Made by a program: the position numbers and the translations under genes
In this document: piece by piece, positions 1-64,000 of the stretch
Layout: every line of letters begins with the position of its first letter
How positions within the stretch are numbered: the first letter of the stretch is position 1
Origin: Holophagales bacterium
GTDB lineage: Bacteria > Acidobacteriota > Thermoanaerobaculia > UBA5066
DNA length: 64,000 nucleotides
NCBI GenBank assembly: GCA_016719485.1
Contig: JADJZB010000028.1
Coordinates: forward strand, 173,898-237,897
Direction of reading: 5' to 3'
Notes under the pieces: model-generated
Databases searched by the model: none
Told to the model about the DNA's origin: nothing
What the model saw: only the letters and a program-made list of their open reading frames with translations

Positions 1-823
1 AGATCCGTCCGGCCCGAAGCTCTTCCATCCTCGCGAGGTCGCGAGCGACGTCCTCCGGATGGGTGACGTCCTGGAAGCGAAGGGTTTCCAGCTCCTCCCG
101 GGAGTAGCCGACGAGCTCGGCGTAGCGCTGGTTGACCCGCAGGAACGCGCCCGTTCCCGTGTCCACCTGCGCGACCCCGACGACGGTCTGGTCGAAGAGA
201 GCGCGGAAGAGGGACTCCCTCTCGCGCAGCGCCCCGGAGTCCCGCTCCCGCCTCAGGCGGTTCGCCATGAGGAGACCGAGCGCCGCCGTCGCGGGCGGGT
301 AGATCAGGAGGATCGGGAGGGTGATGTGAGAGAGCACCCGAAGGGCGCTCGACCAGGGAAGAGTGAAGAACAGGCAGAGCATCGCCACGTGGACGGCGAG
401 ACCGAGCGCGGTGAGCTCGACCCACTCCAGGTCGGCGAGACGCGACCGTCGGCGGTACCGCCAGAGGAGACCGATACAGCCGGACGCCACGATGACCAGG
501 ACGCCCGTGAGAGCTGCCGCGCCCCCCATCCAGATCCGGAAGGCCGACGTCACCGCCATGGCGATGACGGTCGGCACCGTTCCGAAGTAGAGGCCGGCCA
601 CCCCGAGGAGGATCGAGCGCGTGTCGAACACGATCCCGGGCTCGAGCGTCCACGAGGAGAGCATCACCGCCACCCCGAGGCCTGCGACCGCGAGACCGAC
701 GGGAACCTGCCGCAGACGGCTCGCGTCGGCCCTCCACCGCGTCGTGGCGAGGTCGTAGACGAGCGCCAGCGCCAGCAGGAGCGCGGCATTGTGGACGAGC
801 GCGAGGAAGCCGCCTTCAGGCAT
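1..823 (-). CDS. Sensor protein N-terminus (5TM LytS/YhcK-type receptor domain followed by PAS-like domain); 3' part lies outside the window
   Basis: Own minus-strand translation from ATG at 823-821: MPEGGFLALVHNAALLLALALVYDL... Five hydrophobic helices are followed by ...ESLFRALFDQTVVGVAQVD...RVNQRYAELVGYSREEL. Strong G/C third-position bias. Absent from the ORF track because it runs off the edge. Confidence 0.6.
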   Translation of the reverse strand, partial: MPEGGFLALVHNAALLLALALVYDLATTRWRADASRLRQVPVGLAVAGLGVAVMLSSWTLEPGIVFDTRSILLGVAGLYFGTVPTVIAMAVTSAFRIWMGGAAALTGVLVIVASGCIGLLWRYRRRSRLADLEWVELTALGLAVHVAMLCLFFTLPWSSALRVLSHITLPILLIYPPATAALGLLMANRLRRERDSGALRERESLFRALFDQTVVGVAQVDTGTGAFLRVNQRYAELVGYSREELETLRFQDVTHPEDVARDLARMEELRAGRI

Positions 824-1004
824 CGGCCCGCCGTCGCCCCGTCCTCATCTTCGAGGGGGCCCGCAGGGCCAGCTCCGCGTCACTCTCGTCGTCTTCCACG
901 AGGAGGATTCGCACGTTCTGGGACATCGCATCCTCCGACTCAGCGAATAGTAGACGCTCGGGCTGTGTACCGGCCGACCCGTCCGCCCGCGTCGGGGATT
1001 TCCG

Positions 1005-1033
1005 TTGACCCCGGCCCCCGCCGCAGCTACATT
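1005..1033 (+). promoter_or_regulatory. Sigma70-like promoter of arsR1 (TTGACC-N17-TACATT)
   Basis: TTGACC at 1005-1010, a 17-nt spacer, TACATT at 1028-1033; sits 16 nt upstream of the arsR1 ATG. Confidence 0.4.
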
Positions 1034-1050
1034 TCGCAGGAGACCGAAAT
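1031..1050. promoter_or_regulatory. Inverted repeat ATTTCG-N8-CGAAAT overlapping the -10, RBS and ATG of arsR1 (candidate ArsR operator)
   Basis: ATTTCG 1031-1036, spacer CAGGAGAC, CGAAAT 1045-1050. The same 6-N8-6 repeat with the same geometry occurs at 41008-41027 in front of arsR4. Confidence 0.45.
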
Positions 1051-1501
1051 GGTAGACAGGAACCTGCCCAACCTCGCGGGCCGGATGCAGGCTCTCGCGA
1101 ACGCCACCCGGCTCCGCGTCCTGCTGCTGTTGCGCGACGGGGGTCTCTGCGTCTGCCAGGTCGCCGCCATCATCGACGTCCCCGCATCCACCGTCTCCAG
1201 CCATCTCGCCGATCTCAAGCGGGCCGGAATCGTGAGCGAGCACCGCCGTGGGCGTTTCGTCTGGTACGCGCTTCGCCGGCACGACGACGTCGTCCCGTGG
1301 CTCCGCCTCGTGGCCCGCCAGACGACGAGCGACCCGCAGCTCGCCGCCGACCACGCCCGGGCCACCCGCATCCGCCTCGTCCCGCCCGAGATGCTCCTGG
1401 CCTCGACGGGCTGCGAAGCGACGCAGAGCGTTCCGACGCCCGGTACGGCGACGGCGTCTCCCCGTCACCCGGCGGCGCGTCGCCGGTTTTCCGCCGTCTG
1501 A
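1049..1501 (+). CDS. arsR: ArsR/SmtB family transcriptional regulator (paralog 1)
   Basis: C-terminal 150 aa of track ORF 59..1501: MVDRNLPNLAGRMQALANATRLRVLLLLRDGGLCVCQVAAIIDVPASTVSSHLADLKRAGIV. HTH plus a CVC metalloid-site motif. AGGAG RBS 8 nt upstream. Confidence 0.85.
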   Translation: MVDRNLPNLAGRMQALANATRLRVLLLLRDGGLCVCQVAAIIDVPASTVSSHLADLKRAGIVSEHRRGRFVWYALRRHDDVVPWLRLVARQTTSDPQLAADHARATRIRLVPPEMLLASTGCEATQSVPTPGTATASPRHPAARRRFSAV

Positions 1502-1629
1502 GCGCCCGGCCCCCCCGTCTCGAATGGAGAGCGCGCTGGACATCGTCCCATCAAGAAACTATGATTCGTGTTTAACCGAAGCCAGCCCGGCGTCGCCGGG
1601 TCCCGCGCTCGCGACGAAAGGAACCGCCC

Positions 1630-1887
1630 ATGGAAACCACCCCCTCCCACAGGAAGATCGAGATCCTCGGCCCCGGATGCACCCGCTGCAAGGAGACGTT
1701 CCGCGTCGTCGCGCACGTCGTCGAGACCGAGAAGCTCCCCTTCACCGTCGAGAAGGTCGAGGGGATGGAGCGGATGCTCGAGCTCGGCCTCCTCGCGACC
1801 CCCGGCGTCGCCGTCGAGGGGAAGGTGATCTTCTCCGGCCGGATCCCGAAGGCCGAGGAGCTCCGCGCGGCCCTGGCCGCCCTCTGA
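1630..1887 (+). CDS. Small thioredoxin-fold protein (redox-active disulfide protein 2 type, CxxC = CTRC)
   Basis: Track ORF 85 aa: KIEILGPGCTRCKETF...ATPGVAVEGKVIFSGRIP. This small Trx_3-like protein commonly sits next to ArsP-type permeases. Confidence 0.8.
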   Translation: METTPSHRKIEILGPGCTRCKETFRVVAHVVETEKLPFTVEKVEGMERMLELGLLATPGVAVEGKVIFSGRIPKAEELRAALAAL

Positions 1888-1942
1888 GACCCCGCGACGG
1901 GGCGGGGCCGCGTCCGCCGCGGCGCCCGCCCGGAGGCCATCC

Positions 1943-3131
1943 ATGAAGGAGAGGACGAAGCTCCTCCTGATCGTCGGGGTCTTTCTCGGCGCCTACTTTC
2001 TGCCGGTCGAGAGCGCTCGTTTCCAGCGGGCCGTCCCCGAGGGGTTCGTCCTGCTCCGCGACTACGCCCGCGAGCACGTCCTCCTCTGCCTCGTCCCGGC
2101 CTTCTTCATCGCGGGAGCGATCGGCCAGTTCGTCAGCCAGGGCGCCGTCATGAAGTACCTCGGCGCCACGGCGAAGCGCCCGGTCGCCTACGGCGTCGGC
2201 TCGGTCTCCGGCGCCATCCTCGCGGTCTGCTCCTGCACGGTCCTGCCGCTCTTCTCGAGCATCTACAAGCGCGGTGCGGGTCTCGGACCGGCCACGGCGT
2301 TCCTCTATTCCGGCCCCGCGATCAACGTCCTCGCGATGATCCTCACCGCCCGCGTCCTCGGCCTCCAGCTGGGCCTCGCCCGCGCGATCGGGGCCGTGGT
2401 CTTCGCCGTCGTCATCGGGCTCCTCATGGCCGCGATCTTCCGGAAGGAGGAGGCCGAGCGGGTGAAGAACGGCCCCGATCCGTTCGCGGCGGCCGGCACC
2501 GCGGCGAGCGGACGGACGCGCGAGGTGTGGCAGGACGCTTCCTTCCTCGGCTCGATGATTGCGATCCTCGTCTTCGCGAACTGGGGCGCATCGAACAGGG
2601 CCGTCGGCTTCTTCGCGGCGGTCTACGAGGTCCACTGGATACTGACCGGCGCGGCCCTCGCGGCCCTCATCTTCATGATGCTGCGCTGGTACGACCGGGA
2701 AGAGCTGCGGCTCTGGGTCCTCGGGACCTGGGAGTTCGCCAAGCAGATCCTCCCGCTCCTCCTCGGCGGCGTTCTCGTCGCCGGGTGGCTCATGGGCCGC
2801 CCCGGGCACGACTCCGGGCTGATCCCCGACGCGTGGGTCGCCGGGGCGGTCGGGGGAAACTCCCTCGCCGCGAACCTCTTCGCCTCCGTCGCCGGGGCCC
2901 TGATGTACTTCGCGACGCTCACCGAGATCCCGATCCTCCAGGGGCTCCTGGGTTCCGGCATGGGGAAGGGGCCGGCCCTCTCGCTCCTCCTCGCCGGTCC
3001 GGCCCTCTCCCTCCCGAGCATGATCGTCATCCAACTCGTACCTCGGCACGAAGAAGACGATCGTCTACGTCAGCCTCGTCGTCGTCATGTCCACCGCCAC
3101 CGGTCTCGTCTTCGGAGCGTTCGCGTCATGA
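1943..3131 (+). pseudogene. ArsP-like (COG0701/DUF318) permease, reading frame broken by one extra nucleotide near 3041
   Basis: Track ORF 1943..3616 reads as a permease (VCSCTVLPLF vicinal-Cys motif, multiple TM helices) up to ...SLPSMIVIQLV. It then turns into Arg/His-rich nonsense. The next frame from 3042 reads LGTKKTIVYVSLVVVMSTATGLVFGAFAS-stop (stop 3129-3131), the expected permease C-terminus. Confidence 0.75.
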
Positions 3132-3616
3132 GCATCGAAAACAAGCACCTCGTCACCGGAGCTCTCCTCGCCTTCGTCGTCGTCACGGTTGTCACCCTCG
3201 CCGTGAAGGAGACGCGCCACGCGCGGGCCGTCGCTGCGGTGGAGGCCACGGACGCAGTACCGCCGTCGGCTGCCCCCTCCTCGACGGTCGTCGTCACGTA
3301 CTTCCACACGACCGCTCGCTGCCTGTCGTGCCTGAAGATCGAGGAGCTGACGAACGCGACGATGACGGTGCACTTCGCCGGGCCGATCTCCGGGAAGGCG
3401 GTCGTCTGGAGGCTCGTGAACACCGACGAGCCCACGAACGCCCACTACGTGAAGGACTACAGGCTCTACACGAAGTCGGTCGTGGTCTCGGAGGTGAAGG
3501 ACGGCAAGGAAGTCCGCTGGAAGAACCTCGACCAGGTCTGGCAGCTGCTCGGAAGCCCCGACGCGTTCCAGGAGTACGTCGAGCGGGAGGTCCGGTCGTA
3601 CCTGGAGAAGGCGTGA
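3128..3616 (+). CDS. Membrane-anchored thioredoxin-like CxxC protein (resembles what I recall NCBI naming the ArsF family)
   Basis: MSIENKHLVTGALLAFVVVTVVTLAV (one TM helix), then ...VVVTYFHTTARCLSCLKIEEL... (CLSC). The ATG overlaps the shifted-frame permease stop (ATGA). Confidence 0.65.
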   Translation: MSIENKHLVTGALLAFVVVTVVTLAVKETRHARAVAAVEATDAVPPSAAPSSTVVVTYFHTTARCLSCLKIEELTNATMTVHFAGPISGKAVVWRLVNTDEPTNAHYVKDYRLYTKSVVVSEVKDGKEVRWKNLDQVWQLLGSPDAFQEYVEREVRSYLEKA

Positions 3617-4302
3617 CGCCCGAGCTGGCCCCGGCGATCGCGACGGCCCTCTGGCTCGGCGTCCTGACGTCGATCAGCCCCTGCCCGCTCGCGACGAACA
3701 TCGCGGCCGTCTCGTACCTGGCGAGGCGCGCCAACAGGCCCCGGCTCGTCCTCCTCTCGGCCTTCACGTACTCCCTCGGCCGCGCGCTCGCCTATGCCGC
3801 GGTCAGCACCGTGGTGGTCCTCGGCCTCCTGTCGGTTCCCGGCCTCTCGCAGTTCCTGCAGCGGTACATGAACAAGCTCCTGGGTCCGCTGCTCGTCCTC
3901 GTGGGGATGTACGTCCTCGACCTCATCCGGATCGGTGTCTCCACGACCGCGGGAAGCGACGACCTGCGGAAGAAGGCGGCAGACGGGGGCGCGTGGGGCG
4001 CGGCGCTCCTCGGCGCCCTCTTCGCCCTCTCCTTCTGCCCCGTCTCGGCCGCCCTCTTCTTCGGCAGCCTCGTGCCGCTCGCCCTCCAGCACGGGTCGAA
4101 GGTCGTCCTCCCGGTCGTCTACGGCTTCGGCACGGCGCTCCCGGTCGCGATTCTCGCGCTCGTCGCGACCGGCGGGACCAAGGCGCTCGCCGCGGCGATG
4201 AAAAAGATCGGGGCGTTCGAGGTCTGGGCGCGCCGAATCACCGGCGTCGTCTTCGTCGCGGTGGGGATCTACCTCTCGGTGCGGTTCGTCTTCCTGGGCT
4301 GA
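3613..4302 (+). CDS. CcdA/DsbD-like transmembrane thiol-disulfide transfer protein (DsbD_2 type; possibly the family NCBI names ArsG)
   Basis: Tail of track ORF 2527..4302: VTPELAPAIATALWLGVLTSISPCPLATN...ALSFCPVSAALFFG... Six or so TM helices with two conserved intramembrane Cys. The GTG overlaps the upstream stop (GTGA). Confidence 0.7.
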   Translation: MTPELAPAIATALWLGVLTSISPCPLATNIAAVSYLARRANRPRLVLLSAFTYSLGRALAYAAVSTVVVLGLLSVPGLSQFLQRYMNKLLGPLLVLVGMYVLDLIRIGVSTTAGSDDLRKKAADGGAWGAALLGALFALSFCPVSAALFFGSLVPLALQHGSKVVLPVVYGFGTALPVAILALVATGGTKALAAAMKKIGAFEVWARRITGVVFVAVGIYLSVRFVFLG

Positions 4303-4451
4303 CGGGCAGGCCACCGGAACTCCACCCTCTCACCCGTCCGATGTCGTCCCAGGGTCCCGCGCCTGCATCACTCCCGGCAACGAGACCTTGTCTGCGATCG
4401 CCCCGACGAGCTCGACGGATCGGTCTCGGCAGCAGGCTCCGGGCAACGGGC

Positions 4452-5060
4452 TCAGTAGTTGGGGATGTACTCCCAGGAGATCGGACCCCGCCTCAGGGCG
4501 TTTCTGTCGTCATAAACGAGTTCTCCCGGGCCTTCCGTCCGGTCTCCAACGGGCTCCACTCCCCGCGGGGTGAGCTGGGCCTGCCGGAGGACGGCGATCA
4601 GGCGTACTTGCTCGTTGCGACTCCCGTAATCACCAGTCCCGGACCACGTCTCCCTCTCGACCAGCTCCAGCTCACGCCGGACGATCGAGAACCTCCAGAA
4701 ATGGGTCTTGTCGTCGTGGTTGGCGCCAGTCCCGATCGTCGCGGACTTGTCCAGCGGCCTCCAGGTCCCGGAGTAGTTGTATCCCGCCCCGAAGGTAGTG
4801 ATCAATTCCGCCTGCGACTGAAAGTGCCTTCCGCTACCGCCGACCAACGGCTTCAGCAGCGCGATGCCCACCATGTCAGGGGGGGTGTTTGCTCCATGCC
4901 GGCTCTTCTGAAGAAGCTGAATCTTGCAACGCGAAAACACGATGGGCCCTCCTGCATGTCCGCTCTCTTGGATGGATCTTAATTGAGACGCGTTCTGTGA
5001 CGCAGCCTGGCAAGAGGGGCTGGAACCGGCGGACTTGCGTCGGGCCCCTTGACATATCAA
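4452..5060 (-). CDS. Hypothetical protein, lower-GC orphan ORF (start uncertain; an internal ATG at 4874 is plausible)
   Basis: Track ORF 202 aa ending ...HDDKTHFWRFSIVRRELELVERETWSGTGDYG...RRGPISWEYIPNY. No family recognised. Local GC is visibly lower than the flanks. Confidence 0.35.
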   Translation of the reverse strand: MICQGARRKSAGSSPSCQAASQNASQLRSIQESGHAGGPIVFSRCKIQLLQKSRHGANTPPDMVGIALLKPLVGGSGRHFQSQAELITTFGAGYNYSGTWRPLDKSATIGTGANHDDKTHFWRFSIVRRELELVERETWSGTGDYGSRNEQVRLIAVLRQAQLTPRGVEPVGDRTEGPGELVYDDRNALRRGPISWEYIPNY

Positions 5061-5077
5061 GAATTCTCAATATATTT
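5049..5077 (+). promoter_or_regulatory. Sigma70-like promoter of arsR2 (TTGACA-N16-TATATT)
   Basis: TTGACA 5049-5054 and TATATT 5071-5076, in an AT-rich island within GC-rich DNA. The candidate GTG start at 5084 would give a near-leaderless transcript. Confidence 0.5.
5055..5072. promoter_or_regulatory. Operator-like palindrome TATCAAGAATTCTCAATA inside the arsR2 promoter spacer
   Basis: Imperfect palindrome centred on GAATTC; a near-identical copy lies at 5471-5488. Confidence 0.5.
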
Positions 5078-5083
5078 AATCGC

Positions 5084-5449
5084 GTGAGCGTTCCCACTTT
5101 CCGCCCCGGCCCGGCCCGGCCCGCCCACCCTTCCGCCAAGCCGGACCGGGCGGAGCATCTCGCCGACCTCTTCCACGCCCTCTCCGACCCGACCCGCCTC
5201 CGGATCCTCTCGGCCCTCAAGAACGGCGAGCAGTGCGTCTGCAACCTGACGGGGCTCCTCGTCGCCCAGCAGTCCCGACTCTCGTTCCACATGAAGACCC
5301 TCAAGGACGCCGGCCTCGTGAAGGACCGGCGCGAAGGGCGCTGGATCCACTATTCCCTCGTTCCCGAGGCGGTCGACGAGATCCGGCTGGCGCTCGACGA
5401 GCTCGCGGAGGCCGCAAAGGCGTCGGCCGCGACCTGCTGCCGCCCTTGA
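5084..5449 (+). CDS. arsR: ArsR/SmtB family transcriptional regulator (paralog 2)
   Basis: Tail of track ORF 4889..5449: ...AEHLADLFHALSDPTRLRILSALKNGEQCVCNLTGLLVAQQSRLSFHMKTLKDAGLV... CVC motif. The start is taken as the in-frame GTG at 5084 (uncertain). Confidence 0.8.
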   Translation: MSVPTFRPGPARPAHPSAKPDRAEHLADLFHALSDPTRLRILSALKNGEQCVCNLTGLLVAQQSRLSFHMKTLKDAGLVKDRREGRWIHYSLVPEAVDEIRLALDELAEAAKASAATCCRP

Positions 5450-5470
5450 AACCCCTTTTTTTCTTCTACG

Positions 5471-5488
5471 TATCGAGAATTCTTGATA
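5471..5488. promoter_or_regulatory. Operator-like palindrome TATCGAGAATTCTTGATA upstream of arsM
   Basis: 18-nt near-perfect palindrome, 14 nt upstream of the arsM ATG and followed by the RBS AAGGGAG. Sister copy of 5055-5072. Confidence 0.5.
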
Positions 5489-5502
5489 GAAGGGAGCACA
5501 CC

Positions 5503-6354
5503 ATGAACGACAACGAGATCCGCGACATCGTGAGAGAGAAGTACGGGAAGGCCGCCCTGCAGGTAAAGGAGGGGCGCGCCTCCTGCTGCGGGCCGGCGCC
5601 GTCGGCCTGCTGCGGCACGGCCCCCTCGGCCTCCGGCCTCTCCGGCGACCCGATCACCTCGAACCTCTATGCCGACCACGAGACGGCGCTCCTCCCGACC
5701 GCCGCCGTCCAGGCCTCGCTCGGTTGCGGCAACCCCACGGCCCTCACGAAGCTCGAGGAGGGGCAGGTCGTCCTCGACCTCGGCTCCGGCGGTGGCATCG
5801 ACGTCCTCCTCTCCGCAAAGCGGGTCGGCCCGACCGGCAAGGCCTACGGCCTCGACATGACCGACGAGATGCTCGCCCTGGCCCGCGAGAACCAGAAGAA
5901 GGCGGGCGCGACGAACGTCGAGTTCCTGAAGGGGACGATGGAGGAGATCCCGCTCCCCGACGGCTCCGTCGACGTGATCATCTCCAACTGCGTCATCAAC
6001 CTCGCCGCCGACAAGGACCGGGTCCTCCGCGAGGCCTTCCGCGTCCTGAAGCCGGGCGGCCGGTTCGCCGTCTCGGACGTCGTGACGAAGGGGGAGATTC
6101 CCGCGCCCGTCAAGAAGAGCGTCGAGCTCTGGATCGGGTGCATCGCCGGGGCCCTCGACGAGGACGAGTACGTCGCGAAGCTGACGGCCGCGGGCTTCAC
6201 GGACGTGACCGTCGAGCCGACGCGAATCTACCGGGTCGACGACGCACGCGAATTCCTCGAATCGGCCGGGATCGACGTGGACGCCCTCGGGCCGGAAGTC
6301 GACGGCAAGTTCCGGAGCGCGTTCGTCCGCGCGACGAAACCCGCGCGGGGCTGA
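5503..6354 (+). CDS. arsM: Arsenite S-adenosylmethionine methyltransferase
   Basis: [18 protein letters not shown]...CCGP...CCG...[12 protein letters not shown] (SAM motif)...ISNCVINL...WIGCIAGAL. In frame inside track ORF 5233..6354. Confidence 0.9.
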
Positions 6355-6409
6355 GGACCGCCCTCCCCCGCCGCATCCCGAGTTCGGATTCGTTCAGGAG
6401 GCAGAGACC

Positions 6410-7483
6410 ATGCCCGATGGCGTCGGAAAGAGGCTTTCGTTTCTCGACCGGTGGCTGACGTTCTGGATCTTCGCGGCGATGGCCGCCGGGGTCCTCGCCG
6501 GAGCCTTCGTCCCCGGGGTCGAGTCGTTCGTCAACTCGTTCCAGGTCGGGACGACGAACATCCCGATCGCCATCGGGCTCATCCTGATGATGTACCCCCC
6601 CTTCGCGAAGGTGAGGTACGAGGACATGGGCGACGTCTTCCGCGACCGGAAGGTCGTCGCCCTCTCCCTGTTCCAGAACTGGATCGTCGGGCCCATCCTC
6701 ATGTTCGTCCTCGCGATCGTCTTCCTGCGCGGCTACCCGGAGTACATGGCCGGCCTCATCATGATCGGCCTCGCCCGCTGCATTGCCATGGTCATCGTCT
6801 GGAACGAGCTCGCGAAAGGCGACACGGAGTACGCCGCGGGCCTCGTCGCGTTTAACAGTGTCTTTCAAGTTCTCTTCTACAGCGTCTACGCCTGGTTCTT
6901 CATCACCGTCCTGCCTCCGCTCTTCGGCCTGAAAGGGAGCCTCGTCGAGGTGAGCATGGCGGAGATCGCGAAGAGCGTCTTCATCTACCTCGGGATCCCG
7001 TTCATCGCGGGCGCGCTCACGCGGCTCGTCGGCGTGAAGCTGAAGGGGAAGGAGTGGTACCACCGGCGCTTCGTCCCGGCCATCAGCCCGATCACGCTCG
7101 TCGCGCTCCTCTTCACGATCGTCGTGATGTTCAGCCTCAAGGGGAAGCTCATCGTCTCGATCCCGATGGACGTCGTGAGGATCGCCATTCCGCTCGTCGT
7201 CTACTTCGTCCTGATGTTCGTCGTCTCGTTCTGGATGGGCAGGAGGATCGGCGCCGACTACAGCAAGACGACGACTCTCGCGTTCACGGCGGCGAGCAAC
7301 AACTTCGAGCTGGCGATCGCCGTCGCCGTCGCGGTCTTCGGGATCAATTCCGGAGCCGCTTTCGCGGCCGTCATCGGTCCGCTCGTCGAGGTGCCGGTGA
7401 TGATCGGTCTCGTCAACGTCGCGTTCTGGTTCCAGCGGCGGTACTTCGTGCCCTCGGCGGCAGGGGAAAAGGCCGTGGCATGA
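6410..7483 (+). CDS. acr3: ACR3-family arsenite efflux transporter
   Basis: Track ORF 357 aa: [13 protein letters not shown]...[17 protein letters not shown]...[13 protein letters not shown]... Confidence 0.92.
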
Positions 7484-7911
7484 CGACGCCTCGCGTCCTG
7501 GTCCTCTGCACGGGCAACTCCTGCCGCTCCCAGATGGGAGAGGGGTGGGTGCGCCGCCTTCTCGGCGATCGCGTCGAGGTCCACTCCGCAGGGACCAAGC
7601 CGTCTTTCGTCCACCCGCGCGCGATCCAGGTGATGGGCGAGTCCGGCGTAGACCTCTCGTCCCACACGAGCAAGGGCGTCGAAAGCCTGAGGGGGATCTC
7701 CTTCGACCTCGTCGTCACGGTCTGCGATTCGGCCCACGAAGCCTGCCCCCTTTTTCCGGGCGCGAAGAAGACGGTCCACCACGCGTTCGAGGACCCGGCC
7801 CACGCGGGCGAGGGGGACGACGCGCTCCCCCTCTTCCGCCGCGTCCGCGACGAGATCCGCGACGTCCTCCCGGCGCTCGTTGCACGGGAACTGGGGCTCT
7901 CGGGGAACTGA
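7480..7911 (+). CDS. arsC: Arsenate reductase, thioredoxin-coupled LMW-PTPase type
   Basis: [22 protein letters not shown] (CX5R loop) and ...[12 protein letters not shown] (Cys82/Cys89 equivalents). The ATG overlaps the acr3 stop (ATGA). Confidence 0.9.
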
Positions 7912-8053
7912 CCTGGGCGGGCGCCCCGTGCACGGAACGTCGTGAAGCTGGGACGTGAGGCGGGGGTGGACCGGCTCCTCGTGCCGGCCTCAGACCGCTT
8001 TCCGGATCCGGCCCCTCCTGAGGCAGACTTCCGCCAAAGACAAGGAGACCAGG

Positions 8054-8635
8054 ATGATTCACCGATCTCTCGCCGCGGTCCTCGCCCTCTCAATTGCAGG
8101 CCTCCCCTCGGCCGCCGACGCGCAGGGGCGCCCCGATCCGGCCGTCACCGTCGCTGCCCAGAAGGAGGCCCTCGCGAAGCTCTCGTTCCTGGACGGCCTC
8201 TGGAGGGGCCCCGCCTGGACGATCTCTCCTTCCGGCGAGAAGCACACGGTCACTCAGACGGAGCGCGTCGGCCCGTTCCTCGACGGCGCCGTCAAGGTCG
8301 TCGAGGGGCTGGGCTACGAGGCCGACGGCAAGGTCGCGTTCAATGCGTTCGGCGTCATCTCCTACAGCCCGGCGACGCGTGCCTACTCGCTCCGGTCGTA
8401 CGCGATGGGAATGTCCGGAGATTACGTGCTGACCCTTCTCCCCGAGGGGTTCGCATGGGAGATCCCGGCGGGGCCGATGACCATCCGCTACACGGCCACG
8501 GTCAAGGACGGCACCTGGCACGAGGTCGGGGACCGGGTCGTCCCCGGGAAGGACCCCGTCCGCTTCATGGAGATGACCCTCAAGCGATTCGGCGACACGA
8601 CGTGGCCCGCGGGAGGGGCGGTCCCGTCCAGATAG
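8054..8635 (+). CDS. Secreted hypothetical protein (possibly DUF1579-like)
   Basis: MIHRSLAAVLALSIAGLPSAADA signal peptide, GGAG RBS upstream; internal start of track ORF 7955..8635. Confidence 0.55.
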   Translation: MIHRSLAAVLALSIAGLPSAADAQGRPDPAVTVAAQKEALAKLSFLDGLWRGPAWTISPSGEKHTVTQTERVGPFLDGAVKVVEGLGYEADGKVAFNAFGVISYSPATRAYSLRSYAMGMSGDYVLTLLPEGFAWEIPAGPMTIRYTATVKDGTWHEVGDRVVPGKDPVRFMEMTLKRFGDTTWPAGGAVPSR

Positions 8636-8689
8636 GGACGAACGATCCGGAGCCCCCAGTGTCCGGAGCTCTTCCGACCGACGACCGTT

Positions 8690-11452
8690 TCACTTCTCCC
8701 GGAGAACGCCTCTGATGCAGGCGTCGAGCGCTGCTCCCAGGTCCTCGGTAGTGCCCGGCTTGAGGATCAGCGCCTTCGCGCCGACGGCGAGCGCGGCGGC
8801 CTCGTCGACGGACGAGACGTAGCCGGAGGTGAGGACCACGGGGACGTCGGGACGGATCACGAGCACCCGGCGGGCCAGCTCGAGACCCGACATCCGAGGC
8901 ATCGACAGGTCGCTCACGACGACGTCGAAGGAACCGGGCTCGGCCCCGAATGCCGCGAGTGCAGCCAACGGATCGGAGCTCGCCGTGACGGCGAACCCGA
9001 GCCGGCCCAGGGCCCTCTTCATCAGCTCGACGAGGGCGTCTTCGTCGTCCACGTAGAGGACCCGCACCCGCGGCGGCGCCTCCGTTCGGGCCGGGACCTC
9101 GGCCCTGTGCGCGCGGCCCGCGTCGAGGGCCTCGCGCACCGCTACCGCCAGTTCGTCCGACGAGAACGGTTTCGAGAGCAGCCGCACCCCCTCGCCGATC
9201 ATCCCCTTCCCCGTCACGACCTCCGCCGCGTGTCCCGAGACGAAGAGGCGGCCTATTCCGGGACGCGTCTCGAGGATGCGCTCCGAGAGCTCCCTGCCGT
9301 TCATCCCGGGCATGACGACGTCGGTCAAGAGGACGTGGATCGCGCCACGGTGCTCCGCCGCCATCCTCAGCGCCGATTCCGGACCGCCTGCCGCGAGCAC
9401 CGTATATCCCAGGCGTTGAAGCATCGCGGAGGAGAGCCTGAGGAGGGCCGGTTCGTCCTCGACGAGAAGAATGGTCTCTCCCGCGGCCTGGGCCTTGACG
9501 GCGTCCGGCTCGCCGCCGGCGGTGCCCCCGGTCTTGCCGTCCGCGGGAGCTCCGACGAGCCGTGGCAGGAAGATGCGGACGTGAGTCCCCTCTCCCGGTG
9601 CACTTTCGACGTCGATGTACCCGCCGTTCTGCTTCACGATGCCGTAGACCGTGGGAAGGCCGAGGCCCGGGCCGCTCCCGGCCGTCTTGGTCGTGAAGAA
9701 GGGCTCGAACACGCGGTCGAGTACGGCCCTGTCCATGCCGCAGCCGTCGTCGTGAACGGCGAGCATCGCGTGATCTCCCGGGAGGGACCCCGGCCGCACC
9801 GCACAGTACCCGGCGTCGAGAACCCGGTTCGCCGTCTCCACGACGATGGTCCCGCGATTGCCGACGGCGTCTCGTGCGTTTGAAAGAAGCGCCTCGAGGA
9901 CCTCGTCGAGCTGGACCGGGTCGATCCGCACGGGCCAGATCCCCTCCCCCGGCCGGAACGACAGCGCGACGCCACTGCTGGCGAAGGACGTGAGCAGGGG
10001 CCGCAGCTGCCCGAGCGCGGCGTTCAGGTCGACGGGGCGGGGCGCGGCGGGCTGCTTCTGGGCGAACGCCAGGAGCTGCCGGACGGAACCGGCGGCCCTT
10101 CGGGCAGCCGTCCGGATCTCGCGTAGGCCTTCGCTGGCGGGATGCGACGGATCGACCTGCTCGAGCGCCAGGGCCGCGTAGCCCTGGATCACGGCGAGCA
10201 TGTTGTTGAAGTCGTGGGCGATGCCCCCCGCCAGGCGGACCACGGAGTCGATCCGGCGCGACTGTTGAAGCTGCGCCTGCAGCTTCAGCTTCGCCTCCTC
10301 CGAGCGCCGCCGATCGCTCAGGTCGCGCGTCACCCCCTGCAGTTGCCTCACGCGTCCCTGGGGGTCGGTGACGAACGACGCGGCGACCTCCACGGGCCTC
10401 ACGCTGCCGTCCGGCCAGATCTCGTCGAGCTCGATCACGGCGGAGCGGGCCGACGCGTCTCCGGCTTCGAAAGCGGCGCGTCGCGAGCGCAGGAGGGCCT
10501 CCACCTTTCGCCAGGAGTCGTCCGTGAGGAGATCGCGCATCGAGAAGCTCGACGCCCTCCCGTCCCGACGGCCTCCGAGCCTGTTGGCGGAGGGGCTCAC
10601 GTAGACGAAACGGTCCGCGTCGAGATCGTAGAGCCAGACGACGTCCGTCGCGTTCTCGGCGAGCAGCCGGTAGCGGGCCTCGCTCTTCCGAAGGGCCTCC
10701 ACCTCGCGGCTCCGCGAGATGGCGATCGACGCGGCGTGCGTTGCGAGGTCGACGAGACGCTGGTCGTGCGCCGCGGGTCGACCCGGCTCCGGGACGTGGA
10801 GAGCGAACGTCCCGAGGACCTCGCCGCTCCCGGCCAGGATCGGCGTCGACCAGGCGGAGCCGTCCTGCGGGTGCAGGTGCTCGTGGTCGGGGTCGAGGAG
10901 GAGGATCGATGCGCGCGTCCCCGGCGCCTGCTCCTCGATACCGCGGGCGATGGCGTCGAGCGTGCCTTCGAGTGGCGCCCCGGTGGCGATCATGCCGAGA
11001 ACGCGGTTGTGAAGCTCCAGGGTCGCCTCGGAGGCTTTCCGTTCCGAGATGTTCCGCGCGACGCCGAGGACGCCCACGAGCCGGCCCTCGCCGTCGATCA
11101 GCGGAGTCTTCAGGACCTCGACGACCTCGGCGTGCCCGTCCTCGGGGTAATACACGACGTTCTCGAACGCGATGGGCTTGCCCGCAGCGAGGACTTCGGC
11201 GTCCTGCCGGCGGAACCTCTCGGCGCGCTCGGAGGAGACGAAGGCATCGTCCGTCCTCCCGAGGATCTCGGACGCGGGGACTCCGCAGAGCTGCTCGTAC
11301 CGGGCGTTGCAGGCGAGGTGTACGCCGCCGGGGTCCTTCAGCCAGACGGGATCCGGCAGGGCGCGGAACGCCGCCAGCAGGAGCGCGAGCCCGTGGCTCT
11401 CCGGCTCGGCCGCCTCGTCCTTCGGGCGCGCTGCGGCAGGATCGTCGTTCAC
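8690..11452 (-). CDS. Hybrid sensor histidine kinase (PAS-GAF-PAS-HisKA-HATPase-REC-REC)
   Basis: Part of track ORF 8690..12316, from the GTG at 11452 preceded by GGAAGGGAG. Signatures: IAHDFNNML (H-box), DDGCGM, GSGPGLGL, then two receiver domains (ILLVEDEP..., VLYVDDED...). The upstream 288 aa of the ORF are antisense to the Kelch gene and rejected. Confidence 0.85.
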   Translation of the reverse strand: MNDDPAAARPKDEAAEPESHGLALLLAAFRALPDPVWLKDPGGVHLACNARYEQLCGVPASEILGRTDDAFVSSERAERFRRQDAEVLAAGKPIAFENVVYYPEDGHAEVVEVLKTPLIDGEGRLVGVLGVARNISERKASEATLELHNRVLGMIATGAPLEGTLDAIARGIEEQAPGTRASILLLDPDHEHLHPQDGSAWSTPILAGSGEVLGTFALHVPEPGRPAAHDQRLVDLATHAASIAISRSREVEALRKSEARYRLLAENATDVVWLYDLDADRFVYVSPSANRLGGRRDGRASSFSMRDLLTDDSWRKVEALLRSRRAAFEAGDASARSAVIELDEIWPDGSVRPVEVAASFVTDPQGRVRQLQGVTRDLSDRRRSEEAKLKLQAQLQQSRRIDSVVRLAGGIAHDFNNMLAVIQGYAALALEQVDPSHPASEGLREIRTAARRAAGSVRQLLAFAQKQPAAPRPVDLNAALGQLRPLLTSFASSGVALSFRPGEGIWPVRIDPVQLDEVLEALLSNARDAVGNRGTIVVETANRVLDAGYCAVRPGSLPGDHAMLAVHDDGCGMDRAVLDRVFEPFFTTKTAGSGPGLGLPTVYGIVKQNGGYIDVESAPGEGTHVRIFLPRLVGAPADGKTGGTAGGEPDAVKAQAAGETILLVEDEPALLRLSSAMLQRLGYTVLAAGGPESALRMAAEHRGAIHVLLTDVVMPGMNGRELSERILETRPGIGRLFVSGHAAEVVTGKGMIGEGVRLLSKPFSSDELAVAVREALDAGRAHRAEVPARTEAPPRVRVLYVDDEDALVELMKRALGRLGFAVTASSDPLAALAAFGAEPGSFDVVVSDLSMPRMSGLELARRVLVIRPDVPVVLTSGYVSSVDEAAALAVGAKALILKPGTTEDLGAALDACIRGVLREK

Positions 11453-11632
11453 GTCGTGTCGACTCCCTTCCGGGTGCGGGGCGCGCCTCCTCGAAGCGCA
11501 CAACGGAAAGTATAGGCCCGAGAACGGACGGCTCAGGACACCAGGGCCTCGTCGAGGGCCGAGGCTGCCGCGCGGGTCAGCCCCAGATTCGATCGCGGGT
11601 TGCACTCTTCGAGCGTGTGCCACACTGAAGAG

Positions 11633-14600
11633 ATGTACCGCCCAGTGATGACGCTTCTCGCCGCAGTCCTTTGTTCCCTGGCGGTCGCCGCCGACCTGGG
11701 CGCAGTCCCGCGGGCCTCGGCCGGCTCGCTCTCGCTGAAGGGCAACACCGTTGCGACGAGCCCAGGGCAGTGGACCTGGGCCGGTGGTCCGGACCGCATC
11801 GCAGAAGTCGAGCGCGTCGGCGTCTACGGGACAAAGGGCGTTACGGCGCCGGAAAACGTGCCGGGCGCCAGGTCCGGTGCCGCGACGTGGGTTGACACGA
11901 GCGGGAACTTCTGGCTTTTCGGGGGCCGGGGTTTTGCCAGGCACGCGCTTCTGGGCACTCTGAACGACCTCTGGAAGTGGGATGGGGCGAGCTGGACGTG
12001 GGTCAGCGGGTCGGACACCTACGGACGTCGCGGCACCTACGGCGAGAAGGGGGTCGCCGCGCCGGGGAATGAGCCGGGTGCCCGATCTGACGCGGTCTCC
12101 TGGATCGACTCCGCCGGAAACCTCTGGCTCTTCGGAGGGCACGGACGCGATTCGGCGTCGTCGTACAACGTCAGCCTGAGCGATCTCTGGAAATGGGACG
12201 GCTCCGACTGGACGTGGGTGAGCGGGCCGATCGTCGGCAGCCGACAGGGCGTCTACGGAACGCTGGGCGTCGCGGCCCCGGAGAACTGCCCGGGAGCCCG
12301 CTACGGCGCGACCCATTGGAGCGGCGGTGACGGGAGCTTCTGGCTCTTCGGCGGCAACGGCTACGGAATGAGCCAGTACAGCTCTGGGTTGCTCAATGAC
12401 CTCTGGAAGTGGAACGGCTCAGCCTGGAGCTGGATGGGCGGGTCGAGCGGCGTAAACCAGCCCGGCGTCTACGGAACGAAGGGGATCGCGAATCCGGCGA
12501 ACGTCCCGGGCGGCCGCCGCAACGCTTCGGCGAACGTCGGCCCGGACGGGACGATTCTGCTCTTCGGCGGTTACGGCCAATCGGTATCGGGAAGCGGCTA
12601 CCTCAACGACCTTTGGAGGTGGGACGGTGCCGAGTGGATCTGGGTGAACGGCTCGGACGTCCCGAACCAACCGGGGGTCTACGGCACGAGGGGTGTTCCG
12701 GCGCCGGAGAACGTCCCCGGGGCCAGGGAAGGCTCGGTTGCCTGGATGGACGGGACCGGGAGATTCTTTCTCCTCGGGGGCTTTTACAGCCCGACATCGA
12801 ACTCCTGGGCGTCTCTGAGCGACCTCTGGATGTGGAATGGCGCCGGCTGGGTCTGGGTCGGAGGAACGAGCACACCGAATCAGACCGGGAGCTATGGCGT
12901 TAGAGGGGTGCCGGCCGCGGGGAACGAGCCAGGTGCTCGCAACGGAGCGAGTGCCGCGCGAGACGCCTTGGGAGGCGTCTACGTCTTCGGTGGCGACGGA
13001 GCGTCGTCGACGGGCAGCATCGGCGCCTTGAACGACTTCTGGCGATGGAACGGCTCCGAGTGGGCGTGGCTCTCCGGCACGAACGGAGCGACTCTCGTCG
13101 GGGTCTACGGGACGAAGGGGCTCGCGAGCCCAACCAGCCATCCTGGTGCCCGGAGGGGGGCGGTCACGTGGCTTACCGCGAACGGGGAGACCTGGCTCTT
13201 TGGGGGCCACGGCTATTCGGCGGCAGGGCTGGGCTACCTGAATGATCTGTGGCGATGGGACGGCTCCAGCTGGACCTGGATGAGCGGGACGAACCTGGAG
13301 GACCAGCCGGCGATCTCAGGAACGAAGGGAATTCCCGCCGCGGAAAACGTTCCCGGCGCGAGGGCCTGGGGCGTTTCCTGGGCAGACTCTGCCGGAAATC
13401 TCTGGCTCTTCGGCGGCCGCACCCCCGACGTCTATGACGACGGTCTCCTCAACGATCTGTGGCGATGGGACGGCACGAACTGGACCTGGGTGAGCGGAAG
13501 CCTCTCTCCCTGGAAACAGGGGATCTATGGGACGAAGGGCGTCCCCGCTCCGTCGAACGTGCCGGGAAGCAGAAGCGAGCTCACCGCCTGGGCTGACGCG
13601 ACAGGCAACTTCTGGCTCTTCGGAGGGTACGGCATGGCCGGAGGATGGTTCGGAGACCTGAACGACCTCTGGCGATGGGACGGAACGAACTGGACCTGGA
13701 TGCACGGGTCGAACGACACAGACGATTCCGGCTCAGGAGGAGTCCTCGGTGAGCCGTCCGCAACGAACACCCCAGCAGCGCGAACCGGCGCCATCGGATC
13801 GGCGGCCCCGGACGGAACGGCCTGGGTTCACGGCGGCGCGAGCGGGGACTACTGGTTGATGGACGATCTCTGGCGATGGGACGGAACCTACTGGACCCGA
13901 ATGAGTGGAACCGGGACCTACTTCGCGAACGGGGTTTATGGCGAGAAGGGAGTGGCGGCGCCGGGGAATCGGCCGGGGGCTCGCGCCTGGGGCGCATCCT
14001 GGGCCGACGCAAGAGGCCACTTCTGGCTCTTCGGGGGCAGCCGATCCTTCGGGGCCGGCGTCTACCTGAACGACCTCTGGCGGTGGGACGGAGTGAACTG
14101 GACCTGGATGAGCGGCTCGGACGCAGCGAATGCCTCTGGCGTCTACGGCGTCGCCGGAACGCCCGCCGCCGGGAACTCCCCGGGGGCGCGGGACACCGCG
14201 TTCGCCTGGAAAGGCAATGACGGAAACTTCTGGATCATGAATGGGTTCGGCGCCGACTCCGCCGGAGTCGCCGGGCGGCTCGCCGACCTCTGGGCCTACG
14301 AGCCCCCGGCCTGTTCGCCCCCCTCGGCGACGATCACCGCGCCGGACTGGATTCTCGAGGGGAGTGGCTCACACTCCGCTTCCGTGGCCAATGCCGGCGA
14401 CGGGTTCACTTACGAGTGGACGATCACCGGGGGGACGATCGACGGCGGCCAGGGAACCCCGGCGGTCACGATCTCAGCTACCGCCGGAGAGTCGAGCGTC
14501 GTCCTCGCCGTCGTCGTTCAAAAGGGCGACTGCGCCACATCCCGGGAGAAGACGATCCTCGTCGGTCTCTATCACCGGCTGGTGGTCGTCCGGAACGGCT

Positions 14601-15196
14601 CGAGTGCCGACCGGGTCAGCTCGGGCAGCCCCGGCTACGAAATCTCCTGCGGGACCTCCTGCTCGGCGCTCTACGGGCCCGGAACCTCGGTCACGCTGTT
14701 CGCATATCCGGGACCGAACTCTCGTTTCGCCGGGTGGGTGGGCGGAGGATGCTCCGGGACGGAATCCTGTGTCGTCACGATGAACGAATCGACGATGGTC
14801 TCTGCCACCTTCCTCCAGAAGGCGGCCGCGGGTTTCTTCCCAGTGAGCCCCTGCCGCATCGCCGACACGCGCAACCCGGCTGGCCACTACGGCGCTCCCG
14901 CACTCGAAGCGGGCGCTTCGCGCTCTTTCACAGTCGGCGGAACGTGCGGTGTCCCGGCCGACGCAGCGGCGGTCGCGCTGAACGTGACGGTCACCGCGCC
15001 GACGGACGCAGGCTCGCTCACACTCTTCCCGGGAACGGGCCCGGCACCGGACACGGGCGTCGTGTCGTTCGCGACCGGGAGAACGCGAGCGAGCAGCGTG
15101 ACGATGGGTCTCGTCGGCGGAGTCCTGTCAGTCCTCGATCGTCAGGAGACCGGCACCGTGGACCTGATCCTCGACGTCAACGGCTACTTCCGCTAA
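11633..15196 (+). CDS. Secreted Kelch/galactose-oxidase-type repeat protein with C-terminal Ig-like, InlB-B-repeat-like and beta-sandwich domains
   Basis: MYRPVMTLLAAVLCSLAVAADLGA signal peptide. About 12 units with consensus LNDLWRWDGxxWTWxSG...GxYGTKGVxAPxNxPGAR...WxDxxGNxWLFGGxG. Tail contains ...YEISCGTSCSALYGPGTSVTLFAYPGPNSRFAGWVGGGCSG... and ...FFPVSPCRIADTRN...DVNGYFR. Confidence 0.8.
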   Translation: MYRPVMTLLAAVLCSLAVAADLGAVPRASAGSLSLKGNTVATSPGQWTWAGGPDRIAEVERVGVYGTKGVTAPENVPGARSGAATWVDTSGNFWLFGGRGFARHALLGTLNDLWKWDGASWTWVSGSDTYGRRGTYGEKGVAAPGNEPGARSDAVSWIDSAGNLWLFGGHGRDSASSYNVSLSDLWKWDGSDWTWVSGPIVGSRQGVYGTLGVAAPENCPGARYGATHWSGGDGSFWLFGGNGYGMSQYSSGLLNDLWKWNGSAWSWMGGSSGVNQPGVYGTKGIANPANVPGGRRNASANVGPDGTILLFGGYGQSVSGSGYLNDLWRWDGAEWIWVNGSDVPNQPGVYGTRGVPAPENVPGAREGSVAWMDGTGRFFLLGGFYSPTSNSWASLSDLWMWNGAGWVWVGGTSTPNQTGSYGVRGVPAAGNEPGARNGASAARDALGGVYVFGGDGASSTGSIGALNDFWRWNGSEWAWLSGTNGATLVGVYGTKGLASPTSHPGARRGAVTWLTANGETWLFGGHGYSAAGLGYLNDLWRWDGSSWTWMSGTNLEDQPAISGTKGIPAAENVPGARAWGVSWADSAGNLWLFGGRTPDVYDDGLLNDLWRWDGTNWTWVSGSLSPWKQGIYGTKGVPAPSNVPGSRSELTAWADATGNFWLFGGYGMAGGWFGDLNDLWRWDGTNWTWMHGSNDTDDSGSGGVLGEPSATNTPAARTGAIGSAAPDGTAWVHGGASGDYWLMDDLWRWDGTYWTRMSGTGTYFANGVYGEKGVAAPGNRPGARAWGASWADARGHFWLFGGSRSFGAGVYLNDLWRWDGVNWTWMSGSDAANASGVYGVAGTPAAGNSPGARDTAFAWKGNDGNFWIMNGFGADSAGVAGRLADLWAYEPPACSPPSATITAPDWILEGSGSHSASVANAGDGFTYEWTITGGTIDGGQGTPAVTISATAGESSVVLAVVVQKGDCATSREKTILVGLYHRLVVVRNGSSADRVSSGSPGYEISCGTSCSALYGPGTSVTLFAYPGPNSRFAGWVGGGCSGTESCVVTMNESTMVSATFLQKAAAGFFPVSPCRIADTRNPAGHYGAPALEAGASRSFTVGGTCGVPADAAAVALNVTVTAPTDAGSLTLFPGTGPAPDTGVVSFATGRTRASSVTMGLVGGVLSVLDRQETGTVDLILDVNGYFR
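11760..14300 (+). repeat. Coding tandem repeat, about 12 units of about 210 nt (Kelch-type units)
   Basis: Recurring cores such as ctctggcgatgggacgg and aactggacctgg at a period of roughly 200-216 nt. Confidence 0.8.
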
Positions 15197-15238
15197 CAGG
15201 CCGAAGCCGGTCTCGTTCGTCCGGCCAGCGCTCCTGAT

Positions 15239-17119
15239 TCAGGCTTCCGGCGCCAGTGCTTCGTCGAGAACCGCGGCCTCCTCCGACACGGAGGCCGTTG
15301 CCTTCGGCATCGCCCACGGTTCCCGCTCGCCGATCTGCTGACGCCACATGGCGTAGTAGAGGCCCCGCCGTTCCACGAGCTCGTCGTGGCTCCCCGTCTC
15401 GACGATGCGCCCGCGCTCGAGGACGTAGATCGTCTCCGCGTGCGCGATCGTGCTCAACCGGTGGGCGATCAGGAGGACCATGTGCCGGCGGCTGCCCGAG
15501 AGCTCGCGCACCGAGGCCGTGATCTCCCGCTCGGTGATCGAGTCGAGCGCCGAGGTCGCCTCGTCGAAGATGAGGAGGCGCGGGTGGCGCAGGAGCGCGC
15601 GGGCGATGGAGATGCGCTGCCGCTCGCCGCCCGAGACCCTCAGTCCCGATTCGCCGAGACGTGTTTCGAGCCCCTCGCCAGAGCGCTCGAGGAGCGCTCC
15701 GGCCGAGGCCTGCCGGAGCGCCTCGAGCATCTCCTCGTCGGTGGCGTCGGGCTTCACGAGCTGGAGGTTCTCGCGGATCGTCCCCGAGAAGAGCTGCGGG
15801 TCCTGGGTGACGAAGCCGATCTGGCGCCTCACGCGGTTGTAGCGCAGCTCGTTCGTCGGGACGTCGTCGATCGTGATGACGCCGCCGGTCGGGGCGTAGA
15901 GCCCGACGAGGAGCTTCACGAGGCTCGACTTGCCCGAGCCCGAGGGGCCGACGAAGGCGATCGTGTCGCCCAGCTTCGCGGAGAAGCTGATGTGGTCGAG
16001 CGCGTCCTCCGCCGCTCCCCTGTACCGGAAGGAGACGTCCTCGAAGCGCAGGCTCCCGATCTCCCCGACGTCGACGGGCTCCTCCGGACGCTGCTCGACC
16101 GGCGTCGCCATGAGCTCCCCGAACGCGAGCAGGGAGGCTTCCGCCTCCCGATGGTTCAGGAGGACGTTCCCGAGCTGCTGGAGCGGTCCGAAGATCGTGT
16201 TGAGGATGAACTGGAAGGCGATGAGCTCGCCGGGCGAGAGGGCCCTGCGGAAGATGAGCCAGAGCAGGATGAAGAGGATCGACTGCCGGAGGACGTTGAT
16301 GATCGTCCCCTGCAGGAAGGCGAGGCCCCTCACCTTCTTCACCTTCGCCATCTCGAGGTCGAAGATCCGCTTCGTGTAGCCGGAGAGGCGCCCGATCTCC
16401 GCGCGGGTCAGCCCGAGGCTCTTCACGAGCTCGATGTTCCGGAGCGATTCGGTGATGGCTCCCGCCATACGCCGCGTCTCGCGCACCACCTGCCGCTGGA
16501 CCGTCTTGATCTTCCGGCTCAGGAGGCCCGTGAGGGAGCCGAGCAGGAGGACCCCGATCCCGAACGCCGGGATCAGGAGCCAGTGCCGGGTGACGCCGTA
16601 CCAGACGAGGAAACCGATGCCGACGAGGGAGGAGTAGAGGATCGTCACCGAGGCGTTCACGAATCGCTCGGTGTCGGTCCTCACCTTCGAGAGGAGGGCC
16701 ATCGTCTCGCCGCTCGACCGGTCCTCCATCTCCTGGAACGAGAGCCGGAGCGTCCGGCGCAGGCCGTCGTTGAACATCTCCATCCCGATCGACTGCACCA
16801 GGAGCCGAAGGGCATATTCCTGCAGGGCCGATGCGAGGCGGGCGGCGAGGGCCACGGCCGCGGCGACGAGGAGCCAGCCGAGCGCACCTCGAACCAGCTC
16901 GGTCTCGGGACGGCCACCGGGATTCAGGGCGTACTGGTCGACGATCCGGCCGAAGATGAGAGGGTCGACGAGCGTCAGGATCTGGGCCACGCCAGCAAGG
17001 AGAAGCGTGAGCGCCACGAGGCCCCGGTGCGGGCGCAGGTACCGCCAGAGGATTGCCATCGCGCGTTCGTCCTGCGACTCCGTCTTCGGCTCGGCGGTCA
17101 TCTCTTCGCAACGTATCAC
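15239..17119 (-). CDS. ABC exporter, fused permease/ATPase (MsbA/ABCB type)
   Basis: Track ORF 626 aa: six-TM domain, then GPSGSGKSS (Walker A), VSGGERQRISIARAL (signature), LLIFDEATSALD (Walker B). The true start may be the ATG at 17101. Confidence 0.85.
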   Translation of the reverse strand: MIRCEEMTAEPKTESQDERAMAILWRYLRPHRGLVALTLLLAGVAQILTLVDPLIFGRIVDQYALNPGGRPETELVRGALGWLLVAAAVALAARLASALQEYALRLLVQSIGMEMFNDGLRRTLRLSFQEMEDRSSGETMALLSKVRTDTERFVNASVTILYSSLVGIGFLVWYGVTRHWLLIPAFGIGVLLLGSLTGLLSRKIKTVQRQVVRETRRMAGAITESLRNIELVKSLGLTRAEIGRLSGYTKRIFDLEMAKVKKVRGLAFLQGTIINVLRQSILFILLWLIFRRALSPGELIAFQFILNTIFGPLQQLGNVLLNHREAEASLLAFGELMATPVEQRPEEPVDVGEIGSLRFEDVSFRYRGAAEDALDHISFSAKLGDTIAFVGPSGSGKSSLVKLLVGLYAPTGGVITIDDVPTNELRYNRVRRQIGFVTQDPQLFSGTIRENLQLVKPDATDEEMLEALRQASAGALLERSGEGLETRLGESGLRVSGGERQRISIARALLRHPRLLIFDEATSALDSITEREITASVRELSGSRRHMVLLIAHRLSTIAHAETIYVLERGRIVETGSHDELVERRGLYYAMWRQQIGEREPWAMPKATASVSEEAAVLDEALAPEA

Positions 17120-17129
17120 CCGACGCGAT

Positions 17130-17276
17130 AGACTCCCCTGGTCTTCGACTCCTGGCCCCTAAAGGGGCTCCCCCAAGGGACCAGGAGCGGCGGGCAGGAC
17201 TCCCCGAGGGAGCCCGGAGCCCCGAGGGTCGCCTCCGGAAACGGGACGGCCTCCCGGTTGGAAAGGAGATCGCTCG
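17130..17276 (+). promoter_or_regulatory. Structured GC-rich leader of moaA; candidate molybdenum-cofactor (Moco) riboswitch
   Basis: Helix CTCCTGG (17149-17155) / CCAGGAG (17181-17187) encloses GCCCCT-AA-AGGGGC. An alternative partner CCTGGTC lies at 17137-17143. CCCCGAGGG is duplicated. GGAAACGGGACGGCCUCCCGG precedes the SD GGAAAGGAG. Consistent with my recollection of the Moco motif, but not verified. Confidence 0.4.
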
Positions 17277-18245
17277 ATGCACCGCGCCGCCGGAGCCGCG
17301 ACCCTGCGCGTCTCCGTGACCGACCGCTGCAACCTCCGCTGCGCCTACTGCATGCCGGAGGCGGGGGTCCCGCTCCTTCCGCGCGGCGAGATCCCGTCGC
17401 TGTCGGAGCTGGCCTCGGCAGTCGCGTGGCTCGCGTCGAGGTACGGCGTGGACCGGATCAAGGTGACGGGGGGCGAGCCGCTGGTTCGAGGCGGCGTACC
17501 GGCTTTCGTCGCGAAGGTCGCCGCGATCCCGGGGGTCCGCGAGGTCTCCATGACGACGAACGGGACGCGCCTCGCCCCGGCGGCCCGCGAGCTCGCCGCG
17601 GCCGGCCTCGCGCGCGTCAACGTCTCCCTCGACACGCTCGACCCCGCCCGCTTCCGCGAGCTGACCCGGGGCGGCCGCGTCGAGGAGGTCCTCGAGGGAA
17701 TCGACGCCGCCCTCGAGGCGGGCCTCGTGCCCCTGAAGATCAACTCCGTCCTGCGTGGCAGCTCCTTCCGGGAGGACGTCCCCGGCCTCCTCGCCCTCGC
17801 CGCCGCGAAGGGCGTCGAGATCCGCTTCATCGAGCTGATGCACACCGGCACCGAGGCCGCCTGGGCGATCGCCGAGCGGGTCACCGGCGCCGCGGTGCGC
17901 GAGTGGCTCGCGGCCGAGGGGGCGCGGATCACCCCCCTTCCCGCGCGCCCCAACGCGCCGGCCCGGCGGACCGCGATCGCCTGGAGGGGGCTCGAGGTCG
18001 AGGCCGGCTGGATCGACCCCGTCAGCCACTCCTTCTGCGACGACTGCGACCGCCTGCGGCTCGACGCACGCGGGCGCCTGCGCCGCTGCCTCATGGACGA
18101 CATGGCCTTCCCGCTCGTCGACCTTCTCCGGAGGGGCGAGCTTGCGGAGGCCGAGGTGGAGGATGCAGCAAGGGACTACGTCGCAGGCAAGCAGCCTCCG
18201 ATCGCCATGACCATCGGTTCCACGATGGCGTCCATCGGCGGCTGA
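17277..18245 (+). CDS. moaA: GTP 3',8-cyclase (molybdenum cofactor biosynthesis protein A)
   Basis: Track ORF 322 aa: LRVSVTDRCNLRCAYCMPE (radical SAM CxxxCxxC), KVTGGEPL, C-terminal CDDCDRLRLDARGRLRRC cluster. Confidence 0.9.
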   Translation: MHRAAGAATLRVSVTDRCNLRCAYCMPEAGVPLLPRGEIPSLSELASAVAWLASRYGVDRIKVTGGEPLVRGGVPAFVAKVAAIPGVREVSMTTNGTRLAPAARELAAAGLARVNVSLDTLDPARFRELTRGGRVEEVLEGIDAALEAGLVPLKINSVLRGSSFREDVPGLLALAAAKGVEIRFIELMHTGTEAAWAIAERVTGAAVREWLAAEGARITPLPARPNAPARRTAIAWRGLEVEAGWIDPVSHSFCDDCDRLRLDARGRLRRCLMDDMAFPLVDLLRRGELAEAEVEDAARDYVAGKQPPIAMTIGSTMASIGG

Positions 18246-18297
18246 GAGCTTCTTTCGGCCGCCTGCGCACCTCTCGCCCCTTTAGCCGCCTCCCCGC

Positions 18298-21200
18298 TCA
18301 CACCCTCTCCTCCACAGGCCTTCCCACCCACGCGTAGAAGCTCGGAAGGGCGAGGAGCGTGAAGAGGGTGGAGGTCACGAGGCCTCCCACCATGACGATC
18401 GCCAGCGGCCGCTCCAGCTCGCTCCCCGCGATGCCGAAGAGCATCGGGAGGAGGCCCAGGATCGCCGCGCCGGCCGTCATCAGCTTCGGCCGCACGCGCC
18501 CGAGCGACGCCTCGCGCAGCGCCGCGAGGAACGGGACGCCGCCCGCCACGAGCGACTTCGTCTGCGTGATGAGGACGAGGCTGTTCTGGACGGCGACTCC
18601 GAAGAGGCCAATGACGCCGACGATCGAGCTGATGTTCCAGGTCTCCCCCGCGAGCCAGAGGGCGAGGAGGCCGCCCGCGAAGGCGTCGGGGAGCGTCGCG
18701 AGGACGACGAGGACCTCCCTGAGCCGCCCGAGCGCGAGGTAGAGGAGGCCCACGACGAGCGCGAGCGCCACCGCGATGGCGACGGCGAGCCGCCGCTGCG
18801 TCTCGCGCGCCTCCTCGATTTTCCCGCCGTACCTGACGATCGTCCCCTTCGGGAGATCCGCCTTCCCCACCGCCTCTGCCACGCGCCGCGCCGTCCCGCC
18901 GAGGTCGCCCCCGGCGCGGACGTTGAGGGCGAGGCGGCGCTGGCCTGATTCGCGCCGGAGGACGCTCGGCGTCGACTCCTCCGAGAAGACCGCCAGCTGG
19001 CCCAGCTCGAAGACCCGCCCCCCTTCGACGACGACGGGCAGCCGGCGCAGGATCTCCGGGCTCGTCCGCCCGTCGTTCGGAAAGCGGACGACCCGCTCGA
19101 TCCTCTGCGGGCCGTCGTGGCGCACGCCCGCCTCCACGCCCTGGAGCGCGGCGGCGAGCGTCTGCGCCACGAGCCGTCTCGGCACCCCGAGCCGGCGGAG
19201 GGCGTCGTCGTCGGGGACGACGTTCCACCTCGGGAGGGGCCCGCCCGTGTCGGGACTGACGGAGGCGACGCCCGGGAGGCGAGAGAGCCGCTCCTGCAGA
19301 CGCGGGAGGGCCGCCTCGAGGAGGCCGAGATCGGGGTGGAAGAGCTTCACCTGGACGTCGGCCGGCGTGCCGCCGATCCCCTCCGCGATGCGCATCTGCA
19401 TCGGGGTCGTGATCTCCACCGGGAACGGGAGGTCCTCCACGCGTCCGGCCACGATCCGCTCGACCGCCTTCGTGTCGGCCCCCCGTTCGAGGACGACGAG
19501 GACGTCGCTCAGCGTGTGCGGCATCGGGTCCTCGGCCACCTCTCCCCGGCCCGTCCGCCGGTAGACCGTCGCGACCCCGGGGATCTGCATCAGCCGCGCC
19601 TCGAGCCGGAAATTGGCCTCGTCCACGGCCCCGAGGCTCGTTTCCGACGGGAGCTTCGACTGGAGCATCAGGGCCCGCTCGTCGAGGGACGGCAGGAAGT
19701 CGGACCCGAGCCGCAGCGCGAGCCAGACGCTCGGGACGGTGAGGCCGAGGGCCACGATCCTCACGAGGAGACCGTGCCGAAGCGCCCACTCCAGGGCGGG
19801 GCGGTAGACGCCCTTGATCGCCGCCACGACGCGCGGCTCGGCGAGGGAGGCTCCCGGGGGGACGAGCCTCTCGACGAGGACCGGGACGAGCGTGAAGCTG
19901 AGGACGAGGCTGATCGTCATGGCCGACGCGACCGCCACGGCGAGCGGCGCGTAGAGGCGCCCCGCGAGGCCGCCGAGCGAAAGGAGCGGCACGAAGACCG
20001 CGAGGATGACCGCCACCGCCGTGACGATCGGCACCCCCACCTCCGCGGCCGCCCGGGCGATGACGCCGCGGCGCGAGGCTCCGTCCCGCAGTCGCGGAGC
20101 CGGTGGAGGAGGTTCTCGACCATGATGACCGAGGCGTCGACGAGGAGGCCGACGGCGATGGCGAGGCCGCCGAGCGTCATCGCGTTCAGACCGAGCCCGG
20201 CGGCCGCGAGCGGGATCGCCGCGCCCAGGGTGGCGAGCGGGAGGACGGAGAGGACGACGAGCGCGCCGCGGAAGTTCCCGAGGAGGAGGACGAGGACCGC
20301 CGCGACGAAGAAGGCCCCCAGGAGGAGCGCCTTCGTGACGCCGTTGAGCGCGTCCGTCACGAGCTCGCCCTGGTCGTACATGAGCGTCAGGACCATCCCC
20401 GCCGGCAACCCGGCCCGGAGGTCGTCGAGCATCTCCTTCACGTCGCGCGAGACGGCGATCGTGTCGGCCCCCGGCTGCTTGATGACGCGCAAAGAGACGT
20501 CCTCGTGCCCCTGGTGGCGCGCGAGACCGCGGCGGAATGCGGGCCCCTCGCGCACGTCCGCGACCTCGCCGAGCGTCACGACCCCGTGCGGCGTCGCGAC
20601 CGGCAGGCGGCGGACCGCTTCCGGGCCGGCGGCGAGGCTCCCCACGGTGACGAACCACCCCTTGTCCTGGATCTCGAGGACCCCGGAGGCGGAGTCCTGC
20701 TCCGTCCCCTCCAGCGCCTCGAGAACGCGGTCGAGGCCCACCTCGAGAAGCCTCATCCTCTCCGGGTCGAGCGAGACCTGCAGCTGCCGCTCCTCCCCCC
20801 CGAGGTGCTCCACCCTCGAGACGCCGGGGACGGACTGGAGGCGCGGGACGACGACCTTCTCCGTGTAGTCGCGCAGGACCATCGGGTCGACGTCGGGCCC
20901 ACCCAGGACGACCTCCTGTATCTCCTGCAGGCGCCCCGCGGCGCTCGTCATCAGCGGCGCCCGGGTCCCCTCGGGGAACTCGTTCACCGCCGCCTGGAGC
21001 CGCTCGGCCACGAGCTGGCGCGCGCGCCACGGGTCCGTCCCCCCCTCGAACGTGACGACGACCTGAACGACCTCCGCCTGCACCGTGGCGACGACGCGCC
21101 TCACGCCCGGCAGGCCCCCGACCGCCTGCTCGATCGGCTGCGCGACGGTCAGCTCGAGCTCCGACGCCGCCCGCCCGGGGCTCTGGACGAGGAGCGTGAG

Positions 21201-21356
21201 GCCGGGAAGGGTCAGGTCGGGGAAGAGGTCGCGGCGCAGCGAGGCGAACGCCACGACTCCCGCCAGGAGCCACACGAGGGCGAGGCCGAGGACGATTCCC
21301 CCGCGCGAGAGAACGGCCTCGAAGAGGCGCGGCAGAACCCTGCGCTCAGTGGTCAT
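18298..21356 (-). pseudogene. CusA/CzcA-family heavy-metal efflux RND transporter, frame broken near 20090
   Basis: N-terminal half in track ORF 19917..21356 (...AIAVGLLVDASVIMVENLLHRLRD, then nonsense). C-terminal half in ORF 18298..21273 (...DGASRRGVIARAAAEVGVPIVTAVAVILAVFVPLL...ALPSFYAWV). Total span 3059 nt, one nucleotide short of a multiple of three. Confidence 0.85.
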
Positions 21357-22500
21357 GCGCGTCCCCGCCGCTCTTCCTCTTCAGGAGCGCCGCTTTCAAG
21401 AGATAAGCGCCGTCGGTGACGACGGTCTGGCCCGGCTCGACTCCGTCGAGGACCATCACGTCGCCCCCCAGCTCGGTGCCGCGTTTCACGGGACGGAAGA
21501 CGGCATGCCCGTCCTCCTTCACGAAGACCCCCCAGGAGCCCTCGACCTGCTGGAGCGCGTTCTGCGGAAGGATCACGGCCGACGCGAACGGCACGCGGAC
21601 CTCCACCGGCTTGCCCGGGATCGGCAGCGGCCCCCCGGCGAGACGGAGACGGTAGGAGAGGCGGCGCGTCGAAGCGCCGAGGACCGCGGGGACGCCCGCG
21701 ACGCGGGCCCGCCACCGCTTCCCGTCCGACGAGCGCACGTCCGTCTCGTCGCCGAGCGCCCACTCCGGCCCGGGGAGCGGAAGCTCGAGGAGGACGAGAG
21801 ACGCGCCGGCGGACTGGAACGTCCCGAGCTCCTCCCCCGCCGCCACCCCCTGCCCGACGCGCACCTTCCACTCCACGACCGAGCCGCGGGCCGGGGCCTT
21901 CACGACGAACGGCCCCGGAATCGAGCCGGGCGAGACGCCGCGCGCCTCGAGCCCGATCCGCGCCGCGTCTTCCTCCGCGCGCGCCGCCGCCGCCTCGTTC
22001 CGCGAAAGCTCCAGCTCCCGCGCCGACGTCGCGTTCCCGGCCGCGAGGCGCTCCTCGCGCCCGAGGTCGGCCTCGGCCCTGAGGCGCCTCGCGGAGGCGG
22101 TGAGCCAGCGCGCGCGAAGATCGGCCAGCTCCGGGCTCGCGAGGCTCACGAGCGGCGTCCCCGCGGGAACGGGGGCCTGGGGCGCTGCGAGCGGCGCGAC
22201 GACGATTCCCCCCACCGGTGCGGCGAGGATGGCCTGGGCGTTCTCGTCGCCGATCGCCTCGCCCGGGAACCAGGCGCCTTCGGAGCGGCGCGCGGGCGCC
22301 TCGACGAGCTTGAGGCCGCGAACCCCGTCGAGGGGAATGGCGGCGCCGGCTTCCCCTTCGGCGGTCTCCGCCGACTCTCCTTCGTGGTCGTGGTCGTCAT
22401 GCCCGGCGGGGGCTTCGGGGGTCGTCGGCCGGCAACCGGCCGAGAGGGCCAAGAGAAGGACAAGGAGAAGGACGAGGACGGGCCCGTCGAGTCGCTTCAC
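21346..22500 (-). CDS. Efflux RND periplasmic adaptor (CusB/CzcB-like) lipoprotein with His-rich termini
   Basis: Track ORF 384 aa: LLLALSAGC lipobox, HDDHDHEGE near the N-terminus, GGDAHDH at the C-terminus, HlyD-like barrel-sandwich core. Confidence 0.85.
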   Translation of the reverse strand: MKRLDGPVLVLLLVLLLALSAGCRPTTPEAPAGHDDHDHEGESAETAEGEAGAAIPLDGVRGLKLVEAPARRSEGAWFPGEAIGDENAQAILAAPVGGIVVAPLAAPQAPVPAGTPLVSLASPELADLRARWLTASARRLRAEADLGREERLAAGNATSARELELSRNEAAAARAEEDAARIGLEARGVSPGSIPGPFVVKAPARGSVVEWKVRVGQGVAAGEELGTFQSAGASLVLLELPLPGPEWALGDETDVRSSDGKRWRARVAGVPAVLGASTRRLSYRLRLAGGPLPIPGKPVEVRVPFASAVILPQNALQQVEGSWGVFVKEDGHAVFRPVKRGTELGGDVMVLDGVEPGQTVVTDGAYLLKAALLKRKSGGDAHDH

Positions 22501-23690
22501 GGCGTCATTCCTTTCGTCAGCGCATCCAGCTCGGCGGAGAGGAGGGAGGCGTCCCTCAGCCTCTCGAGGGCCCCGAGGCGCCCGTCGAGGAGCTGTCGGC
22601 GGGAGAGGACGGCGTCCGAGGGGCTGTCCTTCCCTTCCAGGACCCTGAGGTTCACGGCGGCGAGGGCCTCCTCGAACGCGCGTCCGTCCGGTAGCGCTCC
22701 GAATTCACGGGCCCTCTCGAGGGCCCCGGCCAGGCGCGCCTCGAGGAGGCGCCGCTCGGCGTCGGCCTCGCGGCGGCGGGCCAGCTGGAAGAACTTCGAG
22801 GCCTCGTCGCCCGAGGTCCGCTCGCCCGGGAGCGGGAACCGGTACGCCAGCCCGGCCCGGGCCACGGAGTCCGCCCCCTCCTTCGCCACCGAGCCGAGGA
22901 GGCTCCACCTCTCGAGGCGATCCGAGCTCTCGAGCGAGCCGAACGCGAGGTCGAGCGCGAGACGCGCGTCGACCGACGCCCTCGCGACGCCGGCCTCGAA
23001 CCGGGCTTTCGCCTCGTTCGCCCCCGGCCACGCCGGGATCGCAGGGCTCGCGAGCTCCTGCGGCGCCTCGGGGAGGTCGGCGAGGGCCCGCAGCGCCCCC
23101 CACGCCTCCGCCGCCTCGCGCCGCGCCCGGTCGAGCTCGCCACGGGAGCGCAGGAGGTCCGCTTCCACGAGGGCCGCCTGGAACGGCGCATCCGCGCCAG
23201 CCTCCACCCTCTTTCGTGCGGCGTCGCGCCACCCTTCGAGGAGCGTCCGCTGCCCGGCGAGCGCTTCGACCCGGCTCGCGGCGAGCCACGCATCCGCATA
23301 CGCCTCCGCGAGGCGACGCGCGGCTTCGGCGTCGGCCGCCGCGAGTAGGACCGGCGCGGCCTCGTCGAGGCGCACCGCGGCCGCCGCCCGGGCGCCGCCC
23401 CTCAGCCGGATCGGAACGTCGGCCTCGACCGAGAGGTCCGCTTTCGTCCCGTCGTTCTCGAGGCGGCGCGGTCCGGCCTCGACGCCGACCAGAGGACCCT
23501 CGCGGGCGAAGCTCCCGGCCGCGGCCAGCTGACGGCGGCGCTCGGCGAGGTCGGCCCGCAGCCGCGCAACGCCTGCGTCTTCAAAGGCCGCCGCCTTCAC
23601 GCTCCCGAGGTCGAGCGGCGCAGAGACGGCCGACGCGCGGGCGGCCAGGCCGCAGCAGGCGAGCAGGATCCACGTGGTTCTCATGGGCAC
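22497..23690 (-). CDS. TolC-like outer-membrane efflux protein (CusC/CzcC-like)
   Basis: Track ORF 397 aa with signal peptide MRTTWILLACCGLAARASA and repeated coiled-coil/alpha-barrel Ala/Arg/Leu-rich halves; 4-nt overlap with the adaptor gene. Confidence 0.8.
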   Translation of the reverse strand: MPMRTTWILLACCGLAARASAVSAPLDLGSVKAAAFEDAGVARLRADLAERRRQLAAAGSFAREGPLVGVEAGPRRLENDGTKADLSVEADVPIRLRGGARAAAAVRLDEAAPVLLAAADAEAARRLAEAYADAWLAASRVEALAGQRTLLEGWRDAARKRVEAGADAPFQAALVEADLLRSRGELDRARREAAEAWGALRALADLPEAPQELASPAIPAWPGANEAKARFEAGVARASVDARLALDLAFGSLESSDRLERWSLLGSVAKEGADSVARAGLAYRFPLPGERTSGDEASKFFQLARRREADAERRLLEARLAGALERAREFGALPDGRAFEEALAAVNLRVLEGKDSPSDAVLSRRQLLDGRLGALERLRDASLLSAELDALTKGMTP

Positions 23691-23807
23691 CTCGGTCAGG
23701 ACACGGCTCCGCCCGCGCTGCGGGTGGAACGGGTCAGGCGAGGGCGGAACGCGGAACGGTCGCGAGGCGAAAGGGAACGCCCGAGACCGCCGGGGCCGCC
23801 CGGCTCC

Positions 23808-24110
23808 TCAGGAAGAGGTGCCGATCGGAACGTGCGCGATTTCCGCCGGGTGACCCTCGGCGGGAACCACGGCCGGCGTCGCGAGCTCGAAGGCGTCGCG
23901 CGGGGCAGGCGACTCGAGGCGCGCGACCCGCGGCGGGACGGGGTTCAGGCGAGTCCCGCAGGAGCACGCGACGCAGACGGGCGAGCAGCGGCCCCCGGGC
24001 ACGTCGTCGGGGCACGTCTCGGCGCACTCCTCGCCGGCGAGGAGCGAGCCGAGGCTCGACTCCTGGGCCAGGAAGAACGAGAGGAGCGCAACGACGACGA
24101 GCCGCACCAC
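23808..24110 (-). CDS. Small membrane-anchored Cys-rich protein, first gene of the metal RND operon
   Basis: Track ORF 100 aa: MVRLVVVALLSFFLAQ (TM), then EECAETCPDDVPGGRCSPVCVACSCG (seven Cys in 26 aa). I translated it codon by codon and the third-position G/C bias is strong. Confidence 0.5.
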   Translation of the reverse strand: MVRLVVVALLSFFLAQESSLGSLLAGEECAETCPDDVPGGRCSPVCVACSCGTRLNPVPPRVARLESPAPRDAFELATPAVVPAEGHPAEIAHVPIGTSS

Positions 24111-24162
24111 GACGAGAAAATAGCACGTCCCTCCCGGGCGGCTTCCCTCCCCGGGGAGCGTT

Positions 24163-25629
24163 TCAGGCGGGCCGGGCGCGCCCCTCCACCGCCGATGCGG
24201 TCCAGGCCACGGCCACCGTCACGAGGCTCCCGGTGAGCGTGTAGAGAGGCCAGGCGAGCTTCGTTCCGAGGACGACGAAGACCATCGCGCCGACGCCCGT
24301 GAGGAAGCCGATCGCGGCGGACCGTGAGGTCGTCTTCCCGCGGACCGCGAGGAAGAAGAGTCCGAGGAAGCCGCCGTAGGTGAACGACGCGATGCTCAGC
24401 GCCAGCTCCACGACGGCCTGCCCGGTCCCGATGAAGATGAGCGCCGCTCCGGTCAGCAGGATCGCCCAGCCGAAGCTGACACGCCGCGAGAGACGGAGCT
24501 TGTGCTCCTCGGTCGCGGCCCGTCCCCGCTTCGTCGAGGCGTAGAGGTCGAAGACGGTGGAGCTCGAGATCGAGCTGATCGAGCCCGAGATCGTCGACAT
24601 CGCCGCGGCGAGGAGGCCCGCGATGATGAGGCCAGAGAGGCCGGACGGGACCTGCTCGACGATGAACTTCGGGAAGACGGCGTCGCCCTTGAGCGGGAGG
24701 TCGCCGTAGTAGAGGAAGAGGAGCGTCCCGACGGCGAGGAAGAGCGTGAACTGGAGGATGACGGCCACTCCGCTCGCGACGAGGGCGCGCCGGCCGTCGC
24801 GCAGGCTCTCCGTCGCGAAGAGGCGCTGGACGATGATGTAGTCGGTACCGTGGGAGGCCATCGAGAGGACGGCTCCGCCGAGGATCGCCGTCAGGACGTG
24901 GTACGGCGACGTGAGGAAGCTCCCGTCGGTCTGGAAGACCGTGAGCTTTCCGGAGGCGGCCGCGGCAGCCAGCTTCGCCCCGAGCTCCGGGATCTTCGGA
25001 ACGAGGACGAAGATGGCGATGGCTCCCCCGAGGATGTAGACCCCGAGCTGGATGACGTCGGTCCAGATGACGGCCCTGACGCCGCCCACCTGGACGTAGA
25101 TCACGGTGACGGCCGCGGTGAGGAGGATCGCGCCGACGTACAGCATCGGGTCCGAGACCCCGGCGAAGAGGTTGTAGCCGCGGAAGATGATGACGAGCGG
25201 GATCGCCGTGGCGTAGAGCCGCACGCCGTCCGCAAAGATCCGGGTCAGGATGAAGGTCCCGGAGGCCATCCTCCGGACGCCCACCCCGAACGTCCGCTCG
25301 AGGAGGGCGTACGAGGTCGTCAGCTCGCCCTCGAAGTAGCGCGGCAGGAGGAGCCACGAGATGACGATCCGCCCGAGGAGGTAGCCGAAGGAGAGCTCGA
25401 GGAAACCCCAGGCTCCCTTGAAGGCCATCCCGGGCACCGAGATGAAGGTGAGCGCCGAGGTCTCCGTCGCGACGATCGAGGCGGTGACCGCCCACCAGCC
25501 GATCTTCTTTTCCGACAGGAAGTAGTCCTTCGCGGAGGCCTGCTTCCCCCCCTTGGCGAGGCCAAAGGCCGCGATGCCGCCCATGTACAGGACGACGACG
25601 GCCCAGTCGAGCGCGGAAAAGCCGCTCAT
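24163..25629 (-). CDS. Sodium:solute symporter family (SSF) transporter
   Basis: Internal start MSGFSALDWAVVVLYMGG... of track ORF 24163..25893; about 13 TM helices with typical SSF N-terminus (DYFLSEKKIGWW). Confidence 0.85.
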   Translation of the reverse strand: MSGFSALDWAVVVLYMGGIAAFGLAKGGKQASAKDYFLSEKKIGWWAVTASIVATETSALTFISVPGMAFKGAWGFLELSFGYLLGRIVISWLLLPRYFEGELTTSYALLERTFGVGVRRMASGTFILTRIFADGVRLYATAIPLVIIFRGYNLFAGVSDPMLYVGAILLTAAVTVIYVQVGGVRAVIWTDVIQLGVYILGGAIAIFVLVPKIPELGAKLAAAAASGKLTVFQTDGSFLTSPYHVLTAILGGAVLSMASHGTDYIIVQRLFATESLRDGRRALVASGVAVILQFTLFLAVGTLLFLYYGDLPLKGDAVFPKFIVEQVPSGLSGLIIAGLLAAAMSTISGSISSISSSTVFDLYASTKRGRAATEEHKLRLSRRVSFGWAILLTGAALIFIGTGQAVVELALSIASFTYGGFLGLFFLAVRGKTTSRSAAIGFLTGVGAMVFVVLGTKLAWPLYTLTGSLVTVAVAWTASAVEGRARPA

Positions 25630-25973
25630 CGTGCCGGCGGCTTCCCCCCGCGGTAGAAGCGGACGAACGCCTTCTCCAGCGTCGCGAGCCCCTCGGGGAC
25701 ATGCCCCTCGATCTCCTCGAGAAAGGCTTCCAGCTTCTCGCGGACGTCGACGATCTCGACGATGACGGGCAGGTCTTCCGAGAGCCGCTCGATCTTGAAG
25801 GTGTGTAGCCGGCTGTGCGCGCCGAAGCCCATGACCCCGCGCAGGACCGTCGCTCCCGCAAGCCCCCTCGCCCTCGCCTTCAGGACGAGCCACTCGTACA
25901 GGAGCTTACCCTCGTGGCGATCGCTCTCGCCGACGAAGATCCGGAGGAGGGCGCCGTCTTCGGGGAGGGTCAT
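25626..25973 (-). CDS. DUF190 (PII-like) protein, usual partner of CrcB
   Basis: MTLPEDGALLRIFVGESDRHEGKLLYEWLVLKARARGLAGATVLRGVMGFG... within track ORF 25626..26255. Confidence 0.8.
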   Translation of the reverse strand: MTLPEDGALLRIFVGESDRHEGKLLYEWLVLKARARGLAGATVLRGVMGFGAHSRLHTFKIERLSEDLPVIVEIVDVREKLEAFLEEIEGHVPEGLATLEKAFVRFYRGGKPPAR

Positions 25974-25975
25974 CG

Positions 25976-26359
25976 TCACCTCCAGAGGAGCTGGGCCGCG
26001 ACCCTTCCGAGCGCGACGGCGAGGAGGCCCAGCACGAGCTGCCCCCCGGCGTTCGCGGCGGCGGCCAGTGCCTCGCCGCCGCGCAGGAGGTTCAGCGTTT
26101 CGTTGCCGAACGAGGAGAAGGTCGTGTAGCCGCCGAGGACACCGACGAAGAGGAACGTCCGGGTCTGGCCGGACGGCACGCCCCGCGTCTCGGAGAGCTG
26201 CGCGAGGAGGCCGATCACGAAGCAGCCCGTGACGTTCACCGCGAAGGTTCCCCACGGGAACGTCGCGCTCCTGGAGAACGCCTGCACCGCGCCCCCGAGG
26301 AGGTGGCGGAGCGAGGCGCCGATCCCGCCACCGAGGAAGACGAGGGCGAGGGACTTCAT
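25976..26359 (-). CDS. crcB: Fluoride ion channel CrcB/Fluc
   Basis: MKSLALVFLGGGIGASLRHLL...FPWGTFAVNVTGCFVIG...GVLGGYTTFSSF... within track ORF 25976..27244. Confidence 0.9.
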   Translation of the reverse strand: MKSLALVFLGGGIGASLRHLLGGAVQAFSRSATFPWGTFAVNVTGCFVIGLLAQLSETRGVPSGQTRTFLFVGVLGGYTTFSSFGNETLNLLRGGEALAAAANAGGQLVLGLLAVALGRVAAQLLWR

Positions 26360-26400
26360 CGGTCGGGGGAGCGTAGCACCGGCGGACGAACGACCGGCCG

Positions 26401-27783
26401 TCAGCGCCGCGCCGCCACCGCCGTCCGCACGAACCACCCGGCGAGGAGAGCCGCCAGGACCCCGCTCGCTATCCTGATCGCCGGCGTCTCCACGATGAAA
26501 ATCCCGACCATCAGGGCGAGGATCGGCGCGAGGTAGACGAGCGCGTAACGGGCCACGTACCCGCCGAAGCTCGGCATCGGGACGCCGTCCGACTCCGCGA
26601 TCGCCTTGACCATGAAATTCGGGCCGTTCCCGATGTACGTCATCGCGCCGCAGAAGACCGCCCCGAGGCTGATCGAGACGAGGAAGACTTCCCTCACCCC
26701 TGCCACGGCCGGCTCTCCCCCGAGGGCCTTCGCCAGCTCGAAGAACGTCACGTAGGTCGGTGCGTTGTCGAGGACGGACGAGAGGCCCCCGGCGAAGACG
26801 AAGAACGTCACCCTGTTCAACGGAAGGGCCGCCGCGTTCTGGGCGAGGTACGCCAGCGCCGGGACCATGGTCAGGAAGATCCCGATGAAGAGGGCCGCCA
26901 CTTCCTGGATCGGCCCCCACTCGAACCGGTTGTCCACGAATCGCGTCTTTCGGTCCCCGAGGCGGAAGGAGAGGAACGCGGCCGTCAGCAGGACGATCTC
27001 CCGGAACGGGACCCAGGCGGCCCACGGGGCGTGCCCCGCGTGGATCGCGTGGAGATCGACGGACGGAACGAGCGCGACCGCCGCGACGATGACCCCGAGG
27101 AGGGCGATGCTCTCCTTCCCGTGAACGGCGAGGGGCTTCACCTCGATCGCGTCGCGGACGATGTCGGGCATTTCTTCCTTGCGGTACGCGAGGTTGTCGA
27201 CCGAGTAGTAGGCAACGAGCAGCATCCCGTTCACGAAGAGCCACTCGGGGAAGAGGTTCAGCGTCCAGAGGAACGGGACGCCCCGGAGGAGGCCGAGGAA
27301 GAGCGGCGGGTCCCCGAGCGGCGTCAGGAGGCCGCCGCAGTTCGCCACGACGAGGATCGTGAAGACGACCGTGTGGACCTTGTGCTTCCGTTCCCGGTTC
27401 GTGTTCAGGAGCGGCCTCACGAGGAGCATCGCGGCTCCGGTCGTGCCGATCAGCGAGGCGAGAACGGCGCCCGCGGCGAGGAAGAGGGTGTTGTTGCGGG
27501 GCGTGGCCCGGATGTCCCCGGCGACGAAGACGCCTCCGCTCACGACGAAGAGCGAGAAGAGGAGCGTGATGAACGCGCCGTATTCGACGAGCGCGTGGAT
27601 CACCTCGGTCCGGCCGCCGAGGCTCCAGACCCAGACCCCCATCGGCACGCCGAGGACGAGGGCCAGGAGGAGCTGGAAGCGCCTCTTCTCCCAGAGGTGC
27701 TTCGTCGCGGGCATGAGCGGAAACGTGGCGATCGCGGCGAGGAGCGCCACGAAAGGGAGAAGGCCGTACCAGGGAACCGTCAT
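26401..27783 (-). CDS. NhaD/ArsB-superfamily sodium:proton antiporter
   Basis: Track ORF 460 aa, polytopic: ...VANCGGLLTPLGDPPLFLG...LDNAPTYVTF...IGNGPNFMVK... Confidence 0.75.
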   Translation of the reverse strand: MTVPWYGLLPFVALLAAIATFPLMPATKHLWEKRRFQLLLALVLGVPMGVWVWSLGGRTEVIHALVEYGAFITLLFSLFVVSGGVFVAGDIRATPRNNTLFLAAGAVLASLIGTTGAAMLLVRPLLNTNRERKHKVHTVVFTILVVANCGGLLTPLGDPPLFLGLLRGVPFLWTLNLFPEWLFVNGMLLVAYYSVDNLAYRKEEMPDIVRDAIEVKPLAVHGKESIALLGVIVAAVALVPSVDLHAIHAGHAPWAAWVPFREIVLLTAAFLSFRLGDRKTRFVDNRFEWGPIQEVAALFIGIFLTMVPALAYLAQNAAALPLNRVTFFVFAGGLSSVLDNAPTYVTFFELAKALGGEPAVAGVREVFLVSISLGAVFCGAMTYIGNGPNFMVKAIAESDGVPMPSFGGYVARYALVYLAPILALMVGIFIVETPAIRIASGVLAALLAGWFVRTAVAARR

Positions 27784-27805
27784 CTGTACCTCGAAACCGC
27801 GGCGG

Positions 27806-28924
27806 CTACTTCAGGAGCGCGAGGAGACTACCAGCGGCGACCGCCGTACCGATGACGCCGGCCACGTTCGGCCCCATGGCGTGCATCAGGAGGTAGTTGT
27901 CGGGGTCGGCCTCCTGGCCGACGTTGTGGGCGACGCGCGCGGCCATGGGGACGGCCGAGACGCCTGCCGCGCCGATGAGGGGATTGACCGGCGTCCCGGG
28001 GAGGACGGCCATCAGCTTGCCGAGGAGGACGCCCGCCGCCGTCGAGAAGGCGAACGCGATGCAGCCGAGGACGAGGATCTTGAGGGTGGCGGTCCTCAGG
28101 AAGCTGTTGCCGTCCATCGTCACGCCGACCGAGAGACCGAGAACGATCGTGATGAGGTTGATCAGCTCGTTTTGCGCCGAGCGGTTCAGCCGCTCGGTGA
28201 CGCCGCACTCGCGGAGGAGATTCCCGAACATCAGGAGGCCGATGAGCGACGTCGCCGCCGGGACGATGAGGGCGCAGATCACGGTGCAGAGGATCGGGAA
28301 GGAGATCCGGAGCCACTTCGGAACGTCGAAGTTCGCTTCCATCCGGATCATCCGCTCCTTCTTCGTCGTCAGGAGCCGCATGATCGGCGGCTGGATGAGC
28401 GGCACGAGCGCCATATACGAGTAGGCCGAGACGGCGATCGCCCCGAGGAGGTGCGGCGCGAGCTTGATCGTCAGGTAGATCGAGGTCGGCCCGTCGGCCC
28501 CGCCGATGATCCCGATCGACCCCGCCTCCTGGGGCGTGAAGCCGAGCCAGCCGGCGACGATGAAGGTGCCGAAGACGCCGAACTGCGCCGCCCCGCCCAG
28601 GAGGAACGTCTTCGGGTTCGCCAGGAGCGGCCCGAAGTCGGTCAGGGCGCCGAGGCCGAGGAAGATGAGGGGCGGGAAGATCTCGAGCTCGACCCCCTGG
28701 AAGAGGTAGTGGAAGAGCCCGCCCGGCGCGCCGCTCGCGGGAAGGGCCATGAGGCCGTTGAGGGGCAGGTTCGTCATGAGCGCCCCGAAACCGATCGGGA
28801 CGAGGAGAAGCGGCTCGAACTCCTTCTTGATCGCGAGCCAGAGCAGGAAGAACGCGACCGCGATCATCACTCCCTCGCGCCACGACAGCGCGAGGAAGCC
28901 GGTCTGCGCGATCAGCTTCTCCAT
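27806..28924 (-). CDS. Na+-translocating decarboxylase beta subunit (MmdB/OadB/GcdB family)
   Basis: Track ORF 372 aa: ...EFEPLLLVPIGFGALMTNLP...IGIIGGADGPTSIY...GAAGVSAVPMAARV... Confidence 0.9.
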   Translation of the reverse strand: MEKLIAQTGFLALSWREGVMIAVAFFLLWLAIKKEFEPLLLVPIGFGALMTNLPLNGLMALPASGAPGGLFHYLFQGVELEIFPPLIFLGLGALTDFGPLLANPKTFLLGGAAQFGVFGTFIVAGWLGFTPQEAGSIGIIGGADGPTSIYLTIKLAPHLLGAIAVSAYSYMALVPLIQPPIMRLLTTKKERMIRMEANFDVPKWLRISFPILCTVICALIVPAATSLIGLLMFGNLLRECGVTERLNRSAQNELINLITIVLGLSVGVTMDGNSFLRTATLKILVLGCIAFAFSTAAGVLLGKLMAVLPGTPVNPLIGAAGVSAVPMAARVAHNVGQEADPDNYLLMHAMGPNVAGVIGTAVAAGSLLALLK

Positions 28925-28925
28925 G

Positions 28926-29336
28926 TCACCCCTCCGGAACGTAGCGGATGAGGGGGTCGCGGACCTGGACGGCCGCGCCCACCTCCACGCAGACCTCCGC
29001 GATCGTCCCGGTGCGCGGGGCGTAGATGTACGTGTCCATCTTCATGGCGTCGAGGAGGACGAGGGGCGTCTTGGCCTCGACCGGCATTCCCTTCGTCACG
29101 AAAACCTTCTGGACGGTCCCGGCGAGCGGCGAGGCGATGGTGTTCGGGTCCATGCCGCCGGCGGGAACCGAAGCGGGAGCCGGGACCGAGGCGGGCCGCG
29201 CGGCCTCCGGAATCGGAAGGGCGGCGGCCCCCGGGTACGGGAGGCTCGCCGGCGAGCCGATCGCCTCGTCGTCCTGGAGGACCTGGACCTCGACGTCGTA
29301 GACCTTGCCACTGACGGTGATGCGGAGCTTCTTCAT
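28926..29336 (-). CDS. Biotin carboxyl carrier subunit of the decarboxylase
   Basis: MKKLRITVSGKVYDVEVQVL..., Pro/Ala linker, ...PLVLLDAMKMDTYIYAP (AMKM biotinylation motif). Confidence 0.85.
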   Translation of the reverse strand: MKKLRITVSGKVYDVEVQVLQDDEAIGSPASLPYPGAAALPIPEAARPASVPAPASVPAGGMDPNTIASPLAGTVQKVFVTKGMPVEAKTPLVLLDAMKMDTYIYAPRTGTIAEVCVEVGAAVQVRDPLIRYVPEG

Positions 29337-29344
29337 TTCTGTCT

Positions 29345-29653
29345 CTATCTCTTGGGTTCCATACGGTGGGAGCGCAGGATGTCGATCCGCCCGACACGCG
29401 ACCAGTTCTCCTGGCCGGCGGGACGGAGGACGTGAATGCGACGGACGACGACGGCCTTGCCGAGCGCGGCGTGGGCCGCCGCGGCGAGGACCACCACGAG
29501 CTCGGGCGTGATCCCGTCTTCGGGAACGGCGGCCGCAGACTTCGCCTGGCGGCGGGAAACGGCCTGGAGGGCGTAGAGGACGCCGACCAGGAGCGTCATG
29601 ACGCACATCACGACGCTCATGCAGATCAGGGCGACGACGGAGGGCGACATCAT
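29345..29653 (-). CDS. OadG-like small membrane subunit of the Na+-decarboxylase
   Basis: Track ORF 102 aa with an N-terminal TM helix (VVALICMSVVMCVMTLLVGVLYAL); positioned between the carboxyltransferase and the biotin carrier. Confidence 0.6.
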   Translation of the reverse strand: MMSPSVVALICMSVVMCVMTLLVGVLYALQAVSRRQAKSAAAVPEDGITPELVVVLAAAAHAALGKAVVVRRIHVLRPAGQENWSRVGRIDILRSHRMEPKR

Positions 29654-29660
29654 CGTCGCC

Positions 29661-31205
29661 TCACATCGGGATGTTGCCGTGCTTCTTCTGCGGGCGCAGG
29701 TCGCGCTTTCCCCGCAGCGTGACGAGGCGCTCGATGAGGAGTCGCCTCGTCCACGACGGCCGGATCACGTCGTCGACGTAGAGAGCGGCCGCAGCACGGA
29801 AGGGGTTGGCGTGAAGCCGCCGGTACTCGGCGGCCTTGTCGGCGAGGAGGGTGTTCTTGTCCTTCACGGTCTTCGCGGCTTCCAGCTCGCGGCGGTGGAG
29901 GATCCTGGCGGCCCCCTCCGGTCCCATGACGGCGATCTCGGCCGTCGGCCAGGCGAGGACGGAATCGGCCCCGAGGTCCTTCGAGCACATGGCGAGGTAG
30001 GCGCCGCCGTAGGCCTTGCGGAGGATGACCGTCATCTTCGGGACCGTCGCGGCCGAGTAGGCGAAGAGCATCTTCGCCCCGTGCCGGATGATCCCGCCGT
30101 GCTCCTGCGCCACGCCCGGCAGGAACCCGGGGACGTCGACGAGCGTGACGAGCGGGATGTTGAAGACGTTGCAGGTCCGCACGAACCGGGCCGCCTTGTC
30201 GGACGCGTCCATGTCGAGCGACCCGGCGAGGTGCATCGGCTGGTTCGCGACGAGGCCGACGACCATCCCGCCGAGCCGGCCGAAGCCGACGACGATGCTC
30301 TTGCCGAACGCGTCCTGGACCTCGAGGAATATGCCGCCGTCGACGAGGCGGTTGATCACTTCGCGGACTTCGTAGCTCTTCCGCGGGTCTTCCGGGACGA
30401 TCTCGTCCAAGGCGTCGTCGTCGACGAGGGGCGCCTCGAAGGCGACGTCCGGAGGCGACTCGAGGTTGTTCGCCGGGAGGTAGGAGAGGAGCGCCTTGAC
30501 GGTAGCGATCGCGGCCCGCTCGTCGGGCGCGGAGAAGTGGATGTTCCCCGAGACTTCCGCGTGGACGCGGGCGCCGCCGAGCGCCTCGTCGGAGATCACC
30601 TCGCCTGTGGCCGCCTTGATGACGTCCGGCCCGGCGATGAACATCTTCGCGCTCTCCTGCACCATGACGATGAAGTCGGTGAGGGCCGGCGAATAGGCCG
30701 CTCCGCCGGCGCAGGGTCCCGCGATGACGCTGATCTGCGGGACGACGCCCGACAGGAGGGTGTTCGTGTAGAAGATCTGCCCGTAGCCGGAGAGCGCCTC
30801 GACCCCCTCCTGGATCCGTGCGCCGCCCGAGTCGTTGAATCCGACGACGGGAAGGCCCACCCGGAGGGCGCCCTTCAGGCATTCGCAGATCTTCGCGGCG
30901 TGCAGCTTGCCGACCGAGCCGCCGCTGACGGTGAAGTCCTGGGAGAAGGCGTAGACGGCCCGCCCGTCGACCCACCCCTTCCCGGTGACGACCCCTTCGC
31001 CCGCGAGGGCCTTGCCGCCCGGCTCACCCGAGCCCCCCTGGGCCCAGAGGCCGAACTCGACGAAGCTGTCGGGATCGAGGAGGAGGCCGAGACGCTCGCG
31101 CGCCGTCAGCTTTCCCTGGCGATGCTGCTTCTCGATCTTCTCGGCGCCGCCGCCGAGAAGAAGCTCCCGCCTCTTTTGATCGAGGTCCGAAAAACGACTG
31201 GACAT
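29661..31205 (-). CDS. Methylmalonyl-CoA decarboxylase alpha subunit / acyl-CoA carboxyltransferase
   Basis: Track ORF 514 aa: ...KLTARERLGLLLDPDSFVEF...FSQDFTVSGGSVG...GFNDSGGARIQEG...GPCAGGAAYSPALTDF... Confidence 0.9.
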   Translation of the reverse strand: MSSRFSDLDQKRRELLLGGGAEKIEKQHRQGKLTARERLGLLLDPDSFVEFGLWAQGGSGEPGGKALAGEGVVTGKGWVDGRAVYAFSQDFTVSGGSVGKLHAAKICECLKGALRVGLPVVGFNDSGGARIQEGVEALSGYGQIFYTNTLLSGVVPQISVIAGPCAGGAAYSPALTDFIVMVQESAKMFIAGPDVIKAATGEVISDEALGGARVHAEVSGNIHFSAPDERAAIATVKALLSYLPANNLESPPDVAFEAPLVDDDALDEIVPEDPRKSYEVREVINRLVDGGIFLEVQDAFGKSIVVGFGRLGGMVVGLVANQPMHLAGSLDMDASDKAARFVRTCNVFNIPLVTLVDVPGFLPGVAQEHGGIIRHGAKMLFAYSAATVPKMTVILRKAYGGAYLAMCSKDLGADSVLAWPTAEIAVMGPEGAARILHRRELEAAKTVKDKNTLLADKAAEYRRLHANPFRAAAALYVDDVIRPSWTRRLLIERLVTLRGKRDLRPQKKHGNIPM

Positions 31206-31317
31206 GTGCCTCCTCAGTGAGCCCCCCGAGCGGAGGGCGGAGGAATTCTACGCTTCGACGGCTGCGAGGCGGACCGCGAGTCTTGATGCAGGGAGACCGG
31301 GTCTCCGGTAATCTGAC

Positions 31318-32493
31318 TTGTTTATGGACACTGCCGTCGACTTCGCTGCCCTTCCCCCGGACACCGGCCACGCGGAGCTCGTCCGCGGGCTGTGCGACGC
31401 CATCGAGTCCATCTGGGACGAGGGCCTCTACCCGCAGCTCGAGATCGACCGTCCGTGGTCGCGTCACAATCCCGTCCTGAAGGGCGAGTTTGCGCGTCCA
31501 CGCGCCATCCGGTGGTACCTCGAGCGGGAGCTCGGCAAGCTCGCCGCCGGCGGCGCTCAGGTCTCCGTGACCGGCACCCGACCCCGGATTCCGTTCGACG
31601 ACCCCGCCCTCTTCGAGAGCCTCGACGAGGACGCCTGGGACCTCCGCCAGAAAAAGCTCTTCCTCTTCCGGCCCGAGCGGATCGACCTCTCCCTCAACCG
31701 GCTCGAGCACTACACCGGCACCTCGCCGGAGCGGTTCCAGCGGCACGTCCTCTTCACGAACTACGAGATGCACGCCGAGGCGTTCCGCTCCCGCTACCCC
31801 GGCGCCGTCGGCCCGGGCCGCTCCGTCCAGATGCCGGCGTGGCATCACGAGCTGCCCGGCGCCGCGGGCCTCACTCTCGTCAACATCGGGGTCGGCCCGT
31901 CGAACGCCAAGACGATCACCGATCACCTGGCCGTCCTGCGCCCCGACGCCGTCCTCATGGTCGGCCACTGCGCGGGCCTCAGGAACCACCAGGAGATCGG
32001 CGACCTCGTCCTGGCGACCGGCCACATGCGGGACGACCGGATCCTCGACGACGTCCTGCCGACGAGCGTCCCCGTCTCCTCGAACCACTTCCTCAACGCT
32101 CTCCTGATCGAAGGGATGGAAGCGCGAGGCCTCACCTACCGGATGGGAACGGTCTTCACGACCTCCAACCGGAACTGGGAGTTCAACCAGGAGCGGGCGC
32201 TCGCCGCCATCCAGGCGAGCCGCAGCGTCGCGGTGGACATGGAGTCGGCCACGGTCGCCGCGAACGGCTTCCGCTACCGATTTCCGACCGCGGCGCTCCT
32301 GTGCGTGAGCGACAAGCCGCTCCACGGCCAGCCGAAGCTCTCCGCAGAGGCGCAGACCTTCTACCGCGCGAGCCGTGTGACCCACCTCGAGGTCGCGGCC
32401 GAGGCGCTGGAGAAGGTGCGCGAACGCTTCCCCGGGGGCCTTCCCGCCTCGGACATCCGCTCCTCCGACGAGCCGCTCCTCGGGTCGGGCTGA
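31318..32493 (+). CDS. amn: AMP nucleosidase
   Basis: Track ORF 391 aa: ...LVNIGVGPSNAKTITDHLAVLRPDAVLMVGHCAGL...VDMESATVAA... (PNP_UDP_1 fold with Amn-type motifs). Confidence 0.8.
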   Translation: MFMDTAVDFAALPPDTGHAELVRGLCDAIESIWDEGLYPQLEIDRPWSRHNPVLKGEFARPRAIRWYLERELGKLAAGGAQVSVTGTRPRIPFDDPALFESLDEDAWDLRQKKLFLFRPERIDLSLNRLEHYTGTSPERFQRHVLFTNYEMHAEAFRSRYPGAVGPGRSVQMPAWHHELPGAAGLTLVNIGVGPSNAKTITDHLAVLRPDAVLMVGHCAGLRNHQEIGDLVLATGHMRDDRILDDVLPTSVPVSSNHFLNALLIEGMEARGLTYRMGTVFTTSNRNWEFNQERALAAIQASRSVAVDMESATVAANGFRYRFPTAALLCVSDKPLHGQPKLSAEAQTFYRASRVTHLEVAAEALEKVRERFPGGLPASDIRSSDEPLLGSG

Positions 32494-32494
32494 C

Positions 32495-33529
32495 GTGTCG
32501 CGCTCGCGAATCACCTCTGCCCCCGCTCTTGCCGCCATCCTGGCGATCGCCTTTCCGCCTCTCCTCTCGGCGTCCGGCGCGCCCGGGGCGGCCACGCCGT
32601 CTCAGCCGGCTGCGGCGCCGCGCCGGACCGTCGCCGTCACCGTCGACGACCTGCCGTTCGTCGGATACGGTCTGCCGCTCGCGGCGGTCGCTCCTCTCTC
32701 CAGCAAGCTCGTCGCCGCGATCGCCGCGCGCAAGGTGAAGGCCGTCGCCTTCGTCAACGAGGACAAGCTCTTCGTTCCGGGAGAAGTCGACGCGCGGATC
32801 GCCCTGCTGACGGAGTGGCTCGATGCCGGGATGGAGCTCGGGAACCACACCTTCGGCCACCCGGGTCTCACGAAGACGCCGCTCCCCGCAATGCAGGACG
32901 CCGTGATCAAGGGGGAGGTCGTCACCCGCGGCCTTCTCGAACGGCGCGGGAAGACGCTGAAGTGGTTCCGCCACCCCTACGCGCAGACGGGGACGACGCG
33001 AGAGACGCGAGACGCCTTCGACGCATTTCTTCTCTCACGGGGCTACACGGTGGCGCCGCTCTCGATCGAGCACGAGGACTGGGTCTTCGCGTCGGCCGAC
33101 GCGAAGCTCGCCGCCGAGAGCGACGTGGCGGGACAGGCGCGTCTCCTCGCCGCATACATCGAAGACTTCGACGCCCGCTGCGCCTTCTACGAGGAACGCT
33201 CCCGCGCCCTCTTCGGCCGGGAGATCCCGCAGATCCTCCTCTCCCACGCCAACGCCCTGAACGCCCGCGCGATGCCGCTCCTCCTCGAACGGCTCGAGAA
33301 GCGGGGATACGCCTTCGTCACCCTCGAAGAGGCGCTCGCCGACCCTGCCTGGAAGAGCCCCGACGGCTACTTCGGCCCCTGGGGCCCCTCCTGGCTCCAC
33401 CGCTTCGCGGCGGCGCGCGGCGAGGACGTGAAAGCGCTCTTCCGCGCCGAGCCGGAGGCGCCGAAGTGGGTCGCCGACCTCGACGCTGCGCGCAGCGCGG
33501 CGGCTTCCGCGCCCGCTGCGCCCCGCTGA
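32495..33529 (+). CDS. Secreted polysaccharide deacetylase (CE4) family protein
   Basis: Track ORF 344 aa: signal peptide, VAVTVDDLPF, GMELGNHTFGHP. Confidence 0.8.
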   Translation: MSRSRITSAPALAAILAIAFPPLLSASGAPGAATPSQPAAAPRRTVAVTVDDLPFVGYGLPLAAVAPLSSKLVAAIAARKVKAVAFVNEDKLFVPGEVDARIALLTEWLDAGMELGNHTFGHPGLTKTPLPAMQDAVIKGEVVTRGLLERRGKTLKWFRHPYAQTGTTRETRDAFDAFLLSRGYTVAPLSIEHEDWVFASADAKLAAESDVAGQARLLAAYIEDFDARCAFYEERSRALFGREIPQILLSHANALNARAMPLLLERLEKRGYAFVTLEEALADPAWKSPDGYFGPWGPSWLHRFAAARGEDVKALFRAEPEAPKWVADLDAARSAAASAPAAPR

Positions 33530-33541
33530 CACCCCGGGACT

Positions 33542-35284
33542 TCAGCCCTTGAGCCGGCCGACGAGCGCGAAGCCGGCCTCGCCACCGATCTCGTCCCAGA
33601 CGCCGAGGGAGATTCTCGGCGCCGGCGCGTCGCTCTCGATCTCGAGGGTGTAGGTGAGGTGGGAGGCCCCCGCCTTCTCCTCGTCTCCCCGCCCGACCTG
33701 GAACTCCTGCCTGCGCCGCGTCACCTCGGAGAAGTCGCCGTTCGGCGTTGCGACCACGACGAAGACCGAGAACTTGCCCTGCGTGGAGGCAGGGCCGGGG
33801 AGGCGGACGAGCGACCCGACGGGGATCTTCACCTCGATCGGAATCCGGTACTTCTTGCCCTTCCGCTGCGCCTCGCCCGCGACGACCGAGATCGCGATGC
33901 GCGACCTCTCGTCGGAGGCGAAGAGGTTCGCGAGCACCCTGTCGCCCAGCTGATCCTCCACGGTCCTCTCGGCAACCGTCGCCCGCGTCCGCACCTCGAC
34001 GCCGGGTCTCTTCACGCGGACCGTCACCGCGGCGGCCTTCGCTCTACCCGAGGCCGGGAAACCGATCGCGTAGAACGACCCGAGCTCCGTCGCGACGCGG
34101 TCGAGGAAGCGCGGCAGCTCCCCGGGGTGGCCGGCCGTCATGCCTCCGGTCTTTCCGGCGACGAAGTCCAGACCTGCCATCTCGTTCGACCAAATCGCAT
34201 CCAGGCCGGCGCCGTAGACGCCGCTGGCGGCCCCGGGGTTGGAGACGGCGGAGTCGGCGGCCGAGACCATCGCCACGCGGTCGTAGGGGTATATGCCGTA
34301 GAGCGTGACGCCGCTCGCGTTCGCAGCCTCGGCGAGCTCATCGAGGAGTGGCCGGGCGTCGCGCTCGCGCGGCATCCCCACCTGCGCGCCGCGCGGACCG
34401 ACGTAGAACTCGCGTCCCGGATAGCGCCCGAAGTGATCGGCGACGACCACGAGGGACTTCCGGCCCTCCATCCCCGCCATGAGGGCGACGAGCCCCCGGA
34501 GCGCGGTCGTCTTCGCCTTCATGACGTTGTACGCCTGCAGGGCGGCGAGCTCGCGGGAGAGGTCCGTCGAACCGGTGTCGACGTCGGGAATCCCGCCCGA
34601 CGCCGCCTCGACCTCCTGGAACCAGAAGTCGCGCGCCGCGAGCTCGTCCAGCTCGGCGGCTTCGCTTCCGCGGCGCGCGGCCCTCCGGGCCACCGCGTCG
34701 ATCGTCGCCTCGAGCTGCTCGAGATCGCCTGTGAACGAGCGGACGACTCTCACGGTATCGCCCCACGAGACGATCATGGCTTCGTCCCGTGGCCCGAGCG
34801 ACCGCTCCAGGAACTCCTTGAGCCCGTCGAAGAGCTGCCGCCGGCGGTCCGGCTCCGGGAGGTAGAGGCGATCGACGAAGACGACGACGCGACGGGGCAG
34901 CCGCCCGGCCGGTTCCGCAGCTGTCGGCCCGGCCGGGGCCGCCTGGGCGGGGCCGCCCGCGGTCGGCGCGGGATCGCGCTCCTCGCGGAAGTTCGTGATC
35001 GCCACCGGCTTGCCTCCGAGAAGGACCTCGAAGTCCTTGGCCGTCAGGCCGTGGACGGGCCGACCGTCCGTGCCGGTCACGACGACGTCCACGTCGAGGA
35101 TCGAGACCTCCGCCGAGGCGGAGACCTTGGGCGCGTCCGAGGCGGGCTGCCCGGACAACCGTCCCGCCGGGAGGACGGTCGCCAGGGCGATCAGGGCAAC
35201 GAGGGCCGGTGCTGCCTCGCCGCGACACCTCGGCCCCGAGAGAAGGCGCTCATTCGGGGACGATTCCATGACCACTGCCTCCAT
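33542..35284 (-). CDS. VWFA-related domain protein (Acidobacterial TIGR03436-like)
   Basis: Track ORF 580 aa: ...[42 protein letters not shown]..., then a VWA-like core (VVVFVDRLY...). Confidence 0.7.
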
Positions 35285-35374
35285 GCCGGGCCCTCATGCA
35301 GATGGCATACCATTCGCCGGCCGGAGGCGCGCAACCTGCGCCTCCCGCGCAGAACGTCGAAGCAGGAGGCCTTC

Positions 35375-36121
35375 ATGTACACCCTCGTCCTCGTCCGCCA
35401 CGGTGAGAGCCAGTGGAACCTCGAGAACCGCTTCACCGGCTGGACCGACGTCGACCTCACCGAGAAGGGGCGCGAGGAGGCCCGCGAGGCGGGCCGGCTC
35501 CTCCGCGAGGGCGGCTACGACTTCGACGTCGCCTACACCTCGGTCCTGAAGCGTGCGATCCGGACACTCTGGATCGCGCTCGACGAGATGGACCGGATGT
35601 GGATCCCGGTGATCCGCGCCTGGCAGCTCAACGAGAGGCACTACGGGGCCCTTCAGGGGCTCAACAAGGCCGAGACGGCCGCGAAGTTCGGCGAGGACCA
35701 GGTGAAGGTCTGGCGCCGGAGCTATTCGACCCCCCCGCCCGTCCTCACTCCCGAGGACGAGCGCTTCCCCGGCCACGACCGCCGCTACGCCAACCTCACT
35801 CAGGCGGAGCTGCCGCTCACCGAGTCGCTCAAGGAGACCGTCGCCCGCGCCGTCCCCTACTGGGAGAACGTCATCGCCCCCGAGGTGAAGGCCGGCCGCC
35901 GCGTCCTCGTCGCGGCCCACGGCAACAGCCTCCGCGCCATGGTGAAGTACCTCGACGGCATCTCCGAGAACGACATCGTCGGCCTCAACATCCCGACGGG
36001 CGTCCCGCTCGTCTACCACCTCGACGAGAACCTGAAGCCGGTGAAGAGCTTCTACCTCGGCGACGCCGAGGCGGTGAAAGCGAAGGCCGAGGCCGTCGCG
36101 AACCAGGGGAAGAAGGGCTAG
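35375..36121 (+). CDS. gpmA: 2,3-bisphosphoglycerate-dependent phosphoglycerate mutase
   Basis: [32 protein letters not shown]...[14 protein letters not shown]...AAHGNSLRA... in the tail of track ORF 33659..36121. Confidence 0.92.
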
Positions 36122-37191
36122 ACGATCCGTTCGCGGATCCGCGCGGAGACGAGGTCCATCACCCAGACCGCGACGGCGATGAGGAGGACGAGCGTGCCGA
36201 CCTCGCCCCACTCGCCGAGGTCGACACGGGGCTTGAGGATGTAGCCGATACCGCCGCCCCCGACGAAGCCGATGATCGTCGACATGCGGACGTTGATGTC
36301 CCAGCGGTAGATCGTGAACGAGAGGAACGGCGGGATGACCTGCGGGACGACCCCGTAGCGGAGGACCTGGAGCGTCCCGGCGCCGGTCGCCTTGATGGCG
36401 TCCATCGGGCCGCGGTCGATGCTCTCGATCTGCTCGGAGTAGAGCTTCACGAGCGAGGCGACGGAGTGGACCCAGAGCGCGAGGACGCCCGCGAACGGGC
36501 CGATGCCGACCCACGAGATGAAGATGAGCGCCCAGACGAGCGGCTCGACCGCGCGGGTGAGGTTCATGGCGGTGCGCAGGGCCGTGTAGACGAATTTCGC
36601 CGCGGGGCTCTCGCGCGTCAGGTTGCGCGCGGCGGCGAACGCCAGGAGGAACGCCGGGGGGATCGCGAACGCCGTCGCCATGAAGGCGAGGAAGAGCGTC
36701 TGGATGAGGAGGATCAGGCCTTCGAAGAGGACGGTCCCGGAAGGGTGCATCAGGCCGCGGATGACGCCGGCCGCCTTGTCGAAGTTCGTGAAGAAGGTCC
36801 CGAGGTCGACCTCGGTGACGAGCCACCCCGTGAAGAAGGTCAGCTCGACGAAGAGGAGCGTGAACCAGCCGCGGAGAGTGAGGTTCCACGAGACCTCGGC
36901 CTCCTCCTGCGGCAGCGCGCCGGCGAAGCTGAGCCCGGGCGTCCCGCCGAGGAAGCGCCCCGCCGCGTGCCAGACGACGGCGAGAACGAGCCCGGTGCCG
37001 GAGAGGACGGCGTAGTGGAGACGCTCGAGGATCTCCTGCGCGGTCCGCAGCGTCCCTTCCCCGACCGGGAAGACGAGGGCGCGGCCGAGGAACTCCCCCA
37101 TCAGGAGGAACGTCGCGAGGAGAAGGGCGTCGACGAGGAGCGCGAGGCCACGGGCCCCGAGGCTCGGCGGGGCCGGGGCGGCGCGCTTCAC
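36118..37191 (-). CDS. phnE: Phosphonate-type ABC transporter permease (PhnE-like) with a roughly 90-aa N-terminal extension
   Basis: Tail of track ORF 36118..38055 from the GTG at 37191 (GTGA overlap with the phnC stop): ...[27 protein letters not shown]...[12 protein letters not shown]... Confidence 0.8.
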
Positions 37192-37967
37192 GAGGCCGCC
37201 TCGAAGCCGAACTCGGCCTCCTGGCCGTAGATCGACTTCAGCGTCGCGAGGTCGAAGTCCTCGGGCTTTCCCTCGTGGACGAGCCTGCCCTCGCGCAGGG
37301 CGACGGCGCGCGTCGCGTAGCGCTTCATCAGGTCGAGGTCGTGGAGGGAGCAGATGACCGTGATCCCCTCCTCGCGGTTCAGGGCCTCGACGTGCCGCAT
37401 GACCGAGTTGCGCAGGGCCGGATCGAGCGAGGCGACCGGCTCGTCGGCGAGGATCAGCTTCGGCCGCTGCATGAGGGCGCGCGCGATGGCGACCCTCTGC
37501 TGCTGGCCTCCCGAAAGGGCGTCGGCGCGGCTGTCGCCCCGGTCTCCCATCCCGACGCGGTCCAGGCACGCCTGTGCCTCGGCCCGCTCGGCTTCGGAGA
37601 AGAGCAGCAGGAGGCTCCGAAGCGTTCCGGTTCTCCCGAGCGCGCCGGAGAGGACGTTGTCCTTCACGCTGTGGCGCTTCACGAGGTTGAACTGCTGGAA
37701 GATCATCCCGACCTCGCGGCGGAGGGCACGCAGGCCTGCCCCTTCGGCGCTCGTCACGTCGCGTCCGAAGATCGAGATCTTCCCTTCCGTGGGGTCGACG
37801 AGCCGGTTGATGCAGCGCAGGAGCGTCGACTTGCCCGAGCCGGAGAGGCCGAGGACGGCGAGGAACTCCCCCTCGCGGACCTCCAGAGAGACGTCGTCGA
37901 GCGCCCGGATCCCGTCGGGCCAGACCTTCGAGAGCTTCTCGACGGTGACGGCGACCGGCGTGGTCAC
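37188..37967 (-). CDS. phnC: Phosphonate-type ABC transporter ATP-binding protein
   Basis: Track ORF 259 aa: GLSGSGKSTLLRCINRL, LSGGQQQRVAIARAL, LILADEPVASLD. Confidence 0.9.
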   Translation of the reverse strand: MTTPVAVTVEKLSKVWPDGIRALDDVSLEVREGEFLAVLGLSGSGKSTLLRCINRLVDPTEGKISIFGRDVTSAEGAGLRALRREVGMIFQQFNLVKRHSVKDNVLSGALGRTGTLRSLLLLFSEAERAEAQACLDRVGMGDRGDSRADALSGGQQQRVAIARALMQRPKLILADEPVASLDPALRNSVMRHVEALNREEGITVICSLHDLDLMKRYATRAVALREGRLVHEGKPEDFDLATLKSIYGQEAEFGFEAAS

Positions 37968-39334
37968 TTCTTCCCCTCGCGCTTCTTGCGGAGCTTCTCT
38001 TCCTCGGCCTCGAGGAGCTGGACGGCGCTGACCCCTGTCGCCCGGAGCGCCGCACGGAAGCCGTCGAAGGTGGCGTCGTCGCTCGGCCGGGCCGCGACCG
38101 CCGCGACGAGGTCGAGGTAGGCGCGGAGCCCTTCGGGCGTGGCGATGAACTTCTGGAGCGAGCGCTCGAAGCGGTCCCAGGTCGCCTTCGGGAAGCCGCG
38201 GCGAACGCAGCAGACGTCGTTCGGAATGGGGTCGGTCAGCGCCAGGACGCGCACCTCGTCGAGGAAGGCGAGCCGCCCCTCGTCCGTCGGGATCCGCTTC
38301 ATGACGAGGTGGCGCGCGTCGGCGACGTAGGTGTGCTCGATCTCGTTCACCTTGCCGGGCGGCGAGTAGAACGACGAGCCCCCGGCCACCTTGCCGTCGG
38401 CGACCGCCTGGATGACGTTCGCGTGGCCGCCGGCGAAGTAGACGTGGCCGAGCTTGACCGCGCTGGCGTTGAGGAGGTTCAGCGGGAAGATGTAGCCCGA
38501 GGTCGACGTGGCGTCGGAGAAGGCGAAGGGACGCCCGTTCAGGTCCTCGAGACGCGAGACGCCCGAGTCGGTCCGGGTCAGGACGGAGCCGTAGTAGACG
38601 TTGACCCTTTCCCGCGCGGCCTCGCTGGTCTTGAAGGCGATGCGGGTCTTCTCGAGCGTCCCGGGACGGTCGTACTCGAGGAGCTTCCGCCCGTCGCCAA
38701 CGAGGTCCTTCGGCCCGGAGAAGACCCAGCTCGAGGCGGCCGCGTCGACGGCGTCGGCCCGGTCGAGAAGCTGCTGTACGGCGTCCTTGTCGTCCGCCGC
38801 CGGCACCTCGACCCAGCCGGGGGCCCAGCGGTCCAGCTCGGGTGTCAGCGAAGCCCTCAGCTCGGGCGAGAAGCTCTTCGGAACGGCGATCCGCTTCTTC
38901 GCGAGGTCGGCGAGTCCCGCGGGCTCGCCCGCCCCGTTTCGCGTGACGACGACGGCATAGCGCTCGGCTTCGCGGACGACCTGGAGGCGCGCCTCGGCCC
39001 CGTAGCGGGCGTGGGCGACGACGTAGGCGAAGGCGGGGACCCAGGCGATGTCGGCCTGCCCGACGCCGAGCGCCTGGACGACGGCCGCGTAGCTCGTCGG
39101 GACGGCCGACCGGATGACGAGGCCGGAGTCCTTTCGCACGAACTCCGCCAGCTCGTTCCCGCGGCGGGCGAGGGTCCCCTGCTCGACCGAAGGGACGAAG
39201 AGCATCCGGATGACCTCTTCCCCTGCCTGCTCGATCCGGTCGCGCCGCACGAGCCCGGCGACGAAGGCGAGGAAGAGGAGCGCGGCAAGAATCCAGCCGG
39301 CGCGCGGAAGGATGTCGATCCGTCTCGCCGTCAT
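37964..39334 (-). CDS. phnD: Enlarged, membrane-anchored PhnD-like substrate-binding protein (456 aa)
   Basis: C-terminal 456 aa of track ORF 37964..40240: an N-terminal TM helix, then two PhnD-like segments (...MLFVPSVEQ...SYAAVVQALGVGQADIAWV... and ...FAFSDATSTSGYIFPLNLL...) and a Lys/Glu-rich tail. Confidence 0.75.
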   Translation of the reverse strand: MTARRIDILPRAGWILAALLFLAFVAGLVRRDRIEQAGEEVIRMLFVPSVEQGTLARRGNELAEFVRKDSGLVIRSAVPTSYAAVVQALGVGQADIAWVPAFAYVVAHARYGAEARLQVVREAERYAVVVTRNGAGEPAGLADLAKKRIAVPKSFSPELRASLTPELDRWAPGWVEVPAADDKDAVQQLLDRADAVDAAASSWVFSGPKDLVGDGRKLLEYDRPGTLEKTRIAFKTSEAARERVNVYYGSVLTRTDSGVSRLEDLNGRPFAFSDATSTSGYIFPLNLLNASAVKLGHVYFAGGHANVIQAVADGKVAGGSSFYSPPGKVNEIEHTYVADARHLVMKRIPTDEGRLAFLDEVRVLALTDPIPNDVCCVRRGFPKATWDRFERSLQKFIATPEGLRAYLDLVAAVAARPSDDATFDGFRAALRATGVSAVQLLEAEEEKLRKKREGKK

Positions 39335-39451
39335 GGGCGGTCCCCCTCCCGGACGGCAGCTCCTCCCCACATCATGCCGGGCCGGGAGTCTAAGGCATCG
39401 GCGTGAAGCCCGCCGGCCGGCGCACCGATTTGTCCGTGCCTCCCGTGTCTC

Positions 39452-40288
39452 ATGGGAGACTGGGGCGTGAGGTCGACGCTCTGGATCGTCCTGAAACCGT
39501 TGCTCCTCACGCTTGCGCTCGGCGCACCTCGAACCCAGGTCCACGCCGCTCCTCATCCCCGCGAGGTCCGCATCGCCGCCGCGGCAGACCTGAAGTTCGC
39601 TCTCGACGCCGTCCTCGCCGGCACGGCCGCATCGACGCGGGGGATCCGTCCCGTCGTCACGTACGGCTCTTCCGGGAGCTTCTACGCGCAGATCGAGAAC
39701 GGCGCCCCGTTCGACCTGTTCCTGTCCGCCGACGCCGAGTACCCGAGGCGCCTCGCGGCGAAAGGGCTCGGCGACGGGGAGCCGTTCCTCTACGCCGTCG
39801 GACGGATCGCGCTCTGGGTTCCCGCAGGTTCGAAGCTGGACGTCGCCGCGCTCGGCCTTCGCGCCCTCCTCGACCCTTCGGTCCGAAAGGTCGCCATCGC
39901 GAACCCCCGCCATGCTCCGTACGGCCGTGCCGCCGAGGCCGCCATGAAGGCGCTCGGGGTGTACGAGGACGTGAAAGGCAAGCTCGTCCTCGGAGAGAAC
40001 GTCGCGCAGGCCGCGCAGTTCGTCCAGAGCGGGGCGGCGGACGCGGGCATCGTCGCTCTCCCGCTCGCCCTCGCGCCGCACATGCGTTCGAGCGGGCGGC
40101 ACGTCGAGATCCCCGTCGCGAGCTATCCGCGCATGGACCAGGGAGGCCTCGTCCTGAAAGGGGCGCGTGAGCCCGCTGCCGCTCGCATCCTGCGCGACGC
40201 CCTCCTCGGCGCGCGGGGCCGCGCCATTCTCGAAGAGCACGGGTTCTTCCTCCCGGCGCCTCTCGCCGCACCCCTCTCCGCGCCTTGA
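39452..40288 (+). CDS. modA: Molybdate-type ABC substrate-binding protein (ModA family), no adjacent modBC
   Basis: Track ORF 278 aa: ...RIAAAADLKFALD...TYGSSGSFYAQIENGAPFDLFLSAD...KVAIANPRHAPYGRAA... Confidence 0.85.
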   Translation: MGDWGVRSTLWIVLKPLLLTLALGAPRTQVHAAPHPREVRIAAAADLKFALDAVLAGTAASTRGIRPVVTYGSSGSFYAQIENGAPFDLFLSADAEYPRRLAAKGLGDGEPFLYAVGRIALWVPAGSKLDVAALGLRALLDPSVRKVAIANPRHAPYGRAAEAAMKALGVYEDVKGKLVLGENVAQAAQFVQSGAADAGIVALPLALAPHMRSSGRHVEIPVASYPRMDQGGLVLKGAREPAAARILRDALLGARGRAILEEHGFFLPAPLAAPLSAP

Positions 40289-40323
40289 CGAGGGCTCCGA
40301 GGCGGAGCTACCGTCGTTCCCGT

Positions 40324-40752
40324 ATGGACAGCCCGCTGAATCGCACCCTCGGCGTCACGAAGGCGCTCGCGAATCCGGCCCGAATCCGGGTCCTCGCCGC
40401 ACTGGAAAAGGGCGAGTGCTGCGTCTGCCAGCTGACGGCCGTCCTCGACCTCGCCCCGTCGACCGTTTCGGCCCACCTCGCCGAGCTTCGGCGGGCAGGC
40501 TTCCTCCTCGACCGCAAGGACGGAAAGATCGTCTTCTACCGCCTCTCGGAGCGGCCCGATCTGAAGACCTGGCTGAAGGCGACCTTCACGGGGATCCAGA
40601 ACGACGAGAAGGTCGCGGCCGATCGCGCTTTCCTCGAGCGGGTCAAGGCGATCGACGTCGAGACGTTCTGCGGTGCCGGCCCTCGCTGGAAGCTCCTTCC
40701 CGCGTTCCGTCCCGCGCCGAAGCGGCCGCCGTCCGCGCGGAAACCGGGCTGA
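40324..40752 (+). CDS. arsR: ArsR/SmtB family transcriptional regulator (paralog 3)
   Basis: MDSPLNRTLGVTKALANPARIRVLAALEKGECCVCQLTAVLDLAPSTVSAHLAELRRAGFL... (CCVC motif). An alternative TTG start at 40285 overlaps the modA stop. Confidence 0.8.
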   Translation: MDSPLNRTLGVTKALANPARIRVLAALEKGECCVCQLTAVLDLAPSTVSAHLAELRRAGFLLDRKDGKIVFYRLSERPDLKTWLKATFTGIQNDEKVAADRAFLERVKAIDVETFCGAGPRWKLLPAFRPAPKRPPSARKPG

Positions 40753-40764
40753 CGACCGGGCGGT

Positions 40765-40807
40765 TCATCAGGCCATCAGGCCATTAGACCTCCGCCGGTC
40801 CTGATGG
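40765..40807. repeat. Tandem (T/C)CATCAGG x2 plus inverted copy CCTGATGG (hairpin) just after arsR3
   Basis: tcatcagg 40765-40772, ccatcagg 40773-40780, cctgatgg 40800-40807; an 8-bp stem with a 19-nt loop and no U-tract. Confidence 0.4.
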
Positions 40808-41007
40808 ACGGGTGCCGACGGTGCTGGTTCCAGGCGCGCCGGCAGGGCCCGCACCCACGCAATCCATTCCCCTGGAAGCGATTGAGCCATTCGACCCGTT
40901 AGGCGACCCGGCTCCGCCCCACCCGGCTCCCGCGACGCCGTCGCGACTTCGTCGTATCGGGAAATGATGAAAACTCATCGTTGAGGCCGGAAACGGATCG
41001 CGGCATC

Positions 41008-41027
41008 ATTTCGACGCCTCGCGAAAT
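41008..41027. promoter_or_regulatory. Inverted repeat ATTTCG-N8-CGAAAT overlapping the arsR4 ATG (candidate ArsR operator, twin of 1031-1050)
   Basis: ATTTCG 41008-41013 and CGAAAT 41022-41027. Preceded by TTGAGG (40981-40986) at nearly the same distance as TTGACC in front of arsR1. Confidence 0.45.
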
Positions 41028-41493
41028 GCCGACCTCACCGCTCTCCCGCCTCCTCGACACATCGAAGGTCCTCGCGAACCGCGCGCGGCTGCGGATCCTC
41101 GCCACGCTCGAAGGAAACGAGCTCTGCGTCGGCCAGGTCGCGGCGATCTTCGACATCGCCCGCTCGACGGCGTCCGAGCACCTCTCCGCCCTCCGGCGCG
41201 TCGGGCTCGTCGCCGAACGTCGGGACGGCAAGTTCGTCTACTACTCCCTCACCGTCGACGAGCACGCGCGGAAGTTTTCCGACGTCGTCCTGGCCGAGCT
41301 CTCCACCGACGCCGCCGTCCGGAAAGACCGCGACCTGACAGCTCGAATCCTCGCGCTGCCGCACGACCTCGTCTGCGAGCAGGGCCGCGCGGCCCTCCTC
41401 GCCCCGATCTCCCCGGCCGCCCCGGCGGCCGATCCGGATTCTCCGTCCTGCTCGGCATCACATCCGAACACCGACCCACAGGAGGCTCCATGA
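41026..41493 (+). CDS. ArsR/SmtB family transcriptional regulator (paralog 4, CVC site degenerate)
   Basis: MPTSPLSRLLDTSKVLANRARLRILATLEGNELCVGQVAAIFDIARSTASEHLSALRRVGLV...; internal ATG of track ORF 40981..41493. Confidence 0.75.
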   Translation: MPTSPLSRLLDTSKVLANRARLRILATLEGNELCVGQVAAIFDIARSTASEHLSALRRVGLVAERRDGKFVYYSLTVDEHARKFSDVVLAELSTDAAVRKDRDLTARILALPHDLVCEQGRAALLAPISPAAPAADPDSPSCSASHPNTDPQEAP

Positions 41494-42395
41494 CACAGGC
41501 CCGGCCCTCCCCGGAAGGCCCGCCCCGCGTCCCCGGGTGGATGCATCAGGGCGGACTCCTCCTCGCGGCGGGCGCCCTCCTCGCCCTTCTCCCGGCGCCG
41601 CCCGCGGTGGCCGCCGCCGAGAGCCCCTGTGCACCCTGCCACGCCGAGCAGGTGGACGCGGCCTCGAAGGGGCCGCACGCCGGCATCGCCACGCGCGAGG
41701 CGCGGTACTGCGAGAGCTGTCACGGCGACGCGGCGAAGCATCTCGAGAGCGGCTCTGCCGCCGACATCGTCGGCAAGGCGGCTCTTGCGAAGGCGGACGC
41801 GAAGGCCCGTTCCAGGGCGTGCCTCACCTGCCACCGGAGCGGCTTCCCGGGGTGGGAGGGGACGCCCCACTCCCGCAGTGCCGACGTCTCCTGCTGGAGC
41901 TGCCACGGGGATTCGTGGCACGACGCCAAGGGCAAGGCGGCGAAGAAGCGGGGCGAGAGCGCCTGCGCCTCCTGCCACGTCGAGCAGGTCAGCGAGTTCC
42001 GGCGCGTCTACCGCCACCCCGTCCTCGAGGGACGGATGGGCTGCGCCTCCTGCCACGACGTCCACGGCAAGACCGCCGGCGGGAAGAAGGGCCCCGAGAG
42101 CAACTGCCTCGAGTGCCACCCCGAGGCCGCTGGCCCGTGGGTCTTCCCGCACCGGGCGATGGAAGACGGCTGCTCCTCGTGCCACGTCCCGCACGGCTCG
42201 GTGAATCGCAGTCTCCTGAAGACCTCGGGCAACGGCGTCTGCCTCACCTGCCACGTCCAGACCAACTTCCCGGCCGCCGGCAAGATCCCGCACAACCGCT
42301 ACCTGCAGGGGGGCGGCAAGTGCATCGACTGCCACAGCGAGGTCCACGGCTCCAACGTGGACGAGCTGATGGCGCCGCAGTACCGCAAGCGCTGA
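41490..42395 (+). CDS. Periplasmic decahaem c-type cytochrome, MtrA/DmsE-like
   Basis: Track ORF 301 aa with a signal peptide and ten CxxCH motifs: CAPCH, CESCH, CLTCH, CWSCH, CASCH, CASCH, CLECH, CSSCH, CLTCH, CIDCH. The ATG overlaps the arsR4 stop (ATGA); an alternative ATG lies at 41541. Confidence 0.85.
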   Translation: MTQARPSPEGPPRVPGWMHQGGLLLAAGALLALLPAPPAVAAAESPCAPCHAEQVDAASKGPHAGIATREARYCESCHGDAAKHLESGSAADIVGKAALAKADAKARSRACLTCHRSGFPGWEGTPHSRSADVSCWSCHGDSWHDAKGKAAKKRGESACASCHVEQVSEFRRVYRHPVLEGRMGCASCHDVHGKTAGGKKGPESNCLECHPEAAGPWVFPHRAMEDGCSSCHVPHGSVNRSLLKTSGNGVCLTCHVQTNFPAAGKIPHNRYLQGGGKCIDCHSEVHGSNVDELMAPQYRKR

Positions 42396-42405
42396 GGAGG
42401 AGACG

Positions 42406-44335
42406 ATGAAGAAGAGCTTCCTCCTCCCGCTCGCCCTCACGACAGCCTTCGCCGTCGCGCTCCCTGTCACGGCCGAAGACGCCCCGAAGACCAGCACCAC
42501 CGACGTCACCCTCGCCGGCGTCGCCGGCATCGAGGACGGCGACGACGGCCGGCGGGACGACCACGAGGGCTACCGCAACGGCGTCCTCGTCGGCCTCGAG
42601 CACAGGTCCAGGGGGCTCGAGATCGGCCTGCGCTTCGAGCCGACCACCGCCGGCTGGCTCGACCTGACCTACCGGCCGGAGAGCCCCTTCCGCCTCGAGC
42701 TGACGCTCGACCGGACCCGGCGCTACTCCGACACCTCCATCCGGCCGGAGACCACGCCGCTCGGGACGCCCGTCTCCACCCTCTACCCGAACACGAACAC
42801 CCTCCATCCGGGCGTCGGCCCCGACGACCCGGTTGCCACGCGGACCCGCTTCAAGGTCCGCGCGGCCTGGCTCCCCTCGGCGGGCGTCGTCGACTTCACC
42901 GTCCGCGGCGTCGACCTCGGCGGCGAGCGGGTCCCCGAGGCTCAGGGCTTCGCCTTCGGCGACTCGGGCGCGCCGGCCTTCTTCAGCCCGGCCCTTGCGG
43001 AACTCGACACGCAGCTCCTCGAAGGAGCCCTCGGCGCCAGGCTGCGCCTCCTCTGCATCGACTGGAACGCCCGCGTCGCCCTCGGGAAGCGCACGAGCGA
43101 CTCCCTCACCACGACGCCCGTCTTCGGCACGGCGAGCCTCCTCGAGCTCTACCGCGGCGGCGAAGGGCACGACGCCGACTACGTCCAGGCCCACCTGACC
43201 GCCGCCAACCAGTACGAGCACGTCCAGCTCGCCGGCGGCGTCCACTACGACAAGGTCGAGTCGACCCCGACCTTCACCGGCGGCCACGAGCGCCGCCGGG
43301 CAGGTCGTGCGCGACGCCCTGACGAACGGCGTTTCCGACGTCACCCGCCAGGGAGCCGCCGGCGCCGTCTCCGTCCAGCCCTTCGGCGGCTTCGACGTGA
43401 GGGTGACCGGCCGCATCGGCAAGGAGGAGACCGAAGCCTCCGGCACCGAGACCGTCAGGAGCCGCACCTACGCCCTCACCCAGAACCAGGACCTCGACAC
43501 CTGGGCCGTCCGCGGCGAGCTCGGCTACCGCACCGGCGGCTTCCGCGCCTCGGTCCTGGGCGGGCGCGAGGAGACCACCAACGACCTCCTCTTCGTCCGC
43601 GGGACCGGCCTGCAGCAGCAGGAAAACGAGCGGACGAAGGACTCCCTGCGCGGCGAGCTGCGCTACAAGGCGGGCGCCTTCCGCATCGCCCTGCAGGGCG
43701 GACGCACCTGGGACGAGACCACCATCGAGCTGGCCGACCTCCTCAACGGCTATGCCACGGGCCCGAAGGAATCGACCTTCGACTCCGTCTCCGGCTCCCT
43801 CAGCGGCAAGCTCGGCAAGGCCCCCTTCACCGTGATGGCCTCCTGGGGCCGGGGCGTCGCCGACCTCGAGGCGCCGTTCTACGAGCCCTTCTACGACCCC
43901 ACCTGGGTCCTCGGCACGGCCCGCGCCGAGACCGAAGCCACCAGCGTCGTCCTGCACGCCGGCACCCCCGGCGGCTCGGCCTTCGAGCTCTGGGGCGAGA
44001 TCGGCTTCCGGAGCCAGAGCTGGGAGTTCCCCGACGCGGTCACCTTCCCCGGCTTCGTCAACACCGACGAGGAGGTCAACGGCGTCACCGGGGCGCTCGG
44101 CCTCGACTGGACACCGGGAGACGGATGGCGTGCCGGCCTCTCGGGCTGGCTCGACGCTCCTTCCGAGTCCACCGACCACCAGGCGTGGCGCGTGGAAGGA
44201 ATTGTCGAGAAGAGCCTCTCGAAGACCTTCGACGCCCTCCTGAGGATCCAGTACCGCGACTTCGACGAAGCCCTCTACAACCTCGACGACTACACCCTGA
44301 CGGCCTTCACCTTCGGCGTGAAGGGCCACTTCTGA
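42406..44335 (+). pseudogene. MtrB/PioB-like outer-membrane beta-barrel porin, frame broken near 43290
   Basis: N-terminal part in track ORF 42406..44748 (signal peptide MKKSFLLPLALTTAFAVALPVTA, alternating beta-strand-like sequence up to ...HYDKVESTPTFTGGH). C-terminal part in ORF 43307..44335 (...VVRDALTNGVSDVTRQGAAG...YTLTAFTFGVKGHF, terminal Phe). Combined length is about 643 aa. Confidence 0.7.
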
Positions 44336-44349
44336 GAGAGGAAGGACCG

Positions 44350-44748
44350 ATGAGCAGGAAAGCCACCTTCGTGGCCCTCGCCCTCCTCCCGCTCCTCGCC
44401 CTCGCCTCCGCGCCCTTCACGGGCGCCGACGCGGCGGCGGTGAACGCGACGGCGATCCACGACCCCCAGAGCCCCTCCTACAAATCCGACTGCCTGACCT
44501 GCCACGCCGCGATCCTGAAGGAGAGCTCCCAGGACCCGCGGGTGCAGACGTTCCACAACGCCATGCTCCCCTTCACCCCGGGCTACAACCCGCGCAAGGG
44601 TCCAGACAACAAGAACTGCGTCTTCTGCCACCGCGCCGCCATCGACTTTACCCAGGAGTCCGGCGCCGAGCTGCGCCGCACGGTCTCCGTCGAGGCCTGC
44701 GTTTCCTGCCACTCCCGCTCGGGCCCCGGCCCGGTCTACTACAAGTAG
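44350..44748 (+). CDS. Small secreted trihaem c-type cytochrome
   Basis: MSRKATFVALALLPLLALASAPF... with CLTCH, CVFCH and CVSCH; tail of track ORF 42406..44748. Confidence 0.8.
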   Translation: MSRKATFVALALLPLLALASAPFTGADAAAVNATAIHDPQSPSYKSDCLTCHAAILKESSQDPRVQTFHNAMLPFTPGYNPRKGPDNKNCVFCHRAAIDFTQESGAELRRTVSVEACVSCHSRSGPGPVYYK

Positions 44749-44757
44749 GAGCAGAGG

Positions 44758-45300
44758 ATGAGCACGTACGGATTCCTCGTCGACCTCGGGCTCTGCATCT
44801 CCTGCTCGGCCTGCGAGGCCGCCTGCAAGACCTGGAACAACGTCCCCACCGGCCGCAACGTCCGCTGGCGCCGGGTCATCGACCAGGTCCTCGGCGTCTG
44901 GCCGAAGGTGACGACCTACGGCGTCTCGATGGCCTGCAACCACTGCGCCGACGCCCCCTGCGTCAAGGCGTGCCCCTCCGGCGCCCTGACGGTCCGCACC
45001 AAGGACGGCATCGTCCTGCTGGACAAGACCAAGTGCATCGGCTGCCGCTACTGCGAGTCGGTCTGCCCGTACGGCGCCCCGCAGTACGACGCCACCGAGA
45101 AGAAGATGTCCAAGTGCACGATGTGCGTCGACCGGATCGATGCGGGCAAGGAGCCGGCCTGCGTCGACACCTGCCCGACCGGAGCGCTGCAGTTCGGAAA
45201 GCTCGTCGACATCGACCACGAGGGCGTCAAGCAGATCCCGAACTTCGCCGAACCCTCCTACACCAACCCCTCGATCCGCTTCGTGCCGAAGGAGGGATGA
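44758..45300 (+). CDS. 4Fe-4S ferredoxin-type electron-transfer subunit of a molybdopterin oxidoreductase (DmsB/PsrB/ArrB-like)
   Basis: Track ORF 180 aa: CISCSACEAAC, CNHCADAPCVKACP, CIGCRYCESVCP, CTMCVDR...CVDTCP. Confidence 0.9.
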   Translation: MSTYGFLVDLGLCISCSACEAACKTWNNVPTGRNVRWRRVIDQVLGVWPKVTTYGVSMACNHCADAPCVKACPSGALTVRTKDGIVLLDKTKCIGCRYCESVCPYGAPQYDATEKKMSKCTMCVDRIDAGKEPACVDTCPTGALQFGKLVDIDHEGVKQIPNFAEPSYTNPSIRFVPKEG

Positions 45301-45301
45301 G

Positions 45302-47551
45302 ATGAACACTCTCGACGCGAACCGGCGCGAGTTCCTCAAGACATCCGGCACCGCTCTCGCCGGCGCCGCCGTCCTTCCCGGTTTTCTCGACGGCATCGTC
45401 CGCAAGGCCTCCGGGCCCGTCCCCCTCGCCGACACGGCGACGCAGATCATCAGCGACTGTGCCTGGTGCGGCTCGGCCTGCGGCATGAAGGCGACGGTGT
45501 CGGGCGGCGTCCTGACGTTCGTCGAGGGGCTCCCCGAGGACATCCAGGGCGGCGGGAAGATGTGCGCCAAGGGGAAGGCCGCCACCGGCTACCTCTACGA
45601 CCCCGACCGTCTCAAGTACCCGATGAAGCGGACGAACCCGGTCAAGGGTGTCGGCGTCGACGCCGGCTGGGTCCGCATCACCTGGGACGAGGCGCTCGAC
45701 CTCGCCACCGCGAAGCTGAAGGAGACGATCGAGAAGAACGGGCGCGACAGCGTCATGATCCTCGGCCTGGCGAGCCCCGACGTCTGGGCCCGATTCCAGA
45801 ACTGCATCGGCACGTCGAACCGGTTCGACCACTGGGACGAGTGCTTCCTCGCGAACCGCGTCGTCTCCGCAAACGTCATCGGCGGCTTCGTCTGGGGCCA
45901 CGACTTCGCGAACGCGAAGTACATCGTCACGTTCGGATGGGACGTCGTCGGGAAGGCGAAAGTCGTCTGGGCCCGCGCCGTCACCGACGCCAAGAAGAAG
46001 GGGGCGAAGATCGTCTCCTTCAACCCGTACAAGGCGGCCGGGACCTCCGTCGTCGCCGACGAGGCGATCTCGATCCGCCCCGGGTCGGACCTCGCCGTCG
46101 TCAACGCGATGATCCACGTGATCCTCGCCGAGAACCTCTACGACAAGGCCTTCGTCGAGGGGCTGACGAACTTCCCGCAGTACGAGACCGAGATCCGCGC
46201 CCACTTCGCGCCTTACACGCCGGAATGGGCCGAGGCGCTCTCCGACGTCCCCGCCGAAACGATCACCCGGATCGCCCGCGAGTTCGCGACGAACGGCCCT
46301 GCGATCGCCCCGATCCACAAGAAGACCCCGTCGGCCAACTACGCCAACGGCAGCGAGACGACGTTCGCCATCACGATCCTGAACGTCCTCGCCGGGACGA
46401 TCGACCGGCCGGGCGGACGCTTCTTCCCGCGGACGCACACGATCCCCGGGATCGACGCCATCGTCCCGCCGCCGGCCTACCCGGCCAAGAGCGGCGTCGA
46501 CATCGTCGGGCGCCACCGCCACCCGTTCCTCAAGGCCGTTGGAAGCGGCATGTTCTCGTGCCTGGCGGACGGCCTGCGAAAGAACCCCGGCAAGATCCAG
46601 ATGGGGATCATCACCCGCTACTCGACGATGGCCTTCCCGAATCCGCCCGAGGTCGAGGCAGAGCTGAAGAAGATCCCCTTCACGGTCGTCTGCGACATCT
46701 TCCCCAACGAGATCATCGAGCTGGCCGACGTCGTCCTCCCCTCGGCCCTCTACCTCGAGGTCTCCGACCTCGTCGCCCGCGACCACCACGCCCCCTACAA
46801 GATGACCGTCGTGAGGCAGCCCGTCGTCCCGCCGCAGTTCGAGACGAAGCCGCTCGGCTCCATCCTCCTGGCGTGGGGCCTCAAGGCCTTCCCCGAATAC
46901 TGGAAGAACCCCGACGGGACGCCGATCAACATGGGATACGTCCTCGACGAGAAGACGAAGCGTGCCGGCCTCGGAGCGAACTTCGCCGAGATGAAGGCGA
47001 AGGGATTCGTGAAGGAGGTCGCGCCCTTCGTCCCGCGGACGTCGTTCCCGACGGCGAGCGGGAAGATCAACATCTACGTCAAGGCCTTCGCGGATGCCGG
47101 CTTCGAGCCGCTCCCGACGTGGAAGCAGAAGCGCGACGTCCCGAGCAGCCAGTACCCGTTCTATCTCCTCACGATCATTCCCCCGATGCACATCCGCAAT
47201 ACCACGGAGAACAACCGGATCACGAACGAGATCAAGGGGACGAACGAGGTCTTCATCAACGTCCAGACCGCCCGCGGCCTCGGCATCTCCGAGGGCGACA
47301 CGATCAAGGTCCGCTCCCGCGTCGGCGAGATCCAGGTCCCGGCACGCCTCACCGAGGCGATCCGGCCCGACTGCGTCCTCGTCCCGCACGGCTTCGGCCA
47401 CCAGTCGCGCCTCATGACGGCGGCCTACGGCAAGGGCGCCAAGGACGCCATCCTCGTTCCCGGACAGTCGATGGACGACATCCTCGCCCGCAAGGACGTC
47501 GGCGGCGCGGCCTGCATCATGGACGCCGTCGTCTCCATCGCGAAGATCTGA
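45302..47551 (+). CDS. Tat-exported molybdopterin (bis-MGD) oxidoreductase catalytic subunit, DMSO-reductase superfamily, subfamily unassigned
   Basis: MNTLDANRREFLKTSGTALAGAAV (twin-Arg signal), CAWCGSACG...GGGKMCAKG (CX2CX3C..C cluster), FDHWDECFLANR (probable Cys Mo ligand), C-terminal ...FINVQTARGLGISEGDTIKVRSRVGEI... barrel. About 749 aa inside track ORF 45140..47551. Confidence 0.9.
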   Translation: MNTLDANRREFLKTSGTALAGAAVLPGFLDGIVRKASGPVPLADTATQIISDCAWCGSACGMKATVSGGVLTFVEGLPEDIQGGGKMCAKGKAATGYLYDPDRLKYPMKRTNPVKGVGVDAGWVRITWDEALDLATAKLKETIEKNGRDSVMILGLASPDVWARFQNCIGTSNRFDHWDECFLANRVVSANVIGGFVWGHDFANAKYIVTFGWDVVGKAKVVWARAVTDAKKKGAKIVSFNPYKAAGTSVVADEAISIRPGSDLAVVNAMIHVILAENLYDKAFVEGLTNFPQYETEIRAHFAPYTPEWAEALSDVPAETITRIAREFATNGPAIAPIHKKTPSANYANGSETTFAITILNVLAGTIDRPGGRFFPRTHTIPGIDAIVPPPAYPAKSGVDIVGRHRHPFLKAVGSGMFSCLADGLRKNPGKIQMGIITRYSTMAFPNPPEVEAELKKIPFTVVCDIFPNEIIELADVVLPSALYLEVSDLVARDHHAPYKMTVVRQPVVPPQFETKPLGSILLAWGLKAFPEYWKNPDGTPINMGYVLDEKTKRAGLGANFAEMKAKGFVKEVAPFVPRTSFPTASGKINIYVKAFADAGFEPLPTWKQKRDVPSSQYPFYLLTIIPPMHIRNTTENNRITNEIKGTNEVFINVQTARGLGISEGDTIKVRSRVGEIQVPARLTEAIRPDCVLVPHGFGHQSRLMTAAYGKGAKDAILVPGQSMDDILARKDVGGAACIMDAVVSIAKI

Positions 47552-47553
47552 TC

Positions 47554-48180
47554 GTGACGAGCGGCGCTCCCGGTCCCCGCGGTCTCCTCCTGGCCCTCGC
47601 CGTCGCGCAGCCCGCGACGGGCGGGCCGCGGACCGCCGCGTTCGTCTCCGGCTTCCTCGCTCGCCTTCTCCTCGACCCGCCGTCCGAGACCCTTCACGCC
47701 CTTCTCGGACTGCGGGCCGATCCTCCGCTCGTGCACGACGGCCTCGACGCCCGCGTCGAGGCCGTCGCCCGCCTCTACCGCGAGGCCGATCCGGTCGAGC
47801 TGGCGAAGGAATGGACGCGTCTCTTCGTCGGACCGCGGGCCGCTCCCTGCCGCCCCTGGCACGACACCTGGGAGCACGACGGGCCGCCGCGCCTCAGGGG
47901 TCCGAAACACGCCTCGATGACCGCCTTCTACCTCCGCGCCGGCCTCGAGCCGACGCGCGCCGGGTCCGACCCGGCAGACCACGCCGGGCTCGTCCTCGCC
48001 CTCTTCTCGGCCCTGGCGGCCCGCGTCGCCGAGGGAGACGACGTGCGCCCGCTCCTCGAGGAGCTCTGGCAGGCGCACGTGGGGTCCTGGCTGCCCCGCT
48101 TCGCCACGACGCTCGTGGCCGAGGCGCGGGTCCCCGCGCTGAAGGCCGCCGGGGAGCTGCTCCTCGAGGCCGTCTCCTGA
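47554..48180 (+). CDS. TorD/DmsD-family redox-enzyme maturation chaperone
   Basis: GTG 2 nt after the catalytic-subunit stop: ...ELAKEWTRLFVGP...PADHAGLVLALFSALA...WLPRFATTL...; tail of track ORF 45466..48180. Confidence 0.7.
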   Translation: MTSGAPGPRGLLLALAVAQPATGGPRTAAFVSGFLARLLLDPPSETLHALLGLRADPPLVHDGLDARVEAVARLYREADPVELAKEWTRLFVGPRAAPCRPWHDTWEHDGPPRLRGPKHASMTAFYLRAGLEPTRAGSDPADHAGLVLALFSALAARVAEGDDVRPLLEELWQAHVGSWLPRFATTLVAEARVPALKAAGELLLEAVS

Positions 48181-48186
48181 CCGCCG

Positions 48187-48207
48187 CCCCGGTCCCTCCT
48201 ACCGGGG
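48187..48207 (+). terminator. Hairpin CCCCGGT-N7-ACCGGGG directly after the operon (terminator-like, no U-tract)
   Basis: Perfect 7-bp GC-rich stem starting 7 nt after the chaperone stop. Confidence 0.3.
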
Positions 48208-48813
48208 CTGCGCGCGCGCGGCCTCGATCGCCTTCTTCAGCTCGGGGTTGATCCCCACGCCCCGGCCTTCAGCCTCTACGCCCGGCCTGTCGTACCGCCG
48301 CGCCAGTAGGGAGGGCCGAGGTTGTGCCCGCCGTAGCCGGGCTGGCCTTCAGCGCCGCTCGTACTGTCACGGCTTGGCGGGCCGCTGAGCCAGAGGACGT
48401 TCCTGAAAGAAGGAGTACCGGCTGGTCCGGGGGGCGTTAGGATGGGTCGATCTCGCCTCCGCCTCCGGGACTCTGCTGGCCGCGCCGGCCGCCCCGGTCG
48501 GAAAGGCGCGCCCGCGCGCCCGGCCGCCCCCTGCCGCGTCGCGTGCGTCGTCCCGGCGGCCTCCCGGGGCGCCGAGCACCCCGGGTCCGCTCGAAGTCCT
48601 TCCTGTCGAAATGCCTGGCCTGCGGGACGGGTCCGGACCGGCGGAGAGCTGGCGTCGAGGGTCTGGTGCTGTGGCGCGCGGCGGCAGGCCAGGCGACCGC
48701 AGCGACCGGCGGCCTTTCCGCATCCCCTCCGGGGCGGGAGACCAGCCCCCAGCCCCGTTTCGGGACGGATCAGCGAGTGCCACCCACCCGCCGGGCCGGG
48801 CGGGGCCCTGGAG

Positions 48814-49656
48814 TCAGCTCTGGGCGCGCGCGCCCAGAACCGTCCGCCCCGCCACGGCGAGGAGGACGATCGCTCCTCCGGCGAGCGCCCATCCCGACGG
48901 CCGCTCACCGATGCCGAGATACGCCCAGAGCGGGTTGAACGCCGGCTCGAGCATCCCGAGGAGCGACGCCTCCGCGGCCGGGACGACCGAGAGGCCCCTC
49001 ACGAACAGGATGTAGGCGATTCCCATCTGGACGATGCCGAGGAAGGCGATGACGGCAATGCCCTTCAGGTCGAGGGCGAGGTGCCCCCAGGCGAAGGGCA
49101 ACGCGATGGCTCCGGCGAGAAGGTTACCGAGGAAGACCGACGCCATCGCATCGCGCGACTGGTCCCGCCGGAGGAGAAGGACCGTCAGTCCGAAGAAGAG
49201 GCCCGAGACGACCCCCATCAGGTTCCCGGCGAGGTGCCCGCCATCCAGCTTCCCGACGAAGAAGAGCGACATTCCTCCAAGGGCGACGGCGATTGCGACG
49301 GCGTCGGCCTTGCGGAACCTCTCCCTCAGGAGCCACGGCCCCAGGGCCAGCACGTAGAACGGCCCCGTGTACTGGAGGAAGATCGCGTTCGCCGCCGTCG
49401 TCCACTTCGTCGCCGTGACGAACGTCAGGATCATGAGCGCGTAGACGACCGCCGTCGCGACGGACGCCCTCTTCCACCTCTCGAGGCTCGGCCGGAAGAC
49501 GGCGACGAGGAAGGCGACGGTCAGGGCCGCCCGCCAGAAGACGACGCCGAGAGCATCGAGCGGGACGAGCTTGATGGCGAGCCCGCCTGTCGACCAGAGA
49601 AGCGCCGCTCCCGCGACGTAGAAACGGCCCGCGCGAGGAGATAGCGCCTCGGGCAT
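48814..49656 (-). CDS. EamA/DMT-family transporter
   Basis: Track ORF 280 aa with ten TM-like segments and two EamA-type halves. Confidence 0.85.
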   Translation of the reverse strand: MPEALSPRAGRFYVAGAALLWSTGGLAIKLVPLDALGVVFWRAALTVAFLVAVFRPSLERWKRASVATAVVYALMILTFVTATKWTTAANAIFLQYTGPFYVLALGPWLLRERFRKADAVAIAVALGGMSLFFVGKLDGGHLAGNLMGVVSGLFFGLTVLLLRRDQSRDAMASVFLGNLLAGAIALPFAWGHLALDLKGIAVIAFLGIVQMGIAYILFVRGLSVVPAAEASLLGMLEPAFNPLWAYLGIGERPSGWALAGGAIVLLAVAGRTVLGARAQS

Positions 49657-51978
49657 TCAGCGCTTCAGGACGAGGACCGGAACCGTGAGGGCGAGCGCCC
49701 GCTCCGGCAGGCAGGTCCCTTCGCCGCAGGCACGGTACCTGAGAGAGATGGCGATCGGGTGCTCCCCCTCGGTCGCTCCGGGGCGGACGTCGAAGACGAG
49801 CGTCACGTCGACGTGTCCTTCGTAGCCGAGCTCGGTCGTCCCGTCCTCGTGCCGCACGGTTCGGCGCGGCGGCAGCTCGACGGCGGAGCAGCGCAGGTCG
49901 GGCCCGCCCCACGCGTCGACCGCGAGCGGCTTCTCCCCCGTCAGGGACCAGCCCGCACTCAGCTCGACGGCGATCCTCACCTCGAGCATCTCCCCCGGCG
50001 CGACCCGGTCGGCGGAGATGGAGGCCGAGACGCGGACCGGTCCACCCGCCGGCTCCGGTCCCGTTCCCTTCGCCTCCTCCTCGTCGTCCTCCCCAACCAC
50101 TCGTTCTGCGCCGTCCTCTGCCGCGGGCGCCTCCCGCAGGAGACCGCCCGTCCGGAGCTCCTCCCACGCGAGGTGCCACGACTCCGTGCCGTGCGGCGCG
50201 CGCTCCATCAACCCCGACACCTCCTCGACCGCCGCCAGCGCCTCGGCCGCGAGGACCCCGTCGCCCTCTCGCCGCGCCAGGCGCGCGAGGGCTCGGGCGG
50301 CTGCGCCAGGTCCCGAGGGAATCGCCTTGTCGAACAGGTCTCGCGTCCTCACGAGGAGGGGTTCGTTTCCCTCCCCCGTGAACGTGAAGCCGGGCACACC
50401 GGGCCGCGTGAAGCGGCGCCGCAGGCCGGTGACGACGCGGCGGGCCTCGGTCGCCCACCGCTTCGCCTCGAGAGCGTCGGGCTCGGCGTCGGCGAGGTCG
50501 AGAAGGGCGAGCGCCAGGTACGCCTCGTCCTCGAGGAATGCGAGGATCTTCGCCTCCCCCCCTGCCCAGGTCCGGAGGAGGCGTCCCTCGCCGTCGCGCA
50601 TCCGCGTCAGCAGGAACCGTGCGCACTCCCGGGCCGCCTCGAGGTAGCGCGGCTCGCCGAGTATCGAGGACGCGACCGCGAGGCCCGAGATCGTCAGCGC
50701 GTTCCAGCCCGCGATCCGCTTGTCGTCCGTCGCCGGCGGCACCCGCCGGCGCCTCCGTTCGAGGAGCCGGGCCCTCACGGGGGCGAGGCGCGCCTCTTCT
50801 TCCGCCGACGGCTCGTCTCCGAGGTGGAGGACGTTCAGGCCCGTCGCCTGCCGCGTCGACTCGTCGTGGAAGTTACCCTCGGCCCGGACGCGGTAGGCGC
50901 TCGCGAAGAGCGCGGCTTCGCTGCCGGCCACCTCGCGCACCTCGGCCTCGGGCCAGACGAAGTACTTCCCCTCCTCTCCTTCCGAGTCGGCGTCGGTGGC
51001 GGCGAAGAAGCCCCCTTCCTCCCCGCGCATCTGGGAGAGGAGCCAGTCGCCGATGCCGCGGGCCGTCCTCCAGTAGAGGTCGCGGCCCGTCAGGACGAAC
51101 GCCCGCGCGTAGAGCGAGAGGAGCTGTGCGTTGTCGGTCAGCATCTTCTCGAAATGCGGCAGGAGCCACCGCTCGTCGGTCGAGTAGCGGTGGAAGCCGC
51201 CGGCGAGGTGGTCGTGGATACCGCCGAGGGCCATCGCGTCGAGTGTCTTCAGCGCCATCGACCGGGCGATCGAATCCCCTTCGGCTCCCTTCAGCAGGAG
51301 CCACTCGAGCGCGAGGTGCGGAGGGAACTTCGGCGCGCCGCCGAACCCGCCGTGGCGTGCGTCGAACGTCCGCTTCAGCGTCGCCGTCAGGACGTTTCCC
51401 GTCGCGGCCGAGAGCGCCTCGCGGCCCGTCCGCTCGGTGATCCGGTTCGCGTTCTCCACCTCGGCGACGATCTCGTCGGCCCCCTTCGCCAGCTCGTCGC
51501 GCCGCTCGCGCCACGCTTCCGCCAGCTTCTCGAGGATGGTCCGGAACCCCGCGCGCCCCTGCCGGTCATCCGGGGGGAAGTAGGTACCGCCGAAGAACGG
51601 CCGCCCGTCGGGGAAGAGGAACGCCGAGAGCGGCCAGCCGCCCCGGCCGACCATCGTCTGCACCGCGCTCATGTAGACGTCGTCGACGTCGGGCCGCTCC
51701 TCGCGATCGACCTTCACCGACACGTAGTGCGCGTTCAGGACGGCCGCCACCGCGTCGTTCTCGAACGACTCCCTTTCCATCACGTGGCACCAGTGGCACG
51801 CCGAGTAGCCGATGGAGAGGAACAGCGGCTTGTCCTCCCGCCGCGCCCGCTCGAACGCCTCCGCCCCCCACGGGTACCAGTCGACCGGGTTGTGCGCGTG
51901 CTGGCGCAGGTACGGGGACGATTCCTTCGCGAGCCGGTTCGGCGGGCGTGTCGTGTCGGACATGGCGGGATTCTCCAA
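49657..51978 (-). CDS. Thioredoxin-domain protein (DUF255/YyaL type) with (alpha/alpha)6-like middle region and DsbD-N-like C-terminal domain
   Basis: Track ORF 773 aa: ...[18 protein letters not shown]...[20 protein letters not shown]...GGWPLSAFL... The true start may be the ATG at 51963. Confidence 0.85.
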
Positions 51979-52014
51979 CAGAACGGTCAGCCCCCCCGCC
52001 TCCCGCCGCGCGCC

Positions 52015-53301
52015 TCAGCCGACGCGCGTCAGCCGGACCCGCGACACGTGCCGCGCCGTGCTCTCGACGACCTCGACCTTCAGGCCCGACTCCTCGTCGA
52101 CGAGCGATTCCCCCGGTCTCGGGATCCGCCCGAGGCGATGAAGGACGAGCCCCGCGATCGTGGCGTAGGCCGGGTCCTCCGGCAGCTCGAGGTCGAGCGC
52201 GCGGTTCACGTCCCTCACTCCCGCCCCTCCCTCGACCACCCAGACCGCCTCACCTTCGGAGCGGTACGGCACGGTTGCCGTCTCCTTCTCGTGCAGGATC
52301 TCCCCGACGACCTCTTCGACGAGGTCCTCGAACGTGACGAGCCCCGTGAAGGCGCCCAGCTCGTCGACGACGAATCCCATCGAAACGTGGAGCTTCTGAA
52401 GGTCCCGAAGGACGGCGACCGCCTCCGCCGACTCCGGGAAGAACGGCGCCTCGTGCACGAGACCCTCGAGCGGCCCGGGGGAGCCCTCCAGGAGCCGGAG
52501 GAGGACGTCCCGGCCGAGGACGTATCCCTTTGCGGTGTCGAGGCTCCCCTCGTGAACGGGGAACCTCTCGAAGGGGCTGCGGGAGAAGAGGTCCTGGATC
52601 TCTCGCGGGCCGGCCGTCATCGGGATCGCGACCACGGCCGTTCGCGGGGTCATCACGGTGCCGACTTTCAGGCCCGGCAGGTCGAGCGCCCGGGAGGCGA
52701 TCTCGCTCGCCCGCGGGTCGAGCGCACCCGTCAGGGCGGTCTCTTCGACGAGCGTCTGCAGCTCCTCGCGCGAGAGCCGGGCTTCGGTGAAGGACGTCCT
52801 GTCGCCGAAGAGGCGGAGGATCAGGTTCGAGCACGCCGTCAGGAAGCGGATGACGGGGCGCCCGAGCCTCGCGAGGAGAGAGAGCGGCCGCGCGATCGCG
52901 AGGGCGTAGCCTTCCGCGAAGCGCATGGCGAGGGACTTCGGGACGAGCTCTCCGGCGACGAGGGACAGGAACGACACGACCACGACCACGAGGCCGAGCG
53001 CGACGTCGTCGGCGACCTTGACGGGGACCCCGAGCGCGCTGAACCCCGCCGCGAGGGGCGCGGCGAGCGTCGCGCCCCCGAACGCCGCCGCCGCCGCACC
53101 GACGACCGTGATTCCGATCTGAACCGTCGCCAGGAAGCTCTCCGGGTCGGCGCGCAGCGCGGAGAGGGCGGCAGCCCCCGCCCGTTCCTCCTCGACCAGC
53201 TCCGCGATCCGGGTCCTTCTCACGGTCAGGACGGCGATCTCCGCGCCGGCGAAGAGCCCGTTCGCCGCGACGAGCGCCAGGACGACGAGGATCTCGAACA
53301 T
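52015..53301 (-). CDS. CNNM/HlyC/CorC-family transporter (DUF21-CBS-CorC_HlyC)
   Basis: Track ORF 428 aa: MFEILVVLALVAANGLFAGAEIAV..., a CBS pair, then ...EVVGEI. Confidence 0.85.
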   Translation of the reverse strand: MFEILVVLALVAANGLFAGAEIAVLTVRRTRIAELVEEERAGAAALSALRADPESFLATVQIGITVVGAAAAAFGGATLAAPLAAGFSALGVPVKVADDVALGLVVVVVSFLSLVAGELVPKSLAMRFAEGYALAIARPLSLLARLGRPVIRFLTACSNLILRLFGDRTSFTEARLSREELQTLVEETALTGALDPRASEIASRALDLPGLKVGTVMTPRTAVVAIPMTAGPREIQDLFSRSPFERFPVHEGSLDTAKGYVLGRDVLLRLLEGSPGPLEGLVHEAPFFPESAEAVAVLRDLQKLHVSMGFVVDELGAFTGLVTFEDLVEEVVGEILHEKETATVPYRSEGEAVWVVEGGAGVRDVNRALDLELPEDPAYATIAGLVLHRLGRIPRPGESLVDEESGLKVEVVESTARHVSRVRLTRVG

Positions 53302-53408
53302 GCGGCGATTCTACGGACGACGCGCTCCGCGGGTACGTCGGGGCGCGAAACCGCGCGGTGGCCCAGGTCCTCGTCCGGGGCTCTCTTCCGGTTATCGTCC
53401 CGGCACCG

Positions 53409-54545
53409 ATGTCCGCGACGTCCCTCTCGGAGCTGGCGCTCCTCTTCCTTCGCCTCGGGACCACCGCCTTCGGCGGACCGGCGGCGCACGTCGCGATGTT
53501 GCGCGACGAGGTCGTGAGGCGCCGGGCGTGGATGACGGACGCCGCGTTCCTCGACCTCCTCGGTGCCACGAACCTGATCCCGGGCCCGAACTCGACGGAG
53601 ATGGCGATCCACGTCGGCTGGGCGCGCCGCCGGTGGGCCGGCCTCGCCGTCGCCGGCCTCGCCTTCATCCTCCCCGCGACGCTGATCACGGGCGTCCTCG
53701 CGTGGGCGTACGTCCGCACCAGTGACCTGCCCCAGGCGCGCTGGCTCCTCTACGGCGTCAAGCCCGTCATCCTCGCGATCGTCTTCCAGGCCATCTGGGG
53801 CCTCGCGCCGCTCGCCGCACGGTCGTGGCCGCTCCGCGTCCTCGGCGTCGCTGCCGTCGCGGCGTCGGCCCTCGGCGTCCACGAGCTGGCGGTGCTGCTG
53901 GGGAGCGGTCTGCTCGTCGTGGCCGCGCGCGCAGCGTCCGACCGCCGCCCGCCCGCGCCCGTCGCGGGCTTCGCTCCCCTACTTCCTCTCGCCGCCGGCG
54001 TGGCCGGACTCGCGTCGGCGGGCGGGGCCACCCTCAACGGGATCTTCTGGCTCTTCTGCCGGACGGGCGCCGTTCTCTTCGGGAGCGGCTACGTCCTCCT
54101 CGCGTTCCTCCGTGCCGACCTCGTCGAGAGGCTCGGCTGGCTCACCGAAGCGCAGCTCCTCGACGCGATCGCCGCCGGGCAGGTGACGCCCGGCCCCGTC
54201 TTCTCGACGGCGACCTTCGTCGGCTGGCTCCTCGCAGGCCCTTCCGGCGCTCTCGTCGCCACCGCCGGGATCTTCCTCCCCGCCTTCGTCTTCGTGGCCC
54301 TCTCGGCGCCGCTCGTACCGCGCCTGCGCACCTCACCCACGGCCGCGGCGTTCCTCGACGGCGTCAACGTCGCTTCGCTCGCCCTCATGGCCGTCGTCAC
54401 GGTGCTTCTCGGGCGGGCGGCGGTCGTCGACGTCCCTTCGGCGCTGCTGGCCGCAGGCGCCGCCATCCTTCTCCTGCGTTTCCGGCCGAACTCGACCTGG
54501 CTCGTCCTCGGGGGAGCCGTCGCAGGGGCGATAATCGCGCCATGA
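53409..54545 (+). CDS. chrA: Chromate ion transporter (CHR family, two-domain)
   Basis: MSATSLSELALLFLRLGTTAFGGPAAHVAMLRDEVV...LIPGPNSTEM... and a second half ...GQVTPGPVFSTATF...; internal start of track ORF 53358..54545. Confidence 0.85.
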   Translation: MSATSLSELALLFLRLGTTAFGGPAAHVAMLRDEVVRRRAWMTDAAFLDLLGATNLIPGPNSTEMAIHVGWARRRWAGLAVAGLAFILPATLITGVLAWAYVRTSDLPQARWLLYGVKPVILAIVFQAIWGLAPLAARSWPLRVLGVAAVAASALGVHELAVLLGSGLLVVAARAASDRRPPAPVAGFAPLLPLAAGVAGLASAGGATLNGIFWLFCRTGAVLFGSGYVLLAFLRADLVERLGWLTEAQLLDAIAAGQVTPGPVFSTATFVGWLLAGPSGALVATAGIFLPAFVFVALSAPLVPRLRTSPTAAAFLDGVNVASLALMAVVTVLLGRAAVVDVPSALLAAGAAILLLRFRPNSTWLVLGGAVAGAIIAP

Positions 54546-54757
54546 CGTCCACCGGAGACGCATTCCGGCGGAAGACCGCCGAGGACGACGCGTCGCTGAC
54601 CCCCGCCGAGCGGGTCCAGCGCGCGCTGCGGCTCGGCGACGACGAAGCGGAGGCGTTCCGCAGGGCGCGCGGGATCACGCGCGCGGCGGCGGAAGCCGAG
54701 CTCGCGTCCCGGAGGCGGGCCGGCCGGATCCCGAGCCGGGTGGCGGGGACCGGGTGA
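54542..54757 (+). CDS. Small hypothetical protein (71 aa), translationally coupled to both neighbours
   Basis: MTSTGDAFRRKTAEDDASLTPAERVQRALRLGDDEAEAFRRARGI... ATGA overlap with the chrA stop and GTGA overlap with the next ORF. Confidence 0.4.
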   Translation: MTSTGDAFRRKTAEDDASLTPAERVQRALRLGDDEAEAFRRARGITRAAAEAELASRRRAGRIPSRVAGTG

Positions 54758-55284
54758 GCCTGCTCGCGAACGTCGCGAAGCACTTCGACCTCCGCCGGAC
54801 GCCCTTCGCGGCCGTCGGCGGGATCGCCCTCGCGGTCCGCGGCGTCGCCCGCCCGACGTTCGACGTCGACCTCCTCACGACGGACGTCGCCGTCCTGGCC
54901 GATGCCTACTGGGCGCTCGTCACGAGGGACGGGACTCAGATCGAGATCCGGCGCGGCGACGCGGACGACCCGCTCCGGGGACTCGTCCGGCTCCTCTCGC
55001 GCGACGAGCGTTCCGTCGACGTCTTCGTCGGGCGCGGCGCCTGGCTCGACGGCGTCGTGAGCCGGGCCGAGCCGTTCGCGCTCCTCGACGTCCGCATCCC
55101 CGTCGTCCGCGCGGCCGACCTCGTTCTCCTGATGCTCCACGCGGGCGGCACCCAGGACCTCTCGGACGTCAGGCAGCTCCTCGATGCGGACGGCGGCGGC
55201 GCCCTCGCCGACGAGGTCTCCGCCCGCCTCCCCGAGGTCCCCCGCGGCGCCGCGATCCTCTGGCGACGCGTGCGCGAAAGCTGA
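54754..55284 (+). CDS. Nucleotidyltransferase-fold hypothetical protein
   Basis: Track ORF 176 aa: ...FAAVGGIALAVRGVARPTFDVDLL... (G-G...D-x-D, typical of the pol-beta NTase fold). Confidence 0.45.
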   Translation: MSLLANVAKHFDLRRTPFAAVGGIALAVRGVARPTFDVDLLTTDVAVLADAYWALVTRDGTQIEIRRGDADDPLRGLVRLLSRDERSVDVFVGRGAWLDGVVSRAEPFALLDVRIPVVRAADLVLLMLHAGGTQDLSDVRQLLDADGGGALADEVSARLPEVPRGAAILWRRVRES

Positions 55285-55320
55285 ACCCCCTCCGTTCCGT
55301 GCCAGGCGTGAAATCGTGTA

Positions 55321-56448
55321 TTACTCGACGGGTCGGGCGGCGCCGGGGCCGCCCGACCTCGTCTCCTCGCCGCGGTTCTTCAGAAGCGACGCGACGACGC
55401 CGGCCGCGAGGATGAGGAGCACGACGGCGAGCAGGTAGAGGTTGAAGTTCTCGCCGAGCTGCTCCTTGAGCCACTTGTGGGTCATCATCTTGACGCCCAC
55501 CACCATGAGCACGACGGCCAGGGAGACCTTCAGGTAGCGGAACTTGTCGATCATCCCGGCCAGGGCGAAGTAGAGGCTGCGAAGGCCCAGGATGGCGAAG
55601 ACGTTGCTCGTGAAGACGAGGAACGGGTCGGCCGTGATGGCGAAGATCGCCGGGATCGAGTCGACGGCGAAGATCAGGTCGGTGAACTCCACCATGACCA
55701 GGGCCAGGAAGAGCGGTGTCGCGAGGACGGTCCCGCGCTTCGCGGCTTCGACGACCCTGTCGGAAGCGACGGCCGCGCCCGGGGTCTCCGCCTCCCGGGA
55801 GGCGTCGGTCCCCGCCCTCACGAAGAAGTGCTCGCCGTGGAACCGCTCGGTGATCGGGAAGAGCCTCCGGGTCGCGCGGACGACGAGGTTCCTGTTCGGG
55901 TCGGTCTCCCCCTCCTTGAGGAGGAGCATCTTGACCCCGGTCAGGATGAGGAACCCGCCGAAGACGTAGATGATCCACGCGAACTCCTGGATCATCTTCG
56001 CGCCGACGGCGATCATCGCCCCGCGCAGCAGCAGCGCGCCCAGGATGCCCCAGAACAGCACCCGGTGCTGGTAGAGCGCGGGCACGGCGAAGAACGTGAA
56101 GATCATGCTGATGACGAAGATGTTGTCCACGGCGAGGGACTTCTCGACGAGGTATCCCGTCACGTACTTCACGAAAGCCGAGGCCCCGTCGTTGTAGACC
56201 GTCCCGAGCCCTTCCACGGCCACGGGACGCGCGGTCATCAGGTCGGGCGTGAGACCGAGGCCGAGCCAGTGGTTCTCGTAGCCGAAGTAGATGAAGCCGC
56301 TGAACGCGAGGCCGATGGTGATCCAGAAGACCGACCAGCCGAGGGCCTCCTTCACGGACACGACGTGAGCCTTGCGGTTGAAGACGCCCAGGTCGAGCGC
56401 GAGGAGCGCCAGGATCAGCAGAACGAAACCGGAATACATCCAGAGCAC
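55321..56448 (-). CDS. TerC/Alx-family integral membrane protein
   Basis: Track ORF 375 aa: ...YLVEKSLAVDNIFV...EFTDLIFAVDSIPAIFAIT... Confidence 0.9.
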   Translation of the reverse strand: MLWMYSGFVLLILALLALDLGVFNRKAHVVSVKEALGWSVFWITIGLAFSGFIYFGYENHWLGLGLTPDLMTARPVAVEGLGTVYNDGASAFVKYVTGYLVEKSLAVDNIFVISMIFTFFAVPALYQHRVLFWGILGALLLRGAMIAVGAKMIQEFAWIIYVFGGFLILTGVKMLLLKEGETDPNRNLVVRATRRLFPITERFHGEHFFVRAGTDASREAETPGAAVASDRVVEAAKRGTVLATPLFLALVMVEFTDLIFAVDSIPAIFAITADPFLVFTSNVFAILGLRSLYFALAGMIDKFRYLKVSLAVVLMVVGVKMMTHKWLKEQLGENFNLYLLAVVLLILAAGVVASLLKNRGEETRSGGPGAARPVE

Positions 56449-56464
56449 GTCGAGACTCCTTTCG

Positions 56465-56565
56465 AGGATCCGTCAGCCAGGGATGTCGCCCAGCGTCGGG
56501 TACCGGCAAGCGGCCCGCCCGCTGGCCGCTGCAACCGATAATTCTCCCCTGACCGACGGGGCTGT
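56465..56565 (-). promoter_or_regulatory. Structured leader of the TerC gene; candidate yybP-ykoY (Mn2+) riboswitch
   Basis: On the minus strand CCGUCGGUCAGGG (56559-56547) pairs with CCCUGGCUGACGG (56482-56470): 13 bp including two G-U pairs. The helix encloses GGGGAGAAU (compare the conserved GGGGAGUAG), an internal hairpin AGCGGCC...GGCCGCU, and GGCGACAUCC. Confidence 0.4.
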
Positions 56566-56780
56566 GAACGCTCCGGGGGGCCCAGGTATTCCGGCGACGA
56601 CCCGGCTGCGCTATCCTGTCCGCCTGAGACGGCCTCTGTTTACGGTCCTTGCCTGACGGGAAGGCGCGCCCCCTAGCGCGCCGGTGATAGAGACGGGCCA
56701 CGCGCCCGGCGATGTGGGTTTCGCCGCGCGGCCTGCCTCTCCCTTCCCGTTCGCGACCGTTTCCCCACGGAGGCCCCGAA

Positions 56781-57845
56781 ATGCCCCTGACCCGATTCGG
56801 GTGGGACCCTGACTTCGAAACCCTCTTCGAGGACTACGCGCGGCAGGGGCTCGCCCCCGGCCGCGTCCTGACCGCGACACGCGAGATCTACCGCCTCGCA
56901 ACGCCGCACGGCGAGCTCGCCGGGGAGCTCTCCGGCCGCCTGCGCTTCGCGTCCGACACCCCCGCCGACCTCCCGGCCGTCGGCGACTGGGTCGCCGCGC
57001 GTGCCTACCCCGGCGACGACCTCGCCGTCGTCGACGCCGTCCTCCCGCGGCGGTCGGCGCTCGTCCGCCGCGCGGCGGGGCGTCGCGACGAGGCGCAGCT
57101 CCTCGCGGCGAACGTCGACCTCCTCCTCGTGGCGGCCCCGCTCGGCGGCGACCTGCGCGCGCGGCGCATCGAGCGCTTCCTCGCCCTCGCACGCGAGGCG
57201 GGCGTGCCGCCGGCCGTCGTCCTGACGAAAGCGGACCTCGTGGCCGACCCGGAGGCCACTCTCGCGGCTGCCCGCGAGATCGCCGGCGGCGCCCCCGTCG
57301 TCGCCGTGAGCGCGGTGTCGGGCCACGGCCTCGACGACCTGTCGGCCCTGCTCGTCCCCCGCGCGACGGCAGCCCTCCTCGGCCCCTCCGGCGCCGGGAA
57401 GTCGACGCTCGTCAACGCGCTGCTCGGCGAGGAGCGGCAGGCGACGCGCGAGATCCGTGACGCGGACCGGCGCGGCCGCCACGCGACGACGCACCGCGAG
57501 CTCTTCGCGCTTCCATCGGGAGCGCTTCTCGTCGACACCCCGGGCCTGCGGGAGCTCGCGCTGTGGGACGCCGCAGACGGCATCGCCGCGACCTACGACG
57601 AGGTCTCCGCCCTCGCCCCGTCGTGCCGCTTCCGCGATTGCCGTCACGAGGCCGAGCCGGACTGCGCGGTCCGCGAGGCCGCGGGCACGGGCGGCCTCGA
57701 CGCCGGCCGCATCGCGGCCTGGGAGAAGCTCCGCCGCGAGGAGGAAGCGCTCGAGATGCGCCGAAACCTCGGCCCCGCGCGCGCCGAGCGCCTCCGCTGG
57801 AAGCGGATCATGGGTGGCGCGAAGGGGCCGGAGAAGCTCCGCTGA
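56781..57845 (+). CDS. rsgA: Ribosome small-subunit-dependent GTPase A
   Basis: ...VVLTKADLV...LLGPSGAGKSTLVNAL...RGRHATTHRELF...VDTPGLRE...CRFRDCRHEAEPDCAV (zinc knuckle); internal ATG of track ORF 56712..57845. Confidence 0.85.
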   Translation: MPLTRFGWDPDFETLFEDYARQGLAPGRVLTATREIYRLATPHGELAGELSGRLRFASDTPADLPAVGDWVAARAYPGDDLAVVDAVLPRRSALVRRAAGRRDEAQLLAANVDLLLVAAPLGGDLRARRIERFLALAREAGVPPAVVLTKADLVADPEATLAAAREIAGGAPVVAVSAVSGHGLDDLSALLVPRATAALLGPSGAGKSTLVNALLGEERQATREIRDADRRGRHATTHRELFALPSGALLVDTPGLRELALWDAADGIAATYDEVSALAPSCRFRDCRHEAEPDCAVREAAGTGGLDAGRIAAWEKLRREEEALEMRRNLGPARAERLRWKRIMGGAKGPEKLR

Positions 57846-57859
57846 GACGGGGGTCTGGT

Positions 57860-58804
57860 CTACGTTCTACACGCTGCCGAGGTGTCCGGGCCGGCTCCCG
57901 AGAGCCGGCCCCACGCCCGCTGGACGAGCGGCGTCAGCACGACCGCGAGACCCGCCGTCGCGATGCCGAAGACCGCGTCCGTCACGTAGTGGAACCGTCC
58001 GTAGAACGTGGAGACGTAGAGGGAGAGGACCACCGGCGAGAGGAGCCAGAACGTCGGGCGGTGGTGCTTCCACGCCATGACCCACATGACCGTCGCGGCG
58101 GCGGCGTGGGGGCTCGGGAGGGATCCGCCCGCGTAGTGGGCATGGGTCCGGATGAGCTCCCCCACCCACGTGAAGAGCGCCCCGTCGAGCGGAATACGGA
58201 ACCGGTCTGCCATCCAGTACATCGGGCTGGCGACCGGAAAGAGGATGAAGCCGGCGTCGCAGAGGACGTTCGCCAGGCCCAGCGCGAGGAAGTACTCCTC
58301 CGCCGCCGCCCGGCCCCGCCGGACCCAGAGGACCGCGCAGAGGACGGGGTAGAGAGGCACGTAGATGACGTAGCAGAACATCATCCACTCGGTGAGGGGA
58401 GGCGTGACGCATCGCTCCAGCCAGAGCGTTGGCTGGACGCCGAAGAGCCACGCCTCGAACGCGAGGACGAGGTCGTCCTGGAACCTTCCGTGGAGGACCA
58501 GCTGCAGGGAGGCGACGGCGCCGAACAGGTAGGCGTACGAGAGCGAAACGGTGGCCGTCCGCAGGAAGAACGCGACGACGGGGCGCCGGACGCGCGGCAT
58601 CACGGCAGCCGAGGCGAGGACGGCGAGTGCGACACCAACGTTCTTCGCGACCAGGAGGGACCACCCTTCGACGGCCCCCCGGAAGCCCACGGCGAGGAGG
58701 CTGAAGAGCGCGAGGGTCGCGAGGATGACCCCGTCTGCAGCGCGCAGCTCCACCCCTCCGAAGACCCGCCGCGCCTCTCCGTCTCTCGTCGGTATACCGG
58801 TCAT
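57860..58804 (-). CDS. PAP2-superfamily membrane phosphatase/transferase
   Basis: Track ORF 314 aa, polytopic, with ...GGSLPSPHAA... and ...YGRFHYVTDAVFG... (PAP2 C2/C3 motifs). Confidence 0.65.
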   Translation of the reverse strand: MTGIPTRDGEARRVFGGVELRAADGVILATLALFSLLAVGFRGAVEGWSLLVAKNVGVALAVLASAAVMPRVRRPVVAFFLRTATVSLSYAYLFGAVASLQLVLHGRFQDDLVLAFEAWLFGVQPTLWLERCVTPPLTEWMMFCYVIYVPLYPVLCAVLWVRRGRAAAEEYFLALGLANVLCDAGFILFPVASPMYWMADRFRIPLDGALFTWVGELIRTHAHYAGGSLPSPHAAAATVMWVMAWKHHRPTFWLLSPVVLSLYVSTFYGRFHYVTDAVFGIATAGLAVVLTPLVQRAWGRLSGAGPDTSAACRT

Positions 58805-58814
58805 CGCGTGGAAG

Positions 58815-59537
58815 CTAGCGGCACACGATGAAGAGGTCGAGCGAGAGTCCGAGCACCCAGTGCGTCAGGAGGGGAACGAGCAGGGACCGCGAACGGAACG
58901 CGATGACGCCCCACACGAGACCGCCCAGGACGGCACCGAGCGTCTCGCCGAAGGGCTTTCCGACGTGGAAGGCGGCCGAGACGGCGGTCTGGACGAGGAT
59001 GGCGTTCCAGTCCCCGATCTCCTCGCGCAGACCGAACTGGACGAACCCCCGGAAGCCGAACTCCCAGCCCGCGTAGAAAGCGAGGTACGCGAGGGCGTGG
59101 CCCCCGAACGCGAGCGGCCCCGCACCGGAGGCCCGGTTCAGCGGGTAGACGGCGAGGAACTCCGGCATCCGGGACGCCGAAAGGCTCAGGAGAGCCATGA
59201 CCGGAGCGACCACGGCGAAGGCCTTCCATCCGAAGGAGAGGTCGCCCAGCTGCACCCCGTAGGCCGAGAGCGGCTCATGCAACACGAGCTTCACGATCAG
59301 GGCGGGAATCAGGCCCAGGAGGACGAAGGCCGCGGCGAATGAGTAGAGCCCGGCGGTGAAGACCGGGTCTCGCCCGAGGACGAACGTGGAGGCCAGGTGC
59401 CGGAGGTAGGTTGGCTGGTTCCCGAAGTAGAAGAAGAGGATTCCAAGGACCGACGCGCCGACGACGACGATGGTGGATTTCCGGCTGACCGGGGGAACGA
59501 GGTCTCCGGCAGAGGCGGGCTCCGCGCGCAGAATCAC
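58815..59537 (-). CDS. CPBP-family intramembrane glutamic endopeptidase (CAAX protease/Abi type)
   Basis: ...AFYAGWEFGFRGFV... (EExxxR-like) and ...SAAFHVGK...LTHWVLG... The GTG at 59537 overlaps the upstream stop (GTGA). The upstream 56 aa of track ORF 58815..59705 are rejected. Confidence 0.7.
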   Translation of the reverse strand: MILRAEPASAGDLVPPVSRKSTIVVVGASVLGILFFYFGNQPTYLRHLASTFVLGRDPVFTAGLYSFAAAFVLLGLIPALIVKLVLHEPLSAYGVQLGDLSFGWKAFAVVAPVMALLSLSASRMPEFLAVYPLNRASGAGPLAFGGHALAYLAFYAGWEFGFRGFVQFGLREEIGDWNAILVQTAVSAAFHVGKPFGETLGAVLGGLVWGVIAFRSRSLLVPLLTHWVLGLSLDLFIVCR

Positions 59538-60535
59538 CGGCCGCCGCCCTGGCCGTGCAGCCAGTCCAGCGTCCGGCGCACACCCTCCCGAAGAGGCGTG
59601 ATCCGGTAGCCGAGCTCCGTCTCGGCTTTCGCGCTGGAATAGGCCCAATCCTCGAGGAACGTCTCGACCCATCCGGGCGTGATCCGGGGATAGAGACCGA
59701 ACCATTCGGCCTTCAGCTTCTCGAGGCGTGCGTAGGACACCGCGACCGGCCGAGGCAGCCCGATCTGGATGTGCCTCTTCCCCGTCAGCTCGTCCACGAG
59801 CCGCAGGAGACCTCTCAGCGAGATGTTCTCGCCTCCGAGGATGTACCGCTCGGCCACCCGGCCCTTCTCCATCGCGAGGAGATGCCCCTCGACGAGGTCG
59901 TCCACGAACGCGTAGTTCCCGACGTTCTCGCCGCTGCCGGGGACGACCGGGAACCTCCCGCGGTCGTACTCGTCGATCATCAGCGACACCGAGTTACCCT
60001 CGGTCCGCTTTCCCGGACCAAAGACCCGCGTCGGGTGTACGACCACGATGGGGACGCCCCGGGCGGCCATTTCCAGGGCCTCCCGCTCGGCAACGGACTT
60101 GGTCTCCTCGTATTCCGTGAGAAAGCGCGGCGTCGACCTCGGCGTCGCCTCGTTCCCGACGACCCCCTTCGTCGTCGGCCCGAAGACGACCACCGTCGAC
60201 GTGTAGACGATGCGCCGTACGCCGGACTCCGCCGCGGCTTCGAAGACGTTCCGGGTCCCCCCGACGTTGAGCCGGGAGAACGTCGAAGGGTCCTTCGCCC
60301 AGTTCCGGGCATAGGCGGCGAGGTGAAAGACCTCCGAACAGCCTTCCAGCGCGCGGCGGAGCGAGGCGCGATCCAGGATGTCGCCTTCCACCCACTCCAG
60401 TCGCTCGGCGGCGGATCTCTTGCTCGTCGGGCGCGCCAGCGCCCGTACGGTTCGACCCCGGGCCAGGAGGGACGCCACGAGCCTGTCGCCGACGAACCCG
60501 GTGCCACCCGTGACGAAGACCCGTTCAGGGCTCAG
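59534..60535 (-). CDS. NAD-dependent epimerase/dehydratase (SDR) family protein; true start unresolved
   Basis: Track ORF 59534..60478 begins after the Rossmann motif. In-frame upstream codons read DLSPERVFVTGGTGFVGDRLV with no ATG/GTG/TTG. Candidate starts are the CTG at 60535, or the out-of-frame ATG at 60546 if there is an indel. Confidence 0.75.
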   Translation of the reverse strand: MSPERVFVTGGTGFVGDRLVASLLARGRTVRALARPTSKRSAAERLEWVEGDILDRASLRRALEGCSEVFHLAAYARNWAKDPSTFSRLNVGGTRNVFEAAAESGVRRIVYTSTVVVFGPTTKGVVGNEATPRSTPRFLTEYEETKSVAEREALEMAARGVPIVVVHPTRVFGPGKRTEGNSVSLMIDEYDRGRFPVVPGSGENVGNYAFVDDLVEGHLLAMEKGRVAERYILGGENISLRGLLRLVDELTGKRHIQIGLPRPVAVSYARLEKLKAEWFGLYPRITPGWVETFLEDWAYSSAKAETELGYRITPLREGVRRTLDWLHGQGGGR

Positions 60536-60641
60536 ATCGACTCCATCCGGACGGATGGGAGGGCGCTCCTCGGCGCGCTACCGTACATCGGTCGGCGATC
60601 GTAGCACTCGCGGTACGCCCACGATCCTTCATCGAATGGCG

Positions 60642-61949
60642 TCAGGCGCCGCTTCGCCAGCCGGGGAGGCGAAGCTCGAAGATGGCCTTCTCCCCGCCGC
60701 CCTCGGCAGCGATCACGTCTCCTCCGTGGAAGCGTGCGACGTGCCGCGCCAGTGCGAGGCCGAGGCCGAGACCGGGCGCCGCTTCCCTCGCCGCAGCTCC
60801 CCGGTAGAAGCGATCGAAGACCTTCTCGCGTTCCTCCAGCGCCAGCGCGACGCCGGGCGTCTCCACCGAGAGGGTCACCCGCCCGCCGTCGGCGGAGAGC
60901 ACCGCCAGTGGCGTGACCCCTGCCGGTGCGTACTTCCGGGCGTTGTCGAAGAGGTTGTCGACGGCGAGCCGCAGGAGGTCCTCGTCTCCCCGGACGAGCG
61001 CCTCGTCCGGCGCCGTCAGCGCAATGGCCCGTCCGCTTCCTTCGGCGGATGCCCTCACCAGGTCGGCGACGTTCACGGTTTCACCGGCGCCGAGCCCGCT
61101 GGTTTCGTCACGCGACAGAACGAGGAGGGCATCCACGAGCCGCGCGAGCCGGTCCACCTCCGATGTCAACGCCTCCAGCTCGGTCCGGCACTCCCCCGAG
61201 GCCACCGCCGCGGCCCTTTCGGTCCGCAGTCGGATGCGCGTGAGCGGCGTCCTCAGCTCGTGCGCTGCGTTGAGGACGAACTCCGCCTCCCTGTCGAGCG
61301 CCGCTCCGAGCCGCCCGAGGACCCCGGAGAAGGCCCGCTCGAGAACGGCGGCCTCGGACGGGAGCGCTTCGTGCGGGACCGAAACGTAGTCGCGCGGGTG
61401 ATCGACGGCGCCGAGGCGCAGGGCGAGGTCCTCCATGGGGCGCGCCGCCGCCCGGCCTGCCCAACGGCCAACGGCCAGAGCCAGCAGGGACGAGGGGATG
61501 GCCGCCAGAAAGAGCGCCGCCCAGAACAGGCGCCGGAGCGGAAGACCGTCCTGCGGCCGGCGGACGACCTCGAGGACAAAGCCCCCCGGCATCTCGCGCC
61601 GAACGCCAATCCAGCCCACCGGCAGACCGGTTGCGCCGTCGAGCCGTGGCCCCTCCCCGTGCTCGGCCACGACGACCGCCCCCTTCCGGATCTCCGCCCG
61701 GTCCGGGTGGACGATCATCTCCTCCAGGACCTCCTTGGCGGCCTCCGAGAGAGTGTGCCCGTGCTCCTTCATCTCCAGCCTGAACGTCCGCTCCAGGGTT
61801 ACCGCGGTACGGTCCAGCTCTCGAAGGTCGTGCCGCTGCCAGAGGAGCCGCAGGGCGAGCGCGGCACCCGCGGCGAGGACGACGGAGGAGACCACCGCAG
61901 TCAGGAGCGTGGCGGCAACGGTTCGTCGCGAAAGAGAGTCGAACTTCAT
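60642..61949 (-). CDS. Sensor histidine kinase (two TM helices, HisKA, HATPase_c)
   Basis: MKFDSLSRRTVAATLLTAVVSSVVLAAG...FVLNAAHELRTPLT...DNLFDNARKY...GLGLGLALA... ATGA overlap with the regulator stop. Confidence 0.85.
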   Translation of the reverse strand: MKFDSLSRRTVAATLLTAVVSSVVLAAGAALALRLLWQRHDLRELDRTAVTLERTFRLEMKEHGHTLSEAAKEVLEEMIVHPDRAEIRKGAVVVAEHGEGPRLDGATGLPVGWIGVRREMPGGFVLEVVRRPQDGLPLRRLFWAALFLAAIPSSLLALAVGRWAGRAAARPMEDLALRLGAVDHPRDYVSVPHEALPSEAAVLERAFSGVLGRLGAALDREAEFVLNAAHELRTPLTRIRLRTERAAAVASGECRTELEALTSEVDRLARLVDALLVLSRDETSGLGAGETVNVADLVRASAEGSGRAIALTAPDEALVRGDEDLLRLAVDNLFDNARKYAPAGVTPLAVLSADGGRVTLSVETPGVALALEEREKVFDRFYRGAAAREAAPGLGLGLALARHVARFHGGDVIAAEGGGEKAIFELRLPGWRSGA

Positions 61950-62641
61950 GTGCCGTCCTCGTCGAGCGCGTAGCCGATGCCCCGTACGTTGCGGACGAGA
62001 CTCGACCCTCCGGGTCCCGGGACCTTCCGCCTGAGGCGGCTGACGATGACCTCGAGGCTCGCCGCGGCTTCCGGCGTGTCCCGTCCCCAGATGTCCCCCA
62101 GGAGGACCTCGCGAGGCACGACGACGCCGCGGGCCCGCACGAGCCTCACGAGAAGGTCCAGCTCGCGCCGCGTCAGAGGGATCTCCTCCGCTCCCCTGTA
62201 GGCTCGGCGACGGCGCAGGTCGATGCGGATGCCGGCGTGCTCGAGGACGGATTCCGCGACACCCGGCCGGACCCGCCGGAGGAGGGCGCGGACCCGCGCC
62301 TTGAGCTCGGCAAGGGCGAACGGCTTGCCGAGGTAGTCGTCGGCGCCCGCCTCCAGCCCCTCGACCCGCGAGCCGACGTCGGAACGCGCCGTGAGCATCA
62401 GGATCGGGACGTCGAGGCCCTGGCGGCGGATCTCTCCGCAGAGCTCGAAACCGGAGGCGCCCGGAAGGCCGACGTCGAGGATGACGACGTCGACCTCGGG
62501 CTCGACGAGTAGCGAGCGGGCGCTGTCGGCCCGTCCTGCGGATCGGACCTCGAGTCCCTCCTCCTCCAGCGCGCGGACGACGAACCTCCTCGTCTCCGCG
62601 TCGTCCTCGACGACGACGGCCCGGCGGCGTCGCTCCGTCAC
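61946..62641 (-). CDS. OmpR-family response regulator
   Basis: GTG at 62641 after GGGGGAGG: ...AVVVEDDAETRRFVV...VVILDVGLPGASGFEL...LTARSD...ADDYLGKPF...LTRRELDLL...GIGYAL. Confidence 0.9.
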   Translation of the reverse strand: MTERRRRAVVVEDDAETRRFVVRALEEEGLEVRSAGRADSARSLLVEPEVDVVILDVGLPGASGFELCGEIRRQGLDVPILMLTARSDVGSRVEGLEAGADDYLGKPFALAELKARVRALLRRVRPGVAESVLEHAGIRIDLRRRRAYRGAEEIPLTRRELDLLVRLVRARGVVVPREVLLGDIWGRDTPEAAASLEVIVSRLRRKVPGPGGSSLVRNVRGIGYALDEDGT

Positions 62642-62805
62642 GCTCGGTCCTCCCCCTCGCCTGCCGCCGCCGCGGTCTTCGCAGCGACGAGCACGGCAGA
62701 CGGGACGGGCGCGGTCGCAAGGAGTACCGCGATCTGGTCGACGGCGTGTTGAGGGAGCATTCCGGGATCGTACAGGCCGCACGGATCGTCGTATAACGCC
62801 GACGG

Positions 62806-63246
62806 ATGCGCCTTCTCTCGTTCGTTCGGGCGGACCTCGGCCTCTCGCCGGCCCGTAGAGCCGGCCTCGTGCTGGTGATGGCCGTGCTGGCGGTCCAGGC
62901 CTCGAGGAACGTCGAGGGGAACCCTTCCGGGGCCTGGGACGCTTTCAGAGAGGTCCTCTCGACGTCCGCGCTCGAGTCGGACCGCCGCCTCGCCCCGATC
63001 AGAGGCCGGCTGCCCGCCCGCGGCGTGGTCCAGCTGGAGTGGAATCCAGGCGACGACGTGCAGCTCGGCTACCTCTCTCAGTTCGCGCTCGCTCCGCTCG
63101 TCCTGACGACCGAGCCCGTCCCGGGCCGCCTTCTCCTGGAGGACCCGATGATCCGCGCCGTCCCGGCAGACGCCGCCGCCAGGGGCCTTCGGCTCCTCCA
63201 CCGGACGAACGACGGGATCGGCCTCTGGCTCCTGGAGGCTCCCTGA
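62806..63246 (+). CDS. Hypothetical protein with N-terminal membrane anchor
   Basis: Track ORF 146 aa: ...RRAGLVLVMAVLAVQAS...; no family recognised. Confidence 0.4.
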   Translation: MRLLSFVRADLGLSPARRAGLVLVMAVLAVQASRNVEGNPSGAWDAFREVLSTSALESDRRLAPIRGRLPARGVVQLEWNPGDDVQLGYLSQFALAPLVLTTEPVPGRLLLEDPMIRAVPADAAARGLRLLHRTNDGIGLWLLEAP

Positions 63247-63255
63247 TCCCTGTCG

Positions 63256-64000
63256 GTGCGGCCGGTATCGCCCTTCTGCCGACGATCCTGACCGCGTTCG
63301 TCCTGCGGCCGTTCCTCGCCGGCCGGATCGAGCGGCTGGCGATCGCGATTCCCCTCGGAACCGGCGCCTGGGCTCTCGTCCACGTGCTGGGCCTTCTGGC
63401 CGGAGGAAGCCCCGCCGTACTCATCGTCTCCGAGCTCGCACTGGGGGCCACCTGCCTCGTCGTCTCGGCCCGGGCGAAGGTCGTCCCCCTGCTTCCGGAC
63501 TCCCGCGATCCGATCCTCGCGACCGCGACGGGGGCCACCGGCCTCGTCTTCGCCCTCTCCGTCGCTCTCCTCGGGTTCTCGCGTCACGCCGTTCCATTCG
63601 GCGGCTGGGATTCCTGGTCGATCTGGACCCTCCACGCCCGGTTCCTCCACCGGGGACGGACGGGGGCGTGGGTCGACATGTTCTCGCCGTTGATCGGCTG
63701 GAGCCATCCCGACTACCCCCTCCTCGTTCCCGCGACGATCGCCCGCACGTGGTCGATCACGGGCAGCGAGGGAGCGTTCGTGCCGTGGTTCGTCGCACTC
63801 GTCTCGACGCTCGGTCTGCCGCTCCTCGTCTTCGGCGTCCTCCGGCGAATCCGGGGCCCCCTCGTGGGGGCGATCGGGGCTCTCGCGATCGTCGCGTCGC
63901 CCCGAATCGTCCGGATCGGGGCAGAACAGTACGCGGACGTCCCCCTCGCGGGGGCCTTCGCGGCGACGATCGCGTTCCTGACTCTCGCAGGGGGTGCCGG
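63256..64000 (+). CDS. Polytopic membrane protein (possibly GT-C-like), 3' end outside the window; start unresolved
   Basis: Own translation in frame 0 (frame numbers = coordinate of a codon's first base, modulo 3): ...IALLPTILTAFVLRPFLAGRIERLAIAIPLGTGAWALV...WDSWSIWTLHARFL...WSHPDYPLLVPATIARTW... Strong GC3 bias. No canonical start in frame near the 5' end; a GTG at 63256 is in the neighbouring frame. Confidence 0.5.

Follow-up and report, generated by a model that had tools for sequence, protein, structure and literature searches.

Seven genes lie on the same strand at positions 41026–48180 of the window, the 64-kb stretch of DNA that we analysed, with intergenic gaps of −4, 10, 14, 9, 1 and 2 nt and clear Shine–Dalgarno sequences before five of the seven (Table 1). 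In order, they encode an ArsR-family regulator, a decahaem cytochrome, a large barrel protein, a trihaem cytochrome, an Fe–S subunit (B), a molybdopterin catalytic subunit (A) and a chaperone (D). This gene content and order had been described in a first-pass annotation of the window, and its account of spacing, ribosome-binding sites and acidobacterial host was likewise borne out. The stop codon of the operon-head arsR gene overlaps the decahaem start (ATGA), with AGGAGG 6 nt upstream of the decahaem ATG. The first-pass annotation had also reported the lack of genes for a membrane anchor or quinol dehydrogenase, and this holds both for the cluster and for the entire 64 kb, in which we found neither an NrfD/NapC-type gene nor a further CxxCH-rich open reading frame.

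Table 1 Operon genes and upstream features. Coordinates are positions within the 64-kb window; all seven operon genes are on the + strand.
Feature	Position	Strand	Evidence or remark
modA, molybdate-binding protein	39452..40288	+	TIGR01256, 157.9 bits versus cut-off 62.5; context only
ArsR/SmtB regulator no. 1	40285..40752	+	HTH_5, 4.3e-15; Cys-rich ECCVCQ retained
9-nt perfect inverted repeat, GAAATGATG / CATCATTTC, 34 nt between arms	40961..41012	.	Candidate operator
ArsR/SmtB regulator no. 2, operon head	41026..41493	+	Pfam HTH_5, 1.4e-12; NF033788, 78.3 bits versus cut-off 55
MtrA/DmsE-type periplasmic decahaem cytochrome, 301 aa	41490..42395	+	Ten CxxCH, Sec signal
Predicted outer-membrane β-barrel, remote MtrB-family homologue	42406..44335	+	Structure model and hhalign; 2-nt deletion near 43290
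Trihaem c-type cytochrome, 132 aa	44350..44748	+	Three CxxCH, Sec signal, without lipobox
Four-cluster [4Fe–4S] subunit B, 180 aa	44758..45300	+	Fer4_11, 5.6e-30; DmsB model, 172 bits
bis-MGD catalytic subunit A, 749 aa	45302..47551	+	Tat motif RREFLK; three bis-MGD-enzyme Pfam domains
TorD/DmsD-family maturation chaperone D	47554..48180	+	PF02613, 3.8e-19; GTG start 2 nt past A stop

The decahaem cytochrome proved to be of the MtrA/DmsE type, as proposed from its length and haem count. Its residues 46–289 align with residues 66–324 of MtrA in the Mtr complex (6r2q_A; E = 1.6e-33), a full-chain match spanning all ten haems, and its translation begins with a hydrophobic N terminus. It scores 180.8 bits on TIGR03508, the DmsE family, narrowly below the curated cut-off of 192.2, and shows no preference among the Mtr and Dms subtypes. 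The trihaem protein belongs to a family of 27 members found only in clusters of the present kind. Its plain Sec signal without a lipobox suits a shuttle in the periplasm at least as well as an adaptor at the surface.

The decahaem gene is followed immediately by the gene for a putative porin, both in the window and in each of the 20 related loci; the window protein has a signal peptide and the C terminus GVKGHF. The earlier description of this protein as MtrB/PioB-like fared unevenly. The gene is frame-broken in the window, which is 2 nt short relative to an intact protein of 98% identity, P0001 (TFTGVATSAAGQ), and the ‘643 aa’ product exists only after frame repair. Pfam (MtrB_PioB) and NCBIfam searches gave no match, the HMMER profile of the porin family does not match MtrB (6r2q_B), and distant family members have no MtrB_PioB match either. 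The resemblance is carried by structure modelling and by profile–profile comparison. An AF2 model of P0001 (pLDDT 71) contains 26–28 strand elements; MtrB is a single barrel of about 26 strands with room for a decahaem. The best TM-score of this model is to MtrB (6r2q_B), although it reaches only 0.55, compared with about 0.4 for 22-strand TonB receptors. When a widened porin alignment was compared by hhalign with 31 MtrB, MtrE and DmsF porins of the Shewanella group, the match had a probability of 96.2% (local) or 98.8% (global), with E = 2e-9, and ran end to end over 567 co-linear columns. It scored 85, versus 19–40 for reversed, block-shuffled and unrelated-barrel controls. The widened alignment was needed for this result, as a narrow query alignment showed no profile–profile homology to MtrB/MtrE/DmsF, and no preference for DmsF was seen. 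Judged by predicted fold and profile–profile comparison, in which alone the likeness is visible, the porin is MtrB-like. The repaired protein has a single Cys and lacks an N-terminal CXXC, a motif noted for the MtrB of metal reducers in a paper on Limisphaera (PMC13608581).

The 2-nt deletion is probably an assembly error. The closest public relatives lie on contigs whose names (tig...) suggest long-read assemblies, and one relative, JADJVF010000037.1, likewise has a split porin. A CusA/ZneA-type RND pump in the window is also frame-split, at about 20,000–20,100, and codon-position GC is coding-like on either side of the porin break. These observations argue against a real deletion that would make the porin gene a recent pseudogene and this copy inactive, a possibility that we consider unlikely without being negligible; it is favoured by the break itself, at about 43290, where no alternative start restores one protein. 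If the frameshift is real, the system may no longer function in this genome, an issue separate from its mechanism in intact relatives.

Subunit A is, by sequence, Psr/Phs-like. It falls not in a characterised clade known for a cytochrome/porin neighbourhood, an outcome that the first-pass annotation had envisaged, but in an uncharacterised acidobacterial clade with the gene order B-A-D. Its residues 7–727 align with the PsrA structure 2vpw (E = 8e-85). The cysteines of the N-terminal Fe–S motif (C53, C56, C60 and C88) are invariant, as is Cys181, the aligned counterpart of the PsrA Mo ligand Cys173; His145 and Arg332 of PsrA correspond to Leu and Thr in the alignment. None of the curated family models against which subunit A was scored reached its cut-off: the PhsA model gave 333 bits (equivalog cut-off, 694), the lowest value among the relatives tested, and the DmsA/YnfE model TIGR02166 a lower 197 bits (cut-off, 777.7). 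An ArrA or ArxA identity was rejected: subunit A scores 152.5 bits where the ArrA model requires 1600, and (R/K)GRY is absent, RGRY aligning with ILGLAS. The Arr/Arx-type candidates entertained in the first-pass annotation are therefore without sequence support. Subunit B has 16 Cys arranged as four cluster motifs and, from its translation, no signal peptide. Neither the conduit loci nor the B-A-D loci have a TM-rich open reading frame next to them that could encode an NrfD/PsrC-type subunit, and no NapC-type gene adjoins the cluster in any locus; relatives at ≤41% identity do have a TM-rich frame.

The synteny search that had been proposed for the seven genes recovered a six-gene core, lacking ArsR, in 16 loci of Thermoanaerobaculia/“Holophagales”, window included. 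Because this core recurs in 15 other loci, across which porin identity falls from 98% to about 23%, the arrangement is not due to chance. Among 1.84 billion representative proteins, just 34 belong to the porin family, and 20 of the 21 porin-family loci that we examined (window included) place the porin beside both a decahaem cytochrome and a molybdoenzyme; in the sole exception, L092, a distant porin is paired with the decahaem alone. The first-pass annotation was right about the gene set, and the modular nature of the unit was invisible from the window. In four further MAGs (L180–L183), the decahaem–porin–trihaem cassette precedes a Ttr-like A-B-D enzyme, whose subunit A (973–1003 aa) has TtrA as its best model (362–382 bits versus a cut-off of 1750). 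These loci also encode B and a TorD-like protein. A TtrSR-like sensing system lies nearby, and the variant has a two-component sensor accompanied by a periplasmic binding protein. A sister clade has B-A-D alone, without the conduit, in about 50 loci (Bryobacteraceae, Solibacter and related MAGs), which marks the conduit as something added to this enzyme and linked with it. The conserved set of conduit and molybdoenzyme genes occurs in a small group of uncultured Acidobacteria. What the sequences establish is the identity of the proteins, the missing anchor, strict co-occurrence of the parts and the pairing of one cassette with two enzyme clades. We found no published description of the gene arrangement in the literature.

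That the operon is headed by an ArsR gene, as previously noted, is true here, but this gene lies outside the conserved unit: only the closest relatives have ArsR and modA with the cluster (modA lies upstream in L001, L005, L006 and L008), and both are absent in L002, L003, L013, L015, L089–L091 and L093. As(III)-sensing ArsR proteins carry a Cys triad, CVC plus a further Cys, in the metal-binding helix. The operon-head ArsR has lost the As(III)-type CVC, reading ELCVGQ, and has two distal Cys; the best PDB relatives of the regulators are generic ArsR/SmtB or HlyU proteins. An imperfect 15-nt hairpin (I1) lies 3′ of the stop codon of ArsR no. 1, and the inverted repeat just upstream of the second arsR gene also occurs in L005 and L008/L009, relatives so close that its conservation carries no weight. 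Because two ArsR/SmtB repressors precede it, the operon is probably switched in this lineage by a metalloid of thiophilic character or by a signal from reactive sulfur. The wider context was also as annotated earlier, with modA and an ArsR gene immediately upstream, moaA at 17.3 kb (17277–18245) and an ars island of thioredoxin-like, ArsP, ArsM-like, Acr3 and ArsC genes at 1576–7911. In this lineage, the cluster is surrounded by an ars, ChrA, TerC and RND-pump neighbourhood.

To our knowledge, the Shewanella Dms system is the only studied case of a porin–cytochrome conduit serving a molybdoenzyme, and it remains the nearest studied precedent, as the first-pass annotation had it. The dmsEFABGH operon is treated as a system for extracellular reduction in two papers (PMC11302344, PMC9732548). 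Like DmsEFABGH (DMSO/iodate), the present operon combines a decahaem cytochrome and a porin with a Tat-exported Mo subunit that has no anchor, an Fe–S subunit with four clusters and one or more chaperones, and lacks a quinol dehydrogenase gene. Seven dms-type loci that we recovered (L160, L162, L163, L166, L168, L171 and L173) contain the decahaem, porin, Mo and Fe–S genes in that order. Unlike in Dms, subunit A here is Psr/Phs-like rather than of the DmsA clade, the order is B-A instead of A-B, the operon includes a trihaem gene as well, only profile–profile comparison links the porin to MtrB and the phylum is Acidobacteriota. Moreover, the surface location of Dms is proven, whereas that of the present enzyme is a prediction.

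Other systems share parts of the layout. As in MtrCAB, MtoAB and PioAB, the decahaem gene is followed directly by that of a large barrel with a C-terminal Phe, and, as in Mto and Pio (layouts in Table 1 of PMC10654088), these genes are accompanied by one for a small soluble redox protein and an MtrC-type lipoprotein cytochrome is absent. Unlike in Mtr, Mto and Pio, the partner is a molybdoenzyme and not a mineral, photosystem or respiratory chain, and the barrel has neither a Pfam MtrB_PioB match nor the N-terminal CXXC of metal reducers. PsrABC/PhsABC provides the best sequence relative of subunit A (2vpw) and shares the Mo-ligand Cys, Tat export of A and a four-cluster B, but has a PsrC/NrfD quinol-oxidising anchor, which is missing here, where the order is B-A-D. 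Shewanella ArrAB is similarly a two-subunit A–B enzyme without its own anchor, and in strain ANA-3 it is under an ArsR-family repressor; by contrast, the present enzyme has ILGLAS in place of RGRY, and Arr itself has no outer-membrane conduit. For TtrABC/SrdBCA, it is the sister cassette of L180–L183, and not the window version, that has a TtrA-like A, again without a TtrC anchor.

Analogy with Shewanella DmsEFABGH, together with energetic arguments, leads to our best reading, which we hold tentatively and at somewhat less than even confidence: the system would be a reductase of the Dms kind, directed to the cell surface and acting on sulfur or metalloid species. A and B would be folded in the cytoplasm with the TorD-like chaperone and then exported by Tat, forming an anchorless enzyme in which A would carry Mo-bisMGD and one [4Fe–4S] cluster and B four [4Fe–4S] clusters. 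The cassette of trihaem, decahaem and barrel would replace the usual membrane quinol-oxidising subunit, with a divergent MtrB-type barrel of about 26 strands sheathing the decahaem across the outer membrane; the predicted result is a single chain of Mo, five Fe–S clusters and thirteen haems across that membrane. Electrons from the quinone pool would enter the periplasm via an inner-membrane dehydrogenase encoded elsewhere, cross through the decahaem–porin and pass, with the trihaem as adaptor, to B and then A, the putative terminal reductase at or beyond the outer membrane. Its likely substrate would be a sulfur or metalloid compound that does not dissolve, is bound to minerals or is converted to a troublesome product, candidates being elemental sulfur or polysulfide, tetrathionate, and Se, Te or As oxyanions. 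Only such an outward-reductase layout would seem to allow energy conservation. The reductase direction was counted from the Dms precedent and from the best-scoring named NCBIfam models for both enzymes (PhsA, TtrA, the DmsA/YnfE subfamily and ArrA), all of which are reductases. Besides the plain Sec signal of the trihaem, further points count against this reading. The cluster lacks type II secretion genes or another export factor; the missing MtrC-type cytochrome is also a hallmark of the electron-uptake systems MtoAB and PioAB; and the periplasmic binding-protein sensor of the Ttr-like variant suggests that the substrate of that enzyme probably reaches the periplasm.

It is possible, if doubtful, that the enzyme is instead periplasmic and trades electrons with the outside via the decahaem–porin, bypassing the quinone pool, as either a reductase or an oxidase. 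As a reductase, it could draw on Fe(II), minerals or partner cells for the electrons with which it reduces an oxyanion; as an oxidase, it could take electrons from sulfide or As(III) and pass them to Fe(III)/Mn(IV) minerals. In either case, the cassette would be a portable ‘outer-membrane anchor’ that replaces the inner-membrane subunit of different molybdoenzyme clades. In the inward direction, which we regard as unlikely, the decahaem–porin would import external electrons in the manner of MtoAB/PioAB from Fe(II), reduced humics, minerals or partner cells, and these would pass through the trihaem to periplasmic B and A and on to a soluble acceptor of fairly high potential (tetrathionate, selenite or arsenate), bypassing the quinone pool. 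The lack of an MtrC-type surface cytochrome, the resemblance of the trihaem to a soluble periplasmic protein and the periplasmic sensing system of the Ttr-like variant all agree with such uptake, and decahaem, porin and small periplasmic carrier together match the Mto/Pio layout as tabulated in PMC10654088. However, uptake would not conserve energy and would use up protons of the periplasm, the reduction of polysulfide or thiosulfate in this way would be thermodynamically impossible, and the decahaem has no Mtr/Dms subtype preference that could indicate direction.

Less likely again would be a periplasmic oxidase, serving mainly in detoxification, in which A and B oxidise sulfide or polysulfide, thiosulfate or As(III) and electrons leave through the trihaem and the decahaem–porin to Fe(III)/Mn(IV) minerals or humics. 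Desulfovibrio FdhABC3, a soluble Mo/W dehydrogenase with a small multihaem partner, counts in its favour, as do the ArsR regulators and the ars, ChrA, TerC and RND-pump genes of this lineage. Cultured Thermoanaerobaculum reduces Fe and Mn oxides by a proposed route of cytochrome and barrel clusters (10.1101/2020.10.01.322446), which is also consistent with an oxidase. Yet the enzyme is not Arx/Arr-like, an oxidase of this type would not allow energy conservation, and most loci lack ArsR. In addition, the characterised members of the Psr/Phs and Ttr clades that we know of are all reductases. That the decahaem–porin is a general metal-oxide conduit and the molybdoenzyme a mere operon neighbour fed by the general cytochrome pool, as sister-clade B-A-D enzymes that function without a conduit and the stand-alone pair of L092 might suggest, is improbable given that tiny porin and trihaem families are tightly spaced with the molybdoenzyme in 20 of 21 loci, with operon-like start/stop overlap and a linkage that spans two enzyme clades and two gene orders.

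Porin–cytochrome conduits are known mainly as routes to or from Fe and Mn minerals. The gene set described here represents a second, independent and modular solution for joining such a conduit to a molybdoenzyme, in a different phylum from Shewanella and built on a Psr/Phs-like or Ttr-like enzyme, with a porin so divergent that it escapes standard MtrB screens. If the enzyme is at the cell surface, the system would be a candidate mechanism for respiration of insoluble sulfur or mineral-bound Se, As or Sb; the mechanism of elemental sulfur respiration is still called unclear (PMC13510729). If it is periplasmic, the system would link extracellular redox partners directly to oxyanion chemistry, bypassing the quinone pool. 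Some ‘MtrA’ counts in Acidobacteriota MAGs may accordingly not mean iron reduction. The porin and trihaem form a marker set for detecting such systems, and a testable role can now be assigned to a widespread, unannotated clade of acidobacterial enzymes.

The operon comprises seven co-directional genes, as the first-pass annotation had proposed: all seven were found on the forward strand, joined by an ATGA overlap and then by gaps of 10, 14, 9, 1 and 2 nt, with good Shine–Dalgarno sequences at five of them. The claimed lack of a membrane anchor also held, in that the cluster has no TM-rich gene of anchor type next to it, and scanning all 64 kb turned up no further multihaem ORF. Between 39.3 and 48.9 kb, a scan for promoters and terminators gave nothing over shuffled expectation. 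Rfam revealed no riboswitch at the operon or at modA; its sole match, a Mo-cofactor riboswitch (RF01055, 53.1 bits versus a gathering score of 36), sits immediately 5' of moaA, whose placement at 17.3 kb was correct. The decahaem frame stays open for 173 codons 5' of its ATG, overlapping arsR in a different frame; the same stretch is open in relatives L005-L008 (473-475 codons stop to stop) and is probably a high-GC effect. Beyond the chaperone gene, a 633-nt spacer (76% GC) in which a clear coding signal is absent leads to a convergent EamA transporter gene; this spacing varies among close relatives and is 35 nt in one of them, L001.

Features of the window and of related loci in other genomes (loci numbered on their own contigs)
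Feature	Position	Strand	Remarks
ArsR/SmtB regulator, operon head	41026-41493	+	ORF listing and family scans
Decahaem cytochrome	41490-42395	+	301 aa, exactly ten CxxCH
Porin (large barrel protein)	42406-44335	+	signal peptide, C-terminal Phe
Trihaem cytochrome	44350-44748	+	132 aa
B, ferredoxin-type subunit	44758-45300	+	180 aa, 16 Cys in four cluster motifs
A, bis-MGD subunit	45302-47551	+	749 aa, Tat motif RREFLK
D, TorD/DmsD-family chaperone	GTG start 47554	+	family scan
Open frame 5' of decahaem ATG	40971-41489	+	
Spacer, chaperone to EamA gene	48181-48813		
Thioredoxin-like protein, ars island	1576-1887	+	
ArsP permease, ars island	1943-3616	+	
ArsM-like methyltransferase, ars island	5233-6354	+	
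Acr3, ars island	6410-7483	+	
ArsC, ars island	within 7054-7911	+	low-molecular-weight-phosphatase type
RF01055	17131-17285	+	
moaA	17277-18245		
CusA/ZneA-type heavy-metal RND pump, split	18301-21356	-	N-terminal half 19917-21356, C-terminal half 18301-20100
CusB-like fusion protein	21346-22500		beside split RND pump
Sodium-pumping decarboxylase cluster	26401-31205	-	CitMHS-type carboxylate transporter, oxaloacetate decarboxylase beta subunit, carboxyltransferase
CNNM/CorC-type transporter	52015-53310	-	downstream of operon
Chromate transporter ChrA	53112-54545	+	downstream of operon
TerC-family protein	55321-56472	-	downstream of operon
Ttr-like locus	L180 3977-11474		
Ttr-like locus	L182 918-13532		
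Ttr-like loci	L181, L183		
ExtI-type porin	L182 12438-13532		
Decahaem-porin pair	L092 3021-10106		
Second Mo enzyme	L002 1-3122		

The haem count of the decahaem cytochrome was confirmed by motif counting, and its assignment to the MtrA/DmsE type was upheld: it aligned with the MtrA chain in the Mtr complex structure across all ten haems (E 1.6e-33) and scored narrowly under the DmsE-family cut-off (180.8 versus 192.2 bits). The trihaem protein belongs to a family of 27 members and has a plain Sec signal without a lipobox; its conserved His38, His70 and Met73 could be distal haem ligands. Pfam gave two hints, both below cut-off (MtrC/MtrF domain II/IV, 27.4 bits; cytochrome c7, 23.3 bits), the AF2 model was of low quality (pLDDT 62.5), and Foldseek returned no match. 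Likeness of the decahaem to MtrA/MtrD/DmsE, or of the porin to MtrB/MtrE/DmsF, showed preference for none and was dropped as a guide to electron direction.

Sequence searches of Pfam, NCBIfam and the PDB returned zero matches for the window porin. Its family comprises 24 clusters in a 5.8-billion-protein set; a HMMER profile of the family gave 34 matches among 1.84 billion representatives, none a bridge to MtrB/PioB, and the MtrB_PioB domain was found in 0 of 10 distant members scanned. The MtrB-type identity first proposed thus failed ordinary profile tests, but the structural model leaned towards it and profile–profile comparison upheld it. The AlphaFold model (pLDDT 71) of P0001, the intact porin of a close relative, is a single giant barrel with 26-28 strand elements; its top TM-score in the PDB was to MtrB (0.55), all others being 22-strand TonB-dependent receptors at about 0.4. 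As an hhalign reference, we collected 75 MtrB, MtrE and DmsF porins whose genes follow an mtrA homologue in Shewanella, Ferrimonas, Paraferrimonas or Marinobacter. A narrow 20-sequence porin alignment gave no signal, and only the query widened to 26 sequences worked, matching end to end over 567 columns (E 2e-9; probability 96.2% local, 98.8% global) at a score of 85, compared with 19-40 for reversed, block-shuffled, TonB-receptor and other barrel controls. Together, the model and the hhalign match over its controls indicate that the window porin is a remote MtrB-family member, invisible to ordinary screens.

The signal peptide and terminal Phe reported for this protein of about 643 aa are present, but its gene is not intact: the frame shifts near 43290, and compared with P0001 (98% identical) it is 2 nt short within a length-variable stretch. 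Three observations make assembly error considerably likelier than decay: a second long gene, that of the RND pump, changes frame at about 20.0-20.1 kb; contigs of the nearest public relatives bear names (tig...) of the kind usual for long-read assemblies; and one of these relatives has a split porin too.

Catalytic subunit A found its closest match in Thermus PsrA (E 8e-85); among family models it came nearest to PhsA (333 bits against a cut-off of 694), and its ArrA score was far below the PhsA one. Its Cys181 aligned with the PsrA Mo ligand Cys173, and ILGLAS stands where ArrA has the arsenate-binding RGRY segment. A role as arsenate reductase or as arsenite oxidase was rejected on the HMM scores and the absent RGRY. 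A neighbour-joining tree, which carried no support values, placed the conduit-linked A sequences in one clade, sister to the clade from loci with B-A-D alone, both nested among Psr/Phs-like sequences.

With the Mo-subunit alignment as query, we scanned 185,579 species at one genome each and grouped the best 80 loci by neighbourhood. Relatives at <=41% identity to A had A before B, the classical arrangement, and in many cases an NrfD-like protein (8-9 predicted membrane helices) came next. In the band around 50-54%, some 50 loci had B-A-D by itself, with neither anchor nor cytochrome; most of these belonged to Bryobacteraceae, Solibacter and related MAGs. At >=55%, the decahaem, porin and trihaem genes precede B-A-D in Thermoanaerobaculia and "Holophagales" MAGs. 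The resulting six-gene core recurs in 16 loci including the window (best 80 loci plus contig look-ups), and ArsR falls outside it: ArsR and modA next to the core are confined to the closest relatives (L001, L005-L010), other core loci being flanked by unrelated genes (aconitase, CrcB, complex I). A porin matching the family profile at only 1e-20 still lay within the same six-gene cluster. The most distant porin (701 aa, locus L092) occurs in a bare decahaem-porin pair, possibly a conventional conduit directed at minerals; ahead of the pair comes a 1302-aa protein that has five CxxCH motifs and lacks any Pfam match. In L002, a genome without ArsR at the cluster, a second Mo enzyme with a fused Fe-S/cytochrome-b subunit, followed by two Sulf_transp (YeeE/YedE-type) genes, lies a few kb 5' of the Psr-like version, a hint that this organism metabolises sulfur compounds. 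These pattern-limited genome scans found no cultured carrier of the cluster; its porin and trihaem genes do occur in uncultured Thermoanaerobaculum MAGs.

A search with the trihaem alignment yielded 12 species genomes, MAGs throughout. In four of the 12 (L180-L183), this decahaem-porin-trihaem cassette is followed by another enzyme, with the gene order A-B-D and a TorD-like D. Its A subunit (973-1003 aa, Tat motif TRRGFLK) scored best with the TtrA model (362-382 bits, cut-off 1750), and again no anchor was found. A PhnD-like periplasmic binding protein, a histidine kinase and a NarL-type response regulator are encoded nearby (upstream in L182), and L182 also has an ExtI-type porin close by, a porin type that its NCBI model name assigns to a selenite/tellurite reduction operon. 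Because the same cassette precedes both Psr-like and Ttr-like enzymes, with the anchor absent, it is a portable unit that takes the place of the membrane subunit in two enzyme clades.

In the window lineage, the operon sits among ars, ChrA, TerC and RND-pump genes. The ars island was borne out, with five ars-type genes over 1576-7911, a span in which no regulator was identified. The operon-head ArsR has lost its CVC motif and the upstream ArsR retains ECCVCQ, as read from translation; tracing sensing specificity through PDB relatives was dropped, the matches being uninformative.

The part identities, missing anchor, tight linkage and modularity are properties of the loci themselves; functionally, the Mo site, five Fe-S clusters and the haems, three in one cytochrome and ten in the other, would make up a chain across the outer membrane. 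We tentatively predict a surface-directed reductase of the Dms type, fed as in Shewanella through an inner-membrane quinol dehydrogenase encoded elsewhere. A Sec-only trihaem protein, the absence of an MtrC-type cap and the periplasmic sensor of the Ttr-like version would instead suit a periplasmic enzyme, either a reductase supplied by electron uptake, which we consider unlikely, or an oxidase discharging electrons outward, which appears less likely still. The Dms-type surface reductase is favoured because the best-scoring named models on both enzymes represent reductases, because the characterised members known from the two clades are reductases too, and because its layout is the only one that would allow energy conservation, via the inner-membrane quinol dehydrogenase. 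Sulfur species as substrate would be consistent with the enzyme clades; metalloids would fit, circumstantially, the ArsR pair, the metal-gene neighbourhood and the ExtI-like porin of L182.

The nearest studied system is Shewanella dmsEFABGH, already named as precedent. The operon logic is common to both, whereas the window operon differs in its catalytic clade, B-A order, added trihaem protein, very divergent porin and phylum. Full-text literature searches found no published description of the window cluster. The nearest, a preprint on marine Acidobacteriota (10.1101/2020.10.01.322446), presents cytochrome and barrel clusters common to Thermoanaerobaculum as candidate metal-oxide reductases and ties no molybdoenzyme to them. 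In a hot-spring study, "two MtrA" of Thermoanaerobaculum aquaticum were tallied as iron-reduction genes; one of the two may belong to a decahaem-porin-molybdoenzyme module.
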